From a bacterium (lineage in GTDB: Bacteria > Patescibacteriota > Patescibacteriia > UBA1558 > UBA10009), in contig JABHGM010000001.1 in NCBI GenBank assembly GCA_018672055.1, positions 507,494 through 571,493 of the forward strand: DNA of 64,000 nucleotides, written 5' to 3'. Shown here piece by piece: positions 1 to 64,000 of this stretch. The number at the start of each line of letters is the position of its first letter. Positions within the stretch are counted from its first letter, which is position 1. The translations under genes were made by a program, and so were the position numbers. The notes beneath the pieces were generated by a model. That model was given only the letters and a program-made list of their open reading frames with translations, was not told where the DNA came from and made no database searches.

Positions 1-8
1 AACTTTAA

Positions 9-81
9 GCCGTTGTAGCTCAGTTGGTAGAGCAACTCCATGGTAAGGAGTAGGTCTGCGGTTCGAGTCCGCACAACGGCT
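9..81 (+). tRNA. tRNA-Thr (anticodon GGT)
   Basis: Cloverleaf read by eye: acceptor GCCGTTG/CAACGGC, D-loop AGTTGGTA, anticodon loop ATGGTAA (GGT), T-loop TTCGAGT; CCA encoded at 82-84. Confidence 0.85.
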
Positions 82-97
82 CCAGGTATATATAAAT

Positions 98-180
98 GGG
101 TCGGTGGCAGAGCGGTCAAATGCATTAGACTGTAAATCTAACGCCTTACGGCTACGTAGGTTCGAATCCTACCCGGCCCA
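98..180 (+). tRNA. tRNA-Tyr (anticodon GTA), long variable arm
   Basis: Acceptor GGGTCGG/CCGGCCC, anticodon loop CTGTAAA, long extra arm typical of bacterial Tyr, T-loop TTCGAAT, CCA at 181-183. Confidence 0.8.
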
Positions 181-188
181 CCATATAT

Positions 189-261
189 GCCACCCTAGCT
201 CAGTTGGTAGAGCATCAGTTTTGTAAACTGCAGGTCGTCGGTTCGAATCCGACGGGTGGCT
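189..261 (+). tRNA. tRNA-Thr (anticodon TGT)
   Basis: Acceptor GCCACCC/GGGTGGC, D-arm GCTCAGTTGGTAGAGC, anticodon loop TTTGTAA, T-loop TTCGAAT, CCA at 262-264. Confidence 0.75.
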
Positions 262-288
262 CCAGATTAATTAAACTAAAAGAATAAT

Positions 289-444
289 ATGTCTCAAGAT
301 AATCTTGTAAAGATGGAATGTAAAGAGTGTAAAATAGTAACTCATCATTCTAGAAAGAATAAAAAACTATTAAAAGAACGTTTAGAATTAAAGAAACATT
401 GTCCTCATTGTAAGAAACATACAATGCATAAAGAAACTAAATAA
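289..444 (+). CDS. rpmG: 50S ribosomal protein L33
   Basis: 51-aa ORF not in the supplied track: MSQDNLVKMECKECKIVTHHSRKNKKLLKERLELKKHCPHCKKHTMHKETK. Two CxxC pairs, Lys-rich, and the classic position after a Thr-Tyr-Thr tRNA cluster. Confidence 0.75.
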   Translation: MSQDNLVKMECKECKIVTHHSRKNKKLLKERLELKKHCPHCKKHTMHKETK

Positions 445-449
445 TATTT

Positions 450-869
450 ATGAAGTTTTTAATTTTCTTAATCATAATGGTAGGCTTAGTAAGCTTTTTT
501 TGGCATGAAGAGATAGGTGATTATTTTTCTACATTAAAACAACCTGTTGAAAATAATGCTTCAGATATAATTCAAGAAGGTATTGAAAAAACAAGTGATT
601 GGTGGGAAGGTGGAGCAGAAGAATATGTTACTAGCTTAGTAAATAGTTTAACAGCTCAAGGTAGAGAAAAAATTGATGAATATTTAGCTAATAAAGAATT
701 AAATGAATATGGTGATGAAGAAGGTACTATGTATACTGGTGGTACACCATTATTTAATGAAGAAACAGGCGTAGTTTTAGAAAAATATGAATTTTTAATA
801 AATAAATTCCCAGAAATAGTTGAAGAACTTAATTTAGAACAATACATTTCTACTGAAGGTCAAGATTAA
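450..869 (+). CDS. hypothetical protein, N-terminal TM helix plus acidic tail
   Basis: ORF track; N-terminal hydrophobic segment MKFLIFLIIMVGLVSFFW, rest highly acidic. Sits where secE normally lies but has no SecE-like architecture. Confidence 0.4.
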   Translation: MKFLIFLIIMVGLVSFFWHEEIGDYFSTLKQPVENNASDIIQEGIEKTSDWWEGGAEEYVTSLVNSLTAQGREKIDEYLANKELNEYGDEEGTMYTGGTPLFNEETGVVLEKYEFLINKFPEIVEELNLEQYISTEGQD

Positions 870-875
870 TTAATG

Positions 876-945
876 GGGGAGTATTTCAGTGGTAGAATGC
901 GGGTCTCCAAAACCTGAGACGAGGGTTCAATTCCTTCCTCCCCTG
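876..945 (+). tRNA. tRNA-Trp (anticodon CCA)
   Basis: Acceptor GGGGGAG/CTCCCCT, D-loop AGTGGTA, anticodon loop CTCCAAA, T-loop TTCAATT, CCA at 946-948. Confidence 0.75.
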
Positions 946-983
946 CCAAATTTAATAAATAATTAATAATTAACAAAAACTAA

Positions 984-1499
984 ATGAAGAAAAATTTAAT
1001 TTTAGGCATTATAGCTGTAGTACTAATAATAGTACTTTTTGTTTTTGCTTATGATGCTTACCAAGAAAAAGAAATAATAGAAGATGAGACATTAAATATT
1101 AATGTTGAAGAACCTAATATACCTATTGATGATGAAATATTACCTGAAGTAAATTTAATAAATAATCAAAAACTTATGGAATTAATTATTGAAACAATAC
1201 AAGAAGGTAGTGGTGAAGAAGTAAAATCTGGTGATTCTATTTCAGTGCATTACACTGGTACCTTAAAAGATGGCACTAAATTTGATTCAAGTGTAGACAG
1301 AGGTCAACCATTTGAATTTACCATTGGCAACGGTATGGTTATACAAGGTTGGGAAGAGGGTTTAATTGGTATGAAAGTTGGTGAAAAACGTAAATTAAGT
1401 ATTCCATCAGCTATGGCTTATGGAGAACGTGGTGCTGGAGCCTTAATTCAACCAAATGCTGATATATATTTCGACGTAGAGTTAATTGCTATAAATTAA
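984..1499 (+). CDS. FKBP-type peptidyl-prolyl cis-trans isomerase, membrane-anchored
   Basis: N-terminal TM, then FKBP domain motifs: HYTGTLKDGTKFDSSVDRGQPFEFTIG, VIQGWEEGLIGMKVGEKRKLSIP, YFDVELI. Confidence 0.85.
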   Translation: MKKNLILGIIAVVLIIVLFVFAYDAYQEKEIIEDETLNINVEEPNIPIDDEILPEVNLINNQKLMELIIETIQEGSGEEVKSGDSISVHYTGTLKDGTKFDSSVDRGQPFEFTIGNGMVIQGWEEGLIGMKVGEKRKLSIPSAMAYGERGAGALIQPNADIYFDVELIAIN

Positions 1500-1506
1500 T
1501 ATATTT

Positions 1507-1536
1507 AAAAACAAGGATTTTATATCCTTGTTTTTA
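1507..1536 (+). terminator. rho-independent terminator
   Basis: AAAACAAGGAT-tttat-ATCCTTGTTTT hairpin followed by T-run. Confidence 0.7.
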
Positions 1537-1575
1537 TTTGTAAAAATATAATAAATATTATATAATCAACTAATT

Positions 1576-2787
1576 ATGATAAAGTATTTTAAATATTTAT
1601 TTCTACTTATAGTACTGTGTGCTAGTTTTTTTGTATTTGCAGATAATATTAAAGCTGAAGAAAATGTTGATCTTTACCTATTCTATAGCTATACTTGTCC
1701 ACATTGTCATGATGAAAGAGTATATTTAGAAACTCTTAAAGAAGAATATGGCTCTCAATTGGAAATTCATGAATTTGAAATAATAAAAGATAAAGCAAAT
1801 CAAGAATTATTTAAAGAAGCTGCTAGAATATATAATGCAAATATTAGTTATGTGCCTTTAACTATAATAGGTGATCAGTTAATAACTGGTTATGGTACAG
1901 ATGAAACTACTGGTTCAGAAATAAAAAATTTAATTGATTTATGTTTAACAACAGAGTGTAGTGATTCATTTGGTTCATATCTTGAATCTGTAGAGTTAAA
2001 TAAACCTGCTTTAGAGCCTACTAGCAATAGTATAGTTATCCCTGAAACTTTAAATTTACCCGTTTTTGGCGAGATTAAGACTAAATCAGTATCTTTACCA
2101 CTACTTACTTTTGTAATCGCTGCTGTGGACGGCTTTAACCCATGTGCTATGTGGGTTCTTTTATTTCTAATATCCCTACTTTTAGGTATTGAGAATAAAA
2201 AAAGAATGTGGTTACTTGGCGGTACTTTTATATTTGCGTCTGGTTTTGTTTATTTCTTATTCTTAGCTGCTTGGCTTAACTTAATATTATTTATTGGTTT
2301 AATATTTATTTTAAGGTTAATAATAGGTTTAGTGGCCATGGTAGCTGGAGGATATAATTTAAGAGAGTATTGGATTAATAGGCCTGGTTGTAAGGTAACT
2401 GAAAGTAAGTCTAGGAGAAAGATGTTTGATAAGTTAAAAGAGATTACTCAGAAACGTTCTTTATTCTTAGCTTTAACTGGTATTATCTTAATTGCTTTTG
2501 CTGTTAATTTAGTTGAACTTATTTGTAGCGCAGGACTTCCTGCAATTTATACTTCAGTTTTAGCATTATCTGATCTTGCTACTTGGCAGTATTACTTATA
2601 TTTACTTTTCTATATTTTCATCTTTATGCTTGATGATATGTTAGTCTTTGGTATTGCTATGGTTACTTTAAAGAGTGTTGGTTTAGATGGTAAATATAGT
2701 CGTTATTCACACTTAATTGGTGGTATTATTATCTTTGTTTTAGGCCTTCTCCTTATATTTAGACCTGAGTGGTTAAGTTTTAGTTAA
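1576..2787 (+). CDS. DsbA-like thioredoxin-fold domain (CPHC) fused to polytopic membrane domain with conserved TM cysteines
   Basis: Signal/TM, then YSYTCPHCHDE (DsbA-type CPHC active site). C-terminal 6+ TM region with Cys in NPCAMW and LICSAGLPA helices (CcdA/DsbD-like relay suspected). Confidence 0.5.
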   Translation: MIKYFKYLFLLIVLCASFFVFADNIKAEENVDLYLFYSYTCPHCHDERVYLETLKEEYGSQLEIHEFEIIKDKANQELFKEAARIYNANISYVPLTIIGDQLITGYGTDETTGSEIKNLIDLCLTTECSDSFGSYLESVELNKPALEPTSNSIVIPETLNLPVFGEIKTKSVSLPLLTFVIAAVDGFNPCAMWVLLFLISLLLGIENKKRMWLLGGTFIFASGFVYFLFLAAWLNLILFIGLIFILRLIIGLVAMVAGGYNLREYWINRPGCKVTESKSRRKMFDKLKEITQKRSLFLALTGIILIAFAVNLVELICSAGLPAIYTSVLALSDLATWQYYLYLLFYIFIFMLDDMLVFGIAMVTLKSVGLDGKYSRYSHLIGGIIIFVLGLLLIFRPEWLSFS

Positions 2788-2797
2788 AACACTATTT

Positions 2798-2828
2798 AAA
2801 CCTTAATATATAAGTTATTAAGGTTTTT
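2798..2828 (+). terminator. rho-independent terminator
   Basis: Perfect 10-bp inverted repeat AACCTTAATA / TATTAAGGTT with 7-nt loop, then TTTTT. Confidence 0.75.
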
Positions 2829-2852
2829 AAAATACTCAAAAAATGGTATAAT
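2825..2852 (+). promoter_or_regulatory. sigma70-type promoter with extended -10 (TGgTATAAT)
   Basis: TGGTATAAT at 2844-2852; weak -35 TTTAAA 16 nt upstream; about 37 nt before the ATG of the downstream gene. Confidence 0.5.
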
Positions 2853-2889
2853 TTAATTAGTAAAAGAAATATAATATTTTTTTTGTTTT

Positions 2890-4236
2890 ATGGTTAAAAA
2901 TAAAAATAAATTAAAAGTTTGGATTGTTACAGTTAATATGGGGTATGGTCATATGAGAGCTGCTTTTCCATTAAAACATATGGCACATAAAGGAATAATC
3001 ATTGCTAATGATTATCCAGGTATTCCTAAAAAAGATAAAAAAACATGGCTTGATCAACGTAAGTTTTATGAAGCTATATCACGTTTTAAAAAAGTGCCAA
3101 TTGCTGGTAATGCAGTCTTTGGCTTTTTTAATTTATTTCAAAAAATACCTAAATTTTATCCTAAACGTGATTTATCACGTCCTAATTTACAAGTTCTTTC
3201 TACTATATATATGGCTAAGAGAAAAGATTGGGGTAAACATTTAATAAATAAATTAGCTAAAACTCCTTTAGCTTTTGTTACTCCCTTTTTTGCTACTGCT
3301 TTTATGGCTGAAGTAAATAATTATCCAAATGATATTTTTTGTATAATTTGTGATGCTGATATGAGTAGAACTTGGGCAGCTCTTAATCCTGCTAAGAGTA
3401 GAATAAAATATTTAGCTCCTAATCAAAGGGTGGTTGATAGATTAAAATTATATGGTGTACCTGAAAAGAATATTTTCTTAACTGGTTTTCCTTTACCTAT
3501 TGAAATACTTGGTAAAGAAAGTTGTGATACCGCAAAACTTGATTTAGCTCAAAGACTTATAAATTTAGATCCTGATCGTAAGTATATTAGTAAATATAAA
3601 AAAACATTAGTTTCTAGTTTAAAGATTAAAAGTTTTCCTAAAAAAAGTGATCATCTTTTAACTTTAACCTTTGCTGTTGGTGGTGCTGGTGCTCAAAGAG
3701 AATTAGGTGGAAATATAGTGAAAGGTTTAGCTAAGTTAATTAGGAATAAAGAAATTAGAATTAATTTAATTGCTGGGGTCCATAAAGAAGTTAATACTTA
3801 TTTTAAGAAAGTGATTAAACAGAATAAATTAAGTGAGCATTTAGGTAAAGAGGTTAGAATATTATATACAGATAATAAAAAAGATTATTTTAAAGAATTT
3901 AATAAGTGGATTAGAACTACCGATGTTTTATGGACTAAACCTTCTGAATTAGTATTTTATTCTGGTCTAGGCTTGCCTATTATAATTGCTCCGCCTATTG
4001 GTTCACAAGAATTTTTTAATCAAAAATATTTAATTAATTTAGGAGCTGGTATAAATCAAGAAGATATTAGATATGTTGATGAATGGTTAGTTGATTGGAT
4101 AAAGAGTGGTCGTTTAGCAGAAGCTGCAGCTCAAGGTTATTTAGAAGCTCCTAATCTTGGTACTTATAATATTGAAAAAGTATTATCTAAACATATTCAT
4201 AAACTTAAAAAAATTAAAACTATTTCACCTTACTAA
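2890..4236 (+). CDS. GT28-family glycosyltransferase, MGDG-synthase/UgtP-like (glycolipid synthase)
   Basis: N-terminal VWIVTVNMGYGHMRAA resembles the G-x-GH motif of UgtP/MGDG synthases; MurG-like C-terminal half (GGAGAQ). Confidence 0.5.
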   Translation: MVKNKNKLKVWIVTVNMGYGHMRAAFPLKHMAHKGIIIANDYPGIPKKDKKTWLDQRKFYEAISRFKKVPIAGNAVFGFFNLFQKIPKFYPKRDLSRPNLQVLSTIYMAKRKDWGKHLINKLAKTPLAFVTPFFATAFMAEVNNYPNDIFCIICDADMSRTWAALNPAKSRIKYLAPNQRVVDRLKLYGVPEKNIFLTGFPLPIEILGKESCDTAKLDLAQRLINLDPDRKYISKYKKTLVSSLKIKSFPKKSDHLLTLTFAVGGAGAQRELGGNIVKGLAKLIRNKEIRINLIAGVHKEVNTYFKKVIKQNKLSEHLGKEVRILYTDNKKDYFKEFNKWIRTTDVLWTKPSELVFYSGLGLPIIIAPPIGSQEFFNQKYLINLGAGINQEDIRYVDEWLVDWIKSGRLAEAAAQGYLEAPNLGTYNIEKVLSKHIHKLKKIKTISPY

Positions 4237-4239
4237 TCT

Positions 4240-5145
4240 ATGTGGTTTACAATTGCCATTATTTCATTCTTTTTACTAGCTATTGCTGCTATTATTGATA
4301 AATTTTTACTTACTAAATCAAGAATAGTACCAATATCTTATGCTTTTCATATATCTGTAATTGGTGGTGTTATAAGTAGTTTACTGATATTTTTTGAAAA
4401 AGATTTTTATTTTCCTAAAGAGCATTTAAGTATTTTATTAATTGGTGGAGTATCTATTTATTTTGCTATTTATTTATTATTTAAGGCAGTAGCTAAGTCA
4501 GAAATATCTAAAGTTAATCCTTTAATTGTAAGTATTACGCCTTTAATAATATTTGTATTTTCTTATTTACTTTCTTTAAAAACAGTTACTTTTTATCAAT
4601 TCATCGGTATTTTACTTATTGTAATAGGTAGTTACTTATTATCTCAGGTTGGTCATGCTAAAACTAAGATAAAGCCAAAAGTTTGGCTTTTTATTATTGG
4701 CGCTGGTTTAATGTTTGCTATATCAAATAGTTTTAATAAGCTGGCATATAATGAAATGTCATTTTTAACTGCTTTTATTTATCTTAGATGGTTTTCATTA
4801 CTTGGGGCAATTATATTTACTTTTATAGTTGGCGGTTGGAAGAAAATAATAAATTTAAAAGAAAAAGATGAATCAAAGACTAAACAGCGTTGGTTAGCCT
4901 TTGCCTTGGGGCAAGTAGCTGGTGGTTTAGGAATAATTTTAATGCAATATGCTATTGCTATTGGTAATGTAATTTTAGTTACAGCTTTGAATGGTGTACA
5001 GTTTTTATTCATTATTGTTATTGTTTATTTACTATCTAAATTTAAACCTGAGATATATAGGGAAAATATTTCAACTAGATATATATTACCTAAATTAATG
5101 TATAGTATACTATTATTTTTAGGAATATATTTAATATTAATTTAA
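4240..5145 (+). CDS. integral membrane protein, DMT/EamA-like (about 10 TM)
   Basis: 301 aa, two halves of about 5 TM helices each; size and topology fit the drug/metabolite transporter superfamily. Confidence 0.4.
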   Translation: MWFTIAIISFFLLAIAAIIDKFLLTKSRIVPISYAFHISVIGGVISSLLIFFEKDFYFPKEHLSILLIGGVSIYFAIYLLFKAVAKSEISKVNPLIVSITPLIIFVFSYLLSLKTVTFYQFIGILLIVIGSYLLSQVGHAKTKIKPKVWLFIIGAGLMFAISNSFNKLAYNEMSFLTAFIYLRWFSLLGAIIFTFIVGGWKKIINLKEKDESKTKQRWLAFALGQVAGGLGIILMQYAIAIGNVILVTALNGVQFLFIIVIVYLLSKFKPEIYRENISTRYILPKLMYSILLFLGIYLILI

Positions 5146-5148
5146 TAT

Positions 5149-6144
5149 ATGAGAGAAAAAGTAATTGGAACTTTAAAAGCAATAGTAGTAGTTTTTATAG
5201 TTTTTCTAATTGCTTGGTTATATAGTGCTGATTTTGGTGAGAATAAAGACATTAAGTATGGGGTTACTTTTTCTCAAAAGTATGCTTCTGAACTTAATTT
5301 AAATTGGCGTCAGGTATATGCTTCTATATATGATGAATTAAATGTTAAGGATATTAGAATTGTAGGTCATTGGGACATGATTGAAAAAGAGATTGATAAT
5401 TATGATTTTGTTGATCTAGATTATCAAATAGCATTAGCTGAGAGGAATGAAGCTAAAGTTATCTTAGCTATTGGTCATAGAACGCCTCGTTGGCCTGAGT
5501 GTCATTGGCCTGAATGGAGTTTTAAATTATCTGAAGATGAATGGAAAGTAAAAGTTTTAGATTTATTACGAGCTGTAGTCTTAAGATACAAGGATAATGA
5601 ATCAGTCATTGCATGGCAAGTTGAAAATGAACCTTACTTAAAAGTATTTGGTGAGTGTCCTAGAATGGATAATGACTTTTTTAAAAAAGAAGTTTTGCTT
5701 GTTAAAATGTTAGATTCAAGACCTATTGTTATAACAGAGAGTGGGGAATTATCTACATGGCTTGGTGGTTCAAGGCTTGGTGATTATGTAGGAACTAGTA
5801 TTTACAGAGTTACTTGGAATAAACATTTTGGATATTTCTATTATCCATTACCACCAGCTTTTTATTATTTAAAAGCAGAACTTGTTAAATTTGTTACTGG
5901 TGTTAATAATATATTTATTTCTGAAATGCAGATGGAACCTTGGTTGGGTATGCCAGTACTTTTAACTTCACTTGATACACAGTATAAATCTATGGATATT
6001 GATAGGTTTAAGGAGAATTTAGAATACGCTAATAGAACAGGTTTATCACCAATTCATTTATGGGGAGTTGAGTGGTGGTATTGGTTAAGAGAACAAGGTG
6101 ATAGCTCAATTTGGGATGAAGCAATTAAATTATTTAATAAATAA
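5149..6144 (+). CDS. clan GH-A (GH5-like) TIM-barrel glycoside hydrolase, membrane-anchored
   Basis: N-terminal TM anchor; catalytic signatures WQVENEP (acid/base NEP) and VITESG (nucleophile), with spacing typical of clan GH-A. Confidence 0.6.
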   Translation: MREKVIGTLKAIVVVFIVFLIAWLYSADFGENKDIKYGVTFSQKYASELNLNWRQVYASIYDELNVKDIRIVGHWDMIEKEIDNYDFVDLDYQIALAERNEAKVILAIGHRTPRWPECHWPEWSFKLSEDEWKVKVLDLLRAVVLRYKDNESVIAWQVENEPYLKVFGECPRMDNDFFKKEVLLVKMLDSRPIVITESGELSTWLGGSRLGDYVGTSIYRVTWNKHFGYFYYPLPPAFYYLKAELVKFVTGVNNIFISEMQMEPWLGMPVLLTSLDTQYKSMDIDRFKENLEYANRTGLSPIHLWGVEWWYWLREQGDSSIWDEAIKLFNK

Positions 6145-6147
6145 TAT

Positions 6148-7206
6148 ATGGCTGTTGAAATTAAAAAATATATAAGAATATTTAAATTACCTCAAGATAG
6201 ACATCAGAAGGTAATAAATCAAATTAGTGAAGAAACTAACGCTGATTTAGATTTTTATACTTTATCTATCTTTGCTACTATAATTATTACTTTGGGTTTA
6301 ATTTTAAATAATAATGCTGTGGTTATTGGTGGTATGTTACTTACCCCATTAGTTTGGCCTATGCTAGCTATTGCTTTAGGCATGGTCCGAGGAAGTATTA
6401 GACTATTTGAAAAAGGTTTATTTAATATAATAAAGATATTACTTTTAACTTTAGTTATTTCATATTTAATTGGTTTAATATCTCCTTTTAAAGAAGTTGG
6501 TACTGAAATATTAACCAGAACTCAACCAACTATATTAGAATTAATTATTGCTTTAGTTGCTGGTTTTATGGCTGCTTTTGTAATTAGTTATCCTAAAAAA
6601 AGTAGTTTTATTGCTGGTATTGTTATTGCTGCTGCTGTAGTACCACCTTTATGTGTTATTGGTATTTCTTTTGCACATAATAATTTAGAACAAGCAGCTG
6701 GTGCTTTTTTACTATTCATTGCTAATATAATAGCTGTTGTTCTATCTGCTGCTTTTTTCTTTTACTTAGCTCATTTTAAACAGTTAGAATCAGATATAGT
6801 TAAAGAAAGGCGTAAAGGACATTTTATCTGGTCTATAGTCTTTTTAATAGTTATACTTATTCCTTTACTTATTATTACTAAAAGTACTATTAAACAAGAA
6901 AACAGGTATCGTTTAACTAGGCAAGTTATTATTACTAATATTGATGAGGCCAGTTTAATAGAATTAGTTATTAAAGAAAAAGAAAATACCTTATACATTG
7001 CCACTACTCTTAGAGCTAGAAATAATTTAAATTCTAGAGAAATGGATAGATTAATATCTTTGCTTTCAGATAATTTAGAAAGTTCAGTTAATTTACAAGT
7101 AACAGTTATTCCAACATTACAGGGAGGTAAAATTATTGAAGAAGAAGTAGTTAATGAACAAAAGAATGAAAATAATGGAGATGTATTTCCTAATTTAAAT
7201 AAATAA
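6148..7206 (+). CDS. DUF389-like integral membrane protein
   Basis: Multi-TM core with GGMLLTPLVWP-type motif recalled from the DUF389/TIGR00341 family, plus a C-terminal soluble domain. Confidence 0.35.
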   Translation: MAVEIKKYIRIFKLPQDRHQKVINQISEETNADLDFYTLSIFATIIITLGLILNNNAVVIGGMLLTPLVWPMLAIALGMVRGSIRLFEKGLFNIIKILLLTLVISYLIGLISPFKEVGTEILTRTQPTILELIIALVAGFMAAFVISYPKKSSFIAGIVIAAAVVPPLCVIGISFAHNNLEQAAGAFLLFIANIIAVVLSAAFFFYLAHFKQLESDIVKERRKGHFIWSIVFLIVILIPLLIITKSTIKQENRYRLTRQVIITNIDEASLIELVIKEKENTLYIATTLRARNNLNSREMDRLISLLSDNLESSVNLQVTVIPTLQGGKIIEEEVVNEQKNENNGDVFPNLNK

Positions 7207-7208
7207 AT

Positions 7209-8339
7209 ATGCATAAAAAATTACCATTACTTGAAGCCATTTCAATATTAGTCGGTACAATAATAGGTGCTGGTATTTTAGGTATCCCATATGTAGTTGC
7301 TCAAGCTGGTTTTATTACAGGTTTAGTAATTCTGGCAGTTATATCTTTTACTGTCATCATGATCAATTTGTATTTAGGAGAAATTGTATTAAGTACTAAA
7401 GCTAGGCATCAATTAACTGGTTATGCTGAGAAGTATTTAGGAAAGTTTGGTAAATATTTAATGTTTGGTTCAGTAGTCTTTGGTTTTTATGGCGCTTTAC
7501 TTGCCTATATCATTGGCGAGGGTCAAGTACTTGCTGCTTTAACAGGTGGTAATGAGATGGTATATAGCTTATTATTTTTTATGGGAGCTTCTGCTTTAGT
7601 ATATATAGGTTTAACAATAGTTCAGAAGTTTGAATTTTTTATGACACTTATTATTTTAGTAATAGTTTTGATTATTATATTACTAAGTGTTAATTCTATA
7701 GATCTTAGTAATTTAAATGAGTTTAGTTTAGCTAAAGTATTTATACCTTATGGCGTTATATTCTTTGCTATAGGCGGTACTTCAGCTGTACCACAGCTAA
7801 GATTAGTTTTAAAAGGCAGAGAGAAGGATATTAAAAAAGCAATATTAATAGGTGTGTCTATCCCTTTTATAGTATATTTCTTTTTTACTTTAATTGTTGT
7901 TGGAGTAACAGGTTTAGGAACTACTGAAATTGCTACAATTGGTTTAGGTCAGGTTGTTAGTAAATCAATGATAATTTTTGGTAACCTATTTGCTTTCTTT
8001 ACTATGGGTACAAGTTTTTTAACTTTAGGCCTAGCTATTAAGAATACCTATCTATATGATTTAAAATTAAAGCATGGTTTAGCCTGGTCTCTTTCAATGC
8101 TTATTCCTTTCGTTGTATTTTTATTTGGTTTAAATAGTTTTGTTAAGATAATTGGTACTGTAGGTGCTATTGGTGGAGGTATAGAAGGTTTGTTAATATT
8201 AGCTATATATTGGAAGATTAAAAAGCTTAAAAAGACTGAAAGAAATCCTGAGTATTCTTTAAGATTCAATCCTTTACTAATTACGTTTCTAGGTATAATA
8301 TTTATCGGGGGCATTGTATATACATTAGTTAATTTATAA
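7209..8339 (+). CDS. amino-acid permease (aromatic amino acid/Trp-Tyr permease-like)
   Basis: 11-12 TM; N-terminal GTIIGAGILGIPYV motif typical of the TnaB/Mtr/TyrP-type permease family. Confidence 0.5.
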   Translation: MHKKLPLLEAISILVGTIIGAGILGIPYVVAQAGFITGLVILAVISFTVIMINLYLGEIVLSTKARHQLTGYAEKYLGKFGKYLMFGSVVFGFYGALLAYIIGEGQVLAALTGGNEMVYSLLFFMGASALVYIGLTIVQKFEFFMTLIILVIVLIIILLSVNSIDLSNLNEFSLAKVFIPYGVIFFAIGGTSAVPQLRLVLKGREKDIKKAILIGVSIPFIVYFFFTLIVVGVTGLGTTEIATIGLGQVVSKSMIIFGNLFAFFTMGTSFLTLGLAIKNTYLYDLKLKHGLAWSLSMLIPFVVFLFGLNSFVKIIGTVGAIGGGIEGLLILAIYWKIKKLKKTERNPEYSLRFNPLLITFLGIIFIGGIVYTLVNL

Positions 8340-8354
8340 TTTTACATTAAATAT

Positions 8355-10010
8355 ATGAAGGTATTAAAAAGTAAGTTATTCTGGATTATTATTATAGTCT
8401 CAATAATTATAATAGGCATTGTAATAGGCGGTAGTAATAAAAATGAAGATCTAGAGTATAAGACTGCTCAAATTGAAAGAGGCATGCTTATTCAAAGTGT
8501 TTCGGCTACAGGTAAGGTAGAATCATCCTCTGAAACTGATCTAAATTTTAAAATAGCTGGTAAACTAGGTTCAATATTTGTATCTCCAGGTGAACAAGTT
8601 AGCCAAGGTCAGATTTTAGCCAGACTTACTTCACTACAACAACAAAGTGCAGTTACTTCAGCTCAAGCTAAACTTGCTCAAGCTCAAGCTGATTTAGATA
8701 GTGTAATACAAGGCTCTTCTAATGAAGAAGTAGCTATTGTTCAAGCTAAACTTGCTCAAGCTCAAGCTAATTTAAATAGTTATGAAGCTGCTCTTTTAAA
8801 TGCATATGAAATAAAGAATGAAAATATTTTGTCATATAAGGAGCAAGCTTTAGATGAAGCGCAAGAAGCTAGATTTTTAGCTGCTGACTCTTTAGAAGAT
8901 ATTATTGAAATATTAGATGGTGATAAAGAAGTTTATTTAAGGACATATATTACTAGCTATTTTAATGCAGATACTGATTATAATACGGCTCTTGTTTCAT
9001 ATAATTCATTCCTTTTACAAAATTTAAGTTTTGATACTACAAATTCTGTTGAGGATTTAGTAGATTATTTAGATCAAATTTATAATATTCAAAGTAAAGT
9101 AAATACAGCTCTTAATGCTAGCTTTTCTTTACTTAGTAATTTAGATCCTGTGGGAACTATAACTCAGACCGAAATTGATGCTTGGAAAGTTACAATTATA
9201 GCTGATCAATCAAGTGTTTCATCTTCTATTACTGCTTTACAAACAGCTAAGTCAAATCTTTTAATTAAGAGTATTGAATATAATAATAGTATAGAAGAAG
9301 CTCAGTTAAGTATTGAACAATCAGAAACTGCTTTAGCTGTAGCTCAAGCTGAATTAGATAGTACTTTAGCTGAACCTCGTGGTTTTGAGATTGATTTACA
9401 AAACGCTAAAGTTAAAATGGCTCAAGCAGATTTACAAGCAGCTTATGCTGATTTATCTGAATATACTTTAACTTCTCCCTTGGACGGCGTTGTTACTAAA
9501 GTAGAATATCAATTAGGTGAATATATTAGTGCTCAGGAATCAGTTGTATCTATAATTTCTGAAAATAATTTAGAAATTGAAGTTGATGTTCCTGAATCTG
9601 ATATCACTAAAATTAAAGTAGAAGATATTTCAACGATTACTCTTGATGCTTTTAACGAGGATGAAGTATTTACTTCACATATTACTTTTATTGATCCAGC
9701 TGAAACTATAATAAACGATGTTGTATATTATAAGATTAAATTAACCTTTGATGAAAAAGATCCACGTATTAAATCTGGTATGACCGCTAATGTTGATATT
9801 ACTACTGCTTCTAAAGATGATGTTCTATATATACCGCTTAGAGCAGTTATTGAAAAGAATAATATTAAATATATAAGATATATTGAAAATGGAGAAATTA
9901 AAGAGCAAGAAGTAACTACAGGTTTAAGAGGTGATGGTGGTTTAGTAGAAGTATTAACTGGTGTTTCTGAGGGACAAGAAATAATAACATATATTAAAAA
10001 TGGTGAATAA
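8355..10010 (+). CDS. HlyD/MacA-family periplasmic adaptor (membrane fusion protein), unusually long coiled coil
   Basis: N-terminal TM anchor, long Ala/Gln-rich coiled coil, C-terminal beta-barrel (YTLTSPLDGVVTKV ... GMTANVDI); the next gene is a MacB-type ATPase. Confidence 0.8.
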   Translation: MKVLKSKLFWIIIIVSIIIIGIVIGGSNKNEDLEYKTAQIERGMLIQSVSATGKVESSSETDLNFKIAGKLGSIFVSPGEQVSQGQILARLTSLQQQSAVTSAQAKLAQAQADLDSVIQGSSNEEVAIVQAKLAQAQANLNSYEAALLNAYEIKNENILSYKEQALDEAQEARFLAADSLEDIIEILDGDKEVYLRTYITSYFNADTDYNTALVSYNSFLLQNLSFDTTNSVEDLVDYLDQIYNIQSKVNTALNASFSLLSNLDPVGTITQTEIDAWKVTIIADQSSVSSSITALQTAKSNLLIKSIEYNNSIEEAQLSIEQSETALAVAQAELDSTLAEPRGFEIDLQNAKVKMAQADLQAAYADLSEYTLTSPLDGVVTKVEYQLGEYISAQESVVSIISENNLEIEVDVPESDITKIKVEDISTITLDAFNEDEVFTSHITFIDPAETIINDVVYYKIKLTFDEKDPRIKSGMTANVDITTASKDDVLYIPLRAVIEKNNIKYIRYIENGEIKEQEVTTGLRGDGGLVEVLTGVSEGQEIITYIKNGE

Positions 10011-10722
10011 GGAGTTAATACAAATTAACGATTTAAAGCGTGAATTTGCCAATGAAGAGGTAATTACTAAGGTATTGTTTGGAATTAGCTTAGACATCAA
10101 AAAAGGCGAATTTTTAGCTATTATGGGCCCCTCTGGGTCAGGTAAGTCTACTTTAATGCATATTCTTGGCTTTTTAGACAGATTAAGCTCAGGAGACTAT
10201 TTATATAAAGGAGAAGATACTAAAGAGTTTGATGATGATAAATTAGCTGAAATACGTAATAAAGAAGTAGGCTTTGTTTTTCAATCATTTTTCTTATTAA
10301 ATAAAACAACTGTTTTAGAAAATGTTAAATTACCCCTAGTATATAGTGGAGTTAAAGTTGATAGTAAGAAAGCAGAGCGTGCTTTAAAAGCTGTAGGTTT
10401 AGGACATAGAATGTTACATTTTTCTAATCAATTATCTGGTGGCGAAAAACAACGTGTAGCTATTGCTAGAGCTTTAGTTAATGATCCTGAGATAATTTAT
10501 GCTGATGAACCAACTGGTAATCTAGACTCTGCTTCTGGTAATCAGGTTATGAGGATATTGAGTGATTTAAATAAAAAGGGTAAGACAATTATTTTAGTAA
10601 CTCACGAACAAGATACAGCAGATCATGCTGAACGAATAATTAAACTTCGTGATGGTAAATTAATAAGTGATGAAAAAGTTTCAAAGCAAAGAGTAGCAAG
10701 TGATGGTTATTTAAATAAGTAA
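10000..10722 (+). CDS. ABC transporter ATP-binding protein (MacB/LolD type)
   Basis: Walker A GPSGSGKST, signature LSGGEKQRV, Walker B IIYADEPTGNLD, H-loop VTHE. Confidence 0.9.
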   Translation: MVNKELIQINDLKREFANEEVITKVLFGISLDIKKGEFLAIMGPSGSGKSTLMHILGFLDRLSSGDYLYKGEDTKEFDDDKLAEIRNKEVGFVFQSFFLLNKTTVLENVKLPLVYSGVKVDSKKAERALKAVGLGHRMLHFSNQLSGGEKQRVAIARALVNDPEIIYADEPTGNLDSASGNQVMRILSDLNKKGKTIILVTHEQDTADHAERIIKLRDGKLISDEKVSKQRVASDGYLNK

Positions 10723-10725
10723 GTT

Positions 10726-11961
10726 ATGAATTTTAGAAGTATTATAACTTTATCTCTAGTCGGTTTAAAAACCAATAAGTCTAGATCTGCCCTAACTATG
10801 TTAGGGATTATTATTGGTATAGCTGCAGTTATTATTATTATGTCTGTTGGCGCTGGAGCTCAGAGTTTAATTTTAGGGCAAGTAGAAAAAGTAGGTTCAA
10901 ATTTAATTGGCATTTTACCCGGAGCTTCAGAAGAAGATGGTCCGCCTGCTTCTGCTATGGGGGTAATAATAACAACTTTAAAATATGAAGATGCTTTAGC
11001 TATTAAAAGAAATGCACCAGAGGTAATGGCTATTGCTTCATATGCTAGGGGTATTGAAACTGTTTCTTGGCAAAATCAACAATTAGATACTACCTATGTT
11101 GGTACTACAGCTAGTTATTTAATAGTTGAGTCTTCTGAAATTGAGAAAGGCCATTTTTTCTCAGTTAGTGATGAAAAAGGAATTGCTAGAGTTGCTGTGC
11201 TTGGTTCTCAGGTAGCTGTTGATTTATTTGGTGAAACAAATCCAATTGGTCAAAGGATTAAAATTAAAAGAGAAAGTTTTGAGGTAATTGGAGTTATGAA
11301 AGAAAGAGGTACTGTTGCTTTTGAAAATGTTGATGATCAGGTATTTATACCTCTTAATACTTCTCAAAAACTTTTACTTGGTATTCATCATGTAAATATG
11401 ATGAGAGCTAAAGTTTTAAATAGTGATGATTTAGATCCAGCTATACTAGAAATTAAACAGATTTTAAGAGATAGACATAATATTAAAAATGCAGATGAAG
11501 ATGATTTCAGTGTTAGAAATCAAGTTGAAGCACTTGATATGTTAACTACTATTACTGATGCTCTTAAGTTCTTTTTAGCATCTATGGCTGCTATTTCTTT
11601 GCTTGTTGGCGGGATAGGTATTATGAATATAATGTATGTTGTGGTAACTGAACGAACTCAAGAAATAGGTTTAAGAAAGGCAGTTGGAGCTACTTATCAG
11701 AATTTACTTAGTCAATTTTTAGTTGAAGCTATTATTATAACTTTAGTTGGAGGTATTATAGGTATTATAATAGGTTCAATAATTTCTATGTTAGTTGCTT
11801 TTGTCGCAATGTACTTAGGATATTCTTGGAGTTTTATTGTATCTCCTGGCTCAATATTTGTTAGTGTAATTGTAGCTACACTTGTTGGAGTTGTCTTTGG
11901 TTTTTTTCCAGCTAAAAGAGCTGCTAAGCTTGATCCAATAACAGCATTAAGGTATGAATAA
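10726..11961 (+). CDS. ABC transporter permease, FtsX/MacB-like with periplasmic domain
   Basis: TM1, large periplasmic MacB_PCD-like domain, then C-terminal 3 TM with GIGIMNIM..ERT.EIGLRKA.GA motif. Confidence 0.85.
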   Translation: MNFRSIITLSLVGLKTNKSRSALTMLGIIIGIAAVIIIMSVGAGAQSLILGQVEKVGSNLIGILPGASEEDGPPASAMGVIITTLKYEDALAIKRNAPEVMAIASYARGIETVSWQNQQLDTTYVGTTASYLIVESSEIEKGHFFSVSDEKGIARVAVLGSQVAVDLFGETNPIGQRIKIKRESFEVIGVMKERGTVAFENVDDQVFIPLNTSQKLLLGIHHVNMMRAKVLNSDDLDPAILEIKQILRDRHNIKNADEDDFSVRNQVEALDMLTTITDALKFFLASMAAISLLVGGIGIMNIMYVVVTERTQEIGLRKAVGATYQNLLSQFLVEAIIITLVGGIIGIIIGSIISMLVAFVAMYLGYSWSFIVSPGSIFVSVIVATLVGVVFGFFPAKRAAKLDPITALRYE

Positions 11962-13207
11962 CTTTTTAACTACACTTAAAATATCTTTAACTGCTCTTAA
12001 AGCACATAAGTTAAGGAGTTTTTTAACAATACTTGGTATTGTAATTGGTATTACTTCAGTAATACTTGTTTTTAGTGCAGGTGAAGGCTTAAAAGGATTA
12101 CTTCTTTCGCAAATGGAAGCCTGGGGTACTGATTTTGTTGAAGTGGAAATTAAAGCACCTGCTACTTCTAAAACATCATCTGAAAATGCTACTAATATAA
12201 TGATGGGGGTAAATATTACTACACTTGTTTTAGATGATGCTAAAGCTATTTTAGATCATCCTAATGTAGTAGATGCTTATTCTGGAATAATGGGACAGGC
12301 TATAATGACCAGAGAAGATGAATCAGATGTTATACAAATCTGGGGTGCTACTTCTTCATTTTTAAATATTGATTCATCAGAAATTGAATTTGGTAGATTC
12401 TATACTGAAGAAGAAGACAAATCTTTAGCTCGGGTTATAGTTTTAGGTAGTGAAGCTAAGAAAAAGTATTTCGGTAATCAAGAAGCTATTGGCAAAACTG
12501 TTAAAATTGGCAGACATAATTTTAAAGTAATTGGCGTCTTTAAAGAAAAGGGTACTGTAATGTTTATGAATCTTGATGAATGGATATATATGCCAATTAG
12601 GCCACTTCAAAAATTAATAATGGGTATTGATAATATTATGTTTGTTATAGGTAAACTTGAAGATACAGATATTTCTGAAGAGACGGCTCATGAATTAACA
12701 TTACTTATGAGAGATAGGCATGATATATCAGATCCTGATAAAGATGATTTTGCAGTAACTACTATGACTGAAATGATGGGTATCTGGGATACTATACTTG
12801 GTGGTGTTACTTTACTTCTTATGGCTATTGTAGCTGTTTCCCTTATTGTAGGTGGAGTAGGTATTATGAACATTATGTTTGTATCGGTATCTGAGAGAAC
12901 TAACGAGATAGGGCTTAGAAAAGCAGTTGGCGCAAGTCCTGGAAAAATACTCACTCAATTTCTATGGGAGGCCATTGTATTAACATTTAGTGGGGGAGTA
13001 ATAGGTATTATATTTGGTTTACTGATATCATTTTTAACTTCAGTTGGTGCTAAATCTCAAGGTTTTGATTGGCCGTTTGTAGTAAAACCTTTTTCTATTA
13101 TAATAGCTGTAAGTGTATCTGTTATTATTGGAATCATATTTGGGTTAATACCTGCACGTAAAGCAGCTAAGATGGATCCTATTGAAGCGCTAAGACATCA
13201 ACATTAA
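11954..13207 (+). CDS. ABC transporter permease, FtsX/MacB-like (tandem paralog)
   Basis: Same architecture as the previous gene, GVGIMNIM..ERTNEIGLRKAVGA; 8-bp overlap suggests translational coupling. Confidence 0.85.
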   Translation: MNNFLTTLKISLTALKAHKLRSFLTILGIVIGITSVILVFSAGEGLKGLLLSQMEAWGTDFVEVEIKAPATSKTSSENATNIMMGVNITTLVLDDAKAILDHPNVVDAYSGIMGQAIMTREDESDVIQIWGATSSFLNIDSSEIEFGRFYTEEEDKSLARVIVLGSEAKKKYFGNQEAIGKTVKIGRHNFKVIGVFKEKGTVMFMNLDEWIYMPIRPLQKLIMGIDNIMFVIGKLEDTDISEETAHELTLLMRDRHDISDPDKDDFAVTTMTEMMGIWDTILGGVTLLLMAIVAVSLIVGGVGIMNIMFVSVSERTNEIGLRKAVGASPGKILTQFLWEAIVLTFSGGVIGIIFGLLISFLTSVGAKSQGFDWPFVVKPFSIIIAVSVSVIIGIIFGLIPARKAAKMDPIEALRHQH

Positions 13208-13226
13208 TAGTCAGAACATAAAAGAC

Positions 13227-13254
13227 TTGACGTCCTTTTTTTTTATGTTATACT
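13227..13254 (+). promoter_or_regulatory. sigma70-type promoter of hrcA operon
   Basis: -35 TTGACG (13227-13232), 16-nt spacer, -10 TATACT (13249-13254); CIRCE starts 5 nt downstream. Confidence 0.65.
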
Positions 13255-13258
13255 AATT

Positions 13259-13285
13259 TTAGCACTCGTAGTATGAGAGTGCTAA
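13259..13285 (+). promoter_or_regulatory. CIRCE operator (HrcA binding site)
   Basis: Perfect consensus TTAGCACTC-N9-GAGTGCTAA immediately upstream of hrcA. Confidence 0.9.
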
Positions 13286-13299
13286 TAATATATATAAAT

Positions 13300-13977
13300 A
13301 TGGATAGCAGAAAAAGTGCTTTACTTAGCCAAATAATTAAGCAGCATATTAAAACAGCTCAACCTATTGGTTCTAAGTTAGTATTAGAAAAAAGTAAAAT
13401 TGACGTATCACCAGCTACTGTTCGTAATGATATGGCTACTCTTGAAAAAGATGGTTATATTGCTCAACCATATACTTCTGCAGGACGTATACCTACTGAA
13501 AAGGGTTATAAATATTATTTAGATAATTTTTTAAAGTTTCCTTCTTTAAATAACAAAGAGATTAAAATATTGGTTGATACTTTAAAAAAATATGATGAAG
13601 AATCTTTAGAGCTTACAGCAAAAGCTATGGGAAGAAGACTTGCCGATTTATCACGTTGTACTATTTTAATAGGTTTTGATCCTGATCATGTCTATTATAC
13701 TGGAGTCGCTAATTTACTTCGTAAACCAGAATTTATTAATCCTGAACGTATGTATGATTTAGGTTTAGTAATAGATCATTTAGATAAAGTAATGAATCAA
13801 ATATTTGATGAGATAGATGATACTGTAATAAAAATTGGAGAGAATAATCCATTTGATGGAAAGTGTAGCGTTATTTTAACGCCGTTTACTAAAGGTATCT
13901 TTGGAATACTGGGACCTATGAGAATGGATTATGAACATAATTTAAGTTTAATTAATTTTATTAAACAAAATGTCTAA
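13300..13977 (+). CDS. hrcA: heat-inducible transcription repressor HrcA
   Basis: MDSRKSALLSQIIKQHIKTAQPIGSKL.. winged-helix N-terminus. Start moved from the track's 13273 (which lies inside CIRCE) to the in-frame ATG at 13300. Confidence 0.8.
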   Translation: MDSRKSALLSQIIKQHIKTAQPIGSKLVLEKSKIDVSPATVRNDMATLEKDGYIAQPYTSAGRIPTEKGYKYYLDNFLKFPSLNNKEIKILVDTLKKYDEESLELTAKAMGRRLADLSRCTILIGFDPDHVYYTGVANLLRKPEFINPERMYDLGLVIDHLDKVMNQIFDEIDDTVIKIGENNPFDGKCSVILTPFTKGIFGILGPMRMDYEHNLSLINFIKQNV

Positions 13978-14428
13978 AGAAATTAAAAAGTTAGAAGCAA
14001 AATGTGATGAATATTTAAATGGTTGGCAAAGAGCTCAAGCAGATTATAATAATTTAAAAAAAGAATCAGATAAAAGATTGTCCGAAGTTAAAGAGTATGT
14101 TCAAGCTGATATGATCCTAAATTTTATATCAATCTATGATCATTTTAAATTAGCTTTAGAACACATTCCAGATGATAAGAAGAAAGATGATGCTTTAAGT
14201 GGTTTATTACATATTAAAAATGATTTTAAAGAGCTTTTAAAAAAGTTTAATATTAAAGAAATAGAAACACTGGGTAAAGAATTTAATCCAGAAATGCATG
14301 AAGCTATTTCTCAAGAAAAAAGTGATGAAAAAGAAAATATAATAATTAAAGAATTAAAATCTGGCTATACTATGAATGAAAAGGTTTTGAAACCGGCTCA
14401 AGTAGTAGTAAGTCAGGCTAAGGAATAA
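13970..14428 (+). CDS. grpE: nucleotide exchange factor GrpE (short form)
   Basis: Coiled-coil N-terminus (WQRAQADYNNLKKESDKR) and GrpE C-terminal region; gene order hrcA-grpE. Confidence 0.75.
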   Translation: MSKEIKKLEAKCDEYLNGWQRAQADYNNLKKESDKRLSEVKEYVQADMILNFISIYDHFKLALEHIPDDKKKDDALSGLLHIKNDFKELLKKFNIKEIETLGKEFNPEMHEAISQEKSDEKENIIIKELKSGYTMNEKVLKPAQVVVSQAKE

Positions 14429-14432
14429 ATAT

Positions 14433-14849
14433 ATGGCTATAGTAAAATGGACACCATTTTTAGAACCTTTTGAAGATGCAGATTTTCCAAGTTTAACACC
14501 TGTATCAGGTTTTATACCATCACTGGATATTTATCAGAATAAAAGTAATGTAATTGTTGAAGCACCACTTACAGGTGTTGATCCTAGTAAAGTAAAAATA
14601 ACTGTGGCCAATGATGTTTTAACCATTGAAGGTCATAGTCATAAACAAAGTGAAGTTGATGAAAAGAACTATTATCGTAAAGAAGTAAGATATGGTTCAT
14701 TCCATAGATCAATTTCTCTACCTTTGGCTGTTAATGGTGATAAAGCTAAAGCTGAATATGAAGAAGGTATTTTAAAAATAACTATACCTAAAATAGCTGA
14801 ATTAAAACCAAAATCAGTTAAAATAGAAGTTAAAAAGAAAAAGAAATAA
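14433..14849 (+). CDS. Hsp20/alpha-crystallin family small heat shock protein
   Basis: ACD signatures: DIYQNKSNVIVEAPLTGVDPSKVKITV..LTIEG, SFHRSISLP, GILKITIPK. Confidence 0.85.
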   Translation: MAIVKWTPFLEPFEDADFPSLTPVSGFIPSLDIYQNKSNVIVEAPLTGVDPSKVKITVANDVLTIEGHSHKQSEVDEKNYYRKEVRYGSFHRSISLPLAVNGDKAKAEYEEGILKITIPKIAELKPKSVKIEVKKKKK

Positions 14850-14850
14850 T

Positions 14851-15174
14851 ATGGATCAAAAAGGACAATTTAGTCTAAAATTAGTTCAAAAATGTCCAGT
14901 TTGTAGTAATGATTATACAACTGGTAAGATTCAAATTTTAGAAGAAGAAGGTAATTCATTTTTAGCCTATCTAACTTGTAGTTTTTGTTCATCCAGTATT
15001 TTAATCAGAGTAATGTCTATGCCACATGGTTTAGTTGGTAACGCCATACTTACTGATTTAGCTGCTGATGAAGTAATGTTTTTTAGCGAAGAAAATACTG
15101 TTTCCTCAAATGATGTTTTAGAAATTCATGATTACTTTTCTAAACAAGGGGATTTTATTGAAAAATTTAAATAA
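14851..15174 (+). CDS. hypothetical Cys4 zinc-ribbon protein
   Basis: CPVCSN ... CSFCSS pair of CxxC; 2-nt gap after hsp20, so probably in the same transcript. Confidence 0.45.
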   Translation: MDQKGQFSLKLVQKCPVCSNDYTTGKIQILEEEGNSFLAYLTCSFCSSSILIRVMSMPHGLVGNAILTDLAADEVMFFSEENTVSSNDVLEIHDYFSKQGDFIEKFK

Positions 15175-15177
15175 AAA

Positions 15178-15199
15178 AAGGGAACACGTTGGTTCCCTT
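15178..15199. terminator. hairpin terminator between convergent genes (A-run upstream, mainly serves minus strand)
   Basis: AAGGGAAC-acgttg-GTTCCCTT, preceded by AAAAAAA on the plus strand (T-run on the minus strand). Confidence 0.6.
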
Positions 15200-15211
15200 A
15201 AAGATTGTTGA

Positions 15212-15478
15212 TTAAGCCTTTGAAAAAGTTAATACTTTGCTTTTCCCTTCTTGCGACGAGTCCATAAATATTGTTATACCGTAATTGTGTAAATCAAAGT
15301 TCGTGAATCCTTCTTCTCTTTCAAGAGATACACCCTTAAGCTGTCGTGAGTTAATCAATACTTCGAAGAAGTTAGAAGCAGATTTAGGATCTCCTGATAA
15401 GCTACAATCGAATTTTATTGTAAAGATTTTATAATAACCTACCCATTGGTTATCAATTAATGTGAAAGTAACGTTCAT
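15212..15478 (-). CDS. hypothetical protein (orphan, antisense orientation inside heat-shock locus)
   Basis: 88-aa ORF from the track; only minus-strand gene in a 12-kb plus-strand block; no recognisable motif. Confidence 0.35.
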   Translation of the reverse strand: MNVTFTLIDNQWVGYYKIFTIKFDCSLSGDPKSASNFFEVLINSRQLKGVSLEREEGFTNFDLHNYGITIFMDSSQEGKSKVLTFSKA

Positions 15479-15548
15479 AATTCCCCCTATACCCTTTAAT
15501 TAATTAACAATAACTTAACAAATAATTAATAATTAGTCAATAAAACAT

Positions 15549-17501
15549 ATGTCAAAAATACTCGGAATCGATTTAGGTACTACAAATAGTGCCATGGCCG
15601 TTATGGAAGGCGGTCAACCAAAAATATTAGAAAATAAAGAAGGTAATAGAACCACTCCTTCCATGGTTGCTATTTCTAAAACTGGAGAGAGACTTGTTGG
15701 ACAACTTGCTAAGAGACAAGCTGTTACTAATCCAGAAAATACATTATTTTCTATCAAACGTTTAATTGGTAGACACTATAATTCTAAAGAAGTGCAAAAA
15801 GATATTAAAACAATGCCATATAAGATAGTACAAGCTGGCGAGGGCGTTAAGATTAAAATGGGTGATAAAGAACATACTCCTCAAGAAGTATCAGCTATGA
15901 TCTTACAAAAGTTAAAAGCTGACGCAGAAGAAAAGCTTGGTGAAAAGATAGAAGAAGCTATTATTACTGTACCTGCATATTTTGATGATTCACAAAGACA
16001 AGCCACTAAAGATGCTGGTGAAATTGCTGGTTTTAAAGTAAAACGTATTATTAATGAACCAACTGCTGCGGCTCTTGCTTATGGTTTTGATAAGAAAAAA
16101 GATCAACAAATCGCAGTTTATGACTTAGGTGGTGGTACTTTTGATATTTCAATACTTGATATATCAGCAGATACTGTTGAAGTTAAATCAACTAATGGGG
16201 ATACTCATTTAGGTGGTGATGACTTTGATTTAATCATAATTAATTGGATAATTGATGAATTTAAGAAAGATCAAGGTATTGATCTTTCAAATGATGCTAT
16301 GGCCCTACAAAGAGTTAAAGAAGCAGCTGAAAAAGCTAAAATTGAATTATCTACTTCAACTGAAACTGAAATTAACCAACCTTTTGTTACTACTGATGAT
16401 GCTGGTCCTAAACATTTAGTCATGAAGATAACTAGAGCAAAGTTAGAAGAATTAGTAGGTGATTTAGTTGCTAAGAGTTTTGAAGCAGTTGATAAAGCAA
16501 TAGCTGATAGTGGATTTAAAAAAGAAGAAATTCATGAAGTTATTATGGTTGGTGGTATGACTAGAATGCCTTTTGTTCAAAAGAAAGTAGAAGAATACTT
16601 TGGTAAGAAGCCTAATGTAACCGTTAATCCTGATGAAGTAGTAGCCTCTGGGGCTGCTGTTCAAGCTGGTGTTTTGCAAGGTGATGTTAAAGATGTATTA
16701 CTTTTAGATGTAACTCCATTAACTCTAGGTATTGAAACCTTAGGTGGTGTTAGTACTCCTTTAATTGAGAAAAATACTACTATACCTACATCCAAAGCGC
16801 AGATATTTTCAACTGCTGCTGATAACCAAACATCTGTTGATGTTCATGTATTACAAGGTGAAAGAGAAATGTCAGAAGGTAATAAAACACTTGGTAGATT
16901 TATATTATCCGGTATTCCACCATCTCCAAGAGGCGTACCTCAAGTTGAAGTAACCTTTGATATTGATGCTAATGGTATTTTAAATGTTAAAGCTCAAGAT
17001 AAAGCAACAGGTACTGAACAATCTATTACAATTACTGCATCTTCAGGACTTTCTAAAGAAGAAGTTGAAAAAATGAAGAAAGAAGCAGAGATACATGCTG
17101 ATGATGATAAGAAGAAGAAGGAATTAATAGATGTTAAAAATAATGCTGATTCTGTAGTATATCAAACAGAAAAGTTATTAAATGAAAGTGGTGACAAAGT
17201 ATCAGAAGATGTAAAGAAAGAAGTCACTGAGAAGATGGATGAGCTTAAGAAAGTAAAAGATGGTGATGATGTTGAAGCTATAAAAAAAGCTTTAGAAGAA
17301 GCAAATAAGACTATTCAAAAGATTGGTGAAGCTATGTATAAGGAACAAGCTCAAACACCTCCAGAAGGTGCTGAGGGTGGCGAAAAACCTAAAGAAGAAA
17401 CTCCAGTTGAAGGTGAATATGAAGATGTTAAAGAAGAAACCAAGGAAGACGTTAAAGAAGAAGTTAAGGAAGAAGAACCAAAACAAGAAGAAGCTAAATA
17501 A
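15549..17501 (+). CDS. dnaK: molecular chaperone DnaK (Hsp70)
   Basis: [30 protein letters not shown] motifs; KE-rich acidic C-terminal tail. Confidence 0.97.
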
Positions 17502-17515
17502 TTAAAATAAAATTT

Positions 17516-17938
17516 ATGAAAATCTATATTGGCTCAGACCATGCAGGTTATGAGTTAAAGCATTATTTAATGGATAATTTTAAAGATGTTGAATTTAAAG
17601 ATGTTGGTTATCTTGAATTAAATAAAGATGATGATTATCCTTCTGTTGCTCATGATTTAAGTAATAAAGTTCTAACTGAAAATGGAATTGGTGTTTTAAT
17701 TTGTGGTACTGGACTTGGTATGTGTATGGCAGCAAATAGACATAAAGGTATAAGAGGTGCTAATTGTTTAACCTCTGAAATGGCTACTATGGCTAGAAAG
17801 CATAATAATGCAAATATCCTATGTTTAAGTGCAAGACTTCTAAAGCAAGAAGATACATTAGAAATATTAAAAACTTTCTTAAATACTGAATTTGAAGGTG
17901 GTAGACATGAGAGAAGAGTTGAATTACTAGATAAGTAA
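17516..17938 (+). CDS. rpiB: ribose-5-phosphate isomerase B
   Basis: MKIYIGSDHAGYELK, LICGTGLGMCMAANR (RpiB/LacAB family). Confidence 0.85.
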   Translation: MKIYIGSDHAGYELKHYLMDNFKDVEFKDVGYLELNKDDDYPSVAHDLSNKVLTENGIGVLICGTGLGMCMAANRHKGIRGANCLTSEMATMARKHNNANILCLSARLLKQEDTLEILKTFLNTEFEGGRHERRVELLDK

Positions 17939-17939
17939 T

Positions 17940-18674
17940 ATGGATTTTAATCAAATTAAACAAATAGTTAAAGATAAATATCAAGATATAGCAAAAGGTG
18001 GTTCCAGTTGTCATGGTGATTGTAAGAGTAAAAAGATATCAGAAAGTATTGGCTATACTAAAGAAGAGTTAGAAAATGTAGGTAGCGCTAATATGGGGCT
18101 CGGTTGTGGTAATCCAGTAGCAATTAGTAATATTTTAGAAGGTGACGTAGTAATTGATTTAGGTAGTGGAGGTGGTATTGATTGCATTTTAGCTGCTAAA
18201 AAAGTTGGTCCTTCTGGTAAAGTAATAGGTATTGATTTTACTCAAGAAATGATTGATATTGCTACAAATAATGTAGAAAAGACTAATTATACTAATATTG
18301 AGTTTAAACGTGCTGATATAGAGAATTTGCCTCTAGAAGATGAATCAGTTGATAAGATAATAAGTAATTGTGTAATTAACTTAGCCTCAGATAAGAAGGC
18401 TGTATTTAATGAAGCTAAACGTGTCTTAAAGTTAGGTGGGAAAATGTATGTTTCAGATATAGTACTTCTTGAAGAACTAAGTAAAGAACAAAAAGTAGAT
18501 AAAGAATTAATCTCAGGTTGTGTAGCAGGTGCTATGCTTAAAGAAGATTATATTAATTTAATTAAAGAGTCAGGTTTTGAAGTAAATGTATTAAGTGAGA
18601 ATAAAGAAATAAGTAAAGAACAATATAATGGAATTAATTTAAGTAGCGTTGCTTTAGAAGTAATAAAGAATTAA
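17940..18674 (+). CDS. SAM-dependent methyltransferase, ArsM-like
   Basis: LGCGNP ... VIDLGSGGGIDCILAAKKVGPSGKVIGIDFTQEMI closely mirrors arsenite-methyltransferase (Methyltransf_31) motifs. Confidence 0.7.
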   Translation: MDFNQIKQIVKDKYQDIAKGGSSCHGDCKSKKISESIGYTKEELENVGSANMGLGCGNPVAISNILEGDVVIDLGSGGGIDCILAAKKVGPSGKVIGIDFTQEMIDIATNNVEKTNYTNIEFKRADIENLPLEDESVDKIISNCVINLASDKKAVFNEAKRVLKLGGKMYVSDIVLLEELSKEQKVDKELISGCVAGAMLKEDYINLIKESGFEVNVLSENKEISKEQYNGINLSSVALEVIKN

Positions 18675-19751
18675 ATGAGTAAAGATTACTATAGTATTCT
18701 AGGAGTAGATAAAAAAGCTACCCAAGATGATATAAAAAAAGCTTTCAGAAAGAAAGCTCATGAACATCACCCAGATAAGGGTAATGGTAATGCTGATAAG
18801 TTTAAAGAACTTAATGAAGCTTATCAGGTTCTTGGTAAACCCGAAAAAAGACAGCAGTATGATCAATTTGGATCTAATTTTAATGGAGCTCAAGGACCTC
18901 AAGGTTTTTCTGGTGGTTTTAATACAGGTGGTACCCGTGTAAACGTTGATGATTTAGGAGATATCTTTGGAGATATCTTTGGTGGTGGTTTTGGTAGAGG
19001 CAGAACTCAAAGCAGAAGACCAAGTAGAGGCGCAGATATTGAAGCTAGATTATCTATTTCTTTTGAAGAAGCAGTATTTGGTGTAGAAAAAGTAATTGAT
19101 TTGTCTAAATATGTTTTATGTACTAAGTGCAGTGGTAATGGAGCGGAACCTGGAGCTTCAATAGATACATGTAAGAAGTGTCAGGGTTCTGGGCAAATAC
19201 AAATTACACGACAGACAATCTTCGGAGCTTTTCCGTCAGTAGCTACTTGTCCTGAATGTCAGGGAGCTGGTAAAATTCCAAGTAAAAGATGTACTAAGTG
19301 CCATGGTGAAGGTAGACATAAGGAAAAAGAAACTATTAATATTAAAATACCTAAAGGTATAGATAATAATGAAACTATTAGATTATCTGGTAAAGGTGAA
19401 GTAGGTGAAAAGGGAAGTATTTCAGGTGATTTATATATTCATATTCAAGTATCAGCTTCACGTTTATTCCAAAGAGAAGGCTATAATGTGTATTCAGAAA
19501 AGTTAATTCCATTTAGCATATTTACTCTTGGTGGTAAAACAAAAATTAGAACAGTTCATGGAGATGTTAATTTAAAAATACCAGCTGGTACTACTGCTGG
19601 TAAAGAATTTGTTTTAAAAGGCAAAGGTGTGCCTAAATTAAGAGGTAGAGGCACAGGAGATCACTTTGTTAAAGTAAATGTAGCTATACCTAAGAGTTTA
19701 AATAAAAAGCAAAAGAAATTATTAAATGAAATAGATAAAGAAGGTATTTAG
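18675..19751 (+). CDS. dnaJ: molecular chaperone DnaJ
   Basis: J-domain with HPD (AHEHHPDKG), Gly-rich region, four CxxCxGxG zinc-finger repeats, C-terminal domain. Confidence 0.95.
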   Translation: MSKDYYSILGVDKKATQDDIKKAFRKKAHEHHPDKGNGNADKFKELNEAYQVLGKPEKRQQYDQFGSNFNGAQGPQGFSGGFNTGGTRVNVDDLGDIFGDIFGGGFGRGRTQSRRPSRGADIEARLSISFEEAVFGVEKVIDLSKYVLCTKCSGNGAEPGASIDTCKKCQGSGQIQITRQTIFGAFPSVATCPECQGAGKIPSKRCTKCHGEGRHKEKETINIKIPKGIDNNETIRLSGKGEVGEKGSISGDLYIHIQVSASRLFQREGYNVYSEKLIPFSIFTLGGKTKIRTVHGDVNLKIPAGTTAGKEFVLKGKGVPKLRGRGTGDHFVKVNVAIPKSLNKKQKKLLNEIDKEGI

Positions 19752-21301
19752 TTTATTTTATAAACTATACTATCATTTGTTTCAATCATTAGTTCAAAAT
19801 AGTCAGAATTATTATTTAAGATGTTACTTAGCTTTAAGTAACTTTTATTTATTTTTGATAACCATATATATTCTGAGTTAAAACTATTTAATATACTGTC
19901 TGCTATAGCCTTGGCAGTTTTTTTATTCTCTGGACATTCATCTATTTTAGAATCTAAGGCACATTGTTTAGTTGATATATTGTGCCATAGGTAATACATT
20001 TTATTATTGTAGTTATATAAAAATATTGGATCTAGGCCTACTACATAGTAATTGTGATGATTGTAAAAGAATAGTCTTGGAAAAGCGTCCCATGAAGTAT
20101 TAAAGACTATTGATTCAGAAGGCGTATTTTTATTTAACCATATAGCAGTTTCTTTAAATGTTTCAATTGAGTTAGTTGTTTTGTAGTCTGTATATATTTG
20201 TTTTAGAGGTAAGAATATTAAAGATAGGGTGGTTAAAGTAATTATTAATTTAAATGATAAGTTATTTAATTTATTATATATTTTTTTTATGTATTCATTA
20301 ATTTCAGGAATATTCATAGATATTTTGTAAATATAAGCAACTGATAATATTAGGATAGGTGCGAGGTATTCTATGAATCTATTATACTTAATTGTTAACA
20401 TAATAAATATCAGAGATAATAGTAGAAGAAAATAATAATTTATTTTATTTTTTAATTCAATTTCAACTTTAAAAAATATTTTAAGTAAAAATAGAGTTAT
20501 TAAAGAAATAATAAGTAAAAAAATAGGTAATGATGTTACTAGTAAAGCTAAAAAATTTAAATTTTCGAGTTCAATTGGAATCAATATATTGAGGTTATTA
20601 AAACTTGATAATCCTGATGTATAGTTGTTTATTATTAAATTAACAAAATTTGATGTTTCTGGATGAAATAATAATCCTAAAATACATCCTGACATTGTAA
20701 TTAATATTATTTGCCAATCAATTCTTTTTTCGATTACTAATTTAGTTAATAAATAACTACCTACTATAATTGATATGATAAATATTGAACCATATGAAGA
20801 TAATATAAAAAGTATAGGCCATAATAGTAATAGCCATTTTTTTTGTTTTAAAATAATATATATACCAATTATTGATAGTGATAATGTAAATAGAAGAGGC
20901 CTGGCTAATTGAAGTCTAAATAAAAATAGACTTGAAGAGAATAATAAAATAAATAGCCATATCTCAGGCTTTTTTATATTTAATTTATTTAAAATATAAT
21001 AGAAAAGTGTGAAGAATAATGCAGAGAATAAACTAATAAATATTTTTAAATTTAATGGAAAATTAAAATATGTAAATGGATGCATGGTTACATGGAATAA
21101 ATATCTTTGATCTGAAAAATTATTATTTAAATCAGTATAATATAACCAAGGAAAGTTATCTGAAATATTCTCTTCAAACATTATTTTTGAATATTTACTA
21201 TGAAAGAAAGCATCAACTCCTAATAAATCATTCGAAAATAATTGTATGCTAAAAGTAATAGTAAAAAATATGATGTATATGTATATAATTTTTTTCTTCA
21301 T
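19748..21301 (-). CDS. GT-C-fold membrane glycosyltransferase-like protein (ArnT/PMT/STT3-type)
   Basis: About 12 TM helices; first extracytoplasmic loop has LGVDAFFHSKY, resembling the acidic/aromatic catalytic loop of GT-C enzymes; C-terminal soluble domain of about 130 aa. Confidence 0.35.
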   Translation of the reverse strand: MKKKIIYIYIIFFTITFSIQLFSNDLLGVDAFFHSKYSKIMFEENISDNFPWLYYTDLNNNFSDQRYLFHVTMHPFTYFNFPLNLKIFISLFSALFFTLFYYILNKLNIKKPEIWLFILLFSSSLFLFRLQLARPLLFTLSLSIIGIYIILKQKKWLLLLWPILFILSSYGSIFIISIIVGSYLLTKLVIEKRIDWQIILITMSGCILGLLFHPETSNFVNLIINNYTSGLSSFNNLNILIPIELENLNFLALLVTSLPIFLLIISLITLFLLKIFFKVEIELKNKINYYFLLLLSLIFIMLTIKYNRFIEYLAPILILSVAYIYKISMNIPEINEYIKKIYNKLNNLSFKLIITLTTLSLIFLPLKQIYTDYKTTNSIETFKETAIWLNKNTPSESIVFNTSWDAFPRLFFYNHHNYYVVGLDPIFLYNYNNKMYYLWHNISTKQCALDSKIDECPENKKTAKAIADSILNSFNSEYIWLSKINKSYLKLSNILNNNSDYFELMIETNDSIVYKIN

Positions 21302-21328
21302 ATAAGCTATTTTAGCACTTTTTAAGAT

Positions 21329-21368
21329 AAAAAAAAGTGGGGAACTATATAAAATAGTCCACCCACTT
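21329..21368 (-). terminator. rho-independent terminator after giant membrane-protein gene
   Basis: On minus strand: AAGTGGGTGGACTAT-tttat-ATAGTTCCCCACTT (imperfect 14-bp stem) followed by TTTTTTTT. Confidence 0.6.
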
Positions 21369-21384
21369 ATTATTGTTAAATAAC

Positions 21385-24300
21385 CTAGATAGGTGTTGAG
21401 AAAACTTTTATAGTTATCTCATAAGCCATATCAGGGTTATCGTTTATCCAGTCAAGACGTAGATGTCCTCGTTCATCGTAAAAATCATCATTTACTGCGA
21501 GGTAGATCAACATATCTTGATCATAGTGATTTGTTATTACACCATTTGAACCAATATAAGTCCATCTGGAGTCGTATGGGAATCTAGCGTAAACTCCTCC
21601 CAGTTTTTTTTGATTAATTGATACTTGACCATTTTTTAATGGCCAGGAACCAATTGAGGTTCGATTTTTATTCCAATCAGCTACGTAGCCGTTTGGGTTA
21701 GTGAAGCGATTTGCGCCATCACAGCCTGATCCTGGACCGATATTTCCTTTTCCTTTTGCTTGGATTTGTGCCGAGCTACTTGGTTTAAGAATTATCGATG
21801 AATTACCATTTCCTGTTCGTAAAGGCAAGTCTATAACATAGTAGTCATCCTTTTTTTCTAAATTCAAGATTTCTTCTCGAATTGGGAATTCAACTATTGT
21901 TTTAACTTCCTTTATGGAGACGCTTGATATTTCATGTATTATTTCAGATTCTTCATTTTCATCATCTGATGAATCCGATGGATCAATAATATCATTTATT
22001 ACTTCCCCAATACTTCCTATCCACTGGTTGAATTTGCTTTCAAAGAAGGCAGGGTCTTGGATCGCATAAACAATATTGGTTCGATTATTATGTTCATCTA
22101 AGGGACGCACTACAAGATAATCGTCATCCTGTTTTACTTTTTCCAAAACAATCACTTTTGTTGTATCAGTAATTACCTCTTTAATCCTATTATTTATAGT
22201 ATAAGTTGTATTATCAACAGACCTATTTACAGTCACATCATATTTATAAAAATTATGAATAGATAGTATTTGTGGTTTGTCAAAAAAACTTGATACAGTG
22301 GGATATCCTTTAAAAACAAAGAAGATAAATAGGATAGATACCGTGGTTTGTACAAGATATACAAATCCTTTCAGCTTCACTATTTTTTTACCAGATTTTA
22401 TTTCATAATCTTTCATTGCTCGATCAACAGCGATCAAGATGAATGATAGAAAGAAGGCCCAAAAGAAATAAGGATGTTTGAGTTCAGCAAAATAAGTACC
22501 TGGTTGAGCATAGTGTCCAACGAGAGGGAATATTACAGTTGAGAATAACAAGGTATAGATCGTAGCTTGAAATGTAACTTTTATTGCTTCACCAGAGAAC
22601 TTTGATTTATTTGTTACCGTTGCTATCTGCTCTTTAACTTTATCAAAGGGATCACCTATATCTGGAAATTTTAGATCTGACTTCCCATCTATTATCATTT
22701 CAATCTTATCAGCATCTACTCCAAGAACAGTGAGAATGCCCGCAAACATTGATTTGATAGTATTGATACTAATATTAAGAGGCCATGTAGTGCCTTTCCA
22801 TAATAGAGTACCACTACTTTTTCCTAACCAAATGGCTGGTTCCAAGGTTACATTCTTACCAAGTTCTACCATGAAAATAGCAGATTTTAAGGCCGTGAAT
22901 GATAATCCATAGAATCCCCATAATGACAATACTAATAGTATTGATAAGAGAATTAGAATAAATCCTGTTATAGCTGGATTTATCAATGCTAACTTAGCTA
23001 AACATATTAATACTATTGCCAATATTAACATTTTACCCAAACCTTCAAAGTCTTTCTTTTCAAAAGATTCATATAAGCTTTTTAAAGCATTATATATTAT
23101 CTTAATACCACCCCATAGTATTGGAGGTCCTATAAGAATCATTGAAAGTAAATAAGCAATAGTTGTCAAAATGTGACCTTCTCCAAGCGATACATTAGAA
23201 TAATAATAAGCAACTAAAGACATTAAGACCAAAAGTGCTACTAAGATTAAAACAGTTAATTTATTTATCCAATAATTTATCCATGAGTCTACTGAGTAAA
23301 TAACTGATTTAAGTGTTACCATGGTAATTATTAAGAATATCTTGAGTAGATTTAAGAAGTGAGTTACTTTTAACAATATCAAGAATTGAGTGATTATTAT
23401 TAAACTAACAAGTACTTCAGCAAGTATCTTACTATCAAAGTAAAGTATACTTAATCCAGACAGAATCATCATAACTGTTAATAAGAGTAAAAAACCTAGT
23501 ATGACTGTGTAATCTTTTATCTTATCTGTGAGTTTACTACCCTGACAAAAGCTTTTACCTTTTTTAATCTGAATGCCTAAAAATAACCATACCCCTAAAG
23601 TTAGGAATGTTGGAATACTTAAAAGATTTTCAATTAAAGCAGCAAAAGTTGATTTGGGTTTTTCATCTTTTTCATCAAACGGTATAGCCTTTCTACCTGT
23701 TATTCCGTTATATTCTCTGTACATCTTACCAAAAAAATCTTTCAGAGTTTTTTTCATAGGGTTGAGCACAGAATTAGCTCCTGTTGATGCATCATCCAAA
23801 ATTTTAACAAAATATATTTTTACATTTTGAGGAATTCTGAACTCTTTATCCTTAACTTTTTCCCAAAAGTAACGCAGACCACTATCACCTAATAATCTTC
23901 TTGTATCGAGTTTATCGATTAGTTGTTTGACCAACTCTTTCTTAGAAAGATTTTTATCAGCTTCAAGTTCATTGAATTCTGCTATGATTGAATCGATTGT
24001 TTCACAAACTTTTGTGAAATTTTCCTTATCCTGCCAATCAATGCCAGAAATATTTTGTCTTGCTGATTCAACGAATTTCTTTTTAGGTTTATTGTCTTTC
24101 GTATCATTTTTCTTATTAACTTTTGCATCATTTTTGCTATTTGCAGTAGTTGCGCCAAAAGTACTAGTTAAGATAACTTCGCCAATAAGTATTATTGACA
24201 TATTATCAAGGTGACCTTTAGGCAAAGTTTTACAAAGTCTTAGGTAGGATTTGTAATTTTCTGGTTTATTTGCTGTATGTTTTTTATAGTATGTATCTAT

Positions 24301-24480
24301 AATTGCATGTGCTGAGTTATCATGAGGTCCTTTTGTAATTCCAAGATCAGATAGCATTTTATCACTAAGAGCTGTAAATAATTTTCTACCACCATCTGTT
24401 GCTGCATCTTTTACTGCAGAAGCAACCGTTTCACCAAAAACCCTGCCGGCACCGTCGCTTACTTGACTTATTGTACTCAT
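21385..24480 (-). CDS. giant polytopic membrane protein (about 1032 aa): soluble N-domain, about 10-12 TM core, about 330-aa C-terminal domain with lectin-like (PA-IL/PA14-like) module
   Basis: Start set at MSTISQ (ATG 24480-24478), which has an AAGGAG RBS 8 nt upstream; the track start at 24576 lies inside the promoter. C-terminus TYIGSNGVITNHYDQDMLIYLAVNDDFYDERG resembles, from memory, the LecA/PA14 beta-sandwich lectin signature. Confidence 0.6.
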   Translation of the reverse strand: MSTISQVSDGAGRVFGETVASAVKDAATDGGRKLFTALSDKMLSDLGITKGPHDNSAHAIIDTYYKKHTANKPENYKSYLRLCKTLPKGHLDNMSIILIGEVILTSTFGATTANSKNDAKVNKKNDTKDNKPKKKFVESARQNISGIDWQDKENFTKVCETIDSIIAEFNELEADKNLSKKELVKQLIDKLDTRRLLGDSGLRYFWEKVKDKEFRIPQNVKIYFVKILDDASTGANSVLNPMKKTLKDFFGKMYREYNGITGRKAIPFDEKDEKPKSTFAALIENLLSIPTFLTLGVWLFLGIQIKKGKSFCQGSKLTDKIKDYTVILGFLLLLTVMMILSGLSILYFDSKILAEVLVSLIIITQFLILLKVTHFLNLLKIFLIITMVTLKSVIYSVDSWINYWINKLTVLILVALLVLMSLVAYYYSNVSLGEGHILTTIAYLLSMILIGPPILWGGIKIIYNALKSLYESFEKKDFEGLGKMLILAIVLICLAKLALINPAITGFILILLSILLVLSLWGFYGLSFTALKSAIFMVELGKNVTLEPAIWLGKSSGTLLWKGTTWPLNISINTIKSMFAGILTVLGVDADKIEMIIDGKSDLKFPDIGDPFDKVKEQIATVTNKSKFSGEAIKVTFQATIYTLLFSTVIFPLVGHYAQPGTYFAELKHPYFFWAFFLSFILIAVDRAMKDYEIKSGKKIVKLKGFVYLVQTTVSILFIFFVFKGYPTVSSFFDKPQILSIHNFYKYDVTVNRSVDNTTYTINNRIKEVITDTTKVIVLEKVKQDDDYLVVRPLDEHNNRTNIVYAIQDPAFFESKFNQWIGSIGEVINDIIDPSDSSDDENEESEIIHEISSVSIKEVKTIVEFPIREEILNLEKKDDYYVIDLPLRTGNGNSSIILKPSSSAQIQAKGKGNIGPGSGCDGANRFTNPNGYVADWNKNRTSIGSWPLKNGQVSINQKKLGGVYARFPYDSRWTYIGSNGVITNHYDQDMLIYLAVNDDFYDERGHLRLDWINDNPDMAYEITIKVFSTPI

Positions 24481-24566
24481 TTTAATACTCCTTGTATTAT
24501 TTGTTGTTTGTTTTTTGTATTTTTTTGTCAATTTGCTACCTCTTATTAGAGGGTAATAAACATCTA

Positions 24567-24595
24567 AAAGTATCATATTTATTACATTTTGTCAA
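24567..24595 (-). promoter_or_regulatory. promoter of giant membrane-protein gene (shares 40-nt module with rnpB promoter)
   Basis: Minus strand: AAACATTGACAAAAT, -35 TTGACA, 17-nt spacer, -10 TACTTT; aligns almost base-for-base with the rnpB promoter. Confidence 0.5.
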
Positions 24596-24661
24596 TGTTT
24601 AAATGTTTGAGAAAATAAAAAATAGCATTTATTGCTATAATTTACATATTTTTATCTAATA

Positions 24662-25597
24662 TTAGGTGTTTTTTAAAGCCTTCTTAATATCATTTATAGT
24701 TTCAACCTTAACTAGCTCTTTTCTTAAAGATTTAGCGTTTTTAAGGCCTTTAACGTACCATAACAGATGTTTACGCATTTCGATAATTCCATGGTCACCT
24801 AAAGCATTGTATGAGTAATTAGCATGTTTTAAAATAATTTTTTTTATTTCAGGCCAATCAGGATTAAAACCTGTTTTAAGTTCATTAAAAAACCAAGGTT
24901 TACCGAAGAGGCCTCTGGCTAAACCCAAGCCATCAGCTTTAGTTTTTCTTAAAGTTTTTTTTGCAGATTTGGAATCAACCACACCGCCATTGGCTAATAT
25001 AATACCTTTAAAATATTTTCTAGCTTTTTTTATTATCTTATAATCTATTTCTTTTTTAAAACCTTGTTCATAAGATCTGCCATGGATCATAACTACTTGG
25101 ACAGGTAAGTCGGATATTTTTTTTAAAAAATCTAGTGCTGTTATCTTTTTATCTTCATCTTGAATAGAAGTTCTAATTTTAATTGAAACTGGTAGGGATG
25201 TATTATCACAAGTAGCTTTTATAATATCATAGCAGAGATCTAAATTTTTCATTAAGTTAACGCCACCACCATGGGCTACAACTTTACGAGCTGGACAACC
25301 AAAGTTAATATCAATACCATCTGCTCCTGACTCTTCAACTATTTTAGCTGCTGTTTTAAATTTTTCAGGGTCTTTACCAAATAATTGAATAACTACTGGT
25401 TTCTCTTTTTTATTAAACTTAAGCATAGCTAAAGTTTTTTTAGATTTAAAATGTAAACCATCTGCTGATGTCATCTCAGAGTAAAGTACATCAGCACCAT
25501 ATTCTTTGCATACCATCCTAAAAGGTGAATTAGTAATACCAGCTAGAGGAGCTAGAGCATAAATGGGTTTTTCTAAGTTGTTCCAAAAGGAATTCAT
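24662..25597 (-). CDS. dus: tRNA-dihydrouridine synthase
   Basis: YALAPLAGITNSPFR, FGCP, IHGR motifs of the Dus family. Confidence 0.9.
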   Translation of the reverse strand: MNSFWNNLEKPIYALAPLAGITNSPFRMVCKEYGADVLYSEMTSADGLHFKSKKTLAMLKFNKKEKPVVIQLFGKDPEKFKTAAKIVEESGADGIDINFGCPARKVVAHGGGVNLMKNLDLCYDIIKATCDNTSLPVSIKIRTSIQDEDKKITALDFLKKISDLPVQVVMIHGRSYEQGFKKEIDYKIIKKARKYFKGIILANGGVVDSKSAKKTLRKTKADGLGLARGLFGKPWFFNELKTGFNPDWPEIKKIILKHANYSYNALGDHGIIEMRKHLLWYVKGLKNAKSLRKELVKVETINDIKKALKNT

Positions 25598-25641
25598 AAT
25601 AAAAAAAATATTTGTATTAAATATTTTTGTTTTAATTTATT

Positions 25642-26595
25642 TTATAACCAACCTTTACGTTTGAATATTAGCATGAAAAGCAGAACTAAGACAAGCATAG
25701 AGGACAGGATCATCCAAAATCCATTTGGATGGTAGATAAAAGGCATAGCAGGTGTATTCATACCAAATATTGAAGCAACTAAGTTAATTGGTAAGAGGAT
25801 AATAGAAATAATAGTTAATACTTTCATAATATCATTTAATCTAAATGATATTAATGATTCATTAGTATTATGTAGGGCATCAATATTTTCAGTTAAACTT
25901 TCTAAAATATCCCATATATCTTTAGTTTGTTCTAAGATATTTGCAAAGTATTGAGTAATTGAATTTGGTATAAAGAACTTATCTTTTTTAGAAATTAGTT
26001 TTTTAATTACATTCTTATGAGCCTGCATTGATCTTCTAAAATTAACTATATTTCTTTTAACTATTAATATTTCTTTAACCATTTTCTTTTCATAACCAGC
26101 AAATATTACTTTTTCAATATTTTTAATATCTTCATCAACATGATTGAGCATTGGGTAGCAATAATTTTGTAATTTATTAATTATTGCATAAAGTAATTGA
26201 GTTGGACCCTCGCCTAAGAAACGTTCACGAAAAGCATCATTTACTTGACATTGATGAAAAAACTCATTTAAAGGTGCAAGCTTATTATCAGTAATTGTTA
26301 CAATATAGTTAGGACCAATGAAAATATCAATTTCACTACCCTTCATTAATCTACTTACATTATCATAATATGGGAAAGTCATTATGATAAATAGATAATT
26401 AGAATATTCATCAAGTTTAGAACGTTGACCAGGTGAAGAAAGACAATCATCAATATCTAATGGATGAAATTTAAAGTCTTCTCTTAATATTTCAAGATCA
26501 TGTGCATTGGGCTTGCTAAAATGTAGCCACTTAACATTATGTGTTTTTATTTCTTGAAAGTTTTTTGATTTTTTAATACTAATTTTCTTATTCAT
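25642..26595 (-). CDS. corA: CorA-family Mg2+/Co2+ transporter
   Basis: Cytoplasmic N-domain plus two C-terminal TM helices with IFGMNT (GMN motif). Confidence 0.8.
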   Translation of the reverse strand: MNKKISIKKSKNFQEIKTHNVKWLHFSKPNAHDLEILREDFKFHPLDIDDCLSSPGQRSKLDEYSNYLFIIMTFPYYDNVSRLMKGSEIDIFIGPNYIVTITDNKLAPLNEFFHQCQVNDAFRERFLGEGPTQLLYAIINKLQNYCYPMLNHVDEDIKNIEKVIFAGYEKKMVKEILIVKRNIVNFRRSMQAHKNVIKKLISKKDKFFIPNSITQYFANILEQTKDIWDILESLTENIDALHNTNESLISFRLNDIMKVLTIISIILLPINLVASIFGMNTPAMPFIYHPNGFWMILSSMLVLVLLFMLIFKRKGWL

Positions 26596-26663
26596 ATTTA
26601 TGACAAGCTTATATACTATTATACTATTTTTTTAATTAATTGCCTAGTGACACTTCCAAAAAT

Positions 26664-26688
26664 GTGTTTTTTTTAGTATAATTTATGT
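26664..26688 (+). promoter_or_regulatory. -10 element (TTTTTTTTAGTATAAT) 6 nt before ATG: leaderless transcript start
   Basis: TATAAT at 26677-26682, ATG at 26689. The same 30-nt motif recurs at 35533-35556. Confidence 0.5.
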
Positions 26689-27201
26689 ATGAAAAATAAT
26701 ATATCAAATCAAAAAATAGATGATATGTTTTCTGAACTTGAGGTTGGTAGTAATGAAAAAGTTCAAGAAAAATCTAAAATTGAGTTACCTGAAAAAGAAA
26801 CCAGTTCTTTTGAACAAGTTCCTGTTAATATTGATAAGCCAGAATTAAAATCAAAGGCAGATATTAAGCCTAAAAAATTAAAAAGTGTACCTACACCTTC
26901 GGTTCAAGCAACTGAGATAAGTAAATTACATAAAGATGTAGAAAGTATTTTAGAACAAAACTTATCTCAGATTTATTATAATATACCTACAGATAAACAA
27001 GCTGAATTTAAAAAAGCTGGTGAAGAAACAGCTAAAAAGATTAGTGAATTATTAAGTGGTGTTAAAGTTAAAGCAAATAAAGTATTTAAGTTAATTGTTA
27101 AGTGGTTAAAAATGATACCGGGGATTAATAAGCATTATTTAGAACAAGAAGCTAAAATAAAAACAGATAAGCTTTTAGAGCTTAGAAATAAAAATATATA
27201 G
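26689..27201 (+). CDS. hypothetical Lys/Glu-rich protein (disordered N-terminus, helical C-terminus)
   Basis: ORF track; no recognised motif; 3-nt gap to the T4CP-like gene. Confidence 0.45.
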   Translation: MKNNISNQKIDDMFSELEVGSNEKVQEKSKIELPEKETSSFEQVPVNIDKPELKSKADIKPKKLKSVPTPSVQATEISKLHKDVESILEQNLSQIYYNIPTDKQAEFKKAGEETAKKISELLSGVKVKANKVFKLIVKWLKMIPGINKHYLEQEAKIKTDKLLELRNKNI

Positions 27202-27204
27202 AAT

Positions 27205-29712
27205 ATGTTAGAACAATTTAATTTTAATTCAATAATAACCGCAATTTTTACTTTGGTTATTTTTATTATAACGCTTATTGTATTTTTTTATTTCTTAAAA
27301 AGGATTTTAAGAATTGTTTTTGGACAACCTGGGGTACAAAGTCAGAAAATATTACAAGTAGCTATACCTAAAGTAAGTTTAGCTAAAGAAAATGAAGAAG
27401 AGGATATTTTAGAAGAAATAGGTAAAGCTGAAAATTTATTTTCAGTTTTAGGTGGTTTAAAAGCTCAACGTAGTTTAAAAAATAAGTTACTTGGTAGAAC
27501 TGATCATTTTTCTTTTGAAATTGTTTCAACAAATGATCAAATACTTTTCTATATTGCAGCGCCTCATTTTTTTGAAGATACTTTAAAACAACAATTATTA
27601 GCAGCTTATCCTTTTGCAAATATTGAAGAGCTAGGAGATTATAATTTTTTTAAACCTCAAGGTAAAATAGTTGGTTCATATCTTAAATTTGGTAGAGAAT
27701 ATATTTTACCAATAAAAACATTCCGTAAAATGGAATCTGATCCTTTAGATGGACTATTAAATACTTTAGCTAAACTACCTAATGAAGCAGGAGCTGCTGT
27801 TCAGATAATACTACGTTCTTCACATAAAAAATGGCATCGTCGTGGTCAAGCTGTGGCCAGAGAAATGCAACAGGGTAAATCATTAAGTGAAGCTTCGAGA
27901 AAAGCAGGACTAGGTAATATATTTGATAAATTAACTATATTTTTTACTTTTATATTTTCATTCTTTAAAAATGATAAGAAAGTTGATCAAAGTAAAGAAT
28001 TAGATGAAGAAAAGCATAAGTTGTCACCTATGGAAGAGGAAACAATAAAAGGCATTGAAGAAAAAACTTCAAAAGCTGGTTTTGATGTAAATATTAGAGT
28101 AGTAGTCTCAGCAGTGGAATCTAATACTGCATATAATCATTTACAAAATATTTTAAATTCTTTTGCACAATATAATATATATCAGTATGGTAATGGCTTT
28201 AAAAAAGCTAAAATGTTTAATAAGAAAAAAGTTATTTCTGATTTTATTAAAAGATCTTTTTCTAGAAAATATAATTTAGTATTAAATGCAGAAGAATTAA
28301 CTTCAATTTGGCATTTACCATTAGTTAGTTCTTCAGTTCCTAAGATTAAATGGTTGGAATCGCGTAAAGCACAACCACCAAATAATTTACCAGCAGAAGG
28401 TATATTATTAGGTGATAATGAATACAGAGGAATTAAAACTGAGGTTAGAATTAAATCTAGTGATAGATTACGACATACTTACATAATAGGTAAGTCTGGA
28501 GTTGGTAAATCAGTTATGCAGGCAAATCTTATTAACCAAGATATTAAAAATGGTGAAGGTGTTTGTGTTATTGATCCTCATGGTGATTTAATTGATTCAG
28601 TTTTAGAACATATACCAGAAAATAGATTTGATGATGTAATACTTTTTGATCCTGCTGATCACGAAAGACCCCTTGGTTTAAATATGCTTGAATATCAAAG
28701 TGAAGATCAAAAAACCTTTGTTATAAATGAAATGATTACTATTTTTGATAAGCTGTATGATTTAAAAGCAACAGGTGGTCCTATGTTTGAACAGTATATG
28801 AGAAATGCTATGTTACTTATGATGGAGGATCCAGAATCTGGAGCAACTTTGTTAGAAGTGCCTAAAGTATTAACTGATGCTAGTTTTAGAAGATATAAGC
28901 TAGCTAATTGTGGAAATAGTGTAGTAAAAGATTTTTGGGAGAAAGAAGCGCAAAAAGCAGGTGGTGATGCATCACTCGCTAATATGACTCCATATATAAC
29001 ATCTAAGTTGACTCCATTTTTAGCATCTGATTTAATGAGACCAATTATTGCTCAACAAAAAAGCTCATTTAATTTTAGAGAAGTGATGGATAAGAAACAA
29101 ATACTTTTAGTAAAATTATCTAAAGGTAAAATAGGTGAACTTAGTTCTAACCTATTAGGCATGGTAATAGTTGGTAAGATTTTAATGGCTGCTTTGTCTA
29201 GAGTTGATTTAGCAGAAGATAGTAGAACTCCTTTTTATCTATATATAGATGAATTTCAAAATTTTATTACAGAGTCTATTGGTATTATTTTATCTGAAGC
29301 ACGTAAATATAAATTGTCTTTAACCTTTGCTCATCAATTTGTAGCTCAATTAGTAAAAGATAATGATACAACTATACGTGATGCTGTATTTGGTAACATT
29401 GGTACTTTAATTTCATTTAGAATAGGACCAGATGATGCAGAGGTAATAGCTAAGCAACTGGCTCCTGTTTTTAATGAGTATGATGTTATAAACATACCTA
29501 AGTATAATGCCTATATTAAACTTTTAATTGATAATCAAAATCCACCGGCTTTTAATTTAGCACCTTATGCGCCAGTGCCTGGAGATAAGATAAAGATAGA
29601 TAAGATTAGAGAATTATCACGTGCTAAATATGGCAGAGATAGACAAATTGTTGAAAATGAAATTCAAGAGAGAATAAGGCTCGCCTCAAAACCATTAATT
29701 AAACCTATTTAA
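27205..29712 (+). CDS. TrwB/VirD4/TraD-family type IV coupling-protein-like ATPase with long N-terminal extension
   Basis: N-terminal TM; Walker A IIGKSGVGKS, then VIDPHGDL and ILFDPADHERPLGLNMLE (compare TrwB VDPNGD / LNPYD), Walker B LYIDEFQNF. Confidence 0.65.
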   Translation: MLEQFNFNSIITAIFTLVIFIITLIVFFYFLKRILRIVFGQPGVQSQKILQVAIPKVSLAKENEEEDILEEIGKAENLFSVLGGLKAQRSLKNKLLGRTDHFSFEIVSTNDQILFYIAAPHFFEDTLKQQLLAAYPFANIEELGDYNFFKPQGKIVGSYLKFGREYILPIKTFRKMESDPLDGLLNTLAKLPNEAGAAVQIILRSSHKKWHRRGQAVAREMQQGKSLSEASRKAGLGNIFDKLTIFFTFIFSFFKNDKKVDQSKELDEEKHKLSPMEEETIKGIEEKTSKAGFDVNIRVVVSAVESNTAYNHLQNILNSFAQYNIYQYGNGFKKAKMFNKKKVISDFIKRSFSRKYNLVLNAEELTSIWHLPLVSSSVPKIKWLESRKAQPPNNLPAEGILLGDNEYRGIKTEVRIKSSDRLRHTYIIGKSGVGKSVMQANLINQDIKNGEGVCVIDPHGDLIDSVLEHIPENRFDDVILFDPADHERPLGLNMLEYQSEDQKTFVINEMITIFDKLYDLKATGGPMFEQYMRNAMLLMMEDPESGATLLEVPKVLTDASFRRYKLANCGNSVVKDFWEKEAQKAGGDASLANMTPYITSKLTPFLASDLMRPIIAQQKSSFNFREVMDKKQILLVKLSKGKIGELSSNLLGMVIVGKILMAALSRVDLAEDSRTPFYLYIDEFQNFITESIGIILSEARKYKLSLTFAHQFVAQLVKDNDTTIRDAVFGNIGTLISFRIGPDDAEVIAKQLAPVFNEYDVINIPKYNAYIKLLIDNQNPPAFNLAPYAPVPGDKIKIDKIRELSRAKYGRDRQIVENEIQERIRLASKPLIKPI

Positions 29713-29727
29713 AATGTATTTAATAAT

Positions 29728-30249
29728 ATGATTTGGCTAATTATATTTTTTATTGTTTTCATAGCAATATCAATAACAATGTTTCAGGCTACTTTTATAG
29801 CAGCACCTTGGGTACCAAGTGGCAGGAAGACTATAAATAAAATAATAGAAGTAGCAGGAATTAAAAAAGATGACTTAGTTTATGATTTAGGCTCAGGTGA
29901 TGGTAGATGGTTAATACGTATTGCTAAAAATACTGAAGCTAGTAAGGTTATTGGCTTTGAAATTTCTTTATTACCATATATTATTTCGCGAGTAAAATTA
30001 TTGTTCACTAGAAAAAATAATATTAAAGTACTATTTAATGATTTTTTAAAAACTGATTTATCTAAAGCTAACGTTATTTTATGTTTTTTAACACCCAAGG
30101 CTATGATAAAGTTAGAACCTAAATTAAAAAATGAATTAAAACCTAATTCTACATTTATTTCATACGCTTTTAAATTACCAAATACTAAGCCTCATAGCAT
30201 TGCTAAGGTAGGCTCAAAGTCTTTACCTATCTATTTATATAAATATTAA
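29728..30249 (+). CDS. small class I SAM-dependent methyltransferase
   Basis: N-terminal TM, then motif I VYDLGSGDGRWLIRIAK. Confidence 0.5.
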   Translation: MIWLIIFFIVFIAISITMFQATFIAAPWVPSGRKTINKIIEVAGIKKDDLVYDLGSGDGRWLIRIAKNTEASKVIGFEISLLPYIISRVKLLFTRKNNIKVLFNDFLKTDLSKANVILCFLTPKAMIKLEPKLKNELKPNSTFISYAFKLPNTKPHSIAKVGSKSLPIYLYKY

Positions 30250-30275
30250 ATTTAACTTATTAACACTAAGAACTA

Positions 30276-30303
30276 TTGACAGTATTCAAAATCTTGTTAT
30301 AGT
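30276..30303 (+). promoter_or_regulatory. sigma70-type promoter (TTGACA-16-TGtTATAGT)
   Basis: -35 TTGACA 30276-30281; extended -10 TGTTATAGT ending 30303; about 50-nt A/C-rich leader before the ATG at 30357. Confidence 0.6.
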
Positions 30304-30356
30304 TAAAGTAAACAAAAACACAAATAAAGTTAAAACAAACACTAATAAAAATAAAT

Positions 30357-30893
30357 ATGAAAAATAGTCAAGATGAATTAAAAGATATTCTTGAGAATAT
30401 CGAAATTCAAATACAAAAATGCAAAGTTTTAATAGATGGAGGCAGTTTAACACCTGATGGTAGTGGTGTTGATTTTAAGAAAAAAGCAGAAGATGTTGGC
30501 GAAGAAATATCAAATGATGAAGAAAGAGTAATTGAAGGAGTTTTTGATGGTCAAAAAATGATTGGTCCGGATGGTAAAGAATATTCTATACCAGCTAACT
30601 ATGTTTCTAAATCTAAATTAGTTGAAGGAGATATTTTAAAACTAACTATTGATGGATCAGGCAACTTTGTTTACAAACAAATTGGTCCAGTTGAAAGAGA
30701 TCGTTTAGTAGGTACTTTAGTAAAAGATGAAGGTGATGAATATATTGTAATGGTAGATAAGAAGGTATATAAGGTGATACTAGCCTCAGTTACTTATTTT
30801 AAAGGTGATGAAGGTGATGAAGTTATTATATTAGTTCCTAAGAGTACAGATAGCCAATTTGCTGCTGTTGAAAATATAATAAAGAAAAAGTAA
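30357..30893 (+). CDS. hypothetical acidic protein with internal duplicated module of about 30 aa
   Basis: Repeats VIEGVFDGQKMIGPDGKEY / VEGDILKLTIDGSGNFVYKQIGP and DEGDEYIVMV / KGDEGDEVIILV. Confidence 0.4.
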   Translation: MKNSQDELKDILENIEIQIQKCKVLIDGGSLTPDGSGVDFKKKAEDVGEEISNDEERVIEGVFDGQKMIGPDGKEYSIPANYVSKSKLVEGDILKLTIDGSGNFVYKQIGPVERDRLVGTLVKDEGDEYIVMVDKKVYKVILASVTYFKGDEGDEVIILVPKSTDSQFAAVENIIKKK

Positions 30894-30906
30894 ATTTATA
30901 TATAGT

Positions 30907-30935
30907 AAAACAAGGCTTTAAAAAGCCTTGTTTTA
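30907..30935 (+). terminator. rho-independent terminator
   Basis: AAAACAAGGCTTT-aa-AAAGCCTTGTTTT. Confidence 0.75.
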
Positions 30936-30987
30936 GTTGATTTGATTTAATATAATATAATCGCTATAATATAGCCACGTAAAATAT

Positions 30988-32544
30988 ATGTCTAATACAT
31001 TATATAGAAAATATAGACCACAAATCTTTGCAGAAGTAATAAGTCAGAATCATGTAAAAACTACTTTAGCTAACGCTATTACTATGGATAAAGTAGCTCA
31101 TGCTTACTTATTTGCTGGGCCTCGTGGTATTGGTAAGACTACTTTAGCTAGAATTTTAGCTAAAGCTTTGAATTGTAATGAAAAAGATAAATTAGAGCCT
31201 TGTACTAAGTGTAGTTCTTGTTTAGAAATAGCTGAAGGTAGATCTTTAGATTTAATTGAAATTGATGCTGCCTCAAATAGAGGTATTAATGAAATAAGAG
31301 AGCTTAGAGAACAAGTAAGAGTATCTCCTTCTAAAGAAAAGTTTAAGGTATTTATTATCGATGAAGTACACATGCTTACCAATGAAGCATTTAATGCTTT
31401 GCTTAAAACTTTAGAAGAGCCACCAGCTCATGCTATTTTTATTTTAGCTACTACTGAAATACATAAAATACCTGAAACAATTATTTCTAGATGTCAAAGA
31501 TTTGATTTTAAAAAAATACCTATACCTGAAACAGTTAAACATTTAGAATTTTTAGTAAAGCAAGAAGGTATTAAAGTAGAAAAAAAAGTAATTGAAAATA
31601 TTGCACGTTTTAGTCAGGGCTATTTAAGAGATGCAATTTCTATGCTAGGACAAATATTATCACTTGGTACTAAAGAAGTTACACTTGAACAAGCGGCTTT
31701 GGTAATACCAAGAAGTGATTTGAATGAAATATTTAATTTTATAATTAATTTATTCAAAGGTAATACTAAAGAAGCAATTAATTTAATTCATAACTATATA
31801 GAAGAAGGTGGAGATATAGAATTTTTTACTCGTGAAGTAATTGAATATTCAAGAATAATATTATTATCTCAAGTAACAAATGATTGGCAGAAATTATTAT
31901 GGGAAATTGAAGAAGAAGCTTTGAATAATTTAAAAAACTCTTTAGAAAATATTGATTCAAGTGAAATAAGCTCTATGATTGAGTATTTATTAGTTGCTTT
32001 AACAAATATGAAGAGTAGTGAAATAATACAACTTCCTTTAGAACTTGCTGTAATAAAAATAACCAAAGACAAAGAAGATGATAGTGATAATCAAGAACCT
32101 CCTTCTGAAAAGCCAAATGAAGTAAAGGTAGAAAATAAGCCAGAGGAAAAGGTTGAAGATAAAGTAGAAGAAAAGACTGAAGAAATACCCGTTACTAAGA
32201 GTAATATAAAAATAAGTAAGGTAATTAAGAAATGGCCTCAAATAATTAAGTCCTTAAAAGAATACAATCAATCATTATCTAGCTTTTTAAAAACAGGCAA
32301 ACCTCTTAGTATAGAAGGTAATAAGTTGATTATTGGTTTTAAATATGCTTTTCATTTAGAAAGAGTTCAGGAAGATAAGAATAAGAAGAATGTTGAAGAA
32401 GTATTAAATAAATTATTTGATGAGAAGTTATTAATTGATGGTATAGTAGATGAGAGCATTGTTGTTGAAGAAGTAGTAACAGAAAAGAAAGAAGAAATTT
32501 TTGATACTGTTATGAACGAATTAGGCGGTGAAGTAGTAAATTAA
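30988..32544 (+). CDS. dnaX: DNA polymerase III subunit gamma/tau
   Basis: YRPQIFAEVISQ, GPRGIGKTT, zinc module CTKCSSC, SRC motif ISRCQRF. Confidence 0.9.
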   Translation: MSNTLYRKYRPQIFAEVISQNHVKTTLANAITMDKVAHAYLFAGPRGIGKTTLARILAKALNCNEKDKLEPCTKCSSCLEIAEGRSLDLIEIDAASNRGINEIRELREQVRVSPSKEKFKVFIIDEVHMLTNEAFNALLKTLEEPPAHAIFILATTEIHKIPETIISRCQRFDFKKIPIPETVKHLEFLVKQEGIKVEKKVIENIARFSQGYLRDAISMLGQILSLGTKEVTLEQAALVIPRSDLNEIFNFIINLFKGNTKEAINLIHNYIEEGGDIEFFTREVIEYSRIILLSQVTNDWQKLLWEIEEEALNNLKNSLENIDSSEISSMIEYLLVALTNMKSSEIIQLPLELAVIKITKDKEDDSDNQEPPSEKPNEVKVENKPEEKVEDKVEEKTEEIPVTKSNIKISKVIKKWPQIIKSLKEYNQSLSSFLKTGKPLSIEGNKLIIGFKYAFHLERVQEDKNKKNVEEVLNKLFDEKLLIDGIVDESIVVEEVVTEKKEEIFDTVMNELGGEVVN

Positions 32545-32547
32545 TAT

Positions 32548-32895
32548 ATGAAAAAATCGTTACAATTAATTGAAGATCATTATATAAATTTGGGTTTTAA
32601 AGGTGATAAGCTGAGACACAAATTGTTTAATGATAAGGAATATACTATTCTATTGAAAGAAAAAAAGAAAAAGTTAAGTCATGAGTATAAGATTAGTGAA
32701 TCTGATAAGAAAAAATACGTTTTGGCAACTAATGAAGATCTTGAAATACTATATAAGTGTAATTTACTTAAAAAAATGAAATTATCTAGCAGTGATAAAG
32801 AGTTAGTTAAATTTATTAAAACTCAATTATTAGATGATTGGAGAACTCCAATATTAAAAGAAGTAGAAAAATTAGTTAAGAAATATAAAATTTAA
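32548..32895 (+). CDS. hypothetical basic protein (not YbaB-like)
   Basis: ORF track; sits where ybaB usually follows dnaX, but has no YbaB similarity. Confidence 0.35.
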   Translation: MKKSLQLIEDHYINLGFKGDKLRHKLFNDKEYTILLKEKKKKLSHEYKISESDKKKYVLATNEDLEILYKCNLLKKMKLSSSDKELVKFIKTQLLDDWRTPILKEVEKLVKKYKI

Positions 32896-32967
32896 TCGGG
32901 GATCGTCTAATGGTAGGACACCAGGTTCTGGTCCTGGGAATCGGGGTTCAAATCCCTGTCCCCGAGC
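32896..32967 (+). tRNA. tRNA-Gln (anticodon CTG)
   Basis: Acceptor TCGGGGA/TCCCCGA, D-loop TAATGGTA, anticodon loop TTCTGGT, T-loop TTCAAAT, CCA at 32968-32970. Confidence 0.7.
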
Positions 32968-33012
32968 CATAACTTATTAAATATAAGTTATTTATTATAT
33001 TATGATATATTT

Positions 33013-33480
33013 ATGAAATTAAAAGTTGGTGATAAAGCCCCTAAATTTAATTTATCAGATCAAAATGGTAAAAAGCATTCACTTTTAGATTATAAGAAGA
33101 AGTGGATTTTATTATATTTCTATCCTAGAGATAATACACCAGGCTGTACTAAAGAAGCATGCACCATAAGAGATAATTATAATGAATTTAAAAAAAATAA
33201 AATTGTTGTATTTGGGGTAAGTAATGATACTATTGAAAAGCATAAAAAATTTGCAGAAAAGTTTGAGTTACCATTTACATTATTAGCAGATACTGAGAAG
33301 AATTTGGTAAAATCATATGGTGTTTGGAGTAAAAAAAAGTTTATGGGTAAGGAATATTTTGGTATTTCTAGAAGTTCGTTTTTAATTAGTCCAAAAGGTA
33401 TAATTGCTAAAATATATGAAAAAGTTAAACCAGCAGATCATGCAAGTGAAATATTAAATGATATTAAGTTATTAAAATAA
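33013..33480 (+). CDS. bcp: peroxiredoxin Bcp (thiol peroxidase)
   Basis: GDKAPKF, YFYPRDNTPGCTKEAC (peroxidatic Cys), FGVSNDT. Confidence 0.9.
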   Translation: MKLKVGDKAPKFNLSDQNGKKHSLLDYKKKWILLYFYPRDNTPGCTKEACTIRDNYNEFKKNKIVVFGVSNDTIEKHKKFAEKFELPFTLLADTEKNLVKSYGVWSKKKFMGKEYFGISRSSFLISPKGIIAKIYEKVKPADHASEILNDIKLLK

Positions 33481-33501
33481 ATAGAAGTTTTATATTATGA
33501 T

Positions 33502-33528
33502 GAGCCTATTTTTATAGGCTCTTTTTTA
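33502..33528 (+). terminator. rho-independent terminator
   Basis: GAGCCTAT-tttt-ATAGGCTC then TTTTTT. Confidence 0.75.
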
Positions 33529-33585
33529 TATATTGAATTAATAGTCAATATGTTGTAATATATGTTCATATATAATGAATAAAAT

Positions 33586-35187
33586 ATGTTAAATAAAACA
33601 GTTCAGAACTTTATTAATTTAATAAAGAAATCTGATTTAAAAAATTATTATGTAGGGGAGAAGCTATCAAGGATTAAGGTTGATAGTTTTGCTAGTAAAA
33701 TAGCTTTTATTTATGAAAAAATAAGGAATGCTATAGATTATAAGGAAGAGCATTTACTTAGAAAAAATGCTATTGATAGAGTGCTTTGGAGAAGGTTAAA
33801 TTTAAAATTTTCTACTGATAATATTGGTAATTCTTTAATTAAAGAATTAATTAGAGCTGGTTATTTAGAAAATAATTTAATTCCTGCATCTAAGTCTGAA
33901 GAAGTTGAATCTATAATAAATAAGTATATTCAGATAATTGAGCTAGGAAGTATTAAAAGAAGAACTACTGCTGGAGTTAAAATGTTTAAATGGCTTGTTT
34001 CTATATGTGCTTGTGAAGTAGAAGAGGCTTTAGCTCCACCTTTAGAATCTAAAGCTTTAGTTGAATTTGCTTATTTTAGTATAGGTAAAGAAGTAAAGAT
34101 TATTGATAAGAAGTTAAGTGATAAAGAAAAACAATTACAAATATTAATTGCTTTAAATAGATCATTAGTTAAATCTGATAAAGCTATGCTTAATTATTAT
34201 GTTTGGAAGTATTATAATCCTAATTGGAGAAATGCTACAAAGAATGATGTAATGCAAGTAGCTAAGAAGATTAATACTTTAAAGAAAGTAATTAATGAAC
34301 AATTAACATATTATTTAAGTGAAAGATTATTAAGAGTTTTTAGAAAATATGCTGTTGTGTTTCAAGTAATGAAAGAAATTATAATTAAACATCCTAAAGA
34401 AGCTGAAGCTATATTTAATAATCCTGAAGATCTAGAATTCCATGTTAGAACTACTTGTGAGAAAATGTATAAGAAAGCTAAGACTAAACTTCGTAGAAGT
34501 ATCTTTAGAGTAATTATATATATTTTCTTAACTAAAATGTTACTTGTTTTACTTTTAGAACTTCCTTATGAGAAATATGTTGCAGAAAGTGTGATTATGT
34601 TACCACTTATTGTTAATGCAGTATTTCCACCATTTTTAATGTTTTTAATTGGCTTATTTATTTGGGTACCTTCTAAGAAAAATACTAAACGTATTAATTA
34701 CGTAGCTCAGGTTTTAGTAAATAAAGGGCAATTAAAAAGTACTGAAGGCGTTGGTGGCGTAGTAAAGAGAAGTCCTTTTAACTCTGCTGTTTTCATTATA
34801 TTATATTTAATACTATTTAGTCTTTCATTTGGTGGTATCTTAATGGTATTATCTAAACTTCAGTTTACTTGGGTAAGTATGGTTATTTTCCTTTTATTCT
34901 TAAGCTTAGTTAGTTTCTTTGGTATTAAGCTAAGAATGGGAGTTAGAGAACTAGTAATTATTGATAAGAAAGAAAATATATTTGCATCACTTCTTAATTT
35001 AATATCTTTACCTTTTTTAAGAGCTGGTTATTGGTTAAGTGTTAAATTTCAGAAAATTAATTTACTTGTATTTTTCTTTGATTTTATTATTGAAGCGCCA
35101 TTTAAAATATTTATTGAAGTTATCGAGGATTGGATAGCCTATCTGAAGGAAAAGAAAGAAGAGATATATAATCAACAACAAGAATAA
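33586..35187 (+). CDS. hypothetical protein: about 300-aa soluble N-domain plus about 6-TM C-domain
   Basis: ORF track; no recognisable motifs; terminators on both sides. Confidence 0.45.
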   Translation: MLNKTVQNFINLIKKSDLKNYYVGEKLSRIKVDSFASKIAFIYEKIRNAIDYKEEHLLRKNAIDRVLWRRLNLKFSTDNIGNSLIKELIRAGYLENNLIPASKSEEVESIINKYIQIIELGSIKRRTTAGVKMFKWLVSICACEVEEALAPPLESKALVEFAYFSIGKEVKIIDKKLSDKEKQLQILIALNRSLVKSDKAMLNYYVWKYYNPNWRNATKNDVMQVAKKINTLKKVINEQLTYYLSERLLRVFRKYAVVFQVMKEIIIKHPKEAEAIFNNPEDLEFHVRTTCEKMYKKAKTKLRRSIFRVIIYIFLTKMLLVLLLELPYEKYVAESVIMLPLIVNAVFPPFLMFLIGLFIWVPSKKNTKRINYVAQVLVNKGQLKSTEGVGGVVKRSPFNSAVFIILYLILFSLSFGGILMVLSKLQFTWVSMVIFLLFLSLVSFFGIKLRMGVRELVIIDKKENIFASLLNLISLPFLRAGYWLSVKFQKINLLVFFFDFIIEAPFKIFIEVIEDWIAYLKEKKEEIYNQQQE

Positions 35188-35220
35188 AAAAAAGACCCCT
35201 GATAAGTTCAGGGGTTTTTA
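35186..35220. terminator. bidirectional rho-independent terminator
   Basis: AAAAAAAAG-ACCCCTGA-taagt-TCAGGGGT-TTTTT, shared by convergent genes. Confidence 0.8.
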
Positions 35221-35472
35221 GTAAATTGATCGTGTTTGAGTAATTCTAGAATTAGAGCTTAAGAAGTCTTCCGGCGGATTATAGTCATGAGTTAATAATC
35301 TATTTTGAGTTAAAGAATAAATTAATACTATTTTATTACCTTCTGAAGTCATAATTTCTAAAGCAGGATTATCTCGATTAGTTGTTTTCCTTATAATCCT
35401 ATAATATCTAGAAAATTTATCAACTAAATAATGATTTACTTCTGCTGATAGGAAGTCTTTTTTTGAAATCAT
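35218..35472 (-). CDS. hypothetical small protein (orphan, minus strand)
   Basis: 84-aa ORF; faint resemblance to RelE/YoeB-like C-terminus (IVLIYSL..RLLTHDY), not reliable. Confidence 0.3.
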   Translation of the reverse strand: MISKKDFLSAEVNHYLVDKFSRYYRIIRKTTNRDNPALEIMTSEGNKIVLIYSLTQNRLLTHDYNPPEDFLSSNSRITQTRSIY

Positions 35473-35532
35473 ATCATCTCCTAATTTGTTACTTTATTTT
35501 TAATCTATTTTTCTTTTTTTGTCAACTTAGTC

Positions 35533-35553
35533 TTTTTTTAGTATAATATATGT
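35533..35553 (+). promoter_or_regulatory. -10 element (TTTTTTTAGTATAAT) 6 nt before ATG: leaderless start
   Basis: TATAAT 35542-35547, ATG 35554; near-identical to the motif at 26664-26691. Confidence 0.5.
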
Positions 35554-36537
35554 ATGAAAAAATTTGACGTTGTAACAATTGGTAGTGCTACTTTAGATAT
35601 AATGTTTCATACTAAAGATGCACAGATACTAAAAAACAGGAAAAAATTTGGTTATCAACACCTAATGGCTTTTGAGCTTGGTTCTAAAGTAGAAACACAT
35701 GATGTTTTATATACTTCAGGCGGTGGTGCTGCTAATACGGCAGTATCATTTTCACGTTTAGGCTTTAAAACAGCAGCTATTGCCTGCATTGGTAAAGGTG
35801 CTACCGGGCAAATAGTAATGGATAGGTTTAAAGATGAAAAAATTGATATATCCTTTGTTAAGCAATTAGAAGGATATACTGGCATGTCTTTTGTAATAAC
35901 TGGTGGTAAAAAAGGAGATAGGGTTATATTTGTACATAGATCTGTTAATAAAAAGTTAGAGGTAAGTAAAAAGTTATTAAATAGTTTTAGTACTAAATGG
36001 ATTTATTTGAATTCTCTAGCAGGTAAGCCATGGAAAGAAAATACAAAAAATATATTTGAAATTGCTAAGAAAAAGAATATTAAAATTGCTTGGAATCCTG
36101 GAACTACACAGCTTGATGCTGGTTATCCATTTTTGAAAAAATATTTAGCAAATACAGAGGTATTATTACTTAATCGTGAGGAAGCTATTTCTTTGGTAAG
36201 AAGCAGTGGTGTTAAAACAACTAGAATTCCAAAATTATTTAAAGTAATGCATGGTTGGGGCCCTAAGGTTATTGCAATAACAGTTGGTGATAAAGGAGCA
36301 TATGTTTGTAGTAATAGTAATGTTTGTTATGATAAAGCTTTGCCTGCTCAAGGTTTAAATACAACAGGTGCTGGAGATGCTTTTGGCTCTAGTTTAGTAT
36401 CTGGTTTAATAACTTATAAAGGCGATGTTAAAAAAGCTTTACATTTAGCAATTGTTAGAAGTAATTATGTAGTTCGTAAAGTTGGAGCTCAGGAGGGTCT
36501 TTTAAGTAAAAAAGAACTAACTAAGTTTAAAATATAA
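35554..36537 (+). CDS. PfkB-family carbohydrate kinase
   Basis: GGGAANTA (GG motif), NTTGAGDAFGSS (anion-hole/DTxGAGD motif). Confidence 0.85.
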   Translation: MKKFDVVTIGSATLDIMFHTKDAQILKNRKKFGYQHLMAFELGSKVETHDVLYTSGGGAANTAVSFSRLGFKTAAIACIGKGATGQIVMDRFKDEKIDISFVKQLEGYTGMSFVITGGKKGDRVIFVHRSVNKKLEVSKKLLNSFSTKWIYLNSLAGKPWKENTKNIFEIAKKKNIKIAWNPGTTQLDAGYPFLKKYLANTEVLLLNREEAISLVRSSGVKTTRIPKLFKVMHGWGPKVIAITVGDKGAYVCSNSNVCYDKALPAQGLNTTGAGDAFGSSLVSGLITYKGDVKKALHLAIVRSNYVVRKVGAQEGLLSKKELTKFKI

Positions 36538-36541
36538 TAAT

Positions 36542-38578
36542 TTGAAAAATCTAGATAAATTTTTTAGTCCTAATTCTGTCGCAGTAATTGGCGCATCCAA
36601 TGATTTAGAGAAAGTTGGTGGCCATATTTTTTTTAATGTAAAGAAAAGTTTAGGTAAAAAGGCTTATCCTGTAAATATAAAAGGTAAGAAAGTTCAAGGG
36701 ATTAAGGCGTATTCTAATATAACTGATATTCCTTTTAAAGTTGATTTAGCAATTATTGCAATTCCAGCTAGTTTAGTAATTGATGAGATCAAAAATTGCT
36801 TATCAAAAAATATTAAAAATTATCTTATCATCTCAGCTGGTTTTAAAGAAATAGGTGAGACAGGTATTAAACGTGAAGAGGCATTAAATAATATTATAAA
36901 AGAGCATGGAATAAATGTGGTTGGTCCTAATTGTTTAGGTACGCTAGAAGTAAATAGTGGATATAATTTATCATTTGCTAAAGAACTCCCTGAAATTGGT
37001 GGAGTTTCTTTGATTTCACAGAGTGGTGCTGTTATAGATGCTCTTATTGATTGGAGCTTTAAATCAAAGATTGGTTTTTCTAAGATAATTAGTTTAGGTA
37101 ATAGATCTGATGTTGATGAAGTTGATATTTTGAATTATTTAAAAAATGATCCTAAAACTAAAGTTATAACTCTTTATTTAGAGTCATTAAATGATGGTAT
37201 ATCTTTTGCTAAGACCTTGAAAGAAGTTTCTAAAATAAAACCTGTGGTTATTATTAAACCAGGAAGTTCTGAATTAACTCGAAAAGCTATTGGTTCACAT
37301 ACTGGTAGCTTAGCTAAAGATCAAGATCTAGTTACAACTTTAATTAAAGAAAATAATGGAATTTTAGTTAAAACATTAGATGAATTATTTAATATATTAA
37401 CAGTTTTAAAATCTAAAAAAGTTACTTCAAATAAATTAGCTATCATTACAAATGCTGGTGGCTTAGGAGTAATGGCAACAGATCAGTTAATTAATACTAA
37501 TTTTAATCTCTATCAATTAACTAAGAATGAAAAAAAACAATTTAAATTTTTACCAACTGCTGCTTCTTTAAATAATCCAATTGATATTTTAGGAGATGCT
37601 GATTCATTAAGATATACTAGTACTTTAGAAAAATTAATTAAAATTAAAGACATTGGCAGTATTTTAATTATGTTAACGCCTCAAGTAATGACTGATAGTC
37701 TTGAAATCGCTAAAGGTATAGTTAAATTATCTAAAAAAACAAATAAAAATATAGTTTGTAGTTTTGTTGGTTACCGCCAAGTTAAATCAGCAGTTCAATA
37801 TTTAAATGATAATAATGTTGCTTGTGTTACTACACCTTCTCAGGCAATTACTGCTTTAAATTATCTATATAACTATTCTAGTTTTAAATCAGAGAATATT
37901 AAAGCATTGAGGGTTAATTTAAAAAAAGTAAGCTCAGTTAGAAAAAGTTTAAAAAATTATCATGGACTTTTGGATTATAGTAAAACTAAAAAAATAATAT
38001 CTTTACTTGGTATAAAACTACAAAATAAAAAGATACTTAAACAAGTTCAAGATATTAAAAAAATTAAATTAGTTAAGAATAAGAAATATGTTTTAAAAAT
38101 TGATTCTAAGCAAGCTATTCATAAAAATAGGTTAGGTGGCTTAGTATTAAATATAGATAATAATAATTTTAGATTAGAAGCTTTGAAGTTATTTAAAAAG
38201 TTTAAGAAATTTAAAGATTTATCTTTAATATTAGAAGATGAGGTTAAAGGACAGGAGATTATAATAGGTCTTAAGAGATCTCAAGGTTTAGGTGAATTTT
38301 TAATGTTTGGTTCTGGAGGAAGTGACGTTGAAAAAATTAATGAAGTTAATTGGACCTTATGTCCTGTAAGCCTTAAAAAAGCTCAAGATTTAGTAAAGAA
38401 TTCTACAAATTACACTTTATTAAAAAATAAGTCTATTGATTTTAAGAAGCTTTATCAATTAATAGTTAAAATATCTTATCTCTTAGAATTAATTCCTGAA
38501 ATTAAAGAAGTTGATTTAAATCCTGTTATTTGTAGTAGAGAAAAGCTTTATTTAGCTGATATTAAATTAATTATTTAG
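36542..38578 (+). CDS. acetyl/acyl-CoA synthetase (ADP-forming), fused alpha-beta
   Basis: CoA-binding Rossmann N-terminus ([19 protein letters not shown]), succinyl-CoA-synthetase-like ligase domains, ATP-grasp C-terminus; TTG start. Confidence 0.7.
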
Positions 38579-38613
38579 TTGTCTTTTCTTTATATATTGA
38601 ATATAATAGTATT

Positions 38614-39801
38614 ATGATTAATTATTTTAAAAAATACATATTAATAGCTTTATTTCTTTTTTTTGTAATTCCTTTGACTGCTTCAGCTATTGAATATGAT
38701 TTACAAATAATACCTGGTGATATATATTTTTCTGAGGATATTTTAATTGCTGGTGATAGTGTTAGAATATATGCTTCAGTTCGTAATGTTGGTACTGAAG
38801 ATATAGTTGGTTATGTTAGTTTTTTTCAAGGTATTGAATTAATTGGTAATTCTCAACCAGTTTCTGTTTTACCTAGTAGAGTAGATGATGTTTTTGTTGA
38901 TTTTGTAGTTCCTGATGTTGCATCTTTTAATGTTGTAGCCAGAGTTCAAGGTACAGAGCCAGTAGATCAAAATAATTCAAATAATGAAACTCAAACAGCT
39001 TTGCTATATCCAGAACATGATTTTGATGGTGATGGTATTGTTGATAGTCAAGATAATGATGATGATAATGATGGATTATTAGACACTCAAGAAAATCAAA
39101 ATCAATGCCCATATATTTTAGATGCAGACAGTGATAATGATGGTTATAATGATAGTACTGATAAATTCCCTTGTGATTCATCAGAATGGTTAGACACAGA
39201 TAATGATGGTATTGGTAATAATAGTGATAACGATGATGATAATGATGGCTTATCTGATTCACAAGAGCAAAATTTAGGTACAGACCCATTACGTTCAGAT
39301 ACTGATGGTGATGGTGTTAATGATGCTCAAGATGCGTATCCTTTAGATTCATCTAGATCACAAGAAGAAGTAAGAAATATTTTTCAGCCTATTGTAGAGC
39401 AGGAGCTAGAACCAGAAGTCATATCTAATCCTGAAGTAATTGAACCGGCTAATTTAGATAGTAATAGTTTAGGTAATGTTCAGGAATTGATTGATAACCT
39501 AGAAGACCATGCTGATCTTGATGTATCTGATAATCAATTAAAGGTAGAAGCAGTAGCGGGAACTGATAATTATTTTTTTAAAGGTACTAATTGGCTACTT
39601 TGGATTATTATATTATTAATCTTTAGTATAATTGGTATTTCACTTTATTTATATCAAGATAATATATTTAGATTGTTTGTTAAAAAGAATAAGGTTAAAA
39701 GTAAACCTATACAAAAAGTAGTAGCTCCTAAGCCTGTACAAAACATTAAATCTAGACCAGGTGCTTCTTCATATGTTATTGATTTAAAAAAGAAGAAATA
39801 A
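38614..39801 (+). CDS. surface protein: signal peptide, CARDB-like domain, thrombospondin-type-3 Ca-binding repeats, C-terminal TM anchor
   Basis: Signal peptide; CARDB-like beta domain; at least 6 DxDxDGxxDxxD repeats ([20 protein letters not shown] etc.); [22 protein letters not shown]; basic tail. Confidence 0.65.
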
Positions 39802-39849
39802 TAGTATAAATATTTTTAAATTTAAAATCTTTAGTTAGATTTTTTTTGA

Positions 39850-39878
39850 TTGACATACTAAAAATAGTATGTTATTCT
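39850..39878 (+). promoter_or_regulatory. promoter with embedded perfect palindromic operator
   Basis: -35 TTGACA 39850-39855; 8-bp perfect inverted repeat ACATACTA-aaaa-TAGTATGT (39853-39872) fills the spacer; -10-like TATTCT 39873-39878; strong RBS AGAGGGG before the ATG at 39933. Confidence 0.5.
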
Positions 39879-39932
39879 AATTTATCAATTTATTTTATTG
39901 ATGAGCACATTTAATAACAAAGAGGGGTAATA

Positions 39933-40217
39933 ATGAAGAAGTTAATACTGAAATTATTAAAAAACCATAATCGTTCCGTATATTTAGCTAATGGTAAGCT
40001 ATATATGATTGATGGCAAAGATTTACAGAAACATTTTGAATCTGTTAGAATTGTCTCAGGTTTGAAGGAAAAGTTAATATATTCAGGTTTAATAATTGAG
40101 TATAACAAAGAAGATGAATGGGTAGAGATTGGAGTAGGTACATCAGATAACAAAAACATTTATACAATACCTTTTAATCTAATCATTATTATCAAATCAA
40201 AAATCTTAATGAATTAG
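39933..40217 (+). CDS. hypothetical small protein (94 aa)
   Basis: ORF track; has promoter, RBS and terminators; preferred over the overlapping antisense ORF 39911-40159. Confidence 0.5.
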   Translation: MKKLILKLLKNHNRSVYLANGKLYMIDGKDLQKHFESVRIVSGLKEKLIYSGLIIEYNKEDEWVEIGVGTSDNKNIYTIPFNLIIIIKSKILMN

Positions 40218-40253
40218 ATGGGATAGTATTATATCTTAACTAATAATTTTCAA

Positions 40254-40302
40254 ATGTGTAACTATTACACATTGAACCGCAACACTTGTGTTGCGGTTTT
40301 TT
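40254..40302 (+). terminator. tandem hairpins / rho-independent terminator
   Basis: ATGTGTAA-ctat-TTACACAT followed by AACCGCAACAC-tt-GTGTTGCGGTT-TTTT. Confidence 0.8.
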
Positions 40303-40344
40303 AATTGATTAGACAAAGGAATTTAAACAGTGTAAGATAGTTGT

Positions 40345-42024
40345 ATGAATAAAAAATGGGTCATAAAGGATAAAATAAGTGATAAAGATATAAGTAAATT
40401 TCCGGAAATTAATCCGGTTATTTTACAATTGTTATTTTCACGTAATTTAAAGACTAAAAGTGCTATTGATCAGTTTTTAAGTCCTGATTATTCTAAGGAT
40501 GTTCATGATCCTTTTTTATTTTCTGATATGGAAAAAGTAGTTGCTAGAATATATGAAGCTAGACATAAGAAACAGAAAGTTATGATTTTTGGTGATTATG
40601 ATGCTGACGGAGTATCTGGAAGTACTATACTATCTCATGTTTTTGAAGAAATTAATTTGGATTATGAAGCTTACATGCCAAATAGAGAAGAAGAAGGTTA
40701 TGGATTAAATAAAAAAGCAATTGAGCAGTTTGCTAAAGATAAATTTAGTGTTTTAATTACTGTTGATTGCGGAATTAGTAATAAAGAAGAAGTAGATTAT
40801 GCAAATAGTTTAGGTATTGATGTTATTATAACTGATCATCATCATATTCCAGAAGACGTTCCTAAAGCTTTTGGTATTATTCATCCAGGTTATGATGATA
40901 AGTATCCATTTAAATTTTTAGCTGGAGGTGGAGTTGCTTTTAAACTAGCTCAGGGTATATTAAAAGATGAAAAGGGTAAAGGTTTAGAAAAATGGTTACT
41001 TGATTTTGTGGCAATTAGTACAGTGGCTGATATGGTGCCATTACTTGGAGAAAATAGGACTTTAGTTAAATATGGATTAATTGTTTTAAATAAAACAAAG
41101 AATTTAGGATTAAAGAAAATATTTGAAGTATCTGGTATTTCTTCAAAAGAAATGGATGCCATGACTATTGGCTGGCAAATTGCTCCTAGAATAAATGCTG
41201 CTGGCAGAATGGAACATGCTAATTCAGCTTATCAACTATTAACCACAGACAATATTGAAGAAGCAATTATGATTGCTCATTCTTTAGATAAAAGAAATAC
41301 GGAAAGAAGAAGCTTAACAGATAAAATATCTACTGAAGCACTTAAACAGCTTACTAAAGTTAAAGATGAACCTATATTATTTGTTAAAGGTAAAAATTGG
41401 CCAACTGGTATAATTGGACTTGTTGCTTCAAAAATAGTTAGAAAGTATTCACGTCCTGTTTTAGTGCTTGGTGAGCAAAAAGATAAATTAGTAGCTTCTT
41501 GTCGAAGTATTGATGAATTTAATTTGATTGAATCATTAAATGTTTATAAAAAATATTTTATCAAATATGGTGGTCATAAAGGTGCTGCTGGTTTTAGTAT
41601 GAAGCCAGAAAATTACGAAGATTTTAAAAAAGATTTAACAAAATATGCTGGTGATAAATTAAAAGACGTTGAGCTTGTGCCTAAGGTGGAAATTGATTTA
41701 GAAATTAAGTTATCTCAAATTAATTGGGATTTATTAAATATTCTACTTACTTTTGAACCATATGGTCAAAAGAATGTAAAACCTAAGTTTTTATTAAAAA
41801 AATTAAAATTAAAGAGTTTTGATACTGTTGGTAACGATGGTAAACATTTACGATTATTAGTAAGTGATGGTGATATAGACTTTAAGGTAATTGCATTTAG
41901 TTTTGGTTCTAGAATTAGTGAATTAAAAGTTGATTTAGATATTGATATAGTTTGTGAGATAGGTATTAATGAATGGAATGGTAATAAGCAGATACAATTA
42001 TCATTAATTGATTTTAAAATATGA
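40345..42024 (+). CDS. recJ: single-stranded-DNA-specific exonuclease RecJ
   Basis: DHH motifs: IFGDYDADGVSG, ITDHHH; DHHA1 GGHKGAAG; C-terminal OB domain. Confidence 0.9.
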   Translation: MNKKWVIKDKISDKDISKFPEINPVILQLLFSRNLKTKSAIDQFLSPDYSKDVHDPFLFSDMEKVVARIYEARHKKQKVMIFGDYDADGVSGSTILSHVFEEINLDYEAYMPNREEEGYGLNKKAIEQFAKDKFSVLITVDCGISNKEEVDYANSLGIDVIITDHHHIPEDVPKAFGIIHPGYDDKYPFKFLAGGGVAFKLAQGILKDEKGKGLEKWLLDFVAISTVADMVPLLGENRTLVKYGLIVLNKTKNLGLKKIFEVSGISSKEMDAMTIGWQIAPRINAAGRMEHANSAYQLLTTDNIEEAIMIAHSLDKRNTERRSLTDKISTEALKQLTKVKDEPILFVKGKNWPTGIIGLVASKIVRKYSRPVLVLGEQKDKLVASCRSIDEFNLIESLNVYKKYFIKYGGHKGAAGFSMKPENYEDFKKDLTKYAGDKLKDVELVPKVEIDLEIKLSQINWDLLNILLTFEPYGQKNVKPKFLLKKLKLKSFDTVGNDGKHLRLLVSDGDIDFKVIAFSFGSRISELKVDLDIDIVCEIGINEWNGNKQIQLSLIDFKI

Positions 42025-42431
42025 ATGACCAGAAAATAATAATATACGCTGATGGTGGGTCACGTGGTAATCCAGGTCCTTCAGCTTGTGGAGTTGTTTT
42101 AAAAGATGCAACTGGTAAGGTGATCAGTAATCATTCTAAATACTTAGGTGAAGCTACAAATAATCAAGCTGAATATAATGGAGTTATTTTAGGCTTAACT
42201 GAAGCTTTAAAGATTACGAATGGTGAAATTGATTTTTATTTAGATTCATTATTAGCAGTTAATCAGTTGAATCAGACATTTAAGGTAAAAAATGCAGGCA
42301 TACAAACATTATTCGTTAAGGCTTGGAATTTAAGTGTTAAGTTTAAAAAAGTAAAGTTTTTTCATATACCACGTGAACAGAATAAAGAAGCAGATAAACT
42401 TGTAAATATTGAGCTTGATAATAATAAATAA
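42021..42431 (+). CDS. rnhA: ribonuclease HI
   Basis: IYADGGSRGNPGP, NNQAEYNG, DS, EADKL catalytic DEDD pattern. Confidence 0.75.
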   Translation: MNDQKIIIYADGGSRGNPGPSACGVVLKDATGKVISNHSKYLGEATNNQAEYNGVILGLTEALKITNGEIDFYLDSLLAVNQLNQTFKVKNAGIQTLFVKAWNLSVKFKKVKFFHIPREQNKEADKLVNIELDNNK

Positions 42432-42436
42432 AATTA

Positions 42437-42466
42437 TTGACAAAACATACTATTTTTTATTATAAT
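42437..42466 (+). promoter_or_regulatory. sigma70-type promoter (TTGACA-18-TATAAT)
   Basis: Consensus hexamers; ATG of the next gene 10 nt after the -10, giving a near-leaderless mRNA. Confidence 0.65.
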
Positions 42467-42476
42467 TTAATAAACT

Positions 42477-43355
42477 ATGGCTAAGAATTGGGACGTAATA
42501 GGTCATCAGAATATAACTAAATATCTAGATAATTGCCTTGAAAGAAATAGGTTAGTAAATACCTATCTTTTTTATGGTAATAAGCATTTAGGTAAGACTA
42601 CTGTAGCTAATAAATTTGCTGAAAAGTTATTGAATAATGACGGCAAGGTAAGTACTGATTTATTTGAGCTAAAATTAGAAGATGATAGTAAGGTTATAAC
42701 TATTGAACAAGTAAGAGATTGGCAAAGGTGGTTATCTTTAAAATCATTTTCTGGTGGTTATAAAGTAGGTATTATTCATGAGATGGAAACTTTAAATAGG
42801 CAATCAGCAAATGCTTTACTTAAAACGATTGAAGAACCTTCATTAAATACAATAATAATTTTAATATCGTCTGCTTGGCAAGAATTATTACCTACCATAG
42901 TATCAAGAGCGCAGAAAATACATTTTTTAACTGTACCTAATAAAGAATTAAAAGAAGAATTAAGTAATAAGGAAGTATCTCAAGATAAAATGGATAAAAT
43001 AATTGATTTTTCTTTAGGCAAACCAGGGTTAGCTCTTAAGTTTATAGAAGACAGCGAATTTTTTGATGAGTACCTTAAACTAGACGAAGAGATAGGTAAG
43101 GTTACTGAACTTAGATTAGCTCAAAGATTTAAATTTATTGAAAATTATTTAACTGGAAAAACTTTGCAAGATAATAATATATTAGCAAATAACATTTTAA
43201 AACATTTAGAATTTAATTTAAGAAAAAGATTATTAAATCAGTTAGATGACATTAAACTATTTAATGCTTTAACTAAATTGGAAGATTCTAAGAAATTATT
43301 AAAATATAATATTAAACCACAATTAGTTTTAGAAAACTTATTTATAAATATATGA
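42477..43355 (+). CDS. holB: DNA polymerase III delta-prime subunit
   Basis: AAA+ clamp-loader fold: GHQNI, YLFYGNKHLGKTT, SRAQ; size about 290 aa. Confidence 0.7.
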   Translation: MAKNWDVIGHQNITKYLDNCLERNRLVNTYLFYGNKHLGKTTVANKFAEKLLNNDGKVSTDLFELKLEDDSKVITIEQVRDWQRWLSLKSFSGGYKVGIIHEMETLNRQSANALLKTIEEPSLNTIIILISSAWQELLPTIVSRAQKIHFLTVPNKELKEELSNKEVSQDKMDKIIDFSLGKPGLALKFIEDSEFFDEYLKLDEEIGKVTELRLAQRFKFIENYLTGKTLQDNNILANNILKHLEFNLRKRLLNQLDDIKLFNALTKLEDSKKLLKYNIKPQLVLENLFINI

Positions 43356-44413
43356 AAAAATTATCACTCATACTTTTTATTATAATAACCCCATTAATAT
43401 TATCTGGTTGTTTTATTAAGATAAATACAACAGGTAGTAGTGATGCTGGTGTTTTTAAATCAACAACACGTGGTGAAGAGTGGCAACAGTCTACCATTGT
43501 CTATGGATTAGATGAAATAATTGATAATTTTAATACTGTTGATGCTACTGTTATGGTAATGGATAATCTTGATAATAAAGCAATTTATTATGGTACAACA
43601 GATAGGGGAATATATTATACATATAATGGTGGTGCAGGTTGGCAACAAACATTATCTGGTAGAGGTAAAATTAATGATATTGCTATTTCTCCTAAAGAAA
43701 GTTGTATTATTTACGTAGCTATTGGTAATAGAGTATATAAGACATCGGATTGTAGTAGAAATTGGGAATATAAGTTAATTGAAGCAAGTCCAAATACTAG
43801 TAATATAATTAATACTTTAGCTGTTGACCCATATAATTCATCAGTTGTTTACTCTGGAACTTCAGGTAAAGGCTTGTATCGTAGTGATGATAGTGGTTAT
43901 TCATGGCATGTAGTTAAATATTTTGATGGTCCAATTGTTAAGGTAATGTTAAATCCAAATTTTGAAAATATGATTTATGTGGCTACTTCTAGAAATGGCA
44001 TCTTTAAATCGATTGATGGTGGTGAGAATTGGCAAGAAGTAATTGGTAAAGAATTACCTAAGCAATATACTGGCATGTTGGAATATCATAAGTTAATATT
44101 TGATAATAATTATGATGATGGTTTATTCTTTGCTAATAAATATGGTTTATTTAGATCATTTGATGGTGGTGAGAATTGGAACAATATTGAATTATTAATC
44201 AAGCCTGGTGTTAGAGCTATCTACAGTATAGCTGTTAATCCAACTAATGAAGATGAAATTTATTATACTGTATCTGATACATTCTATAGATCTGAAGATG
44301 GTGGTGAGAATTGGGTAACTAGAAATTTGCCTACTTCTAGAGCTCCAAAATTTATGTTACTTGATCCATTAAATCCAGATACTTTATATATTGGTACTAA
44401 AAGAGTTAAATAA
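43352..44413 (+). CDS. lipoprotein with BNR/Asp-box repeats (beta-propeller, Ycf48-like)
   Basis: Lipobox LILSGC; repeated S/D-x-D-G-G-x-x-W boxes (DGGENWQ, DGGENWN, EDGGENWV, DDSGYSWH). Confidence 0.65.
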   Translation: MKKLSLILFIIITPLILSGCFIKINTTGSSDAGVFKSTTRGEEWQQSTIVYGLDEIIDNFNTVDATVMVMDNLDNKAIYYGTTDRGIYYTYNGGAGWQQTLSGRGKINDIAISPKESCIIYVAIGNRVYKTSDCSRNWEYKLIEASPNTSNIINTLAVDPYNSSVVYSGTSGKGLYRSDDSGYSWHVVKYFDGPIVKVMLNPNFENMIYVATSRNGIFKSIDGGENWQEVIGKELPKQYTGMLEYHKLIFDNNYDDGLFFANKYGLFRSFDGGENWNNIELLIKPGVRAIYSIAVNPTNEDEIYYTVSDTFYRSEDGGENWVTRNLPTSRAPKFMLLDPLNPDTLYIGTKRVK

Positions 44414-44428
44414 TTAATAATATATATT

Positions 44429-44983
44429 ATGATAGATTATATTGATAATTTTAAACCTAATTTTGTAAAAGCTATTGATCATTTTAAAAGTGAAATGGCC
44501 AATTTAAGAATTGGTAGAGCTACACCATCAATTTTAGAAAATATTATTGTTAATGCTTATGAAACGCCAACGCCTTTAGTTCAACTAGCTGGTATTCAAT
44601 CACCTGAGCCTAAAGTATTAACTATTCAACCTTGGGACAAGACATTGCTTAAGCAAATAGCTTCATCTATTGAAAAAGCTAATTTAGGCGTTTCTACACA
44701 AGTTGATGAACAGTTAATTAGAATTACTTTTCCAGCTTTAACTGAAGAGAATAGAATTGACATTGTAAAACAGTTACATAAAAAAACTGAAGATGCTAGA
44801 GTAGCTGTTCGTAATCAAAGAGAAAAGATTAAAAAAGATATAGATAAAGAAGAAAAAGAAAAAGTTATTTCTGAAGATAACAAGTTTAAAAGGATTGAGT
44901 TATTGGATCAACTAGTTAAAGACTATAATGATGAAATTAAAGATTTATCAAATAGCAAAGAAAAAGAAATAATGACTGTTTAA
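44429..44983 (+). CDS. frr: ribosome recycling factor
   Basis: 184 aa, RRF signature LRIGRATPSILE, VAVRNQRE. Confidence 0.9.
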   Translation: MIDYIDNFKPNFVKAIDHFKSEMANLRIGRATPSILENIIVNAYETPTPLVQLAGIQSPEPKVLTIQPWDKTLLKQIASSIEKANLGVSTQVDEQLIRITFPALTEENRIDIVKQLHKKTEDARVAVRNQREKIKKDIDKEEKEKVISEDNKFKRIELLDQLVKDYNDEIKDLSNSKEKEIMTV

Positions 44984-45002
44984 TAATTAATATTTTAAAA
45001 TA

Positions 45003-46118
45003 ATGTTTACAACTATACTAATTTTATTTGTCGTACTTGGTATTTTGATCCTAGTTCATGAATGGGGTCATTTTGTTACTGCCAGAAAGTCAGGTGTTCA
45101 TGTTGAAGAGTTTGGTATTGGTTTCCCGCCTAGAATGGTGAGTAGATTAGGTAAGGATGGTGTAATTTATTCAATTAATTGGATACCTCTTGGTGGTTTT
45201 GTAAAAATAAAGGGTGAAAATGGTGAAGACAGAGAAGATCCTGATAGTTTTGGTAGTAAATCATTTTCTAAGCGTGCTTTAATATTAAGTGCTGGTGTTT
45301 TAATGAATGTATTATTAGCATTCTTTATTTTTTCTGTAGGCTATATGTTTGGTATGCCTCAAGCAATTAGTGATGATATGGATAATAATCAAAAAGTTAC
45401 TGATGTTAAGATACAAATTGAGTCTGTTTTAAAAGATTCACCTGCTGATTTAGCTGGTTTAGCCATGGGTGATCAAATAGTAAAAATTGATGAAGTTGAA
45501 TTAAATAAAATAAGTGAGTTACAAGAATATATTAAATTAAATGAGAATGATTCTCAAACATTATTAATTAACAGAAATGAAGAAAGTTTTACTACAGAGA
45601 TAAGTTCAGAAATAATTGATGGATTTAGTGAAGACAAGGTAATTGGTGTGGCTTTAGTTAAAACAGGTTTTGTAAGATATAATTTTTTTGAAAGTTGGTA
45701 TCAGGGTGGTAAAGTAACTGTAAAAATGTTGGGTAGAATAGCTGTAGCTTTCTATGATTTATTTAAGAATTTAATTTTAGGTCATGGTTTAAGTGCTGAT
45801 GTATCTGGACCAGTTGGTGTTGCTGTTATAACCGGACAAGTAGCGGAAAGAGGTTTAATTTATTTACTTCAATTTACTGCTATCTTATCACTAAATTTAG
45901 CTGTACTTAACTTTATACCATTTCCAGCTTTAGATGGTGGTAGATTTCTATTTATAGTTATTGAAAAGATAAGACGTAAACCAAATAATCAAGAGATAGA
46001 GAATGCAGTACATGGAATAGGCTTTGCTTTATTAATGATCTTAATTGTATTTATAACGTATCGTGATTTTATTAAATTTGGTGGTGGTATAATAGAGTGG
46101 TTTAAAAATATATTTTAA
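45003..46118 (+). CDS. rseP: RIP metalloprotease RseP (site-2 protease)
   Basis: HEWGHF zinc motif in TM1, PDZ domain, C-terminal LDGG motif. Confidence 0.9.
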   Translation: MFTTILILFVVLGILILVHEWGHFVTARKSGVHVEEFGIGFPPRMVSRLGKDGVIYSINWIPLGGFVKIKGENGEDREDPDSFGSKSFSKRALILSAGVLMNVLLAFFIFSVGYMFGMPQAISDDMDNNQKVTDVKIQIESVLKDSPADLAGLAMGDQIVKIDEVELNKISELQEYIKLNENDSQTLLINRNEESFTTEISSEIIDGFSEDKVIGVALVKTGFVRYNFFESWYQGGKVTVKMLGRIAVAFYDLFKNLILGHGLSADVSGPVGVAVITGQVAERGLIYLLQFTAILSLNLAVLNFIPFPALDGGRFLFIVIEKIRRKPNNQEIENAVHGIGFALLMILIVFITYRDFIKFGGGIIEWFKNIF

Positions 46119-46417
46119 TGAAATTTAATATTGATAAAAATAGATTTAGATATACTTTGCCTGAAACTTTAAGAAAAGTTGGTTACTTTAATATTTATGA
46201 TAGAAGGTCTGGTAAGGACAGTTTTGTAAAAAGGTTTTCTAAAATAAGTCATTATCCGAGATTCCATATGTACGTTGATGAAAAAGATGATAAATATATA
46301 TTTAATATACATTTAGATCAAAAAAAAGTGAGTTATGAGGGACAAAAAGCACATAGTGCAGATTACGACGAACCTCAAGTAAAAGAAGAAGCAGAAAGAA
46401 TAATAAATAACATTTAA
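46118..46417 (+). CDS. hypothetical protein
   Basis: 99-aa ORF between rseP and proS; no motif recognised. Confidence 0.35.
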   Translation: MKFNIDKNRFRYTLPETLRKVGYFNIYDRRSGKDSFVKRFSKISHYPRFHMYVDEKDDKYIFNIHLDQKKVSYEGQKAHSADYDEPQVKEEAERIINNI

Positions 46418-46421
46418 TAAT

Positions 46422-47654
46422 ATGAGACAATCAAAATTATTTGGAAAAACAATTAGAGAAGCTCCAAAAGATGAAGTATCAGCTAATGCTATTTTTTTAT
46501 CACGTGCTGGATATATAGATAAGTTAATTGCTGGAGTATATAATTATTTACCACTCGGTGTTAAAGTTTTAAGTAAGATACAAAACATTGTTAGAGAAGA
46601 AATGAATAAGATAGATGGTCAGGAAATATATTTATCTGCATTGCAACATAAAGAATTATGGGAAAAAACTGGTAGATGGCAGAGTATGAAAGAAATTATG
46701 TTTCAATTTGAAGGTAGAGGTAATCAAGAAATTGGTTTAGGTGCTACTCACGAAGAACCAATTACTAGTATGGTTAAAAAAAGAGTATCTTCATACCGTG
46801 ACTTACCTTTTTACTTGTATCAAATACAAGATAAGTTTAGAAACGAACCAAGAGCTAAATCTGGCTTATTAAGAGGTCGTGAATTTAATATGAAGGATCT
46901 ATATAGTTTTTGTGAGTCACAAGAAGATTTAAATAAATTTTATGATAGAGCTATTAAAGCATATTTAACTATCTTTGAGCGTTGTGGCTTAAAAGCTATT
47001 GTTACAGAAGCTTCAGGCGGTGATTTTTCTAAAGAATATTCTCATGAATTTCAGGTTTTAACTAAAAATGGTGAGGATAATATAGTAATATGTACTAAGT
47101 GTGATTTCGCTCAAAATTCTGAAATATGTAAATTAAAAGATGGTGATGAATGCCCTAAATGTAAAGCTAAAGTAAAACATGAAAAATCAATTGAAGTTGG
47201 TAATATATTTAAATTAGGTACTAAATTTTCACACGATCTAGGTTTAAAATTTAAAGATAAATCTGGTAAAGAGCAAGAGGTGATTATGGGAAGTTATGGT
47301 ATTGGTCCATCTCGTGTAATGGGTTCAGTTGCTGAGGTATATCATGATGAAAAAGGTTTGATTTGGCCAAAAAGCTTATCTCCATTTGCGATACATTTGC
47401 TTCTTTTATCAGAAGATGATAAGAAGAAACAAATAGCTGATAAATTATATGATGATTTAATAAAGCAGGGTATAGATATATTGTATGATGATAGAGAAGT
47501 TAGTGCTGGAGTTAAGTTAAATGATGCTGATTTAATAGGTGTATCATTACAATTAATAATAGGTGATAAAACTAAAGATAAAGTTGAATATAAGATAAGA
47601 GCGGGGAATAAAAAAGGAGAGGTTGATGAAAAAGATATTAAGAAATTATTATAA
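46422..47654 (+). CDS. proS: proline--tRNA ligase (minimal, no editing domain, Zn-ribbon insert)
   Basis: N-terminal RAGYI..GVYNYLPLG, motif 2 FRNEPRAKSGLLRGREF, motif 3, C-terminal anticodon-binding domain; insert CTKCDF...CPKCKAK. Confidence 0.8.
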   Translation: MRQSKLFGKTIREAPKDEVSANAIFLSRAGYIDKLIAGVYNYLPLGVKVLSKIQNIVREEMNKIDGQEIYLSALQHKELWEKTGRWQSMKEIMFQFEGRGNQEIGLGATHEEPITSMVKKRVSSYRDLPFYLYQIQDKFRNEPRAKSGLLRGREFNMKDLYSFCESQEDLNKFYDRAIKAYLTIFERCGLKAIVTEASGGDFSKEYSHEFQVLTKNGEDNIVICTKCDFAQNSEICKLKDGDECPKCKAKVKHEKSIEVGNIFKLGTKFSHDLGLKFKDKSGKEQEVIMGSYGIGPSRVMGSVAEVYHDEKGLIWPKSLSPFAIHLLLLSEDDKKKQIADKLYDDLIKQGIDILYDDREVSAGVKLNDADLIGVSLQLIIGDKTKDKVEYKIRAGNKKGEVDEKDIKKLL

Positions 47655-48697
47655 TGTTAAATAAGTTACTTGGAAAATTTAGTGCAGACGTAGGTATAGA
47701 TCTTGGAACATCTAATATTTTAGTTTATGTACGTGATAAAGGTATTGTAGTTAATGAACCATCAGTAGTGGCTATTAATACTCGTAATGATCAAATTATT
47801 GCTATTGGTGGAGAAGCTAAAAAAATGATAGGTAAAACACCAAGCCATATTACCGTAACTAGACCTCTTATAAATGGAGTTATTTCTGATTTTGAAGTTA
47901 CCGAGAAAATGATAAAACATTTTATTAATAAAATACATCAAGAACATTTTAATTTATTACCCAGACCACGTATTGTAATTGGTATACCTTTAGATGTTAC
48001 TGAAGTAGAGCGTAAAGCAGTTGAAGATGCTTGTAAATCTGGTGGAGCTCGTGAAGTTCACTTAGTTGAACATCCCATAGCAGCAGCTATTGGATCTAGA
48101 CTACCTATTCAAGAAGCTTCAGGTATTATAATAGTAGAGTGTGGTGCAGGTAATACAGAAATTGCTGTTATTTCTTTAGGTGGCGTAGTTACCTTTACTA
48201 CATTACCAATTGCTGGTAATGAACTTGATGAAAATATTATTCAATATGCTAGAGAGAATTTTAATTTACTTTTAGGTGAAAGAACAGCTGAAATGTTAAA
48301 AATTAAAATTGGTACTGTTTCATCAGATGTTGAAAAAGAAGAGACTACTTTAAGAGGTCGTGATTTAATGACAGGTCTACCTAAAGAAGTTACTATATCA
48401 AATCATCAAATTAGAGAAGCTATTTTAAAATCAGTTCGTCAAATAGTTGAAGCTGTTAGAGACACAATTGAAAAAACACCTCCTGAATTAGTTGTAGATA
48501 TTTATGAAAGAGGAATCTTATTAAGTGGTGGTACAGCTATGTTAAGAGGCTTAGATAAATTAATAGTTCAAGAAATTAAAATACCTGTTCATATAATTGA
48601 TGATCCCTTAACATCTGTAGTTAGAGGTACGGGTATAATTTTAGAAGATTTAGATAATTTAAAAGAAGTTTTAGTTCCGCCAACTTTCGATAATTAA
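47654..48697 (+). CDS. mreB: rod shape-determining protein MreB
   Basis: VGIDLGTSN, actin-fold phosphate motifs; followed by mreC and mreD. Confidence 0.9.
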   Translation: MLNKLLGKFSADVGIDLGTSNILVYVRDKGIVVNEPSVVAINTRNDQIIAIGGEAKKMIGKTPSHITVTRPLINGVISDFEVTEKMIKHFINKIHQEHFNLLPRPRIVIGIPLDVTEVERKAVEDACKSGGAREVHLVEHPIAAAIGSRLPIQEASGIIIVECGAGNTEIAVISLGGVVTFTTLPIAGNELDENIIQYARENFNLLLGERTAEMLKIKIGTVSSDVEKEETTLRGRDLMTGLPKEVTISNHQIREAILKSVRQIVEAVRDTIEKTPPELVVDIYERGILLSGGTAMLRGLDKLIVQEIKIPVHIIDDPLTSVVRGTGIILEDLDNLKEVLVPPTFDN

Positions 48698-48699
48698 AT

Positions 48700-49482
48700 A
48701 TGGAAAAAATAAAAGGTAAATCTTTATTTATTGTAGTAGCAGTTATTATCCTGCTGATTTTTTTTCATATAATTGGAATATTAGGACCAGTTGAAAGATT
48801 TATTGTTAAAGTAACATTGCCTATACAAAGATCCTTCTACAATCTAGGTATGAGTTTAAATAAAATATCTAATTTAAATGAAATAAGTTCAGAAAATGAT
48901 AGATTAAGAAATAAGTTATCTGAACTTAATATAGATTATGTAAAGTTATCTAGTTTAGAATCAGAAAATAATTATTTAAAAGATGAATTAAACTATTTAA
49001 ATACAAAAAATTATCAATTTGTCTTAGCTGATATTATTGGTAAAACAGAAATTAATAATCAAGTTTTAATAATTAATAAAGGCAGTTTAGATGGTGTTAA
49101 AGAAGGTATAGCGGCTACAGTTTCCGAAGGTGTAGTCATAGGTAAAGTAGCTAAAGTAGAAAAAAGCAGATCATTTATTGAGCTCTTAACCAGTACTCAG
49201 AGTCAATTAGCTATATCACTTGGTAATTTAAATGAAACTAATGGTTTAGTAATTGGCCAAGCTGGTAATTCTATGCTTCTTGATTTAATTCCTCAGGATC
49301 AAGAAATTAATATAGGTGATCTAGTAATTACTTCAGGCTTAGAAAATAATATACCCCGTGGGTTATTAATAGGTGAGGTTGTTGAAGTGATATCACAAGT
49401 AGGACAAATATTTAAACAAGCTAAGATAATCCCACCGTTTAATTATCAGAATTTACAGACTCTAACTTTAATAATAAATTAA
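48700..49482 (+). CDS. mreC: rod shape-determining protein MreC
   Basis: N-terminal TM, coiled coil, C-terminal beta domain (GDLVITSG); operon position. Confidence 0.75.
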   Translation: MEKIKGKSLFIVVAVIILLIFFHIIGILGPVERFIVKVTLPIQRSFYNLGMSLNKISNLNEISSENDRLRNKLSELNIDYVKLSSLESENNYLKDELNYLNTKNYQFVLADIIGKTEINNQVLIINKGSLDGVKEGIAATVSEGVVIGKVAKVEKSRSFIELLTSTQSQLAISLGNLNETNGLVIGQAGNSMLLDLIPQDQEINIGDLVITSGLENNIPRGLLIGEVVEVISQVGQIFKQAKIIPPFNYQNLQTLTLIIN

Positions 49483-49483
49483 T

Positions 49484-49993
49484 ATGAAATTAAAATATTT
49501 ATTTAGTGTAGTATTTATCATATTAATTTATTTTTTTCAAATAAATTTTTTATATGCTAGTAATAATTTTTTAGCATTTATTAATCTATTATTTATTTCA
49601 ATATTATGGTTAGCCTTAACTGATTCAAAATGGCTTTGGTGGTTTGTAATGTTAAGTGGTTTAATCATGGATATGCAATTTCATGTATTTGGTTACTATT
49701 TATTATCATATATTATTTTAGTATTTGTTGTGAGAATTTTAAAAAATAAAATTGCTGTAACTGGTCGTTTAAATCAATATTTTATTATTTATAGTCTAAG
49801 CTTAATATCTTTTACATTGCTACAAATAATTTTAAGATGGTTATTTAATCTAATGTCAGTATCTTGGACTATACTTTCATTTAATAGTTTTAGTCAGGTA
49901 ATTAGTTTTAATATTATTCAAGTATATCTTGTAAATCTATTAATCTTACTATTTATTTACTTATTATTTAAAAATAAGTTGTCTACTGTATGA
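49484..49993 (+). CDS. mreD: rod shape-determining protein MreD-like
   Basis: 169-aa polytopic membrane protein immediately after mreC. Confidence 0.55.
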   Translation: MKLKYLFSVVFIILIYFFQINFLYASNNFLAFINLLFISILWLALTDSKWLWWFVMLSGLIMDMQFHVFGYYLLSYIILVFVVRILKNKIAVTGRLNQYFIIYSLSLISFTLLQIILRWLFNLMSVSWTILSFNSFSQVISFNIIQVYLVNLLILLFIYLLFKNKLSTV

Positions 49994-51918
49994 AAAACTA
50001 TAATGACCCATTTGTAATACATGATCAGGCTAAAGATATGAAAGATAGCTCTTTGCCTAACTTTCGATATAATAATGAAGCAGGGTCAAGTATAGTAACT
50101 GAAAAAAGTAATCCATTATGGCTCGGTAAAGTTGTTTCAATTACTAAGTTTAATTTCTTGTTCTTTGCTTTAATTTCAGTATTTCTAGTTCTTTTTCTTA
50201 GATTAGGACACCTGCAACTAGTTAAAGGTTATGAGTATCATGATAAGGCTGAAGGTAATCGTATTAGAATTGAGTATCAACCAACTAAGCGAGGAATCAT
50301 TTTTGATAGATGGCATACACCGCTTGTTGAAAATGTAGCTGCTTTTTCTCTCTATTTAACACCATATCAATTACCCGATGATTCTCTAGAGTTTACGGAA
50401 ATAAAAAATATACTTGAAGATATATTAAAAGATGAAGAGGATGTAAATAAATCAGTAAATGATCTTTTAACTAGTGAAAGTCAATTACCAAAGCTAGTTA
50501 AAGATAGTTTGGATTATGAAGTTGCTGTACAACTTATGATAATTACAAGTAATATACCCAGTTTAGAAGTGTTAACAGATCCTTATCGTAATTATTTAAG
50601 TGATAGTATTAATTCTCATTTACTTGGTTATACGTCTAGAATATATGAAAATGAAAAAGATAAATATTTAAATGACGGTTATCAATTATTTGAAAGAGTT
50701 GGTAAAACTGGTTTGGAAAGTTTTTATGAAGATAAATTAAGAGGTACCCTTGGTAAACAGCAAGTTGAAGTAGATAATTTAGGTAGAAAATTAGAAATAA
50801 TTGCTGAAGAACCCTCTTTGCCTGGTAAAAACATTGTTTTAGCAATTGATAATGGTTTACAAATGGCTATAGCTGAAAGTTTAGAAAAATATGCTTCAAA
50901 TAAAGCTGCAGCAGTTATAGCTTTAGATCCAAAAACTGGTAAGGTAAGAGCTTTGGTTAGCTGGCCATCATTTGATCATAATTCTTTTAGTCAAAAATTA
51001 TCATCCGAAGTTTATAATAATATAATAAGTGATCCTTTAAAGCCACTATATAATAGAGCTATAGCTGGTGAGTATCCTTCTGGGTCTACGATTAAAATAA
51101 TAGTTGGCGCAGAAGCCCTAGATCAAGATTTAGTAAGTAGATGGTCACAAGTAATGAGTTTTGGCGGTGTTTGGTATGATAAGTGGTTTTTTCCTGATTG
51201 GAAAAGCGGGGGACATGGCATGACAAATATTGTTAAAGCTTTAGCTGAATCAGTTAACACCTATTTCTATTTCTTAGCATTAGAAGAATTTGAAGATCAT
51301 AAAGGTTTAGGTTTAGATAAAATATTATCTGTTTTTTCAAGAGTTGGTATTGGTAAAATATTAGGTATAGATTTATATGGTGAAAGTTCTGGTTTTTTAC
51401 CAAGCAGAGAATGGAAAAGAGAAGCAAAGGATGAAATATGGTATCCAGGAGATACTATGCATTTAGTTATTGGACAAGGTGATATTTTAACAACACCTCT
51501 GCAAGTTGCTGCATATACTAATGTTATTGCTAGTAATGGTATTTTATATAAACCTCAGTTAGTTGAAGAGATACAAGATCCTTTAACTGGTGAGATAACT
51601 ATTATTGAGCCTGAAGTAATAGATAGCCATTTATTTAGTCCAGAAAGTTTAGATATTATTCGAGAAGGCATGAAAGCTGTTACTGAATGGGGTAGTGCTA
51701 GAAGCTATAACGGACATCCTATGGAAGTAGCTGGTAAAACAGGTACAGCGCAAGCAGGTGGTGATAGGGTACCTCACTCATGGTTTACTAGTTTTGCACC
51801 ATATAATGATCCAGAGCTTGTTATTACAGTATTAGTTGAAAATGGTGGAGAAGGTAGCTCTGTAGCTTCACCAATTGCTCGTGATGTATGGTGGTGGTAT
51901 TATAATAATCGTAAATAA
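49990..51918 (+). CDS. mrdA: penicillin-binding protein 2 (transpeptidase)
   Basis: N-terminal TM, dimerisation domain, SxxK (PSGSTIK), SxN, KTGT motifs. Confidence 0.9.
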   Translation: MKNYNDPFVIHDQAKDMKDSSLPNFRYNNEAGSSIVTEKSNPLWLGKVVSITKFNFLFFALISVFLVLFLRLGHLQLVKGYEYHDKAEGNRIRIEYQPTKRGIIFDRWHTPLVENVAAFSLYLTPYQLPDDSLEFTEIKNILEDILKDEEDVNKSVNDLLTSESQLPKLVKDSLDYEVAVQLMIITSNIPSLEVLTDPYRNYLSDSINSHLLGYTSRIYENEKDKYLNDGYQLFERVGKTGLESFYEDKLRGTLGKQQVEVDNLGRKLEIIAEEPSLPGKNIVLAIDNGLQMAIAESLEKYASNKAAAVIALDPKTGKVRALVSWPSFDHNSFSQKLSSEVYNNIISDPLKPLYNRAIAGEYPSGSTIKIIVGAEALDQDLVSRWSQVMSFGGVWYDKWFFPDWKSGGHGMTNIVKALAESVNTYFYFLALEEFEDHKGLGLDKILSVFSRVGIGKILGIDLYGESSGFLPSREWKREAKDEIWYPGDTMHLVIGQGDILTTPLQVAAYTNVIASNGILYKPQLVEEIQDPLTGEITIIEPEVIDSHLFSPESLDIIREGMKAVTEWGSARSYNGHPMEVAGKTGTAQAGGDRVPHSWFTSFAPYNDPELVITVLVENGGEGSSVASPIARDVWWWYYNNRK

Positions 51919-51944
51919 TAAAATTAAAAATTAATAAAAAATTT

Positions 51945-52403
51945 ATGGCAGATTATCCAGTCTTAACTCCTGAAGGTAAGGGAAAGTTAAAAAAAGAACT
52001 TGCTTTTCTAAAAGGAGAAAAAAGACTAGAAATAAAAAAAAGAATTGAATTAGCAAAAGAGCACGGTGATTTAAGTGAAAATGCTGAATATCATGATGCT
52101 CGTGAAGAACAATCATTTTCTGAAGGTAGAATATTAGAAATTGAGAACATCTTAAAAACTGCAGTTACTCCAGATACTACATCTACCAGTGGTATTAAAG
52201 TAAGTGATAAAGTTACTTTAGAAATTGACGGTACTGAGATTATCTATACTATCGTTGGTTCTCATGAATCTAAACCAGAAGAGAATTTAATTTCTTGTGA
52301 TTCACCTATGGGTGAAGCTTTACTTGGGCATAATGAAGGTGAAGAAGTTGAAATTGAATTACCTAAAGGTATTGTTAAATATTTAATTAAAAAGGTTAAT
52401 TAG
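51945..52403 (+). CDS. greA: transcription elongation factor GreA
   Basis: N-terminal coiled coil with acidic tip (GDLSENAEYHDAREEQ), C-terminal FKBP-like domain. Confidence 0.9.
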   Translation: MADYPVLTPEGKGKLKKELAFLKGEKRLEIKKRIELAKEHGDLSENAEYHDAREEQSFSEGRILEIENILKTAVTPDTTSTSGIKVSDKVTLEIDGTEIIYTIVGSHESKPEENLISCDSPMGEALLGHNEGEEVEIELPKGIVKYLIKKVN

Positions 52404-52456
52404 ACTTGGCATATATATTCAATTATGTTAGTATAATTTCACATTAACAAGAAATT

Positions 52457-53476
52457 ATGGCAATGTTTCCTAAAAAAATTGGAATAGATTTGGGTACTAC
52501 ATACACCTTAGTTCATTTACCTAAAAGAGGTATTATTATTAATGAACCCTCTGTAGTAGCTATCTCTGTGCTTGATAAAAAAGTTTTAGCTGTAGGTGAA
52601 GAAGCTAAAGAAATGTTAGGTCGTACACCTGATACTATAGTAGCTCAACGTCCACTTAGAGATGGAGTTATTGCTGATTACAAGACAACAGAGAGTATGC
52701 TTAGGTATTTTATAAATAAAGCAGTTAAAGGTGTTAAATTATTTAGACCTGAAGTTATGATTGCTGTACCTGCTGGTATTACTTCTACTGAAAGAAGAGC
52801 TGTTATTGATGCTACTATGTCAGCTGGAGCTAAGGCAGCCTATATTATTAAAGAACCAATTGCCGCAGCAATTGGTGCAGATATTCCAATTGGTTCAGCT
52901 TCTGGACATATGATAGTAGATATTGGTGGTGGTACAGCTGAAATTGCTGTTATCTCCTTAGGTGGTATTGTAGCTAATACTTCAATACGTATTGGAGGTA
53001 ATAAATTTGATACATCTATTGCTGAATTTATACGTAAAAAATATGGTTTAGCTATTGGTGAGAGAACTGCAGAAGATATTAAAATTAAAATAGGTTCAGC
53101 TATGTATTTAGATGATGATGAGAAGTTAAGCATGAAGATTAGAGGCAGAGATATGATATCTGGTTTACCACGTTCCATTGAGGTTAATTCAGATGATGTG
53201 ACTGAAGCCCTGCAAAATGAATTACAAGGAATAATAGCTGCTGTTAAATCTGTATTATTTAAAACGCCTCCTGAATTAAGCGCTGATGTTATGGATAAAG
53301 GAATGGTTTTAACTGGTGGTAGTTCTTTACTTAGAAATATTTCAGAACTTTTAACTCAAGCTACAGGAGTTCCTGCATATGTCGCTGATGATTCACTGTT
53401 ATGTGTAGCTAAAGGTACAGGTGTTGCTCTTGATAATCTTGATTCATATAAAAGAAGTATATTATCAACCAAGTAA
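52457..53476 (+). CDS. MreB/Mbl-family actin homolog (second paralog)
   Basis: IGIDLGTTYT, same fold as mreB at 47654 but divergent. Confidence 0.85.
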   Translation: MAMFPKKIGIDLGTTYTLVHLPKRGIIINEPSVVAISVLDKKVLAVGEEAKEMLGRTPDTIVAQRPLRDGVIADYKTTESMLRYFINKAVKGVKLFRPEVMIAVPAGITSTERRAVIDATMSAGAKAAYIIKEPIAAAIGADIPIGSASGHMIVDIGGGTAEIAVISLGGIVANTSIRIGGNKFDTSIAEFIRKKYGLAIGERTAEDIKIKIGSAMYLDDDEKLSMKIRGRDMISGLPRSIEVNSDDVTEALQNELQGIIAAVKSVLFKTPPELSADVMDKGMVLTGGSSLLRNISELLTQATGVPAYVADDSLLCVAKGTGVALDNLDSYKRSILSTK

Positions 53477-53477
53477 T

Positions 53478-54587
53478 ATGATTATTGGTATCGATGCATC
53501 ACGTGCAAATACAAAAGAGAGAAGTGGTGTAGAATGGTATGCTTTTCATTTAATACATAATTTAGCTAAAATTGATTCAAAAAATCAATATTTTTTATAC
53601 TCAAATAAGGAATTTAGAGATGATTTAAAAATAGATCAACCTAATTTTCATCTTAAGGTTTTAAAATGGCCATTTTCTAGGTTATGGACTCTAGGTAGAT
53701 TAACTCTTGAAATGATTTTTAAAAAAGTAGATGTATTAATAGTACCTTCACATACCCTGCCTTTAGTTGGAGCTCGTAAAAATATATTATCATGGCATGA
53801 TTTAGCCTATGAGCATTATCCAGAGGTATATACTAAGTCTCATTTAATGTCTCTTAAACAAGGTATAAAAAGAGGTATTAAAAAAGCTGACAAAATAATT
53901 ACAATATCTAATTTTACTCGTAATGAAATAGTAGAGAAATATAATTTAAGTTTAGACAGGATTGAAGTAACTTACATGGGTATAGATCATAAGTTATGGA
54001 AAAAACAAGATGAAAAGAAAGTAAAGAATTATTTAAGAGAAAATAACTTTAACTTACCTTACTTTGTATATTTAGGAAGATTAACAGCTAAAAAAAATGT
54101 ACCTGGCTTAATAGAAGCATATAATATATTTAGAAAACAAATAGCTAGGCCTCATAACCTTTATTTAATAGGTTTCAAAGGTTTTGATTTTAAATTAATC
54201 GAAAAAGCAATAAGTAGCTCTCCATATTCAAATGAAATTAAAGTACTAGGCTATACTCCTTCTAAAGAATTACCAATTATTTTTGCAGGAGCTGAAGCTC
54301 TAGTATTTCCATCATTTTATGAAGGTTTTGGTATTCCAGTAATTGAAGCTATGGCTTCTGGCTGTCCGGTTATAACAAGTAATTTAACAGCTTTACCTGA
54401 AGTAGTGGCTGGTAGTGGTATTTTAGTAGATCCGAGAAATAAAGAAGATATAGCCAAAGCTATGGAAAAAATTGTTAGTGATAATAATTTTAAAGAAGAA
54501 TTAAGATTAAAAGGGTTAAGTAGAGCTAAAGAATTTACTTGGCTCAAATGTGCTAAAAAAACATTAGAAATTATAGAAAATATATAA
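53478..54587 (+). CDS. glycosyltransferase family 4 (GT-B, GT1 superfamily)
   Basis: Start moved to MIIGID (53478) after the upstream stop; C-terminal EGFGIPVIEAMASGCPVITS motif. Confidence 0.8.
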   Translation: MIIGIDASRANTKERSGVEWYAFHLIHNLAKIDSKNQYFLYSNKEFRDDLKIDQPNFHLKVLKWPFSRLWTLGRLTLEMIFKKVDVLIVPSHTLPLVGARKNILSWHDLAYEHYPEVYTKSHLMSLKQGIKRGIKKADKIITISNFTRNEIVEKYNLSLDRIEVTYMGIDHKLWKKQDEKKVKNYLRENNFNLPYFVYLGRLTAKKNVPGLIEAYNIFRKQIARPHNLYLIGFKGFDFKLIEKAISSSPYSNEIKVLGYTPSKELPIIFAGAEALVFPSFYEGFGIPVIEAMASGCPVITSNLTALPEVVAGSGILVDPRNKEDIAKAMEKIVSDNNFKEELRLKGLSRAKEFTWLKCAKKTLEIIENI

Positions 54588-54589
54588 TT

Positions 54590-54620
54590 AAAAAAGATGA
54601 ATAAATTATTCATCTTTTTT
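54590..54620. terminator. bidirectional rho-independent terminator (GT4 gene on plus strand, rnpB on minus strand)
   Basis: AAAAAA-GATGAATA-aat-TATTCATC-TTTTTT. Confidence 0.8.
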
Positions 54621-54988
54621 AATACTCATTTAAGTTAATAAGCCGAATTCTGTATAACAGTGATCATCTATCTAGTCCATTTGTTGCCAAATGGATCAAG
54701 CTCTCAACCCGCTACTTAAAGTAGCCTACTTGAGATTGCACCGAATAGAAGTTTACCTCTTTTCCATCATCACTGAATGGAACGGGTTAGATCGTACTCT
54801 AACCTTTTCACCCATAATTTGTGAAGGGTATACCCGTGTCTCACAAATAGGAATATTTTCTGCTGCACTTGTCCTACTTAAGTATTCACATACCCAAGCG
54901 GTTGGTGTTACCAACTATTACTAAGATTGGTGTTCGGACTTTCCTCTACATAAATTAATATGTAGCGATCACTTAAACTTAAATGAGC
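54621..54988 (-). ncRNA. rnpB: RNase P RNA (bacterial type A-like)
   Basis: Minus strand: P1 CUCAUUUAAGUU pairs with AACUUAAAUGAG; P2 GUGAUC/GAUCAC; P3 hairpin CUACAUA-UUAAUU-UAUGUAG; P4 5' AGAGGAAAGUCCGAACACC; GGGUGAAAAGGUUAGAGUACGAUCUAACC (P10.1/P11 GGGUGAAA motif); 3' ACAGAAUUCGGCUUAU (P4 3' strand); local GC above background. Confidence 0.85.
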
Positions 54989-54995
54989 ATCTAGT

Positions 54996-55024
54996 AATAT
55001 ATCATATATAATGTATTTTGTCAA
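54996..55024 (-). promoter_or_regulatory. rnpB promoter
   Basis: Minus strand: -35 TTGACA, 17-nt spacer, -10 TATATT, 7 nt to the predicted G +1 of mature rnpB. Confidence 0.7.
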
Positions 55025-55071
55025 TGTTTAGTATTGTGTTAAAATAAGTTAAAATCTGTTATTATACTAAT

Positions 55072-56451
55072 ATGAAAAAGCTTGAATTAATATTTGCTGC
55101 TATATTAGTACCATTTGATTATTTGGTACTTCTTTTATCAGGTACTTTAGCCTATTTTTTAAGATTTGAATCATTTGTTACTGAAATAAGGCCTGTTGTA
55201 TTTACTATGTCATATAGTGATTTTTTTAATGTTTTAACCATTGCTTCACTTGCTTGGATTGTGGTATTTGCTATGTCAGGATTATATACTATTGAAAGAA
55301 GAAGTTTACTTAAAAATGTTACTAAAATAATAATTGCTTGTTCAGCTGCTACTTTAATAATTGTAGTAGCTTTTTTCTTTAACTTTCAACTATTTAATTC
55401 AAGACTTATTATTTTAACTGGTTGGATATTATCAATATTTTTTATCTCCATTGATAGAATATTAATTCATTATGTTAAAAAGATATTCTATAAAAAAGGT
55501 ATCGGTGTTAGGCAAGTAGTAATAATTGGTGAGGGTAGTAATGCACACGAGATTATAAATGAGTTTAATAGTAAACCTAGTTATGGTTTTAAAATAGTAA
55601 AGCACTTTAATCATTTTAATGAATTAGAATTAAAAGAACTAATTAAAAATAATAATATTGATGATTTAATATTAGCCGGTAGTGAATTAACCGAAGATGA
55701 GAAGAATAAGGTAGTTAATTTGTGTTTAGATAATAATTTAACATATAAGTTCGTAGCTTCTTTGTTAGAGACTAAAATAAGTAATTTTAAATTTAGTACT
55801 ATTGCTGGAGTACCAGTAATTGAAGTTGGACATACTCGTTTAGATGGTTGGGGTAGGATAATAAAAAGAATATTTGATTTTATAATGTCTTTAATTATTT
55901 TTATTATACTACTTCCTTTTTTAATACTAATTGGTCTTATAATAATATTTACTTCTCGTGGTCCAATGATTGTTAGATTATTAAGAATAGGGGATAATGG
56001 AGAGAAGTTTAAAATGTATAAATTTAGATCTATGGTTAAGGATGCTCATAAAATGAAACAAGATTTAACTGATTTTAATGAAAGAGCTGATGGTCCTTTA
56101 TTCAAAATGCATGATGATCCTAGAATAACAAAGTTTGGTAAATTTATTCGTAAGTATAGCTTAGATGAATTACCTCAACTGATTAACGTAATACGCGGAC
56201 AAATGAGTTTAGTTGGTCCACGCCCTCATGAACCACAGGAAGTAGAGAAGTATGAGGTTAAAGATAAGAAGTTACTGGCTATAAAACCTGGAATTACTGG
56301 CATGGCACAAGTATCAGGTAGAAGTGATTTAGATTGGCAGCAAGAAGTAAGACTTGATACATATTATGTTGAGAATTGGAGTTTAGGACTTGATATACAA
56401 ATAATATTAAAAACACCTAGGGCTGTTTTAGGAAAAAGAAAGGCTGTATGA
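55072..56451 (+). CDS. polyprenyl-phosphate glycosyl-1-phosphate transferase (WbaP/PglB-type priming sugar transferase)
   Basis: 4 N-terminal TM, Rossmann-like linker, C-terminal bacterial sugar-transferase domain (KFRSM ... DELPQLINVIRGQMSLVGPRP). Confidence 0.85.
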   Translation: MKKLELIFAAILVPFDYLVLLLSGTLAYFLRFESFVTEIRPVVFTMSYSDFFNVLTIASLAWIVVFAMSGLYTIERRSLLKNVTKIIIACSAATLIIVVAFFFNFQLFNSRLIILTGWILSIFFISIDRILIHYVKKIFYKKGIGVRQVVIIGEGSNAHEIINEFNSKPSYGFKIVKHFNHFNELELKELIKNNNIDDLILAGSELTEDEKNKVVNLCLDNNLTYKFVASLLETKISNFKFSTIAGVPVIEVGHTRLDGWGRIIKRIFDFIMSLIIFIILLPFLILIGLIIIFTSRGPMIVRLLRIGDNGEKFKMYKFRSMVKDAHKMKQDLTDFNERADGPLFKMHDDPRITKFGKFIRKYSLDELPQLINVIRGQMSLVGPRPHEPQEVEKYEVKDKKLLAIKPGITGMAQVSGRSDLDWQQEVRLDTYYVENWSLGLDIQIILKTPRAVLGKRKAV

Positions 56452-57563
56452 AGATAGCTTTAACTCATGATCATCTATTTCAGCTAGGAGGCGCAGAACG
56501 CGTCTTATTTGAGTTACATAATATTTTTCCTGAAAGTCCAGTATATACATTAATCCATAATCCTGAAAAAGCTGGAATATTTAAAGAATTAGATATTAGA
56601 ACTTCTTTTCTCCAAAGTTTACCTGGTGCTAAGAATCATTTTAAATGGTATTTAAGACTAATGCCTATTGCTTGGGAACAAATGAATTTTAAAGAGTATG
56701 ATGTTGTTATATCTTCATCTTCTGCTTTTTCTAAAGGCGTTTTAACACCACCTAATACATTACATATTAGTTATTGTCATTCACCAACTAGATATCTATG
56801 GTCAGACGCTCATAACTACGTTGAGGAATTAAAACAGCCTAAGATTATTAAAATGTTACTACCTTTAGTATTAAATAAATTAAGAACTTGGGATCATATA
56901 GCAGCACAAAGAGTTGATAAGTTTATTGCTAATTCTGAGTTCGTAGCTAAAAGAATTAAAAAGTATTATCAAAGAGATTCAACTGTAATATATCCTCCAG
57001 TAAATACTAAGCAGTTTAATATAGCTCCTGAAGTTGGAAATTATTATGTAATTGTTTCAAGGTTAAGACCTTACAAAAAGGTAGATATGGCTATCAATGC
57101 TTTTAATAAATTACACATTCCTCTAAAAGTAATAGGTGGTGGAGAAGAAGTTACTCATCTTAGAAAAATAGCAAAATCAAATATTGAATTTTTAGGTGAA
57201 TTACCTGATAAAGAAAGAAATGAAGTAATGAGTAAAGCTATTGCATTTATTCATCCTCAAGAAGAAGACTTTGGTATTGCTGCTGTTGAATCTATGGCTT
57301 GTGGCAGGCCAGTTATTGCATATAAATCAGGAGGAGCTTTAGAAACAATAATTGAAGGTGAAACAGGTGAATTTTTTGAAGAACAAACTTGGGAATCTTT
57401 AGCAGATACTGTAATTGAGTTTCATCAGAAAAAAAATGAGTATAATCCTGAGAGTATTAAAGTTCATGCAGAAAAATTTGATACATCTGTATTTAAAGAA
57501 AAAATAAATGATTTTGTTAATAAATCATGGCAAGAATTTTCTGGACGAAGTATTATTAAGTAA
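56448..57563 (+). CDS. glycosyltransferase family 4
   Basis: GT-B fold, C-terminal EDFGIAAVESMACGRPVIAY motif. Confidence 0.8.
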   Translation: MKIALTHDHLFQLGGAERVLFELHNIFPESPVYTLIHNPEKAGIFKELDIRTSFLQSLPGAKNHFKWYLRLMPIAWEQMNFKEYDVVISSSSAFSKGVLTPPNTLHISYCHSPTRYLWSDAHNYVEELKQPKIIKMLLPLVLNKLRTWDHIAAQRVDKFIANSEFVAKRIKKYYQRDSTVIYPPVNTKQFNIAPEVGNYYVIVSRLRPYKKVDMAINAFNKLHIPLKVIGGGEEVTHLRKIAKSNIEFLGELPDKERNEVMSKAIAFIHPQEEDFGIAAVESMACGRPVIAYKSGGALETIIEGETGEFFEEQTWESLADTVIEFHQKKNEYNPESIKVHAEKFDTSVFKEKINDFVNKSWQEFSGRSIIK

Positions 57564-57600
57564 ATTTTTAAATTTTAATAATTAATGATATAATTAGCTT

Positions 57601-58269
57601 ATGAAAATATTTTTAGATACTAGTAATATAGATGAGATTAAAAGTGCCTATAATACTGGCATGATTGATGGGGTTACAACTAACCCTTCTTTGATTGCTA
57701 AAGAAGGCAAGGATTTTAAAGAAGTTATTAATGAAATAGTTGAAATATTTAAAGATACAAAAGATACCTCTATTAGTGCTGAAGTAATTAGTACTAATGC
57801 TCAGGAAATGATTAAAGAAGCTAAAGAATTAGTCAAAATCCATAAGTTTATTGTTATTAAAGTACCAATTATACCTGAAGGTATAATTGCCATTAAAGAA
57901 CTTAGTAATCAGGGTATTAAGACTAATGCTACACTTTGCTTTTCCGCTAATCAAGCTTTACTAGCTGCTAAAGCAGGGGCTACTTATGTTAGTCCTTTTT
58001 TAGGTAGGTTAGATGATATTGGTGTATCATCATTAGATCTTATTAAAGAGATTAGAACTATTTATGATAATTTTGATTTTAAGACTGAAATATTATCTGC
58101 TAGTATTCGTTCTGTAGATCAAGTATCGCAAGTAGCTTCCTTAGGTTCAGATATTATTACTTTGCCACCTAAGATATTCAAAGAAATGTTTAAGCATGAT
58201 TTAACCGATAAAGGCTTAGCGGCTTTCTTAAAAGATTGGGAAGAATTACAAAATAAATTAGACAAATAA
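57601..58269 (+). CDS. tal: transaldolase / fructose-6-phosphate aldolase (small type)
   Basis: [21 protein letters not shown], Schiff-base Lys region VIKVP. Confidence 0.85.
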
Positions 58270-58270
58270 T

Positions 58271-58906
58271 ATGCCTAAAGTAGTTCCAGCTATTTTATCT
58301 AAAGATTTAGATGAAATTAAAAAGAAAGTTAAATTAATTGAAGGTACTTTTGAATTATTACAAATTGATATTATGGATGGTAAGTTTGTAGAGAATTCTA
58401 CATATTATGATATCTCTGAAATTGAAAAAATTGATACTAATGTTAAATTTGAATTACATTTAATGGTCAATAATCCTGATGAAATAATAGATCAAATTAA
58501 AGGTGATAGGATAAGTAGAATTATTTTCCATATTGAACCAGTTAAAGAAAGAATAGAAGAAGTAATTCATAAAATACGTGAATTGAATATAGACGTAGGA
58601 TTAGCTTTAAATCCAAGCACAGCTTTAAAAGATATAAGTGAGTACTTACCAAAAATTGATATTGTTTTACTTATGACGGTTGAACCTGGTTGGTCAGGTC
58701 AGGGATTTTTAGAAAGTTCATATGATAGGATAAGAGAGCTAAGAGAAATGAATCAAGAAATAGAAATAGAAATTGATGGTGGAGGAACTCTTGAAAATAT
58801 GCAACAATTATTTGATACAGGGGTAAATACTATAGCTATGAGTAGTGCTATTTTTAAATCAGAAAATATTGAAAAAGTTTTAGAGCAATTAAAAAAATAT
58901 GGATAA
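58271..58906 (+). CDS. rpe: ribulose-phosphate 3-epimerase
   Basis: VPAILS, IDIMDGKFV, HLMV, LLMTVEPG, DGG motifs. Confidence 0.8.
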   Translation: MPKVVPAILSKDLDEIKKKVKLIEGTFELLQIDIMDGKFVENSTYYDISEIEKIDTNVKFELHLMVNNPDEIIDQIKGDRISRIIFHIEPVKERIEEVIHKIRELNIDVGLALNPSTALKDISEYLPKIDIVLLMTVEPGWSGQGFLESSYDRIRELREMNQEIEIEIDGGGTLENMQQLFDTGVNTIAMSSAIFKSENIEKVLEQLKKYG

Positions 58907-59723
58907 AATAGATAATATAGAAGAATTAAAAGAGTTGGCATCTTTAATACGTCAAGATATTGTTAAAATGCTGTCAGCTGCTGGTTCAGGACATACAGGA
59001 GGTTCTTTAGGTTTAACTGATATTTTTACAGTACTTTATTTTAACATTCTAAATCATGATCCTGAAAAACCTATTTGGCCTGAAAGAGATAGACTAATAT
59101 TATCAAATGGTCATATTGTACCAGTTAGATACGCTACCATGGCTAGAGCAGGCTATTTTTCTATAACTAAACTTAAGTCTTTAAGAAAGTTAGGTAGTTT
59201 TTTACAAGGTCATCCAAGTTTACATGATTTTCCAGCTATGGAATGTTCTGGTGGACCATTAGGACAAGGTATCTCAGTATCAGTTGGTATGGCTTTAGCT
59301 GCTAAGTTAAATAAAGAAAAACATCATATATATTGTACAGTAGGTGATGGTGAATTAAATGAAGGTCAATGTTGGGAAGGCTTTATGATGGCAGCTAAGA
59401 ATAAATTAAATAATTTAACTTTTATAATTGATAGAAATAATATTCAAATAGATGGTCCAACTGACAAGGTAATGCCTCTCGATTCATTAGCAAATAAGCT
59501 TAGAGCTTTTAACTTAGATGTTAAAACAATTAATGGACATAATTACAAGCAGTTATTAAGTGAGTTAAAAATAAAAGGTAAGAATAAACCAAAAGCTATT
59601 ATTGCTAAAACTATACCAGGTAAAGGAGTTAGTTTTATGGAAAATAAATATGAGTGGCATGGTATAGCACCAAATGAAGAAGAATTAGTTAAAGCTTTAA
59701 ATGAATTAAAATATGTTAAATAA
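58899..59723 (+). CDS. transketolase, N-terminal (TPP-binding) subunit
   Basis: GHTGGSLG, GDGELNEG TPP motif; split-gene form. Confidence 0.9.
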   Translation: MDKIDNIEELKELASLIRQDIVKMLSAAGSGHTGGSLGLTDIFTVLYFNILNHDPEKPIWPERDRLILSNGHIVPVRYATMARAGYFSITKLKSLRKLGSFLQGHPSLHDFPAMECSGGPLGQGISVSVGMALAAKLNKEKHHIYCTVGDGELNEGQCWEGFMMAAKNKLNNLTFIIDRNNIQIDGPTDKVMPLDSLANKLRAFNLDVKTINGHNYKQLLSELKIKGKNKPKAIIAKTIPGKGVSFMENKYEWHGIAPNEEELVKALNELKYVK

Positions 59724-60681
59724 AAATTATTTAAATCCTGATAAATTAAAAAAACAAGCAACTCGTGCTGGTTTTGGTGATGGTTTAAATATTATAGCTA
59801 AACAAAATAAAGATGTTGTAGGTTTATGTGCAGATTTAACTGGTTCATTGAAGATGTCTAAATTTGCTAAGATGTATCCTAAAAGATTTTTTGAAATGGG
59901 TGTAGCTGAACAAAATATGGCAGGTGTAGCTGCTGGACTTGCTTTGTCTGGAAAAATACCTTACATGGGTAGCTTTTCAGCATTTTCACCAGGTAGAAAC
60001 TGGGAACAGATTAGAGTAAGTATTTGTTATAACAAAGCTAATGTCAAAATAATTGGCTCTCATGCTGGTATTACAGTAGGTGAGGATGGAGCAACACACC
60101 AAGCTTTAGAAGATATAGCTACTACGCGTGTTTTACCTAATATGGTGGTAATTAATCCAGCTGATTATGAAGAAGCTAAAAAAGCCACAATTGCAATAGG
60201 TAAATATATAGGACCTGTTTATTTAAGATTATCAAGATATACTTCACCTATTTTTACTACTAAGGACACAGCATTTAAAATAGGTAAGGGGAATATATTA
60301 CAAAGAGGTAAGGATGTTACAATATTTGCTTGCGGTATTATGGTTTATCCTGCATTATTGGCAGCTAGTAAGTTACTTAAAAATAATATTAAAGCAACAG
60401 TTGTTAATTTACATACAATTAAACCATTAGATGAAAAGTTAATTTTAAAACTTGCAGAAACAACTGGCGCTTTTGTTACAGTAGAAGAACATCAGGTTAG
60501 TGGTGGTATGGGTAGTGCTGTAGCTGAGTTTATTGTGAAAAATAATCTAGTACCTATAGAAATGTTAGGAATTGAAGATACTTTTGGTGAATCTGGTAAT
60601 GCTGATAAGTTACTTACAAAATATGGTTTAACAGTAGCTAATATTGTTAAAAAGGCTAAGCTAGTAGTTAAAAGAAAATAG
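59713..60681 (+). CDS. transketolase, C-terminal (pyrimidine-binding) subunit
   Basis: FEMGVAEQNM, GEDGATHQ, C-terminal domain; overlaps the N-terminal subunit gene by 11 nt. Confidence 0.9.
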   Translation: MLNKNYLNPDKLKKQATRAGFGDGLNIIAKQNKDVVGLCADLTGSLKMSKFAKMYPKRFFEMGVAEQNMAGVAAGLALSGKIPYMGSFSAFSPGRNWEQIRVSICYNKANVKIIGSHAGITVGEDGATHQALEDIATTRVLPNMVVINPADYEEAKKATIAIGKYIGPVYLRLSRYTSPIFTTKDTAFKIGKGNILQRGKDVTIFACGIMVYPALLAASKLLKNNIKATVVNLHTIKPLDEKLILKLAETTGAFVTVEEHQVSGGMGSAVAEFIVKNNLVPIEMLGIEDTFGESGNADKLLTKYGLTVANIVKKAKLVVKRK

Positions 60682-60689
60682 ATAACATA

Positions 60690-60716
60690 AAAACAGACTA
60701 TTATTTAATCTGTTTT
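60690..60716. terminator. weak bidirectional hairpin between convergent genes
   Basis: AAAACAGA-(11-nt loop)-TCTGTTTTTTT. Confidence 0.45.
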
Positions 60717-60727
60717 TTTAATACTAT

Positions 60728-62092
60728 TTATTGACCCGAACCTTTTAGTACAGTATTAATTGTTTTTAAAATAGTTCCTAGATCTAAAAAGAAAGATCTA
60801 TTTTTTATATAATATAAATCATATTGTAATTTTTCTAAGGTTTCTTTTTCTGAACCACCATATGATGGTCCTAGTACTTGAGCCCAACCTGTTAGACCTG
60901 GTTTAACAAGTAATCTTTCTTTGTAAAAAGGTATTTGTTTAACAAGTTCATTAATAAACTCTGGTCTTTCTGGTCTTGGTCCAACAAATGACATTTCGCC
61001 AATTAATATATTCCAGAGTTGAGGTATTTCATCAATACGAGTTTTTCTTAAAAATTTACCAAGTGTGGTAATACGTGGATCATTTTTAGTAGCCCATTGT
61101 GGTCCATTTGATTCTGCATTTTGATACATGGTTCTAAATTTGATAGCTTTAAATGTCTTATTATCTTTACCCGTTCTAATTTGTTTGAAAAATATATTTC
61201 CTTTAGATGTTATAGCTATTAGTAAACTAATAAGTGGAATGAATAATAAAGTTATAATACCTAGAAGTAAAGCTATAAAAATATCGAATAATCTTTTTTG
61301 ATTTTCATAAGCTGATTTATCTCCTTCTGATAGATTTTCTAAAAACCATGATTGATTAATATTTGAAAGAGGTATTTTTTGAAAAAGTATTTCGTAAAAA
61401 TGAGTTAATGTTATAAAATTTACTCTTAAATTTAAATTATTAAATAGTAATTTTGTGCTTTTAGAATTTAATGAGTTAGCAATAACAATTTGTTCAATAT
61501 TTTTTTCTTTAATAATTTCAGGTAATTTAGAAAGGTCAGTTATAACAGGTATAGCTGCTTGATAGTTATTGCTATAATTTTCATCAAAAATAGCTTTAGC
61601 CTTATACCCAGAAGCTTTAGCTTCATATATGACACTTGTTATTAATGGATCATAGCCTAAGAAAATTATATTTTTTTCTAAGGCTTGTATTTGAATTAAT
61701 TTAGTAAATAGTCTTCTCCATGAAAATTGTATAATACTAGTTACTATAATAATTATAGCTAAGATTGTTTTAGGAGTAATTGTTATATAATTCTGAGCTA
61801 TATAAAAATAAAAGATAGCTACTACAGTAATCATTATAGCTACTTTAATTGTATTCCCAACTAAAGTAATTAAATTTCTTGATCTTTTCAAATCATAGAA
61901 ATTAAAAGCATAATAAATTGGTAACCATAATATGAATAAAATAGCAAAAATAGGCCAGTGAATATTCCATATTTCTTGGTTAACAGGCTCTAAATATCTT
62001 ACTAATAAGGCTATATATAGACTAATAAAAAGTATTAGTATATCGCCTAATAATAGGATAAAACGCTTAAAGTTATTAATCATTTGTTTCAT
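60728..62092 (-). CDS. polyprenyl-phosphate glycosyl-1-phosphate transferase (second WbaP-like priming transferase)
   Basis: C-terminal KFRTM ... DEIPQLWNILIGEMSFVGPRP. Start moved to MKQMINN (62092), which sits 7 nt after a consensus -10; the track start at 62128 is a TTG inside the promoter. Confidence 0.8.
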   Translation of the reverse strand: MKQMINNFKRFILLLGDILILFISLYIALLVRYLEPVNQEIWNIHWPIFAILFILWLPIYYAFNFYDLKRSRNLITLVGNTIKVAIMITVVAIFYFYIAQNYITITPKTILAIIIIVTSIIQFSWRRLFTKLIQIQALEKNIIFLGYDPLITSVIYEAKASGYKAKAIFDENYSNNYQAAIPVITDLSKLPEIIKEKNIEQIVIANSLNSKSTKLLFNNLNLRVNFITLTHFYEILFQKIPLSNINQSWFLENLSEGDKSAYENQKRLFDIFIALLLGIITLLFIPLISLLIAITSKGNIFFKQIRTGKDNKTFKAIKFRTMYQNAESNGPQWATKNDPRITTLGKFLRKTRIDEIPQLWNILIGEMSFVGPRPERPEFINELVKQIPFYKERLLVKPGLTGWAQVLGPSYGGSEKETLEKLQYDLYYIKNRSFFLDLGTILKTINTVLKGSGQ

Positions 62093-62099
62093 AGGACTG

Positions 62100-62128
62100 A
62101 TTATATTGATTTTTGAGAAAAAAGTCAA
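62100..62128 (-). promoter_or_regulatory. sigma70-type promoter, leaderless (AAACATTGACT-17-TATAAT-7-ATG)
   Basis: Minus strand -35 TTGACT, -10 TATAAT; shares the AAACATTGAC upstream module with the rnpB and giant-gene promoters. Confidence 0.6.
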
Positions 62129-62182
62129 TGTTTTGTTCTTGAATTTTGTTATAAAAAATGCTATTGTTTCTATATTAAAAAT

Positions 62183-64000
62183 ATGTTAAATAAGTATTTA
62201 GAGAAAATATTATTAGTTATAATTTATGTAGGTTCTTTAGCTGTGGTCTTTGTGCCTCTTATAATTGTACCTTATTCATATTTTCCATATATTATAATTA
62301 AAACTATCATCTTGAGGACAATAATAGAAGTTGTCTTTTTAAGTTGGTTAGTTTTAATGCTCTATAAGAAAAAATATAGACCTAAGCTAACTACAATGTT
62401 TTATGTAGTAACAGGTTTTGTTTTAGTTTGGTTAGTTTCTACAATATTTAGTTCTAGTTTTACAAAAAGTTTTTGGGGTAATTCTGAAAGAATGGGTGGC
62501 TTCTTTAATTTCTTACATTATTATCTCTGGTTTGTTGTTTTAATTAGTGTTCTAAAAAATATAAAGCATTGGTATAATTTATTACTTGGTTCTTTAATAG
62601 CTAGTATTTTAATTTGTATATATTCGTTAGGTCAGCGTTTTGGTTTAAGTATTACATTTCAGTCTGGGTTAGCTAGGGTTAACGGAACAATTGGTAATGC
62701 TGCATATCTAGCTGCCTATACTCTAGTCCATTCATTTATTGCATTATACTTTTTTGTTAAATCAACTGTATTTTATCAAAGAATATTATATTTCTTAGCT
62801 TTTCTACTATTACTTGTTGTAATGTTTTTAACTAGCACTCGTGGGGCAGCTTTAGCTTTCTTTATAGCTGTTATACTATTTTTAATAGGTGCATTTATTT
62901 TTAAATTTTACAAAGAAAAAAATGCTAGACCAATAATAATATTTTTTAGTTTAATTATTTTATTCAGTTTATTTACTGGAATATTTAAAAATTTTGATAT
63001 AGTAACAAAGAATTCATATTTAAATCGTTTTGCTAATGCTTCAATTGGTGATACTACGGTACAAACTCGTTTAATCTCATGGAAAGCTGGTACTAAAACA
63101 TTTCGAGATAATTTATTAATAGGTGTTGGCCCTGAGAATTATAATATAGGGTTTAATCAATATTTTCATCCTGACTTCTATTTATATACTGGTGATGAAG
63201 TTTGGTTTGATAGAGCTCATAATACTTTAGTTGATATGATGGCTATGCTTGGTATTTTTGGTATTATTGGATATCTAGGTATTTTTGCTTTAGTCTTTAG
63301 TATTATTTGGCAATTCTATAGAAAGCAAGGTTATGCTGTTAATATGTATATCTTGGCTTTATTATTTATTGCTTACTTTTTACAAAATATATTTGTTTTT
63401 GATTCTTTAAATACATTTATATTATTTTTTATGTTACTGGCTTTTGTTGATTTCTTAGATAGATTAAATAAAGATAAAGTAGATACTGAACTTAAAGAAA
63501 CTAAATTTAGCAAGATACATCCTCTTATTCCTATTGCTTTAGTTCTTGTTATATTCTTTTCATCTTTCTTTGGTATACAACTTAAGCAAACTAAGGCTAA
63601 TGGTTATACCTACACTGGATTCTTAGCTCAAAATGAACCAGTAGATGCAAGTAACCCTGAAGTATCATTTAATAAGTTTTATCTTAATTTAAATAAAGCT
63701 ATTGATCTGGATATTAATCCTATAGATTCAATTAATACCTTAACTCAAGGTTTTCCAGGTATGGCAATTAAGTATAAGGATAAATTGGATCGTGAAGTTT
63801 TAAATGACGCTTATTTAAAAACAATTGAACTAGCAGAACATGCTTTAGAGTTAGATCCTAAAAATGTTTTTAATCATTTTCTTTTAAGTAAAGTATATAA
63901 TTCATTTGCTGAATTTACTCGTAATCCTCATTATTTAAATATTAATATTAAATTATTAGAAGAAGCTAAAGAATTAAGTCCTTCTAGAGTTAGATTATAT
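62183..64000 (+). CDS. O-antigen ligase/Wzy-like membrane protein with C-terminal extracytoplasmic helical (TPR-like) domain; 3' partial
   Basis: ORF runs from ATG 62183 to the window end with no stop (not in track); about 10 TM with LTSTRGAALAF motif typical of the O-antigen ligase (Wzy_C) family; leaderless-type -10 TATATT at 62171. Confidence 0.6.
   Translation, partial: MLNKYLEKILLVIIYVGSLAVVFVPLIIVPYSYFPYIIIKTIILRTIIEVVFLSWLVLMLYKKKYRPKLTTMFYVVTGFVLVWLVSTIFSSSFTKSFWGNSERMGGFFNFLHYYLWFVVLISVLKNIKHWYNLLLGSLIASILICIYSLGQRFGLSITFQSGLARVNGTIGNAAYLAAYTLVHSFIALYFFVKSTVFYQRILYFLAFLLLLVVMFLTSTRGAALAFFIAVILFLIGAFIFKFYKEKNARPIIIFFSLIILFSLFTGIFKNFDIVTKNSYLNRFANASIGDTTVQTRLISWKAGTKTFRDNLLIGVGPENYNIGFNQYFHPDFYLYTGDEVWFDRAHNTLVDMMAMLGIFGIIGYLGIFALVFSIIWQFYRKQGYAVNMYILALLFIAYFLQNIFVFDSLNTFILFFMLLAFVDFLDRLNKDKVDTELKETKFSKIHPLIPIALVLVIFFSSFFGIQLKQTKANGYTYTGFLAQNEPVDASNPEVSFNKFYLNLNKAIDLDINPIDSINTLTQGFPGMAIKYKDKLDREVLNDAYLKTIELAEHALELDPKNVFNHFLLSKVYNSFAEFTRNPHYLNINIKLLEEAKELSPSRVRLY

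Follow-up and report, generated by a model that had tools for sequence, protein, structure and literature searches.

A candidate single-polypeptide thiol-disulfide relay of Patescibacteria on an unrecognised six-helix membrane scaffold

A 403-aa protein encoded in the window, which is the whole 64-kb stretch of patescibacterial DNA analysed here, is probably a transmembrane thiol-disulfide relay, whichever the direction in which it runs. The reading favoured here (probability about 0.55) is that of a single-polypeptide relay working reductively in the manner of DsbD and CcdA, on a membrane scaffold without recognisable sequence kinship to them. The relay reading is supported by six transmembrane (TM) helices with invariant cysteines in TM1 and TM4, a CPHC domain outside the membrane and a tightly linked leaderless thioredoxin. 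It also fits the domain shuffling seen in the family: in variants of ~530 aa the N-domain is duplicated in tandem, the second copy having CPLC (CPHC + CPLC), and at one locus a stand-alone lipoprotein copy of the N-domain lies beside the family gene. A disulfide relay in one polypeptide had already been suggested by an earlier sequence-only reading of this DNA, and the idea gains support from these features. Most likely, what is new is a DsbD-like relay on an unrecognised membrane scaffold, with its domains in inverted order and a thioredoxin dedicated to it; neither the literature searched for the family nor a search on CPHC redox chemistry yielded a description of it.

The open reading frame at 1576..2787 on the forward strand starts with ATG, ends with TAA and lies in DNA of 26-32% G+C with long reading frames under code 11. 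An identical protein in the database is named 'hypothetical protein HOE31_01405 [bacterium]'. The order within the protein is a signal peptide, an exported ~90-aa glutaredoxin-like thioredoxin-fold domain, a linker and a 6-TM domain. The motifs CPHC, NPCAMW (C190) and LICSAG (C317), which the sequence-only reading had picked out, were all present. The coordinates of the parts, checked by translation, are as follows.

1576..2787, + strand: whole gene, exported glutaredoxin-like domain and 6-TM cysteine-bearing membrane domain, stop codon 2785-2787 (ORF, translation)
1576..1650, + strand: predicted signal peptide or N-terminal anchor, aa 1-25, MIKYFKYLFLLIVLCASFFVFA followed by DNI (hydropathy; model helix 2-23)
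1660..1935, + strand: exported glutaredoxin-like thioredoxin-fold domain, aa 29-120
1696..1707, + strand: active-site CPHC, aa 41-44, with C41 and C44 (homologue conservation)
1852..1857, + strand: V93-P94, cis-Pro loop of the thioredoxin fold (homologue conservation; cis state presumed from the fold)
1936..2094, + strand: helical linker with the variable pair C123/C128, then the conserved beta-hairpin IPExLxLPxxGEI..SLP leading into TM1 (alignment, model)
2095..2184, + strand: TM1, aa 174-203, broken at F187/N188 (membrane-only model, helices 174-186 and 189-203)
2128-2154, + strand: TM1 motif D185-G-F-N-P-C190-A-M-W193, with C190 at 2143-2145 (alignment invariance)
2197..2361, + strand: TM2 (aa 208-233) and TM3 (aa 240-262) (hydropathy, model)
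2362..2460, + strand: cytoplasmic TM3-TM4 loop, aa 263-295, 11 K/R, amphipathic helix (positive-inside count)
2389-2391, + strand: C272 in the cytoplasmic TM3-TM4 loop (conservation)
2461..2568, + strand: TM4, aa 296-331, broken after C317-S318 (model helices 296-318 and 320-331)
2506-2541, + strand: TM4 motif N311..E314..C317-S-x-G-x-P322, window letters NLVELICSAGLP (aa 311-322), with C317 at 2524-2526 (invariance)
2581..2763, + strand: TM5 (aa 336-366) and TM6 (aa 376-396) (hydropathy, model)
2632-2637, + strand: membrane-embedded D353-D354 in TM5 (conservation)

Residues 1-25 are predicted to be either a cleaved peptide or a retained anchor. The sequence-only reading had set a thioredoxin domain of about 130 aa at the N-terminus; the position was right and the size too large, since the domain itself covers ~90 aa (29-120) and the rest is signal peptide and linker. 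PDB sequence searches with phmmer and with the full-family profile returned only proteins of the thioredoxin fold, the best matches of the profile being A. fulgidus Grx-1 (3ic4, E 2.8e-4) and M. jannaschii MJ0307 (1fo5, E 1.3e-3), and both show CPHC in the alignments. The Pfam family with most member matches was PF00462, Glutaredoxin (23 of 48 diverse members, best E 5.5e-14). PF00462 was not among the matches of the window protein, which scored 15.9 bits against TIGR00411 (curated cut-off 92.75) and 15.2 bits against PF01323 (cut-off 25.6), the latter over aa 35-73 only. A DsbA-type helical insert between beta3 and the last alpha was absent from the ~90-aa domain, as assigned by DSSP of the model. 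DsbA and glutaredoxins alike have Val ahead of the cis-Pro, and a thioredoxin given the CPHC motif changes in potential by no more than +42-60 mV (PMC2665069). With no insert, a Val-cisPro shared with glutaredoxins and so small a shift, 'DsbA-like' is an unsafe inference, and CPHC does not imply an oxidase because the nearest solved relatives carry it too; the label, for which PF01323 stayed below threshold, was given up. A classical DsbA fused to a transporter was ruled out by the missing insert together with the invariant cysteines. Judged by its sequence, the N-domain is a minimal Grx/MJ0307-like module, from whose motif the redox direction cannot be read. The MJ0307/archaeal Grx-1 proteins (TIGR00411; 1fo5, 3ic4) have the same minimal glutaredoxin-like fold, CPHC and V-P loop; they are soluble and cytoplasmic, whereas the N-domain of the window protein is exported and continues into a membrane domain.

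Hydropathy and the AlphaFold2 (AF2) model both gave exactly six TM helices after the N-domain, which narrows the '6 or more' proposed earlier. The loops 204-210 (KKR), 263-295 (11 K/R) and 367-375 (K, R) were assigned to the cytoplasm from the distribution of K and R. Signal peptide, helix parity and positive-inside rule point the same way: outside for the CPHC domain and the C-terminus, inside for C272. The orientation that the sequence-only reading had left to topology prediction is thus predicted to be outside for the thioredoxin-fold domain. Between aa 150 and 403 the only cysteines are 190, 272 and 317, and there is no CxxC. The model, built for the membrane domain only from 119 sequences, reached pLDDT 83.3 and pTM 0.79. 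In it P189-C190 opens the second half-helix of TM1, and TM4 breaks right after C317-S318, before P322, so that the domain shows the structural hallmark of DsbD/CcdA, a six-TM core with one conserved cysteine each in TM1 and TM4 at proline-associated breaks.

No Pfam or NCBIfam model matched the membrane domain in any of 28 + 48 members scanned, and PF02683 and PF13386 in particular gave no match at E<=1 (28 members) or E<=10 (48 diverse members). A membrane-only profile had 0 matches among PDB sequences, which include CcdA. In hhalign, 80 membrane domains set against 39 canonical DsbD_2/ArsG-type proteins, whose genes lie near some family members, reached Prob 1% and E 0.054 with TM1 alone aligned; the TM1 cysteines stood in register there (SLPxLT...NPC vs NIPxLT...SPC). 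Against the single sequence of E. coli DsbD only the thioredoxin domains were aligned, and a comparison of TM1-3 with TM4-6 revealed no detectable internal repeat. Foldseek of the model against the PDB gave nothing significant, and CcdA had the highest TM-scores among the matches listed, with moderate fold resemblance. With moderate confidence, the modelled fold class and cysteine placement are thus like those of CcdA/DsbD, a likeness short of demonstrated homology. The resemblance to CcdA/DsbD noted by the sequence-only reading accordingly stands for the cysteine layout and the six helices and not for family membership. The lack of sequence-level homology to DsbD, CcdA and DsbD_2 speaks against a DsbD-like reading. 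The members scanned had no Pfam match to DsbB or VKOR, and a VKOR/DsbB-type identity was ruled out by this together with the absence of a membrane CxxC. The Rnf-Nqr families gave no HMM match among the members scanned either, and there were no Rnf/Nqr partner genes nearby.

The family is large. More than 7,700 proteins came up at E<=1e-3 in a word-indexed search, and the best 120 of them were full-length and at least 45% identical; their names were 'hypothetical' or 'thioredoxin family protein' and their source labels Patescibacteria, Minisyncoccia, Gracilibacteria, Peribacteria, Shapirobacteria and others. By exhaustive HMMER against representatives of 50%-identity clusters, the membrane domain alone was found in 1,933 clusters at E<=1e-3 and 463 at E<=1e-30, and in nearly all of the top 150 clusters it was C-terminal behind an N-terminal region of ~170 aa. 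When each GTDB species was represented by one genome, the family was present in at least 563 genomes, mostly Patescibacteria. A few of these genome records were labelled Bacillota, Tenericutes or DPANN archaea, and several bore implausible labels.

In the 120 nearest homologues CPHC was kept in 114, the other 6 having CxHC, while DGFNPC was found in 120/120 and E..CS.G.P in 119/120. The diverse set, 48 representatives sharing no more than 30-50% identity with the query, was invariant (48/48) in D185, G186, F187, N188, P189, C190, A191, W193, N311, C317 and P322, and nearly so in E314, D353 (47/48) and D354 (46/48). C272 was kept in 43/48 and replaced by Ser/Thr in a divergent long subgroup. 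All 41 diverse members having the N-domain contained a CxxC there, 32 of them as CPHC; V93-P94 was invariant in one family alignment and V/I-P present in 42/45 of the diverse set. The linker pair C123/C128 was poorly kept (~16/48 diverse members), often being Tyr/Tyr. Since the C190, C317 and CPHC motifs are kept in near and in 30-50%-identical homologues alike, they lie far beyond chance, and judged by these alignments conservation across the family is extreme. The 'conserved cysteines inside helices' of the sequence-only reading were thereby borne out for C190 and C317, at the breaks of TM1 and TM4. That reading would have yielded to a membrane domain matching an unrelated transporter family with non-conserved cysteines; what was found is a domain with no family match and invariant cysteines.

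Gene context was surveyed at 85 loci from other genomes, 80 of which had enough upstream sequence. A thioredoxin of 89-90 aa was the sole strongly recurrent neighbour; in 26/80 loci its gene immediately precedes the family gene (position -1, same strand), with 1-30 nt between the two or an overlap. It is leaderless, starts with MKVLKFGAVWC[SNPA]GC, having WC[SNPA]GC at aa 10-14, and matches PF00085 at E 7.7e-10 with W10, C11, C14 and P55 invariant. In a reciprocal test this small thioredoxin fetched 80 independent metagenome contigs, 75 of which extended 300 nt or more downstream of it; in 72 of these the family gene followed directly, and in 2 more within 0.8 kb. Given the 72/75, the small thioredoxin is essentially a dedicated partner. 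Two thirds of the loci were without it next to the family gene, and the 64-kb window contained neither a small thioredoxin gene nor any other thioredoxin-fold gene besides the one described here; both points speak against the relay reading.

The favoured reductive relay may be depicted as follows. Electrons would be donated by a cytoplasmic thioredoxin, which in about one third of the genomes would be the dedicated 89-aa leaderless WCxGC protein encoded just upstream, and in the window genome one encoded elsewhere or a general thioredoxin. They would then pass to the membrane-embedded C190 (TM1) and C317 (TM4), which the model places at the helix breaks, midway through a six-helix bundle of 3+3 arrangement, and which would form the redox pair, with C272 in the cytoplasmic loop probably serving as a docking or resolving thiol. 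From there the exported glutaredoxin-like CPHC domain, tethered to TM1, would be reduced and would in turn act on envelope proteins, at cysteines or other groups in the oxidised state. Reduction is the preferred direction since the partner is a thioredoxin-type dithiol protein, a separate oxidative pair of MdbA-like protein and VKOR is frequent in genomes of the Candidate Phyla Radiation (CPR) (PMC6744442), and the predicted envelope proteins of the window are poor in cysteine (0.30% and 0.29% against 0.75% for cytoplasmic ones, a small sample). In related genomes canonical DsbD_2/ArsG-type proteins are encoded a few genes from the family gene, so the family relay would be an extra route and not a replacement, which again favours this direction. 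The sequence-only reading had seen no separate dsbB/dsbD; its view covers 64 kb of the genome, and it gains no support from these DsbD_2 genes of related genomes or from the MdbA-like and VKOR genes common in CPR genomes.

In working mode the closest known system is CcdA/DsbD-beta/ScsB (PF02683, PF13386; TC 5.A.1). Shared are the six-helix 3+3 core with essential-looking cysteines in TM1 and TM4 at proline-flanked breaks, a TM1 running from outside to inside, a presumed extracytoplasmic CxxC acceptor of the thioredoxin fold and a putative cytoplasmic thioredoxin partner, as suggested for the family by genomic linkage. The motifs differ, the family having DGFNPCAMW and NxxExxCSxGxP in contrast to the two PCxxP-type motifs of CcdA/DsbD, and the family adds the conserved C272 and conserved membrane-embedded Asp, Glu and Asn. 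A pure electron relay leaves the membrane-embedded D185, E314, D353 and D354, as well as the amide residues, unexplained. The thioredoxin-fold domain is N-terminal and glutaredoxin-like with CPHC, whereas DsbD has a C-terminal gamma domain and an Ig-like alpha domain that the family lacks. Unlike CcdA/DsbD, the family also has the dedicated mini-thioredoxin upstream, and it coexists with canonical DsbD_2/ArsG-type genes at the same loci. With DsbA/MdbA and DsbB/VKOR, including VKOR-Trx, it shares CPHC, Val-cisPro and an exported thioredoxin fold coupled to a polytopic cysteine-bearing membrane partner. It differs from DsbB/VKOR in having six helices, not four or five, no membrane CxxC and no identified quinone-site features, and from DsbA/DsbB/VKOR in that the linked partner is a cytoplasmic thioredoxin.

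The same relay might run oxidatively, the exported CPHC domain oxidising envelope thiols and being re-oxidised via C317/C190/C272 by an oxidised cytoplasmic thioredoxin-like protein; it would then do the job of DsbB or VKOR-Trx in non-respiring bacteria without the need for a quinone. This is distinctly unlikely. To our knowledge, CPR bacteria largely lack quinones and respiration, which counts for it, as do the resemblance of the fusion to VKOR-Trx logic and the failure of reductive-pathway substrate genes to recur near family loci, where no Msr or peroxiredoxin gene, the obvious substrates, recurred among those examined. However, passing electrons from a CPHC domain on to a WCxGC thioredoxin would as a rule be thermodynamically unfavourable, an argument that rests on the established potentials of the thioredoxin family. 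The nearest solved CPHC relatives, moreover, are cytoplasmic archaeal proteins of Grx/Trx type, the N-domain is without the DsbA helical insert, and the scarcity of cysteine in the window envelope proteins tells against oxidation as it tells for reduction. The combination of CPHC and a Val preceding the cis-Pro is the signature of DsbA (PMC2665069), which supports the oxidative direction and stands against the reductive one, and MdbA-like proteins and VKOR are already common in CPR genomes (PMC6744442). Still less probable is that the family members are membrane thiol-disulfide transporters of an origin independent of DsbD/CcdA that run in reverse with the mini-thioredoxin and export oxidising equivalents; were this so, extracytoplasmic disulfides would be formed independently of DsbB and VKOR in quinone-less, non-respiring CPR bacteria and some Bacillota/Tenericutes.

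Handling of a thiophilic metal or metalloid without electron transfer is another reading, unlikely as well. As(III), an organoarsenical or a Hg, Cu, Zn or Cd species would move by ligand exchange from the exported CxxC to a TM site of Cys, Asp, Glu and Asn, on to C272 and to a cytoplasmic CxxC protein, by a logic like that of MerP-MerT-NmerA or with a cation site of LysE-superfamily type. It would account for the membrane-embedded D185, N188, N311, E314, D353 and D354 around both cysteines (the last three near-invariant) and for the recurrence nearby of ArsR/SmtB, ArsE/ArsF/ArsG-like proteins, ArsP_1, ZIP, CDF, P-type ATPase and YibE/F, and the LysE superfamily, DsbD included, has several metal transporters (PMC7778945). 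Yet the linkage of the thioredoxin is tighter and more reciprocal than that of any of these genes, each of which is found at ~25% of the loci or fewer (raw share), and a thioredoxin fold outside, one cysteine per half-bundle and a thioredoxin inside make up the canonical layout of an electron relay. The membrane domain also lacks His- or Met-rich or CxxC metal motifs, and very high conservation over many hundreds of species suggests a housekeeping role more than one in resistance. The least probable reading, and a very improbable one, is one-electron transfer by an iron-sulfur or other cofactor inside the membrane, ligated by the TM1 and TM4 cysteines of two subunits as in NqrD/E and RnfA/E. 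NqrD/NqrE and RnfA/RnfE hold their Fe-S centre in antiparallel heterodimers of large complexes, whereas the exported N-terminal domain fixes the topology of the family protein so that only parallel homodimers are possible; there is no sequence match to the Rnf-Nqr families, and the tightly linked partner is a dithiol thioredoxin and not a ferredoxin.

Should the reductive relay reading hold, much of the Candidate Phyla Radiation transfers redox equivalents through the membrane by a family that has no database model. The bacteria concerned have minimal genomes, do not respire and live as epibionts that depend on their pili and surface proteins. A new architecture, possibly of new origin, would join the few intramembrane thiol-disulfide enzymes (DsbB, VKOR, DsbD/CcdA), and thousands of 'hypothetical' or 'thioredoxin family' proteins would be better annotated. 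The two-gene module of mini-thioredoxin and membrane protein makes the mechanism directly testable.

In the window the gene is preceded by that of an exported FKBP isomerase and followed by unrelated genes; the FKBP adjacency was not kept at loci from other genomes. Looser recurrent neighbours there were the ArsR/SmtB regulator, the ArsE/ArsF/ArsG-like proteins and the ArsP_1 permease, which weakly resembles the SO_0444 Cu/Zn efflux protein, along with ZIP, CDF, P-type ATPase, YibE/F and MinD/Mrp-type Fe-S ATPases. A pure electron relay leaves the metal and metalloid neighbours (ArsR, ArsEFG-like, ArsP_1, ZIP, CDF) unexplained. DUF134, a putative HTH regulator, and DUF5320 were found upstream of the pair of thioredoxin and family gene, DUF134 being at most 5 genes away in 29/61 loci.

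Cysteine was tallied over all ORFs of the window, grouped by predicted class. The content was 0.30% in the secreted or anchored proteins (n = 7) and 0.29% in the polytopic proteins (n = 16), both markedly lower than the 0.75% found in the cytoplasmic proteins (n = 37). The protein studied (ORF 1576..2787) contained 2.0% cysteine. Two neighbouring features of the window are listed here:

984-1499: N-terminally membrane-anchored peptidyl-prolyl isomerase of the FKBP type, with 76 nt between its gene and the family gene that follows
8355-13207: periplasmic-adaptor-like protein, ABC ATPase and two MacB/FtsX-type permeases, downstream of the family gene

The position of the FKBP gene next to the family gene suggests that envelope folding factors are paired locally in the window; compared across the loci of other genomes, this adjacency was not conserved. 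The four downstream genes likely encode an ABC system of the efflux or lipoprotein-release type, and none of the four proteins contains a cysteine.

A frequent arrangement among the loci from other genomes and metagenome contigs was DUF5320, DUF134, mini-thioredoxin and family gene, in that order (for example L023:3523-3810, L134:2702-2983 and L128:2376-2621). DUF134, a sigma-70 r4-like HTH protein, adjoined the mini-thioredoxin on its upstream side in 19 of the 61 metagenome loci and was located within five genes in 29 of the 61; it may be the regulator of the operon. In locus L108 the mini-thioredoxin was followed after approximately 0.4 kb by a divergent paralogue (2962-3939) with 27% identity to the query, and in L153 it was present with the family gene absent within 3 kb.

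The N-terminal domain also occurred in other contexts. Six database homologues of approximately 525-575 aa (P0007, P0011, P0015, P0019, P0027 and P0048 in alignment A1) carried two exported glutaredoxin-like domains in tandem, the first with CPHC and the second with CPLC, both N-terminal to the membrane domain. A stand-alone copy, a 157-aa lipoprotein with an LTGC lipobox, was encoded at L006:5043-5516; it carried GCPHC, GVPFTVIG and a CxxxxC linker. A family member with tandem domains was encoded two genes downstream of it.

An ars-like cluster adjoined the family gene in three loci:

L006:1149-5923
L007:7194-9600
L008:576-4263

It contained an ArsR/SmtB regulator, an MTH895/ArsE-family thioredoxin-like protein (TIGR00412), an ArsF-family lipoprotein with CxxC (NF040494), an ArsG-family/DsbD_2 transporter (NF040495), ArsP_1 permease(s) and a 4Fe-4S ferredoxin. 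Portions were found again in approximately 7-15 of the 61 metagenome loci.

Some of the family loci (L009, L042, L076 and many 'binchicken' loci, such as L014, L017 and L021) were labelled in their record titles as DPANN archaea, Gammaproteobacteria, Bdellovibrionales or others. These labels outside the CPR could reflect mis-binning, placeholder taxonomy or real transfer; the proteins of these loci were 45-55% identical to those of the CPR.

What the first reader, a model, noticed from the sequence alone, without database searches (positions are those of the whole stretch)
13227..19751. Rearranged heat-shock locus: CIRCE-hrcA-grpE-hsp20-ZnRibbon, antisense orphan, then dnaK-rpiB-ArsM-like MTase-dnaJ
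A perfect CIRCE sits 5 nt after a TTGACG-16-TATACT promoter and overlaps the first in-frame ATG of the hrcA ORF, so the real start is 13300. hsp20 and a Cys4 ORF are appended to hrcA-grpE. dnaK is split from grpE by a convergent orphan gene and has no CIRCE of its own. rpiB (pentose-phosphate) and an arsenite-methyltransferase-like MTase are wedged between dnaK and dnaJ with gaps of 14 nt, 1 nt and 0 nt, which implies co-transcription with the chaperones.
Basis: partly seen in the sequence, partly recalled or inferred. Interest (0 to 1): 0.5.

Follow-up and report, generated by a model that had tools for sequence, protein, structure and literature searches.

The report
CPR heat-shock operon with passenger genes
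This is the standard HrcA/CIRCE-controlled chaperone operon of a tiny-genome Patescibacteria (CPR) bacterium, into which this lineage has inserted an arsenite-methyltransferase-type gene, a ribose-5-phosphate isomerase gene and a small reverse-facing orphan gene; it is mostly ordinary.

Summary
A perfect CIRCE (13259-13285) is the only one in 64 kb. It starts 4 nt after TTGACG-16-TATACT. The ATG at 13273 lies inside its spacer, and hrcA starts at 13300 (225 aa). Gene calls and the 14/1/0-nt gaps are correct, and dnaK has no CIRCE.

"Rearranged" is only partly right. The window is a marine-metagenome Patescibacteria contig. In 44 related loci the normal order is CIRCE-hrcA-grpE-(hsp20)-(Zn-ribbon)-dnaK-(DUF3467)-dnaJ, so hsp20 and the Cys4 gene belong to the ancestral operon.

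Three things are lineage-specific:
- An ArsM-type methyltransferase between dnaK and dnaJ. It is also there in relatives with 80% and 88% identical DnaK. Homologues at 61-66% identity sit in unrelated contexts.
- rpiB, found only in the closest relative.
- A reverse-strand orphan cassette with an SD-like motif and its own terminator, foreign codon usage and no homologues. Another relative has an unrelated cassette in the same slot.

No plus-strand terminator occurs before a conserved hairpin 150 nt past dnaJ, so one CIRCE-driven transcript is plausible but unproven. Tight gene spacing is normal for this genome. Interest is modest: a new variant of a known operon type.

The parts
13227..13254 (+). 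Sigma-70-type promoter: -35 TTGACG, 16-nt spacer, TG-extended -10 TATACT
   Evidence: The same cTTGACg-N16-18-TATACT followed by CIRCE is conserved in L082 and L086, and with variant -10 boxes in L002-L004.
13259..13285 (.). CIRCE operator (TTAGCACTC-N9-GAGTGCTAA), perfect, starting 4 nt after the -10 box
   Evidence: unique in 64 kb, expected 0.01. A CIRCE with up to 3 mismatches lies upstream of hrcA in 36 of 44 related short-HrcA loci. As RNA it would form a 9-bp hairpin of -12.7 kcal/mol, z = -3.6.
13300..13977 (+). hrcA, short Patescibacteria form (225 aa): winged helix plus C-terminal domain, without the roughly 100-115-aa internal block of full-length HrcA
   Evidence: The AF2 model has pLDDT 89.9 and matches 1STZ with TMq 0.77.
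13970..14428 (+). grpE (152 aa), overlapping hrcA by 8 nt
   Evidence: PF01025, E = 3.5e-40.
14433..14849 (+). hsp20 / alpha-crystallin small heat-shock protein (138 aa)
   Evidence: PF00011, 67 bits. It occupies the same position in L002-L008, L010, L012, L017, L082 and L155-L157.
14851..15174 (+). Cys4 zinc-ribbon protein of unknown function (107 aa), a Patescibacteria-only family fixed between hsp20 and dnaK
   Evidence: 56 homologues, all from Patescibacteria or unnamed sources. C15/C18/C43/C46 and a GNAILTDL motif are invariant. It has the same position in L006, L082, L086 and L155-L157. The fold search was uninformative.
15178..15199 (-). Intrinsic terminator for the minus-strand cassette: 8-bp stem followed by UUUUUUUAUUU on the minus strand. 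On the plus strand it is preceded by an A-run and has no U-tract.
   Evidence: A hairpin lies at the same position in L082 and L155.
15212..15478 (-). 88-aa orphan ORF preceded by the SD-like motif GGGGGA; coding status uncertain
   Evidence: No homologue among 5.8e9 proteins or 1.84e9 cluster representatives. Codon score is 0.001, below every true-gene window. GC3 is 0.30 against 0.14 for the genome's genes. GC skew flips to negative here. There is weak similarity (12/30) to a 35-aa ORF at the same place in L082.
15549..17501 (+). dnaK (650 aa)
   Evidence: TIGR02350, 954 bits; PF00012.
17516..17938 (+). rpiB, ribose-5-phosphate isomerase B family (140 aa)
   Evidence: NF004051 scores 166 bits against a cutoff of 135. 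TIGR01120 scores 136.9, just under its cutoff of 138.65. It has this position only in L082/L088.
17940..18674 (+). ArsM-type SAM methyltransferase (244 aa), short form
   Evidence: NF008823 scores 284 bits against a cutoff of 263. C56, C144 and C194 align with CmArsM Cys72, Cys174 and Cys224. It lies between dnaK and dnaJ in L082, L088 and L086 as well.
18675..19751 (+). dnaJ (358 aa), overlapping by 4 nt the end of a convergent 517-aa membrane-protein gene
   Evidence: TIGR02349, 412 bits.
19900..19927 (+). Candidate operon terminator: a 6-bp stem followed by TTTTTTTATT, embedded in the 3' end of the convergent gene
   Evidence: It is the only plus-strand terminator-like site in 12900-20100. 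The homologous hairpin 150 nt past dnaJ in L082 carries a both-sides pair change (T-A to A-T).

Best explanation
The locus is the class-I (HrcA/CIRCE) heat-shock operon of a Patescibacteria bacterium.

Ancestral form. The clade's ancestral arrangement is one transcription unit: promoter-CIRCE-hrcA-grpE-hsp20-ZnR-dnaK-dnaJ.

Regulation.
- Shown: a conserved sigma-70-type promoter is followed 4 nt later by a perfect CIRCE.
- Inferred: CIRCE therefore lies over the transcription start. A dimer of the short HrcA bound there should block initiation. When unfolded proteins titrate the chaperonin that keeps HrcA active, the operon should be derepressed.

Three insertions in this lineage.
1. An ArsM-type methyltransferase entered the dnaK-dnaJ slot first. 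That slot holds DUF3467 or other genes in related genomes.
2. rpiB entered the same slot later.
3. A small reverse-oriented cassette (SD-like motif, ORF, minus-strand terminator) of foreign composition entered the ZnR-dnaK slot.

Transcription (inferred).
- The only hairpin between ZnR and dnaK lacks a U-tract on the plus strand.
- The first plus-strand terminator lies about 150 nt past dnaJ.
- CIRCE-controlled transcription therefore probably still reads through into dnaK-rpiB-MTase-dnaJ. An additional weak internal promoter just upstream of dnaK is possible.

Passengers (inferred). rpiB and the methyltransferase are most likely passengers that use the operon's transcription in a tightly packed genome, not dedicated chaperone partners.
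For: Promoter and CIRCE:
- CIRCE is unique and perfect.
- The promoter-plus-CIRCE geometry is conserved in L082, L086 and L002-L004. In other relatives CIRCE wraps the -35 or -10 box.

Ancestral order:
- Among 44 short-HrcA loci, 36 have a CIRCE with up to 3 mismatches, and the dominant orders are hrcA-grpE-(hsp20)-(ZnR)-dnaK-dnaJ.
- L156 and L157 have ZnR-dnaK gaps of 27 and 5 nt and no insertions, so a single operon is ancestral.

Insertions:
- L082/L088 have dnaK-rpiB-MTase-dnaJ and L086 has dnaK-MTase-dnaJ.
- Methyltransferase homologues at 61-66% identity sit in unrelated contexts such as YebC/RuvB or HAD/ABC-F.
- DUF3467 occupies the dnaK-dnaJ slot in five relatives.

Transcription:
- There is no plus-strand terminator before 19900, and that hairpin is conserved in L082.
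- The minus-strand terminator is conserved in position.

Cassette and genome packing:
- The cassette has atypical codon usage and GC3 and an SD-like motif, in a genome where 1 of 49 genes has one.
- The genome is tightly packed, with a median same-strand gap of 4 nt.

Precedent: the B. subtilis CIRCE-controlled dnaK operon also carries methyltransferase genes and has an internal constitutive promoter (PMC2952846).
Against: - There are no transcript data, so read-through across 15175-15548 is inferred only from the absence of a U-tract.
- Convergent transcription from the cassette could block or process the long transcript.
- Promoter-like hexamer matches are not above chance in this AT-rich DNA (24 found against 36 expected). 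A dnaK-proximal promoter can therefore be neither shown nor excluded.
- The methyltransferase has stayed between dnaK and dnaJ across three lineages (DnaK 80-100% identical). That could reflect selection for co-regulation rather than hitch-hiking.
- The short HrcA scores below the TIGR00331 equivalog cutoff (176.5 against 197.2). Its repressor activity and chaperonin dependence are untested.
- groESL is not in the window.
Confidence: 0.68

Rival explanations
1. There are two separate units. CIRCE/HrcA controls only hrcA-grpE-hsp20-ZnR. The antisense cassette and its hairpin insulate the downstream genes. dnaK-rpiB-MTase-dnaJ is then transcribed from its own CIRCE-less, essentially constitutive promoter just upstream of dnaK.
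For: - A 374-nt spacer holds an opposing transcription unit and a stable hairpin (-11.6 kcal/mol on the plus strand).
- A promoter-like TTAACA-18-AATAAT lies at 15504-15533, and the stretch before the dnaK ATG is conserved in L082 and L086.
- No CIRCE lies near dnaK.
- B. subtilis has an internal constitutive promoter in its dnaK operon.
- Saccharibacteria loci place separate CIRCEs before dnaK and dnaJ, which shows that split regulation does occur in CPR (L034, L037, L042, L047).
Against: - The hairpin has no U-tract on the plus strand.
- The promoter match is at chance level.
- In relatives without the cassette there is no room for a promoter, with gaps of 5-27 nt.
- A main chaperone with no stress control at all would be unusual.
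Confidence: 0.25
2. The linkage is functional. The ArsM-type enzyme, and possibly RpiB with its catalytic cysteine, was recruited into the HrcA regulon. Arsenite-induced protein misfolding would then derepress both the chaperones and arsenite methylation, without any ArsR sensor.
For: - The methyltransferase meets the published ArsM criteria: a SAM domain plus Cys72/174/224 equivalents (criterion from PMC5552862).
- Arsenite inhibits nascent protein folding and induces chaperones (PMC4010505).
- The gene has stayed between dnaK and dnaJ in three lineages with DnaK 80-100% identical.
- No ars regulator lies next to it here.
Against: - The arrangement is confined to a narrow lineage.
- Nearest homologues (61-66% identity) are stand-alone genes in unrelated contexts.
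- Tight packing of unrelated genes is the rule in this genome.
- The substrate is untested.
- rpiB is absent from L086.
Confidence: 0.15
3. The 88-aa 'orphan' is not a protein-coding gene. It would be a chance or decaying ORF inside an inserted, fast-evolving non-coding segment, possibly an antisense RNA unit, so the 'convergent gene' would be an annotation artefact.
For: - No homologue exists anywhere.
- The codon score lies below all true-gene windows and within the top 8% of wrong-frame segments.
- The closest relative has only 35 codons there, with 12/30 identity, while flanking proteins are 73-88% identical.
- The single SNP in 12,267 nt between two strains is a non-synonymous change in this ORF.
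Against: - An SD-like motif lies 5 nt before the ATG, in a genome that almost never has one.
- A proper minus-strand terminator lies 12 nt past the stop.
- GC skew flips in the coding sense.
- The same SD-ORF-terminator layout occurs in L082 and, with an unrelated ORF, in L155.
Confidence: 0.4

Closest known systems
Bacillus subtilis heptacistronic dnaK operon (hrcA-grpE-dnaK-dnaJ-yqeT-yqeU-yqeV) under CIRCE/HrcA
   Same: - A sigma-A/sigma-70-type promoter is followed by CIRCE.
- hrcA comes first, followed by grpE, dnaK and dnaJ.
- Non-chaperone SAM methyltransferase genes ride in the operon.
- Internal promoters are possible (PMC2952846).
   Different: - The methyltransferase here is ArsM-type, not PrmA/RsmE/MtaB.
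- It lies between dnaK and dnaJ, not after dnaJ.
- hsp20 and a Zn-ribbon gene sit between grpE and dnaK.
- An opposing small cassette interrupts the operon.
- HrcA lacks the internal block of about 100-115 aa.
Consensus Patescibacteria heat-shock operon seen here (CIRCE-hrcA-grpE-(hsp20)-(ZnR)-dnaK-(DUF3467)-dnaJ)
   Same: - Same promoter/CIRCE layout.
- Same short HrcA.
- Same order of hrcA, grpE, hsp20, ZnR, dnaK and dnaJ.
- Same upstream MacB-type ABC genes as in L006, L082, L086, L155 and L156.
   Different: - rpiB and the ArsM-type gene occupy the dnaK-dnaJ slot.
- A reverse-oriented orphan cassette occupies the ZnR-dnaK slot.
ArsM / AS3MT arsenite S-adenosylmethionine methyltransferases (e.g. 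CmArsM, PDB 4FS8/4KW7)
   Same: - Rossmann-fold SAM domain.
- Cysteines aligned with Cys72, Cys174 and Cys224.
- Score above the NCBIfam NF008823 cutoff.
   Different: - Only 244 aa, so it lacks the C-terminal domain of CmArsM.
- It is not in an ars operon and has no ArsR next to it.
- It is embedded in a chaperone operon.
- Its activity is untested.
Thermotoga maritima HrcA (PDB 1STZ)
   Same: - The winged-helix N-terminus aligns 3-124 to 17-137.
- The overall fold matches, with TMq 0.77.
- The cognate CIRCE is retained.
   Different: - About 100-115 residues in the middle are missing.
- From my recollection of the 1STZ paper (not retrieved here; one search found nothing), this corresponds to the inserted dimerising domain.

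Membership tests
HrcA/CIRCE class-I heat-shock regulon | CIRCE inverted repeat TTAGCACTC-N9-GAGTGCTAA in the promoter region | tested here: met
   Perfect match at 13259-13285, unique in the window. It is conserved upstream of hrcA in relatives.
HrcA/CIRCE class-I heat-shock regulon | Operator overlaps or abuts a vegetative (sigma-70/sigma-A type) promoter | tested here: met
   TTGACG-16-TGtTATACT ends 4 nt before CIRCE. The geometry is conserved in L082, L086 and L002-L004. The transcription start itself is not mapped.
HrcA/CIRCE class-I heat-shock regulon | HrcA repressor with N-terminal winged helix and HrcA C-terminal domain | tested here: inconclusive
   PF01628 scores 53 bits against a cutoff of 22, but only profile positions 107-213 match. 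TIGR00331 scores 176.5, below its cutoff of 197.2, in two stretches. The fold matches 1STZ. An internal block of about 100-115 aa is absent.
HrcA/CIRCE class-I heat-shock regulon | Heat or unfolded-protein induction and GroEL-dependent HrcA activity | not testable with these tools
   No expression data are available. groESL is not in the 64-kb window.
ArsM arsenite methyltransferase | SAM-binding methyltransferase domain | tested here: met
   PF13847, 126 bits; NF008823, 284 bits against a cutoff of 263.
ArsM arsenite methyltransferase | At least 3 of the 4 conserved cysteines (CmArsM Cys44, 72, 174, 224; criterion from PMC5552862) | tested here: met
   C56, C144 and C194 align with Cys72, Cys174 and Cys224. 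C24 and C28 in the N-terminus are candidates for Cys44, but that region was not aligned.
ArsM arsenite methyltransferase | As(III) methylation activity or arsenic-responsive expression | not testable with these tools
   Needs biochemistry. No ars genes were found among the window ORFs scanned (the scan was not exhaustive). One 55%-identical homologue (L097) lies next to an ArsR-family HTH gene.
RpiB ribose-5-phosphate isomerase B | Score above the family model cutoff | tested here: met
   NF004051 scores 165.7 against 135, and TIGR00689 scores 160 against 88. The equivalog TIGR01120 scores 136.9, marginally below 138.65.
DnaK/DnaJ/GrpE chaperone system | Equivalog-level matches for all three proteins | tested here: met
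   DnaK: TIGR02350, 953.7 against 822.55. DnaJ: TIGR02349, 412.2 against 377.2. GrpE: PF01025, 137.8 against 25.8.
Sigma-32 (RpoH) heat-shock promoter upstream of dnaK | TTGAAA-N13-15-CCCCATNT above chance and conserved | tested here: not met
   GTGAAA-15-CCCCCTAT lies at 15462. However, 14 such matches with up to 2 mismatches occur in the window against 11.4 +/- 3.5 in shuffles. The spacing and the -10 are not conserved in L082.

The most novel reading that the evidence does not exclude
There are two parts to the most novel reading.

1. In this Patescibacteria lineage the HrcA/CIRCE circuit would double as an ArsR-independent arsenic sensor. Arsenite-damaged proteins would derepress an operon that makes both the chaperones and the ArsM enzyme that removes the cause.

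2. The ZnR-dnaK junction would be a recurrent landing site for reverse-oriented, SD-bearing ORFan cassettes. Their antisense transcription would tune how much CIRCE-driven transcription reaches dnaK.
Probability: 0.12. Interest if true: 0.6.

Novelty: new variant of a known kind. Interest (0 to 1): 0.3.

Why it matters
The regulatory logic of Patescibacteria (CPR) is almost undescribed. No paper in the searched library combined 'candidate phyla radiation' with HrcA.

What this locus shows:
- The classical CIRCE/HrcA circuit is retained in these reduced genomes, with a truncated HrcA.
- The clade has its own operon members: hsp20, a Cys4 protein of unknown function and, in several relatives, DUF3467.
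- The dnaK-dnaJ and ZnR-dnaK junctions are places where unrelated genes get inserted.

If the ArsM-type gene is really co-induced with the chaperones, that would be a simple route to metalloid detoxification control in organisms with very few regulators. If not, the locus is a clean example of operon hitch-hiking in a streamlined genome.

Tried and rejected
- Second CIRCE near dnaK: none at up to 3 mismatches in the window, and none at up to 6 mismatches in 14800-15600.
- Sigma-32-type promoter: one match at 15462, but at chance frequency and not conserved.
- Rfam families: nothing in the locus. The only hits in the window are tRNAs and RNase P elsewhere, so no known RNA thermometer or leader is present.
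- Orphan homology: the word-index search, an exhaustive HMMER search of 1.84e9 cluster representatives, Pfam, NCBIfam and PHROGs gave nothing. The only other matches were weak ones to a repeat in two giant proteins, inflated by repetition.
- Mobile-element signatures around the cassette: only short AT-rich repeats. One 15-nt, 87% inverted pair (15153/15531) is probably chance.
- L155's 151-aa cassette ORF is not related to the orphan (E = 0.49-1.1).
- Literature on the HrcA domain boundaries (the 'inserted dimerizing domain') could not be retrieved. That label therefore rests on my memory of the 1STZ paper.
These were recovered through the look-up of encoding contigs instead.

Full report
**Source and organism**

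The window is part of a 200-kb contig of JGI metagenome 3300024258. A second strain, from sample 3300024256, differs by 1 nt in 12,267.

All close HrcA and Zn-ribbon homologues come from Patescibacteria/Parcubacteria-group MAGs, several of them named Komeilibacteria. The DNA is 29% G+C with GC3 of 0.14. Genes are packed mostly on one strand (55 of 62 ORFs). The median same-strand gap is 4 nt. Only 1 of 49 genes has an SD-like motif.

**Observation check**

- CIRCE lies at 13259-13285 with 0 mismatches. It is the only match in 64 kb at up to 3 mismatches (expected 0.01).
- It follows TTGACG-16-(TG)TATACT (13227-13254) after 4 nt.
- The ATG at 13273 lies in the CIRCE spacer.
- The start at 13300 is backed by a 225-aa database twin and by the N-terminal alignment of 23 homologues. 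JGI's caller used 13273.
- Domain searches confirm HrcA, GrpE, Hsp20, DnaK, RpiB, an ArsM-type methyltransferase and DnaJ.
- The Cys4 protein has invariant CPxC...CxxC.
- Gaps are -8, 4 and 1 nt in the first half and 14, 1 and 0 nt in the second.
- No CIRCE-like site lies near dnaK, even at 6 mismatches.

**What relatives show**

I fetched 80 GTDB loci through an HrcA alignment. I then retrieved closer relatives through exact-protein look-ups and mapped the nine proteins onto all of them.

Findings across the clade:
- Of 44 loci with a short HrcA, 36 have a CIRCE with up to 3 mismatches within 200 nt upstream.
- The dominant orders are hrcA-grpE-dnaK-dnaJ, hrcA-grpE-hsp20-dnaK-dnaJ and hrcA-grpE-hsp20-ZnR-dnaK-dnaJ.
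- L156 and L157 (ZnR 70% and 58% identical) have ZnR-dnaK gaps of 27 and 5 nt and dnaK directly followed by dnaJ. A single uninterrupted operon is therefore ancestral.
- hsp20 and the Zn-ribbon gene are thus normal members of the operon, not additions.
- Even the upstream MacB-type ABC genes and the downstream Dus and CorA genes are syntenic.

The promoter is conserved together with CIRCE: cTTGACg-N16-18-TATACT-N3-4-CIRCE in L082 and L086, and similar in L002-L004. Other relatives place the -35 TTGAC inside the CIRCE spacer, or the -10 inside it. In every layout the operator overlaps the promoter, as expected for repression by occlusion.

**Lineage-specific features**

*1. The ArsM-type methyltransferase.*
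- It lies between dnaK and dnaJ in the window.
- It has the same position in the closest relative (L082/L088: HrcA 74%, DnaK 88%, MTase 80% identical) and in L086 (HrcA 56%, DnaK 80%, MTase 64%).
- A metagenome scan found 66 further homologues. Those at 61-66% identity sit in other Patescibacteria contexts, such as YebC/RuvB or HAD/ABC-F.
- One homologue at 55% identity sits beside an ArsR-family regulator.
- The gene therefore moves around, and it entered this slot once in a narrow lineage.

*2. rpiB.* It occurs in this slot only in the window and in L082/L088, so it was inserted later, or lost in L086.

*3. The dnaK-dnaJ slot is variable in general.* Five relatives carry a DUF3467 gene there, and L004 has 5 kb of other genes, including another methyltransferase.

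*4. The ZnR-dnaK spacer holds a minus-strand unit.*
- It consists of the SD-like GGGGGA, 5 nt, an ATG, an 88-codon ORF, and an 8-bp hairpin followed by U7 on the minus strand. The hairpin lies within four bases of the ZnR stop codon.
- The ORF has no homologue among 5.8e9 or 1.84e9 proteins.
- Its codon usage falls below every true-gene window, and its GC3 is double that of the genome's genes.
- GC skew flips in the coding sense.
- L082 has, at the same place, AAGGAGGAG, a 35-codon ORF and a hairpin with a U-run. That ORF shares 12/30 identity with the orphan's N-terminus.
- L155 has an unrelated 151-codon ORF with AAGGAGA and a minus-strand terminator.
- All three cassettes have higher GC3 than the host dnaK.
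- I read this as recurrent insertion of small foreign cassettes at this junction. Whether the 88-aa product is made remains open.

**How it probably works**

- Shown: the promoter-plus-CIRCE layout, the presence of HrcA, and the ancestral single-operon layout.
- Inferred: HrcA represses at CIRCE and is released under proteotoxic stress.
- Shown: in 12900-20100 the only plus-strand terminator-like site is the hairpin at 19900-19917 followed by a T-run. It lies 150 nt past dnaJ, inside the convergent gene. It is conserved at the same offset in L082, with one pair changed on both sides.
- Shown: the hairpin after ZnR has an A-run before it and no U-tract after it on the plus strand.
- Inferred: CIRCE-controlled transcripts can therefore run from hrcA to dnaJ, carrying rpiB and the methyltransferase.
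- An extra promoter just upstream of dnaK (TTAACA-18-AATAAT, 15504-15533) cannot be excluded. Such matches are at chance level in this DNA.
- Opposing transcription of the cassette may attenuate or process the long transcript (speculative).

**The methyltransferase**

- It passes the NCBIfam arsenite-methyltransferase model (284 bits against a cutoff of 263).
- It aligns to CmArsM with cysteines at the Cys72, Cys174 and Cys224 positions.
- It therefore meets the published criterion of a SAM domain plus at least 3 of the 4 conserved cysteines (PMC5552862).
- Arsenite is known to inhibit nascent protein folding and to induce chaperones (PMC4010505). Co-induction with DnaK/DnaJ would therefore make physiological sense.
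- However, the narrow distribution of the arrangement and the genome-wide habit of packing unrelated genes 0-15 nt apart (32 of 53 pairs) make hitch-hiking the more economical reading.
- There is precedent. The B. subtilis CIRCE-controlled dnaK operon carries three modification-enzyme genes (yqeT, yqeU, yqeV) and has an internal promoter (PMC2952846).

**HrcA**

- The repressor is the short form, typical of Patescibacteria. All of the 120 best hits are 186-254 aa.
- Alignment with full-length HrcAs from Firmicutes and Actinobacteria shows one contiguous missing block of about 100-115 residues.
- Residues 3-124 align to 1STZ residues 17-137.
- A confident AF2 model (pLDDT 89.9) matches 1STZ with TMq 0.77.
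- From memory, the missing block is the inserted dimerising domain. I could not retrieve the paper.
- CIRCE is unchanged, so dimeric binding must be achieved without that domain.

**Verdict**

The interpretation needs correcting from 'rearranged locus' to 'ancestral CPR HrcA/CIRCE operon with three lineage-specific insertions'. This is a new variant of a well-known operon type and is of modest interest.

The more interesting leads are side products:
- the truncated HrcA;
- the Patescibacteria-only Zn-ribbon operon member;
- the recurrent SD-bearing antisense cassettes;
- the possible, unproven coupling of ArsM to the heat-shock regulon.

Noticed in passing
window 13300-13977; alignment A1; loci L002-L049: HrcA in this organism and in its Patescibacteria homologues is about 220-240 aa. 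It lacks one contiguous internal block of about 100-115 residues that full-length HrcA (330-356 aa) has. The canonical CIRCE is nevertheless retained upstream in 36 of 44 such loci.
   Followed up: partly
window 14851-15174; P0122-P0177; L006, L082, L086, L155-L157: A 107-aa Cys4 protein family (invariant CPxC, CxxC and GNAILTDL) is found only in Patescibacteria. In every locus examined it lies between hsp20 and dnaK in the HrcA operon. It has no Pfam family and no informative structural match.
   Followed up: partly
L002 13861-14193; L003 13618-13920; L004 14292-14615; L010 4638-4952; L017 8782-9096: A DUF3467 gene sits between dnaK and dnaJ in five related Patescibacteria operons. No DUF3467 gene is found in the window.
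   Followed up: partly
L155 7387-7842 (-): A relative carries an unrelated 151-aa minus-strand ORF in the same ZnR-dnaK slot as the window's orphan. It has a strong SD (AAGGAGA) and its own minus-strand terminator. This suggests a recurrent insertion site.
   Followed up: partly
window 35196-35497: A second small minus-strand ORF (35218-35472, 84 aa, no Pfam or PHROG hit) is wedged between two plus-strand genes. It has an AGGAGA SD 4 nt before its ATG and a bidirectional-looking hairpin at 35196-35215. Its layout resembles the orphan cassette, but its GC3 is host-like.
   Followed up: partly
whole window: The genome is essentially free of Shine-Dalgarno motifs: 1 of 49 genes has an SD-like 4-mer within 20 nt upstream. 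Several genes have TATAAT about 7-10 nt before the start codon, which suggests leaderless or very short-leader mRNAs.
   Followed up: no
L086 11346-11726: In one relative a 23S_rRNA_IVP / bAvd-like four-helix-bundle gene occupies the place that hsp20 holds in the other operons.
   Followed up: no
window 19748-19927; L082 9625-9815: dnaJ and a convergent 517-aa membrane-protein gene (weak STT3-like hit) overlap by 4 nt. The likely operon terminator hairpin lies 150 nt inside that convergent gene's coding sequence and is conserved in L082 with a both-sides pair change.
   Followed up: partly
L005-L008, L012 (about 60-120 nt upstream of hrcA); L009: Relatives show alternative CIRCE/promoter geometries. 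In some, the -35 TTGAC sits inside the 9-nt CIRCE spacer with TATAAT 7 nt after the right arm. In L009 the -10 TATAAT is inside the spacer.
   Followed up: no
L034, L037, L042, L047 (Saccharibacteria loci): In Saccharibacteria, grpE and dnaK are separated by other genes. Additional perfect or near-perfect CIRCE copies lie directly upstream of dnaK, and of dnaJ in L034 and L037. There the operon has been split, with the operator duplicated.
   Followed up: no
window 27205-29712 and 21385-24576: An 835-aa VirD4/TraG-like coupling-protein homologue (weak T4SS-DNA_transf and TrwB hits) and a 1063-aa membrane protein with no known domains lie just downstream of the locus.
   Followed up: no

Follow-up and report, generated by a model that had tools for sequence, protein, structure and literature searches.

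The window, by which we mean the whole 64-kb stretch of DNA that was analysed, carries a gene read here as rnpB on its minus strand, set between the gene of a GT4-family glycosyltransferase and that of a WbaP-type polyprenyl-phosphate sugar transferase (Table 1). RNase P, a universally occurring enzyme, trims the precursors of tRNAs, and rnpB encodes its RNA subunit. A second GT4 gene follows beyond WbaP, while genes for PBP2, GreA and MreB lie upstream and pentose-phosphate genes downstream. The Pfam families of the flanking genes confirmed the glycan-gene setting that a preliminary description of this DNA had given for rnpB. As nearly all genes of the window lie on the plus strand, rnpB opposes the general gene direction. 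The WbaP protein occurs in identical form on one ENA metagenome contig and is listed in 131 collection blocks, and the closest named genomes are those of Candidatus Komeilibacteria and MAGs labelled 'Patescibacteria group', with 63–70% WbaP identity. The window thus comes from a low-G+C bacterium of the Patescibacteria (CPR) with a small genome.

Some features of the wider neighbourhood deserve mention in their own right. The mechanical list of open reading frames (ORFs) extends the frame of the glycosyltransferase to a GTG at 53421, overlapping the end of mreB. Two MreB paralogues (47654-48697 and 52457-53476) bracket mreC, a 169-aa ORF, PBP2 and greA, and the second of them is ~90% identical across the clade, compared with 35–60% for the neighbouring proteins. 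Elsewhere, two minus-strand ORFs (15212-15478, 88 aa; 35218-35472, 84 aa) are the sole candidates in two gaps of ~370 nt within an otherwise plus-strand gene array, and neither gap has an Rfam match.

Table 1. Positions of rnpB, its structural elements and the adjoining features, numbered along the window.
Feature	Position	Strand	Remarks
GT4-family glycosyltransferase gene	53478..54587	+	369 aa; convergent with rnpB; ATG 53478 in ENA and JGI
Palindrome, 18+18 nt, ATTAAAAAAGATGAATAA-A-TTATTCATCTTTTTTAAT	54587..54623	both	100% complementary; A6 and T6 runs
rnpB, class A, ~365 nt	54621..54988	-	assigned from Rfam match, fold z and covariation in 8 orthologues
P1, GCUCAUUUAAGUU with AACUUAAAUGAGU	54988-54976 with 54636-54624	-	inverted repeat
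P4 5' motif, GAGGAAAGUCCGAAC / GAGGAAAGUCCGAA	54946-54932 / 54933..54946	-	universally conserved
P4 5' strand	A54941-A54933	-	U54938 bulged; all 8 pairs formed, without variation in the clade
GGGUGAAA	54813-54806	-	conserved joining region 3' of P12 (J11/12-J12/13 area)
GGU motif, P15/P16 internal loop	54709-54707 (CGGGUU 54711-54706)	-	aligned to consensus CGGGUa
P4 3' motif, ACAGAAUUCGGCUUAU / ACAGAAUUCGGCUU	about 54653-54638 / 54640..54653	-	P4 3' strand, U54647-U54640
77-aa ORF antisense to rnpB	54691..54924	+	no family; frame not conserved
Predicted rnpB promoter, TTGACA-17-TATATT with TG	55024-54996	-	11/12 matches; best site of the region
Promoter parts	-35 55024-55019; TG 55004-55003; -10 TATATT 55001-54996	-	extended -10 (TTGACA-17-TGnTATATT)
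WbaP-type sugar transferase gene (Bac_transf)	55072..56451	+	divergent from rnpB

The preliminary description had called an RNase P RNA on the minus strand and proposed a search with Rfam models as a check. When the whole window was scanned with Rfam 15, 54985-54623 (minus strand) matched RF00010, the family of bacterial class A RNase P RNAs, with 201.8 bits (E 6.7e-64) against a curated gathering threshold of 100 bits. The alignment is untruncated and runs end to end over model positions 1–367 of 367, and this full-length match, together with the covariation described below, bears out the original call. The region between the GT4 and WbaP genes was also rightly described as raised in G+C content, which is 0.378 in the RNA compared with 0.288 in the window and 0.25–0.29 in the flanks, with a local profile maximum of 0.387. 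Folded as a single sequence, the RNA reaches a z of -6.5 against dinucleotide shuffles. Orthologues occur at the same locus in all seven related genomes (153–225 bits with Rfam) and in further metagenome loci. A more permissive Rfam scan, at E ≤ 0.1, found neither a second rnpB nor any other non-coding RNA within the 64-kb window besides rnpB and five tRNAs, and a scan for the RNR motif yielded no credible rnpA ORF in the window, its only match being an RNR-like motif in a stop-filled frame. Both searches, for a second copy and for rnpA, cover 64 kb, whereas the genome measures at least 525 kb.

All of the sequence motifs named in the preliminary description were found on the minus strand, and its expectation that P1–P4 would fold holds, the long-range helix P4 forming in 8/8 orthologues. 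P1 is made by an inverted repeat of 15 nt that is 93% complementary, with arms 339 nt apart, and it reaches beyond the Rfam match, G54988 being paired with U54624. For the eight RNAs, RNAalifold predicted 104 pairs, 73 of them compensatory with both sides changed. The structure that was put to the test consisted of this model minus one spurious local hairpin and plus P4 as a pseudoknot. It comprises 109 pairs, of which 74 show double changes, and 94.9% of the cells across the eight orthologues are paired. None of 500 column shuffles reached the observed pairing, and sliding the partners by 1–3 columns lowered it to 30–44%. Helices 1–3 and 5–9 of this structure, which cover P1–P3, P5 and P7–P12, are 86–100% paired with most pairs doubly changed, and helices 10, 11 and 15 contain 7, 8 and 6 covarying pairs, respectively. 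Such compensatory evolution in the relatives points to purifying selection on the structure.

Compared with RF00010, the family of E. coli M1 RNA (rnpB) and the RNase P RNA of Thermotoga maritima, the window RNA shares the full-length match, P1–P5, P7–P16 and P18, the P4 pseudoknot with its bulged U, GAGGAAAGUCCG and ACAGAAnnCGGCUUA, and the GGU motif. P16 is reduced to a short hairpin, and the class A helices P13 (GGUUAG.../...CUAACC), P14 (GUGA loop) and P18 (GCAA loop) are all present; GNRA-type loops on P9, P14 and P18 are likewise held in common. The fold is the canonical one of class A, with P4 as the long-range helix of the active-site core. Its inner end is A-U/A-U in the window RNA and G-C/G-C in the consensus, the change of GG to AA being matched by one of CC to UU. 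Further, the window RNA is compact and A+U-rich (38% G+C), and lacks P17, P6 and the optional P19. P17 (model positions ~245–262) is deleted and P16 closes in a small hairpin, as in all eight orthologues. Because P17 is absent, so is the P6 pseudoknot. The P15-P16-P17 arm with P6 is common but variable among class A RNAs and does not define the family. The preliminary description had proposed folding the pseudoknot as a check: that of P4 is found, and the other one of class A RNAs, P6 (with P17), is missing. Whether J5/7 and the P16 loop might form a P6-like pairing was considered, and the idea was rejected by eye, as the loop nucleotides are used in the hairpin stem. Close relatives carry a clade-specific extra helix between the P2 and P4 3' strands, some together with a J5/7 hairpin, and the window RNA is without both.

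In class A RNase P RNAs, the GGU motif pairs with the 3' CCA of the pre-tRNA. The motif is invariant in 8/8 orthologues (alignment columns G280, G281 and T282). All five tRNA genes of the window (Thr-GGU, Tyr, Thr-UGU, Trp and Gln; 9-948 and 32896-32969) encode the 3' CCA, which fits the retention of the GGU motif; the motif would pair with the CCA encoded in the tRNA genes of the host. Judging from the family to which it belongs, the RNA would remove the 5' leaders of pre-tRNAs together with an RnpA protein. The rnpB gene here is a standard housekeeping gene of an already known kind, found by any Rfam scan.

In a literature search on rnpB in Patescibacteria, the survey of CPR genomes by Lui, Nielsen and Arkin (2021, PMC8172020) was the only relevant study to emerge. 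It reports 10 of 35 CPR rnpB genes below the Rfam thresholds and 23 of 35 without the UGG/GGU motif, describes some CPR RNAs without P12–P14 or P18, and calls the loss of P13/P14/P16/P17 'not unusual' in CPR and other bacteria (PMC8172020). The window RNA comes from the same superphylum and shows the same tendency to shed peripheral helices. In contrast to many of the published cases, however, its score is double the gathering threshold, and P12, P13, P14, P18 and the GGU motif are all retained, which makes it a conservative CPR example. The CCA encoded by the tRNA genes of the window similarly contrasts with the CPR trend (PMC8172020). The window RNA may therefore be useful as a conservative CPR case, combining a GGU motif with CCA-encoding tRNA genes, features that are often missing in published CPR genomes. 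Class B RNAs (RF00011, the Bacillota type) belong to the same clan, CL00002, and have the same catalytic core. Class A was the best clan member and no class B match was reported, lower-scoring overlaps within the clan being suppressed; the window RNA has the class A form P13/P14 and P18 rather than the P5.1/P10.1/P15.1 of class B.

rnpB appears to form a stand-alone transcription unit. An extended -10 promoter of the sigma-70 type would start the RNA at, or within one base of, G54988, the nucleotide that opens P1 and the mature 5' end. The predicted start, T54989 or G54988, is the 7th or 8th base past the -10 element. The preliminary description had a consensus promoter place +1 exactly at the mature 5' G; the promoter stands, with G54988 as the 8th base past its -10, but 'exactly' was slightly too strong. 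In most of 13 related loci, with rnpB in either orientation, the motif TTGAC[AT]-17-TGnTAnnnT is followed by 8–10 nt to the start of the Rfam model (L007 and L009 were judged by eye), a spacing that puts the P1-opening purine 7–9 nt past the -10. With its stand-alone organization and a predicted start that coincides with the mature 5' end, the window gene resembles rnpB of E. coli, where the transcription start is likewise the mature 5' end.

At the other end, transcription of rnpB is predicted to stop at the A6-hairpin-T6 palindrome, which would also end the convergent glycosyltransferase gene and leave a 3' trailer of ~30 nt on the RNA, presumably trimmed. The palindrome occupies the entire 37-nt gap from the GT4 stop codon (54585-54587) to the 3' end of the RNA, and its hairpin has a free energy of -16.2 kcal/mol (z = -4.3). 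It plausibly acts as a bidirectional intrinsic terminator common to both genes. A shared terminator had been claimed in the preliminary description, and the perfect palindrome agrees with that claim. A consensus terminator scan that required at least three G-C pairs returned no sites; it missed the palindrome because the stem has only two. A symmetric A-run, hairpin and T-run beside the GT4 stop is also seen, among the other loci read in which rnpB is opposite to wbaP, in four (L003, L004, L008 and L076), and only in weak form in L007.

The upstream region of wbaP offers observations of a separate kind. A plus-strand promoter-like site (TTGTCA-16-TAAAAT with TG, 55018-55045, 10/12 matches) faces wbaP, and its -35 hexamer lies on the same bases as that of the rnpB promoter, so that the two sites stand back to back. 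There is no evident Shine-Dalgarno-like sequence in front of the wbaP ATG at 55072. Several relatives have a TATTAT or TATGAT box only 6–7 nt before the wbaP ATG, and the mRNA might be leaderless there.

One alternative is that the locus encodes the 77-aa protein of the plus strand and that the likeness to an RNase P RNA is incidental. The ORF does exist and is called a gene on five JGI contigs. When the region was shuffled 2000 times, a frame of at least 77 aa arose in only 74 cases (3.7%), which is unusual though not remarkable. Against a protein stand the lack of any Pfam match, a protein cluster of just three near-identical members and the ENA gene call, which leaves the gap between GT4 and WbaP empty. 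At the orthologous loci the longest antisense ORF measures anywhere between 37 and 126 aa, which means that the antisense reading frame is not conserved; substitutions among the orthologues keep the base pairs of the RNA and not the reading frame, and both the promoter and the T-run point in the direction of the minus strand. We give this alternative next to no credence, and the frame is best read as a chance ORF antisense to rnpB, as the preliminary description, which called it an artefact, had proposed. Its statement that rnpB is masked by this frame is true for some annotations, since JGI/IMG gene calls list the 77-aa ORF as a gene between GT4 and WbaP on at least three metagenome contigs. 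Placing a spurious protein over rnpB in this way is an annotation error, minor yet genuine, and it enters protein databases.

A second alternative accepts the RNA and holds it to be a decaying or redundant pseudogene, with the functional RNase P, whether made of RNA or protein-only, lying elsewhere in the genome. The examined stretch is indeed 64 kb of that genome, and P17/P6 and P19 are missing. However, all elements of the catalytic core are intact, a strong promoter precedes the gene, its relatives show strong compensatory evolution, and 52 of 54 related loci have the gene at the orthologous position. Further, CPR genomes usually have one rnpB each (PMC8172020). A pseudogene is thus very improbable. 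Collectively, we consider it close to certain that 54988-54621 on the minus strand is a class A rnpB, a reading made from sequence that takes in the transcription, fold and function proposed above as well as the chance nature of the antisense ORF.

The position of this rnpB is fixed across the clade while its strand is not. Related loci comprised seven genome loci and 51 more from a metagenome scan with an N-terminal WbaP alignment; in the metagenome loci rnpB was located with an nhmmer profile of the eight-RNA alignment, and some were verified with Rfam. Where enough upstream DNA was available, rnpB lay immediately upstream of the wbaP-like gene in all but two loci (52/54), mostly at a spacing of 21–430 nt (up to 829) and with WbaP identity down to ~30%. 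The order PBP2-GreA-MreB-GT4-[rnpB]-WbaP-GT4 is collinear in all seven genome loci. In three of them rnpB shares the strand of WbaP; in the other four, as in the window, it lies on the opposite one. In total, 35 loci have the plus orientation (the wbaP strand) and 18, the window counted, the minus orientation.

When loci with opposite orientations were compared by pairwise blastn, the flanks were collinear and the cassette inverted in every pair. For instance, L062 and L076 carry rnpB in opposite orientations between flanks that are 79–82% identical. At least six non-overlapping sister-pair contrasts differ in rnpB orientation, and on a rough neighbour-joining tree of the 260-aa N-terminal domain of WbaP, Fitch parsimony requires a minimum of 10 orientation changes from a plus-orientation root. 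Between the opposite-orientation sisters L004 (TTGACTAATTTGTTAATATCTGTTATGAT) and L005 (TTGACAATTTGTTTAATATCTGTTATTAT) the promoters are homologous, which indicates that the promoter moves with the gene. Recombination at P1 alone was rejected as the cause of the flips: it would be insufficient, because the homologous promoter had moved too. A conserved flanking inverted repeat was not found in eight loci, where only P1 (13–15 nt) consistently spans the gene. Within the species of the window there was no inversion among five JGI contigs, all of which (5/5) share the window orientation when the 77-aa ORF is taken as a strand marker; in so small a sample, rare variants could have been missed.

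The repeated in-place inversion of the promoter-gene-terminator cassette is, in our view, a genuine pattern of evolution, if a modestly interesting one. It is doubtful that some specific mechanism acting recurrently, or selection that alternates, lies behind the flips instead of rare neutral micro-inversions. Were there such a mechanism, the symmetric terminator and the back-to-back promoter sequences would be candidate sites for it, through recombination or template switching; selection, for its part, might act on whether a highly expressed RNA gene is transcribed head-on or co-directionally. What this locus adds beyond the known is a mistake in public gene calls and, within a CPR clade, the recurrent inversion of an rnpB cassette, and its sole research value lies in the inversions. 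A gene with a fixed position and a flipping strand across a clade could provide a small, naturally occurring dataset for the study of single-gene inversions. The same dataset could inform on the tolerance of transcription orientation in reduced genomes.

Two of the related loci show further peculiarities around the cassette. In L076, a minus-orientation locus, the 11-nt direct repeat AGGGAATAAAT occurs twice (in 2395-2462 and 2842-2900), one copy at the GT4 3' end and the other across the inverted cassette, in the spacer of the rnpB promoter. The repeat may be a duplication made at a breakpoint or simply due to chance, and it has no equivalent in the window. In L003, an extra ORF of ~260 aa (L003:4568-5403, MKLITLNIWGG... 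to ...SDHSALFTEFN) lies between the GT4 gene and rnpB. By eye it resembles the endonuclease/exonuclease/phosphatase family, and its presence suggests that the slot tolerates insertions as well as inversions.

Follow-up and report, generated by a model that had tools for sequence, protein, structure and literature searches.

Three minus-strand sites sharing the 10-mer AAACATTGAC in the DNA analysed here, a window of 64,000 nucleotides, are very probably independent, ordinary promoters of the sigma-70/sigma-A type, belonging to an uncultured, AT-rich Patescibacteria bacterium close to Komeilibacteria. Each is located in an intergenic gap upstream of its own gene, namely rnpB, a gene for a membrane protein of 1031 amino acids and the second WbaP-like sugar transferase gene of the window (Table 1). 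A sequence-only reading had taken the sites for a strong constitutive promoter class with an upstream element or for a duplicated regulatory cassette, and had concluded that the membrane protein is expressed like a housekeeping RNA. A class can be spoken of in the trivial sense that the promoters are near consensus, but not as a class with its own upstream element. A conserved upstream element, a cassette and a 'housekeeping RNA' promoter class are not supported, and housekeeping-like expression of the 1031-aa gene is only an inference from the quality of its hexamers.

Architecture of the three promoters

The -35 hexamers TTGACA (rnpB), TTGACA (1031-aa gene) and TTGACT (second WbaP-like gene) match the consensus at 6/6, 6/6 and 5/6 positions, respectively, and in each case a 17-bp spacer leads to a -10 hexamer of the form TAnnnT (TATATT, TACTTT and TATAAT). 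The earlier description of the sites as strong-looking promoters is thus borne out by hexamers at or near consensus, 17-bp spacers and correct placement before genes, start sites, promoter strength and sigma dependence being inferred from sequence. The interval 54996-55024, from which the analysis started, runs exactly from the -10 to the -35 of the rnpB promoter. For the 1031-aa gene, the -10 matches the consensus at 4/6 bases, and about 86 nt separate its end from the ATG. As had been proposed, the rnpB and 1031-aa-gene promoters are of one type, both with an extended -10 (TRTGn); a TGn extended -10 is the norm among the other window promoters. The promoter of the second WbaP-like gene is without TG, its spacer ending in ATCAa.

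All three promoters would be read by an RNA polymerase with a sigma factor of the sigma-70/sigma-A type, as judged from their architecture. Those of rnpB and the 1031-aa gene have the TRTGn '-16 region' known from Firmicutes (Voskuil and Chambliss, as cited in PMC2613000), and both carry directly after the -35 hexamer the run of A that is common in promoters of the phylum. Their TAGATG fits a discriminator rich in A/G and, behind it, a pyrimidine-purine-pyrimidine start element, from the G of which transcription would begin, 6-8 nt after the -10. PMC12641261 describes TRTG in Firmicutes, transcription starts centred 7 bp downstream of the -10, a YRY start element, an AT-tract adjoining the -35, to which the run of A corresponds, and AG- or AT-rich discriminators in Terrabacteria. 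A literature search for promoter mapping in Patescibacteria or Saccharibacteria found none.

For rnpB, the transcription start is predicted at G54988, 8 nt after the -10. According to the Rfam alignment and reading of the sequence, this G can pair and lengthen stem P1; therefore, the primary and mature 5' ends of the RNA probably coincide. The bases that follow belong to stem P1, which makes their partial resemblance to the leader of the 1031-aa gene incidental. The promoters of rnpB and of the first WbaP-like gene, which is divergent from it, are placed back-to-back within 86 nt (54986-55071). The string AAATCTGYTATTATA before the ATG of the WbaP-like gene is kept at two loci of relatives (L013 and L021), more strongly than the flanks of the rnpB promoter. 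A role of GTCAATGTTT, the plus-strand form of the 10-mer, as a site for the divergent first WbaP-like and Wzy_C/TPR genes was rejected, because its distances to the -10 and the start codon differ between them.

The predicted start of the 1031-aa gene is at about G24561. The fold of the resulting leader is unremarkable (minimum free energy -9.3 kcal/mol, z = -1.85) and an Rfam search with the leader gave no match. Directly 3' of the gene (21302-21384, minus strand), a strong hairpin with a T-run resembles a terminator as read by eye. The next gene, starting at 21301 (minus strand), encodes a polytopic membrane protein of 517 aa without Pfam match and has TGcTAAAAT 7 nt before its ATG; in view of the hairpin with T-run and this -10 of its own, the two genes look separately transcribed.

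The gene addressed earlier as a WbaP gene does encode a protein with Bac_transf and CoA_binding_3 domains. Its ATG follows TATAAT by 7 nt, a spacing that makes a leaderless mRNA probable. In about 10 of 25 transcription units, the first gene lacks a Shine-Dalgarno sequence and has a TAnnnT that ends 6-7 nt ahead of its start codon; leaderless mRNAs thus seem to be widespread in this Patescibacteria genome. With its 80-nt leader and AAGGAG, the 1031-aa gene is an exception to this pattern. Another promoter of the window, at 13208-13272, belongs to hrcA. It reads TTGACG-16-TATACT, contains TATGt and precedes the hrcA-grpE-hsp20...dnaK-dnaJ cluster; between promoter and cluster comes TTAGCACTC, which corresponds to the left half of a CIRCE heat-shock operator.

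Table 1. Features of the window (nucleotide positions) and rnpB promoters of relatives
Feature	Position	Strand	Description
rnpB promoter	54996-55029	-	AAACA 55029-55025; -35 TTGACA 55024-55019; -10 TATATT 55001-54996
rnpB promoter spacer		-	17 nt, ends TATGa (TRTGn, 55006-55002)
rnpB	54623-54988	-	RNase P RNA (bacterial class A); RF00010 match 54623-54985, 201.8 bits
First WbaP-like gene	55072-56451	+	divergent from rnpB
Likely -10 of first WbaP-like gene	55057-55071	+	TGt TATTAT, ends 6 nt before ATG
1031-aa-gene promoter	24567-24600	-	AAACA 24600-24596; -35 TTGACA 24595-24590; -10 TACTTT 24572-24567
1031-aa-gene promoter spacer		-	17 nt, ends TATGa 24577-24573
5' leader of 1031-aa gene	24481-24561	-	about 80 nt; small 5'-proximal hairpin, A-rich stretch, AAGGAG Shine-Dalgarno
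1031-aa membrane-protein gene	21385-24480	-	ORF
Second WbaP-like gene promoter	62100-62133	-	AAACA 62133-62129; -35 TTGACT 62128-62123; -10 TATAAT 62105-62100
Second WbaP-like polyprenyl-phosphate sugar transferase gene	60728-62092	-	454 aa; Bac_transf + CoA_binding_3
Putative leaderless-type starts	26689, 35554, 38614, 40345, 55072, 57601, 62183	+	-10-like hexamer spacing
Putative leaderless-type starts	21301, 62092	-	-10-like hexamer spacing
rnpB promoter, L013			aatcata TTGACA attgtttaaatgtgTGa TATATT cattttGCTCATT
rnpB promoter, L018			tttcatg TTGACA aaacaattctattgTGc TATACT cattttGCTCATT
rnpB promoter, L021			agagttc TTGACT ttatttttaaattaTGt TATGTT agtttaGCTCATT

The shared 10-mer and the resemblance of two promoters

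Exact plus-strand copies of GTCAATGTTT are found at 24591-24600, 55020-55029 and 62124-62133; the first of these had been placed correctly before, the other two one position too high. On the minus strand each copy reads as AAACA followed by the -35 hexamer, and the claim that three minus-strand promoters have this 10-mer in common holds, with all copies in the same register and in front of 17-bp spacers. For the second WbaP-like gene, the promoter shares the 10-mer and nothing wider. Shuffled sequences lead one to expect 0.18 copies instead of three, and only 1 of 100 contained as many as three. One-mismatch variants are not enriched (9 versus 7.0 expected), the extra ones being situated in coding DNA. 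The AAACA flank is present in three of the eight TTGAC-type promoters of the window, and the probability that any 5-mer flank is common to at least three promoters amounts to 0.003, 0.008 or 0.09 if 8, 11 or 25 promoters are considered. The over-representation of the flank in the window is only marginal.

These counts, together with the constant register, are what favours a species-specific extended -35 or promoter-proximal element, which would define a small co-expressed set of rnpB, the 1031-aa gene and the second WbaP-like gene and could serve as an UP-like contact for the alpha-subunit, as an extra contact for sigma region 4 or as the site of a regulator. The chance-level frequency of one-mismatch variants argues against such an element, as does the lack of any copy of AAACATTGAC in another 11.5 kb of this genome, of which about 75 kb were covered in total. 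A tRNA-operon promoter in this additional sequence (TTGACT-16-TATAAT) has the flank AAGTTC and neither AAACA nor the wider module. On reading the sequence, no dyad or direct repeat is present in AAACATTGACAAAAT, and a functional link between the three targets, an RNA gene, a membrane protein without known function and a sugar transferase, is not obvious. With the lack of conservation in relatives described below, a species-specific element is unlikely, and neither symmetry nor conservation in orthologues points to an operator or regulon.

At the other extreme, the shared features could be coincidences in AT-rich DNA, some of the sites not being promoters at all. The window has a GC content of 28.8% and its intergenic DNA is 82% A+T; consensus-like sites occur at the frequency seen in shuffles (69 versus 53.8 and 73 versus 71.7), and by estimate exact 15-mer repeats should arise by chance in a sequence of 64 kb with 29% GC. 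However, the sites in question are the only ones with 10-11 of 12 hexamer matches in the right gaps and at the right distance from a gene, and their core elements are conserved in orthologues, which makes mere coincidence extremely unlikely.

The resemblance between the rnpB and 1031-aa-gene promoters reported earlier is confirmed. About 50 nt can be aligned, with 26 matches over 30 ungapped positions, a 2-nt indel and then TAGATG. In detail, the alignment comprises TAAACATTGACAAAAT (16 identical positions), eight nucleotides of which four match, TATGATA, the 2-nt indel and TAGATG.T.ATT. Aligned locally, the two 60-nt promoter regions score 27.5, while the next best score of the rnpB promoter in the rest of the window is at most 18. 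In 60 window-sized Markov nulls the maximum score was 18.9 on average and 22 at the highest, corresponding to a Gumbel P of about 7e-5 for the observed value. If both members of simulated pairs are required to have the form TTGACA-17-TRTGn-TAnnnT in 82%-AT DNA, the conditional P rises to 3e-4 per pair, and to 2.6e-3 if AAA after the -35 is fixed in addition. The approximately eight TTGAC-type promoters of the window make up 28 pairs, for which the corrected conditional P is 0.01-0.07. Thus, the likeness is significant in comparison with random DNA and only marginal once both sites are taken as consensus promoters, and in the whole genome one such look-alike pair is expected.

The high score and the continuation of the likeness past the -10 into TAGATG.T.ATT are the points in favour of one promoter having been copied from the other, either as a duplicated cassette or by short-tract gene conversion between rnpB and the 1031-aa gene. 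Against copying, the likeness ends within about 50 nt and contains a 2-nt indel, and the matches downstream in rnpB (GCTCATT) fall into stem P1, where the sequence is constrained by RNA structure. Moreover, the -10 hexamers differ (TATATT versus TACTTT), each resembling that of its own orthologue and not that of the look-alike promoter. The metagenome scan, the relatives' loci and the extra sequence of the same genome contain no further copies, which leaves two in about 75 kb. Both promoters are found in relatives at orthologous positions with their core in register. Since they are already present at the orthologous loci, neither needed to be imported, and copying is very unlikely. The cassette of the sequence-only reading is contradicted by the age of the promoters at both loci, the affinity of each -10 to its orthologue and the short match with an indel. 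The likeness over about 40 nt is best explained by two independent promoters that lie near the same optimum in 82%-AT intergenic DNA, supplemented by chance matches, which would consist of AAACA and four bases of the spacer. What weighs against independence is the gap between the pair score and all other scores, for which the corrected conditional P offers only the marginal values given above.

Orthologous promoters in relatives

Proteins identical to those of the window are encoded on metagenomic contigs whose lengths reach 0.2-0.7 Mb. Patescibacteria, for the most part under the label Komeilibacteria, provide the nearest named relatives of its Dus and WbaP-like proteins. At three loci (L013, L018 and L021), GT4, rnpB and the WbaP-like gene follow one another as in the window, and the first WbaP-like protein is 67-70% identical. 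What the rnpB promoters at these loci conserve is limited to the hexamers, the 17-bp spacing, TRTG and a distance of 6-7 nt from the -10 to GCTCATT; AAACA, AAAT and TAGAT(G) are missing from all three. At L021 (about 2500-2560), rnpB is inverted relative to the window, sharing its strand with the WbaP-like gene, and has its own TTGACT-17-TGtTATGTT.

The 1031-aa gene was approached differently. A word-based homologue search with its protein returned the protein itself alone, so that relatives of the promoter were reached through the neighbouring dus gene. At L016, with a Dus protein 64% identical, the promoter downstream of dus reads gtaggg TTGACA aaactacaaataTATGa TACTTT agattgtt (also given as TTGACAAAActacaaataTATGATACTTTAGAT and as TTGACAAAAC...TATGATACTTTAGAT). 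It keeps the -10 TACTTT and the AGAT of the 1031-aa gene and has GTAGGG as its upstream flank instead of AAACA. Further downstream of dus, loci L026-L028 contain TTGACAAAAT-N8-TATGcTATACT. At both loci, orthologous promoters keep only the core elements along with AAA after the -35, and an alignment of six promoters is invariant in the core only at TTGAC and at the TA...T of the -10. Core conservation was judged at the rnpB and dus-downstream promoters, orthologues of the second WbaP-like gene being only 47% identical. The orthologous positions indicate that both promoters predate the split of these lineages.

AAACA is missing from all five orthologous promoters (rnpB in L013, L018 and L021; dus-downstream in L016 and L026), and AAACATTGAC has no copy in about 65 kb of the relatives' loci. 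Together with its absence from the tRNA-operon promoter and from 20 other Patescibacteria promoters (see below), this speaks against the proposed upstream element, AAACA being neither general nor conserved.

In the closest relative (79-81% protein identity), the available contigs (L004-L012) are 2-4 kb long and end beside both loci. In several independent assemblies the ends lie about 50-160 nt from the WbaP-like start and the dus stop, and the other end of L004 carries an IS30-like gene (HTH_38/rve). Insertion sequences may have rearranged both loci in this relative. A repeat at the promoter module was considered as the cause of the contig ends and dismissed, as these ends do not resemble the module.

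The protein encoded behind the dus-downstream promoter of the window lacks close homologues. The 'giant membrane-protein gene' of the earlier reading does encode a polytopic protein, 1031 aa in length, with about 10 hydrophobic segments within residues 285-725, for which no Pfam match was found. An exhaustive HMMER search yielded remote relatives only, and these in three separate pieces: proteins of 240-310 aa for residues 5-228, proteins of about 600 aa for residues 479-768, and the C-termini of proteins of 490-640 aa for residues 879-1017. At L016 (7105-9681), a pair of genes for 247 and 606 aa follows the same conserved dus-downstream promoter. BLASTP of the 1031-aa protein against the L016 proteins downstream of dus gave no hit, leaving a weak transitive link. 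The arrangement suggests that the 1031-aa protein corresponds, in fused and fast-evolving form, to the 247-aa and 606-aa pair, to which its direct link is weak. It is a probable gene fusion, and its locus, situated between dus and dnaJ, is probably a very fast-evolving one.

Recurrence in unrelated genomes and relation to known promoters

The pattern AAACATTGACAAAAT-N8-TRTG was scanned in one genome per species and occurs at no fewer than 119 loci, the genome of the window not being among those listed. Judged by record title, about 47 of the matches listed are from Firmicutes, about 27 from Patescibacteria and 11 from Cyanobacteria; Proteobacteria, Spirochaetes, Bacteroidota, Chloroflexi and others are also represented. 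In 77 of the 119 listed, TAnnnT follows exactly one base after TRTG, a feature the pattern did not require. The presence of an unrequired and correctly placed -10 in this share of the listed matches marks them as functional-looking promoters, in which the same string was reached independently. The Patescibacteria matches precede varied genes, including those for a cold-shock-like protein and a DEAD-box-helicase-like protein (from their translated starts), and boxA-like leaders.

A stricter pattern of 22 fixed bases, AAACATTGACAAAAT-N8-TATGATA, was scanned in metagenome contigs and was found in 25 of them, representing about 17 unrelated contexts. A full TAnnnT is present in 20 of these 25 matches, and one has the TATATT of rnpB. 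The organism itself contributed the rnpB locus alone (L156), the contig with the 1031-aa gene evidently not being in that metagenome collection. At some unrelated Patescibacteria loci, a second AAACATTGAC is located near the promoter match, namely at L039 (7273-7321), where it is inverted and lies 12 nt after the -10, and at L030, L151 and L164 (two copies about 83 nt apart).

Among independent TTGACA promoters in Patescibacteria loci, AAA comes next in 6 of 12. AAACA upstream was found in none of 20 other strong promoters in Patescibacteria loci, the seeds of the scan being left aside. A lineage-specific promoter subclass or regulon, in which AAACA, fixed in this one species at the rnpB, 1031-aa and WbaP-like genes, would be read by an extra contact of RNA polymerase or a regulator, or would have spread through short-tract conversion between promoters, is quite unlikely.

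Among known systems, the three sites come close to the sigma-A '-16 region' promoters found in Firmicutes such as Bacillus subtilis, sharing with them TTGACA, a 17-bp spacer, TRTGn-TAnnnT and A/T-rich flanks. They differ in that the host belongs to the Patescibacteria and the third promoter has no TG, and the likeness is one of sequence. Promoters of the E. coli rrn P1 type with UP elements are similar in their near-consensus -35, the A-rich stretch just upstream and the stable RNA product (here rnpB). However, AAACA adjoins the -35, whereas an UP element is an A/T tract at -40 to -60, and AAACA is found neither in the rnpB orthologues nor in the tRNA-operon promoter of the same genome. Promoters of leaderless mRNAs are common in Actinobacteria and Deinococcus. 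The second WbaP-like gene resembles them in the 7 nt between TATAAT and ATG, a similarity of spacing only, in contrast to the 1031-aa gene with its leader and ribosome binding site and to rnpB, which is non-coding.

In conclusion, the promoter features found here are textbook sigma-70-type elements with a Firmicutes-like TRTGn extended -10. Exact strings of 15-22 specified bases in which the promoter consensus is included have arisen convergently in over 100 unrelated genomes and are thus not evidence of homology, and near-consensus promoters in AT-rich genomes can mimic copied modules. The residual AAACA signal, if true, would represent a small regulatory detail at the level of the species.
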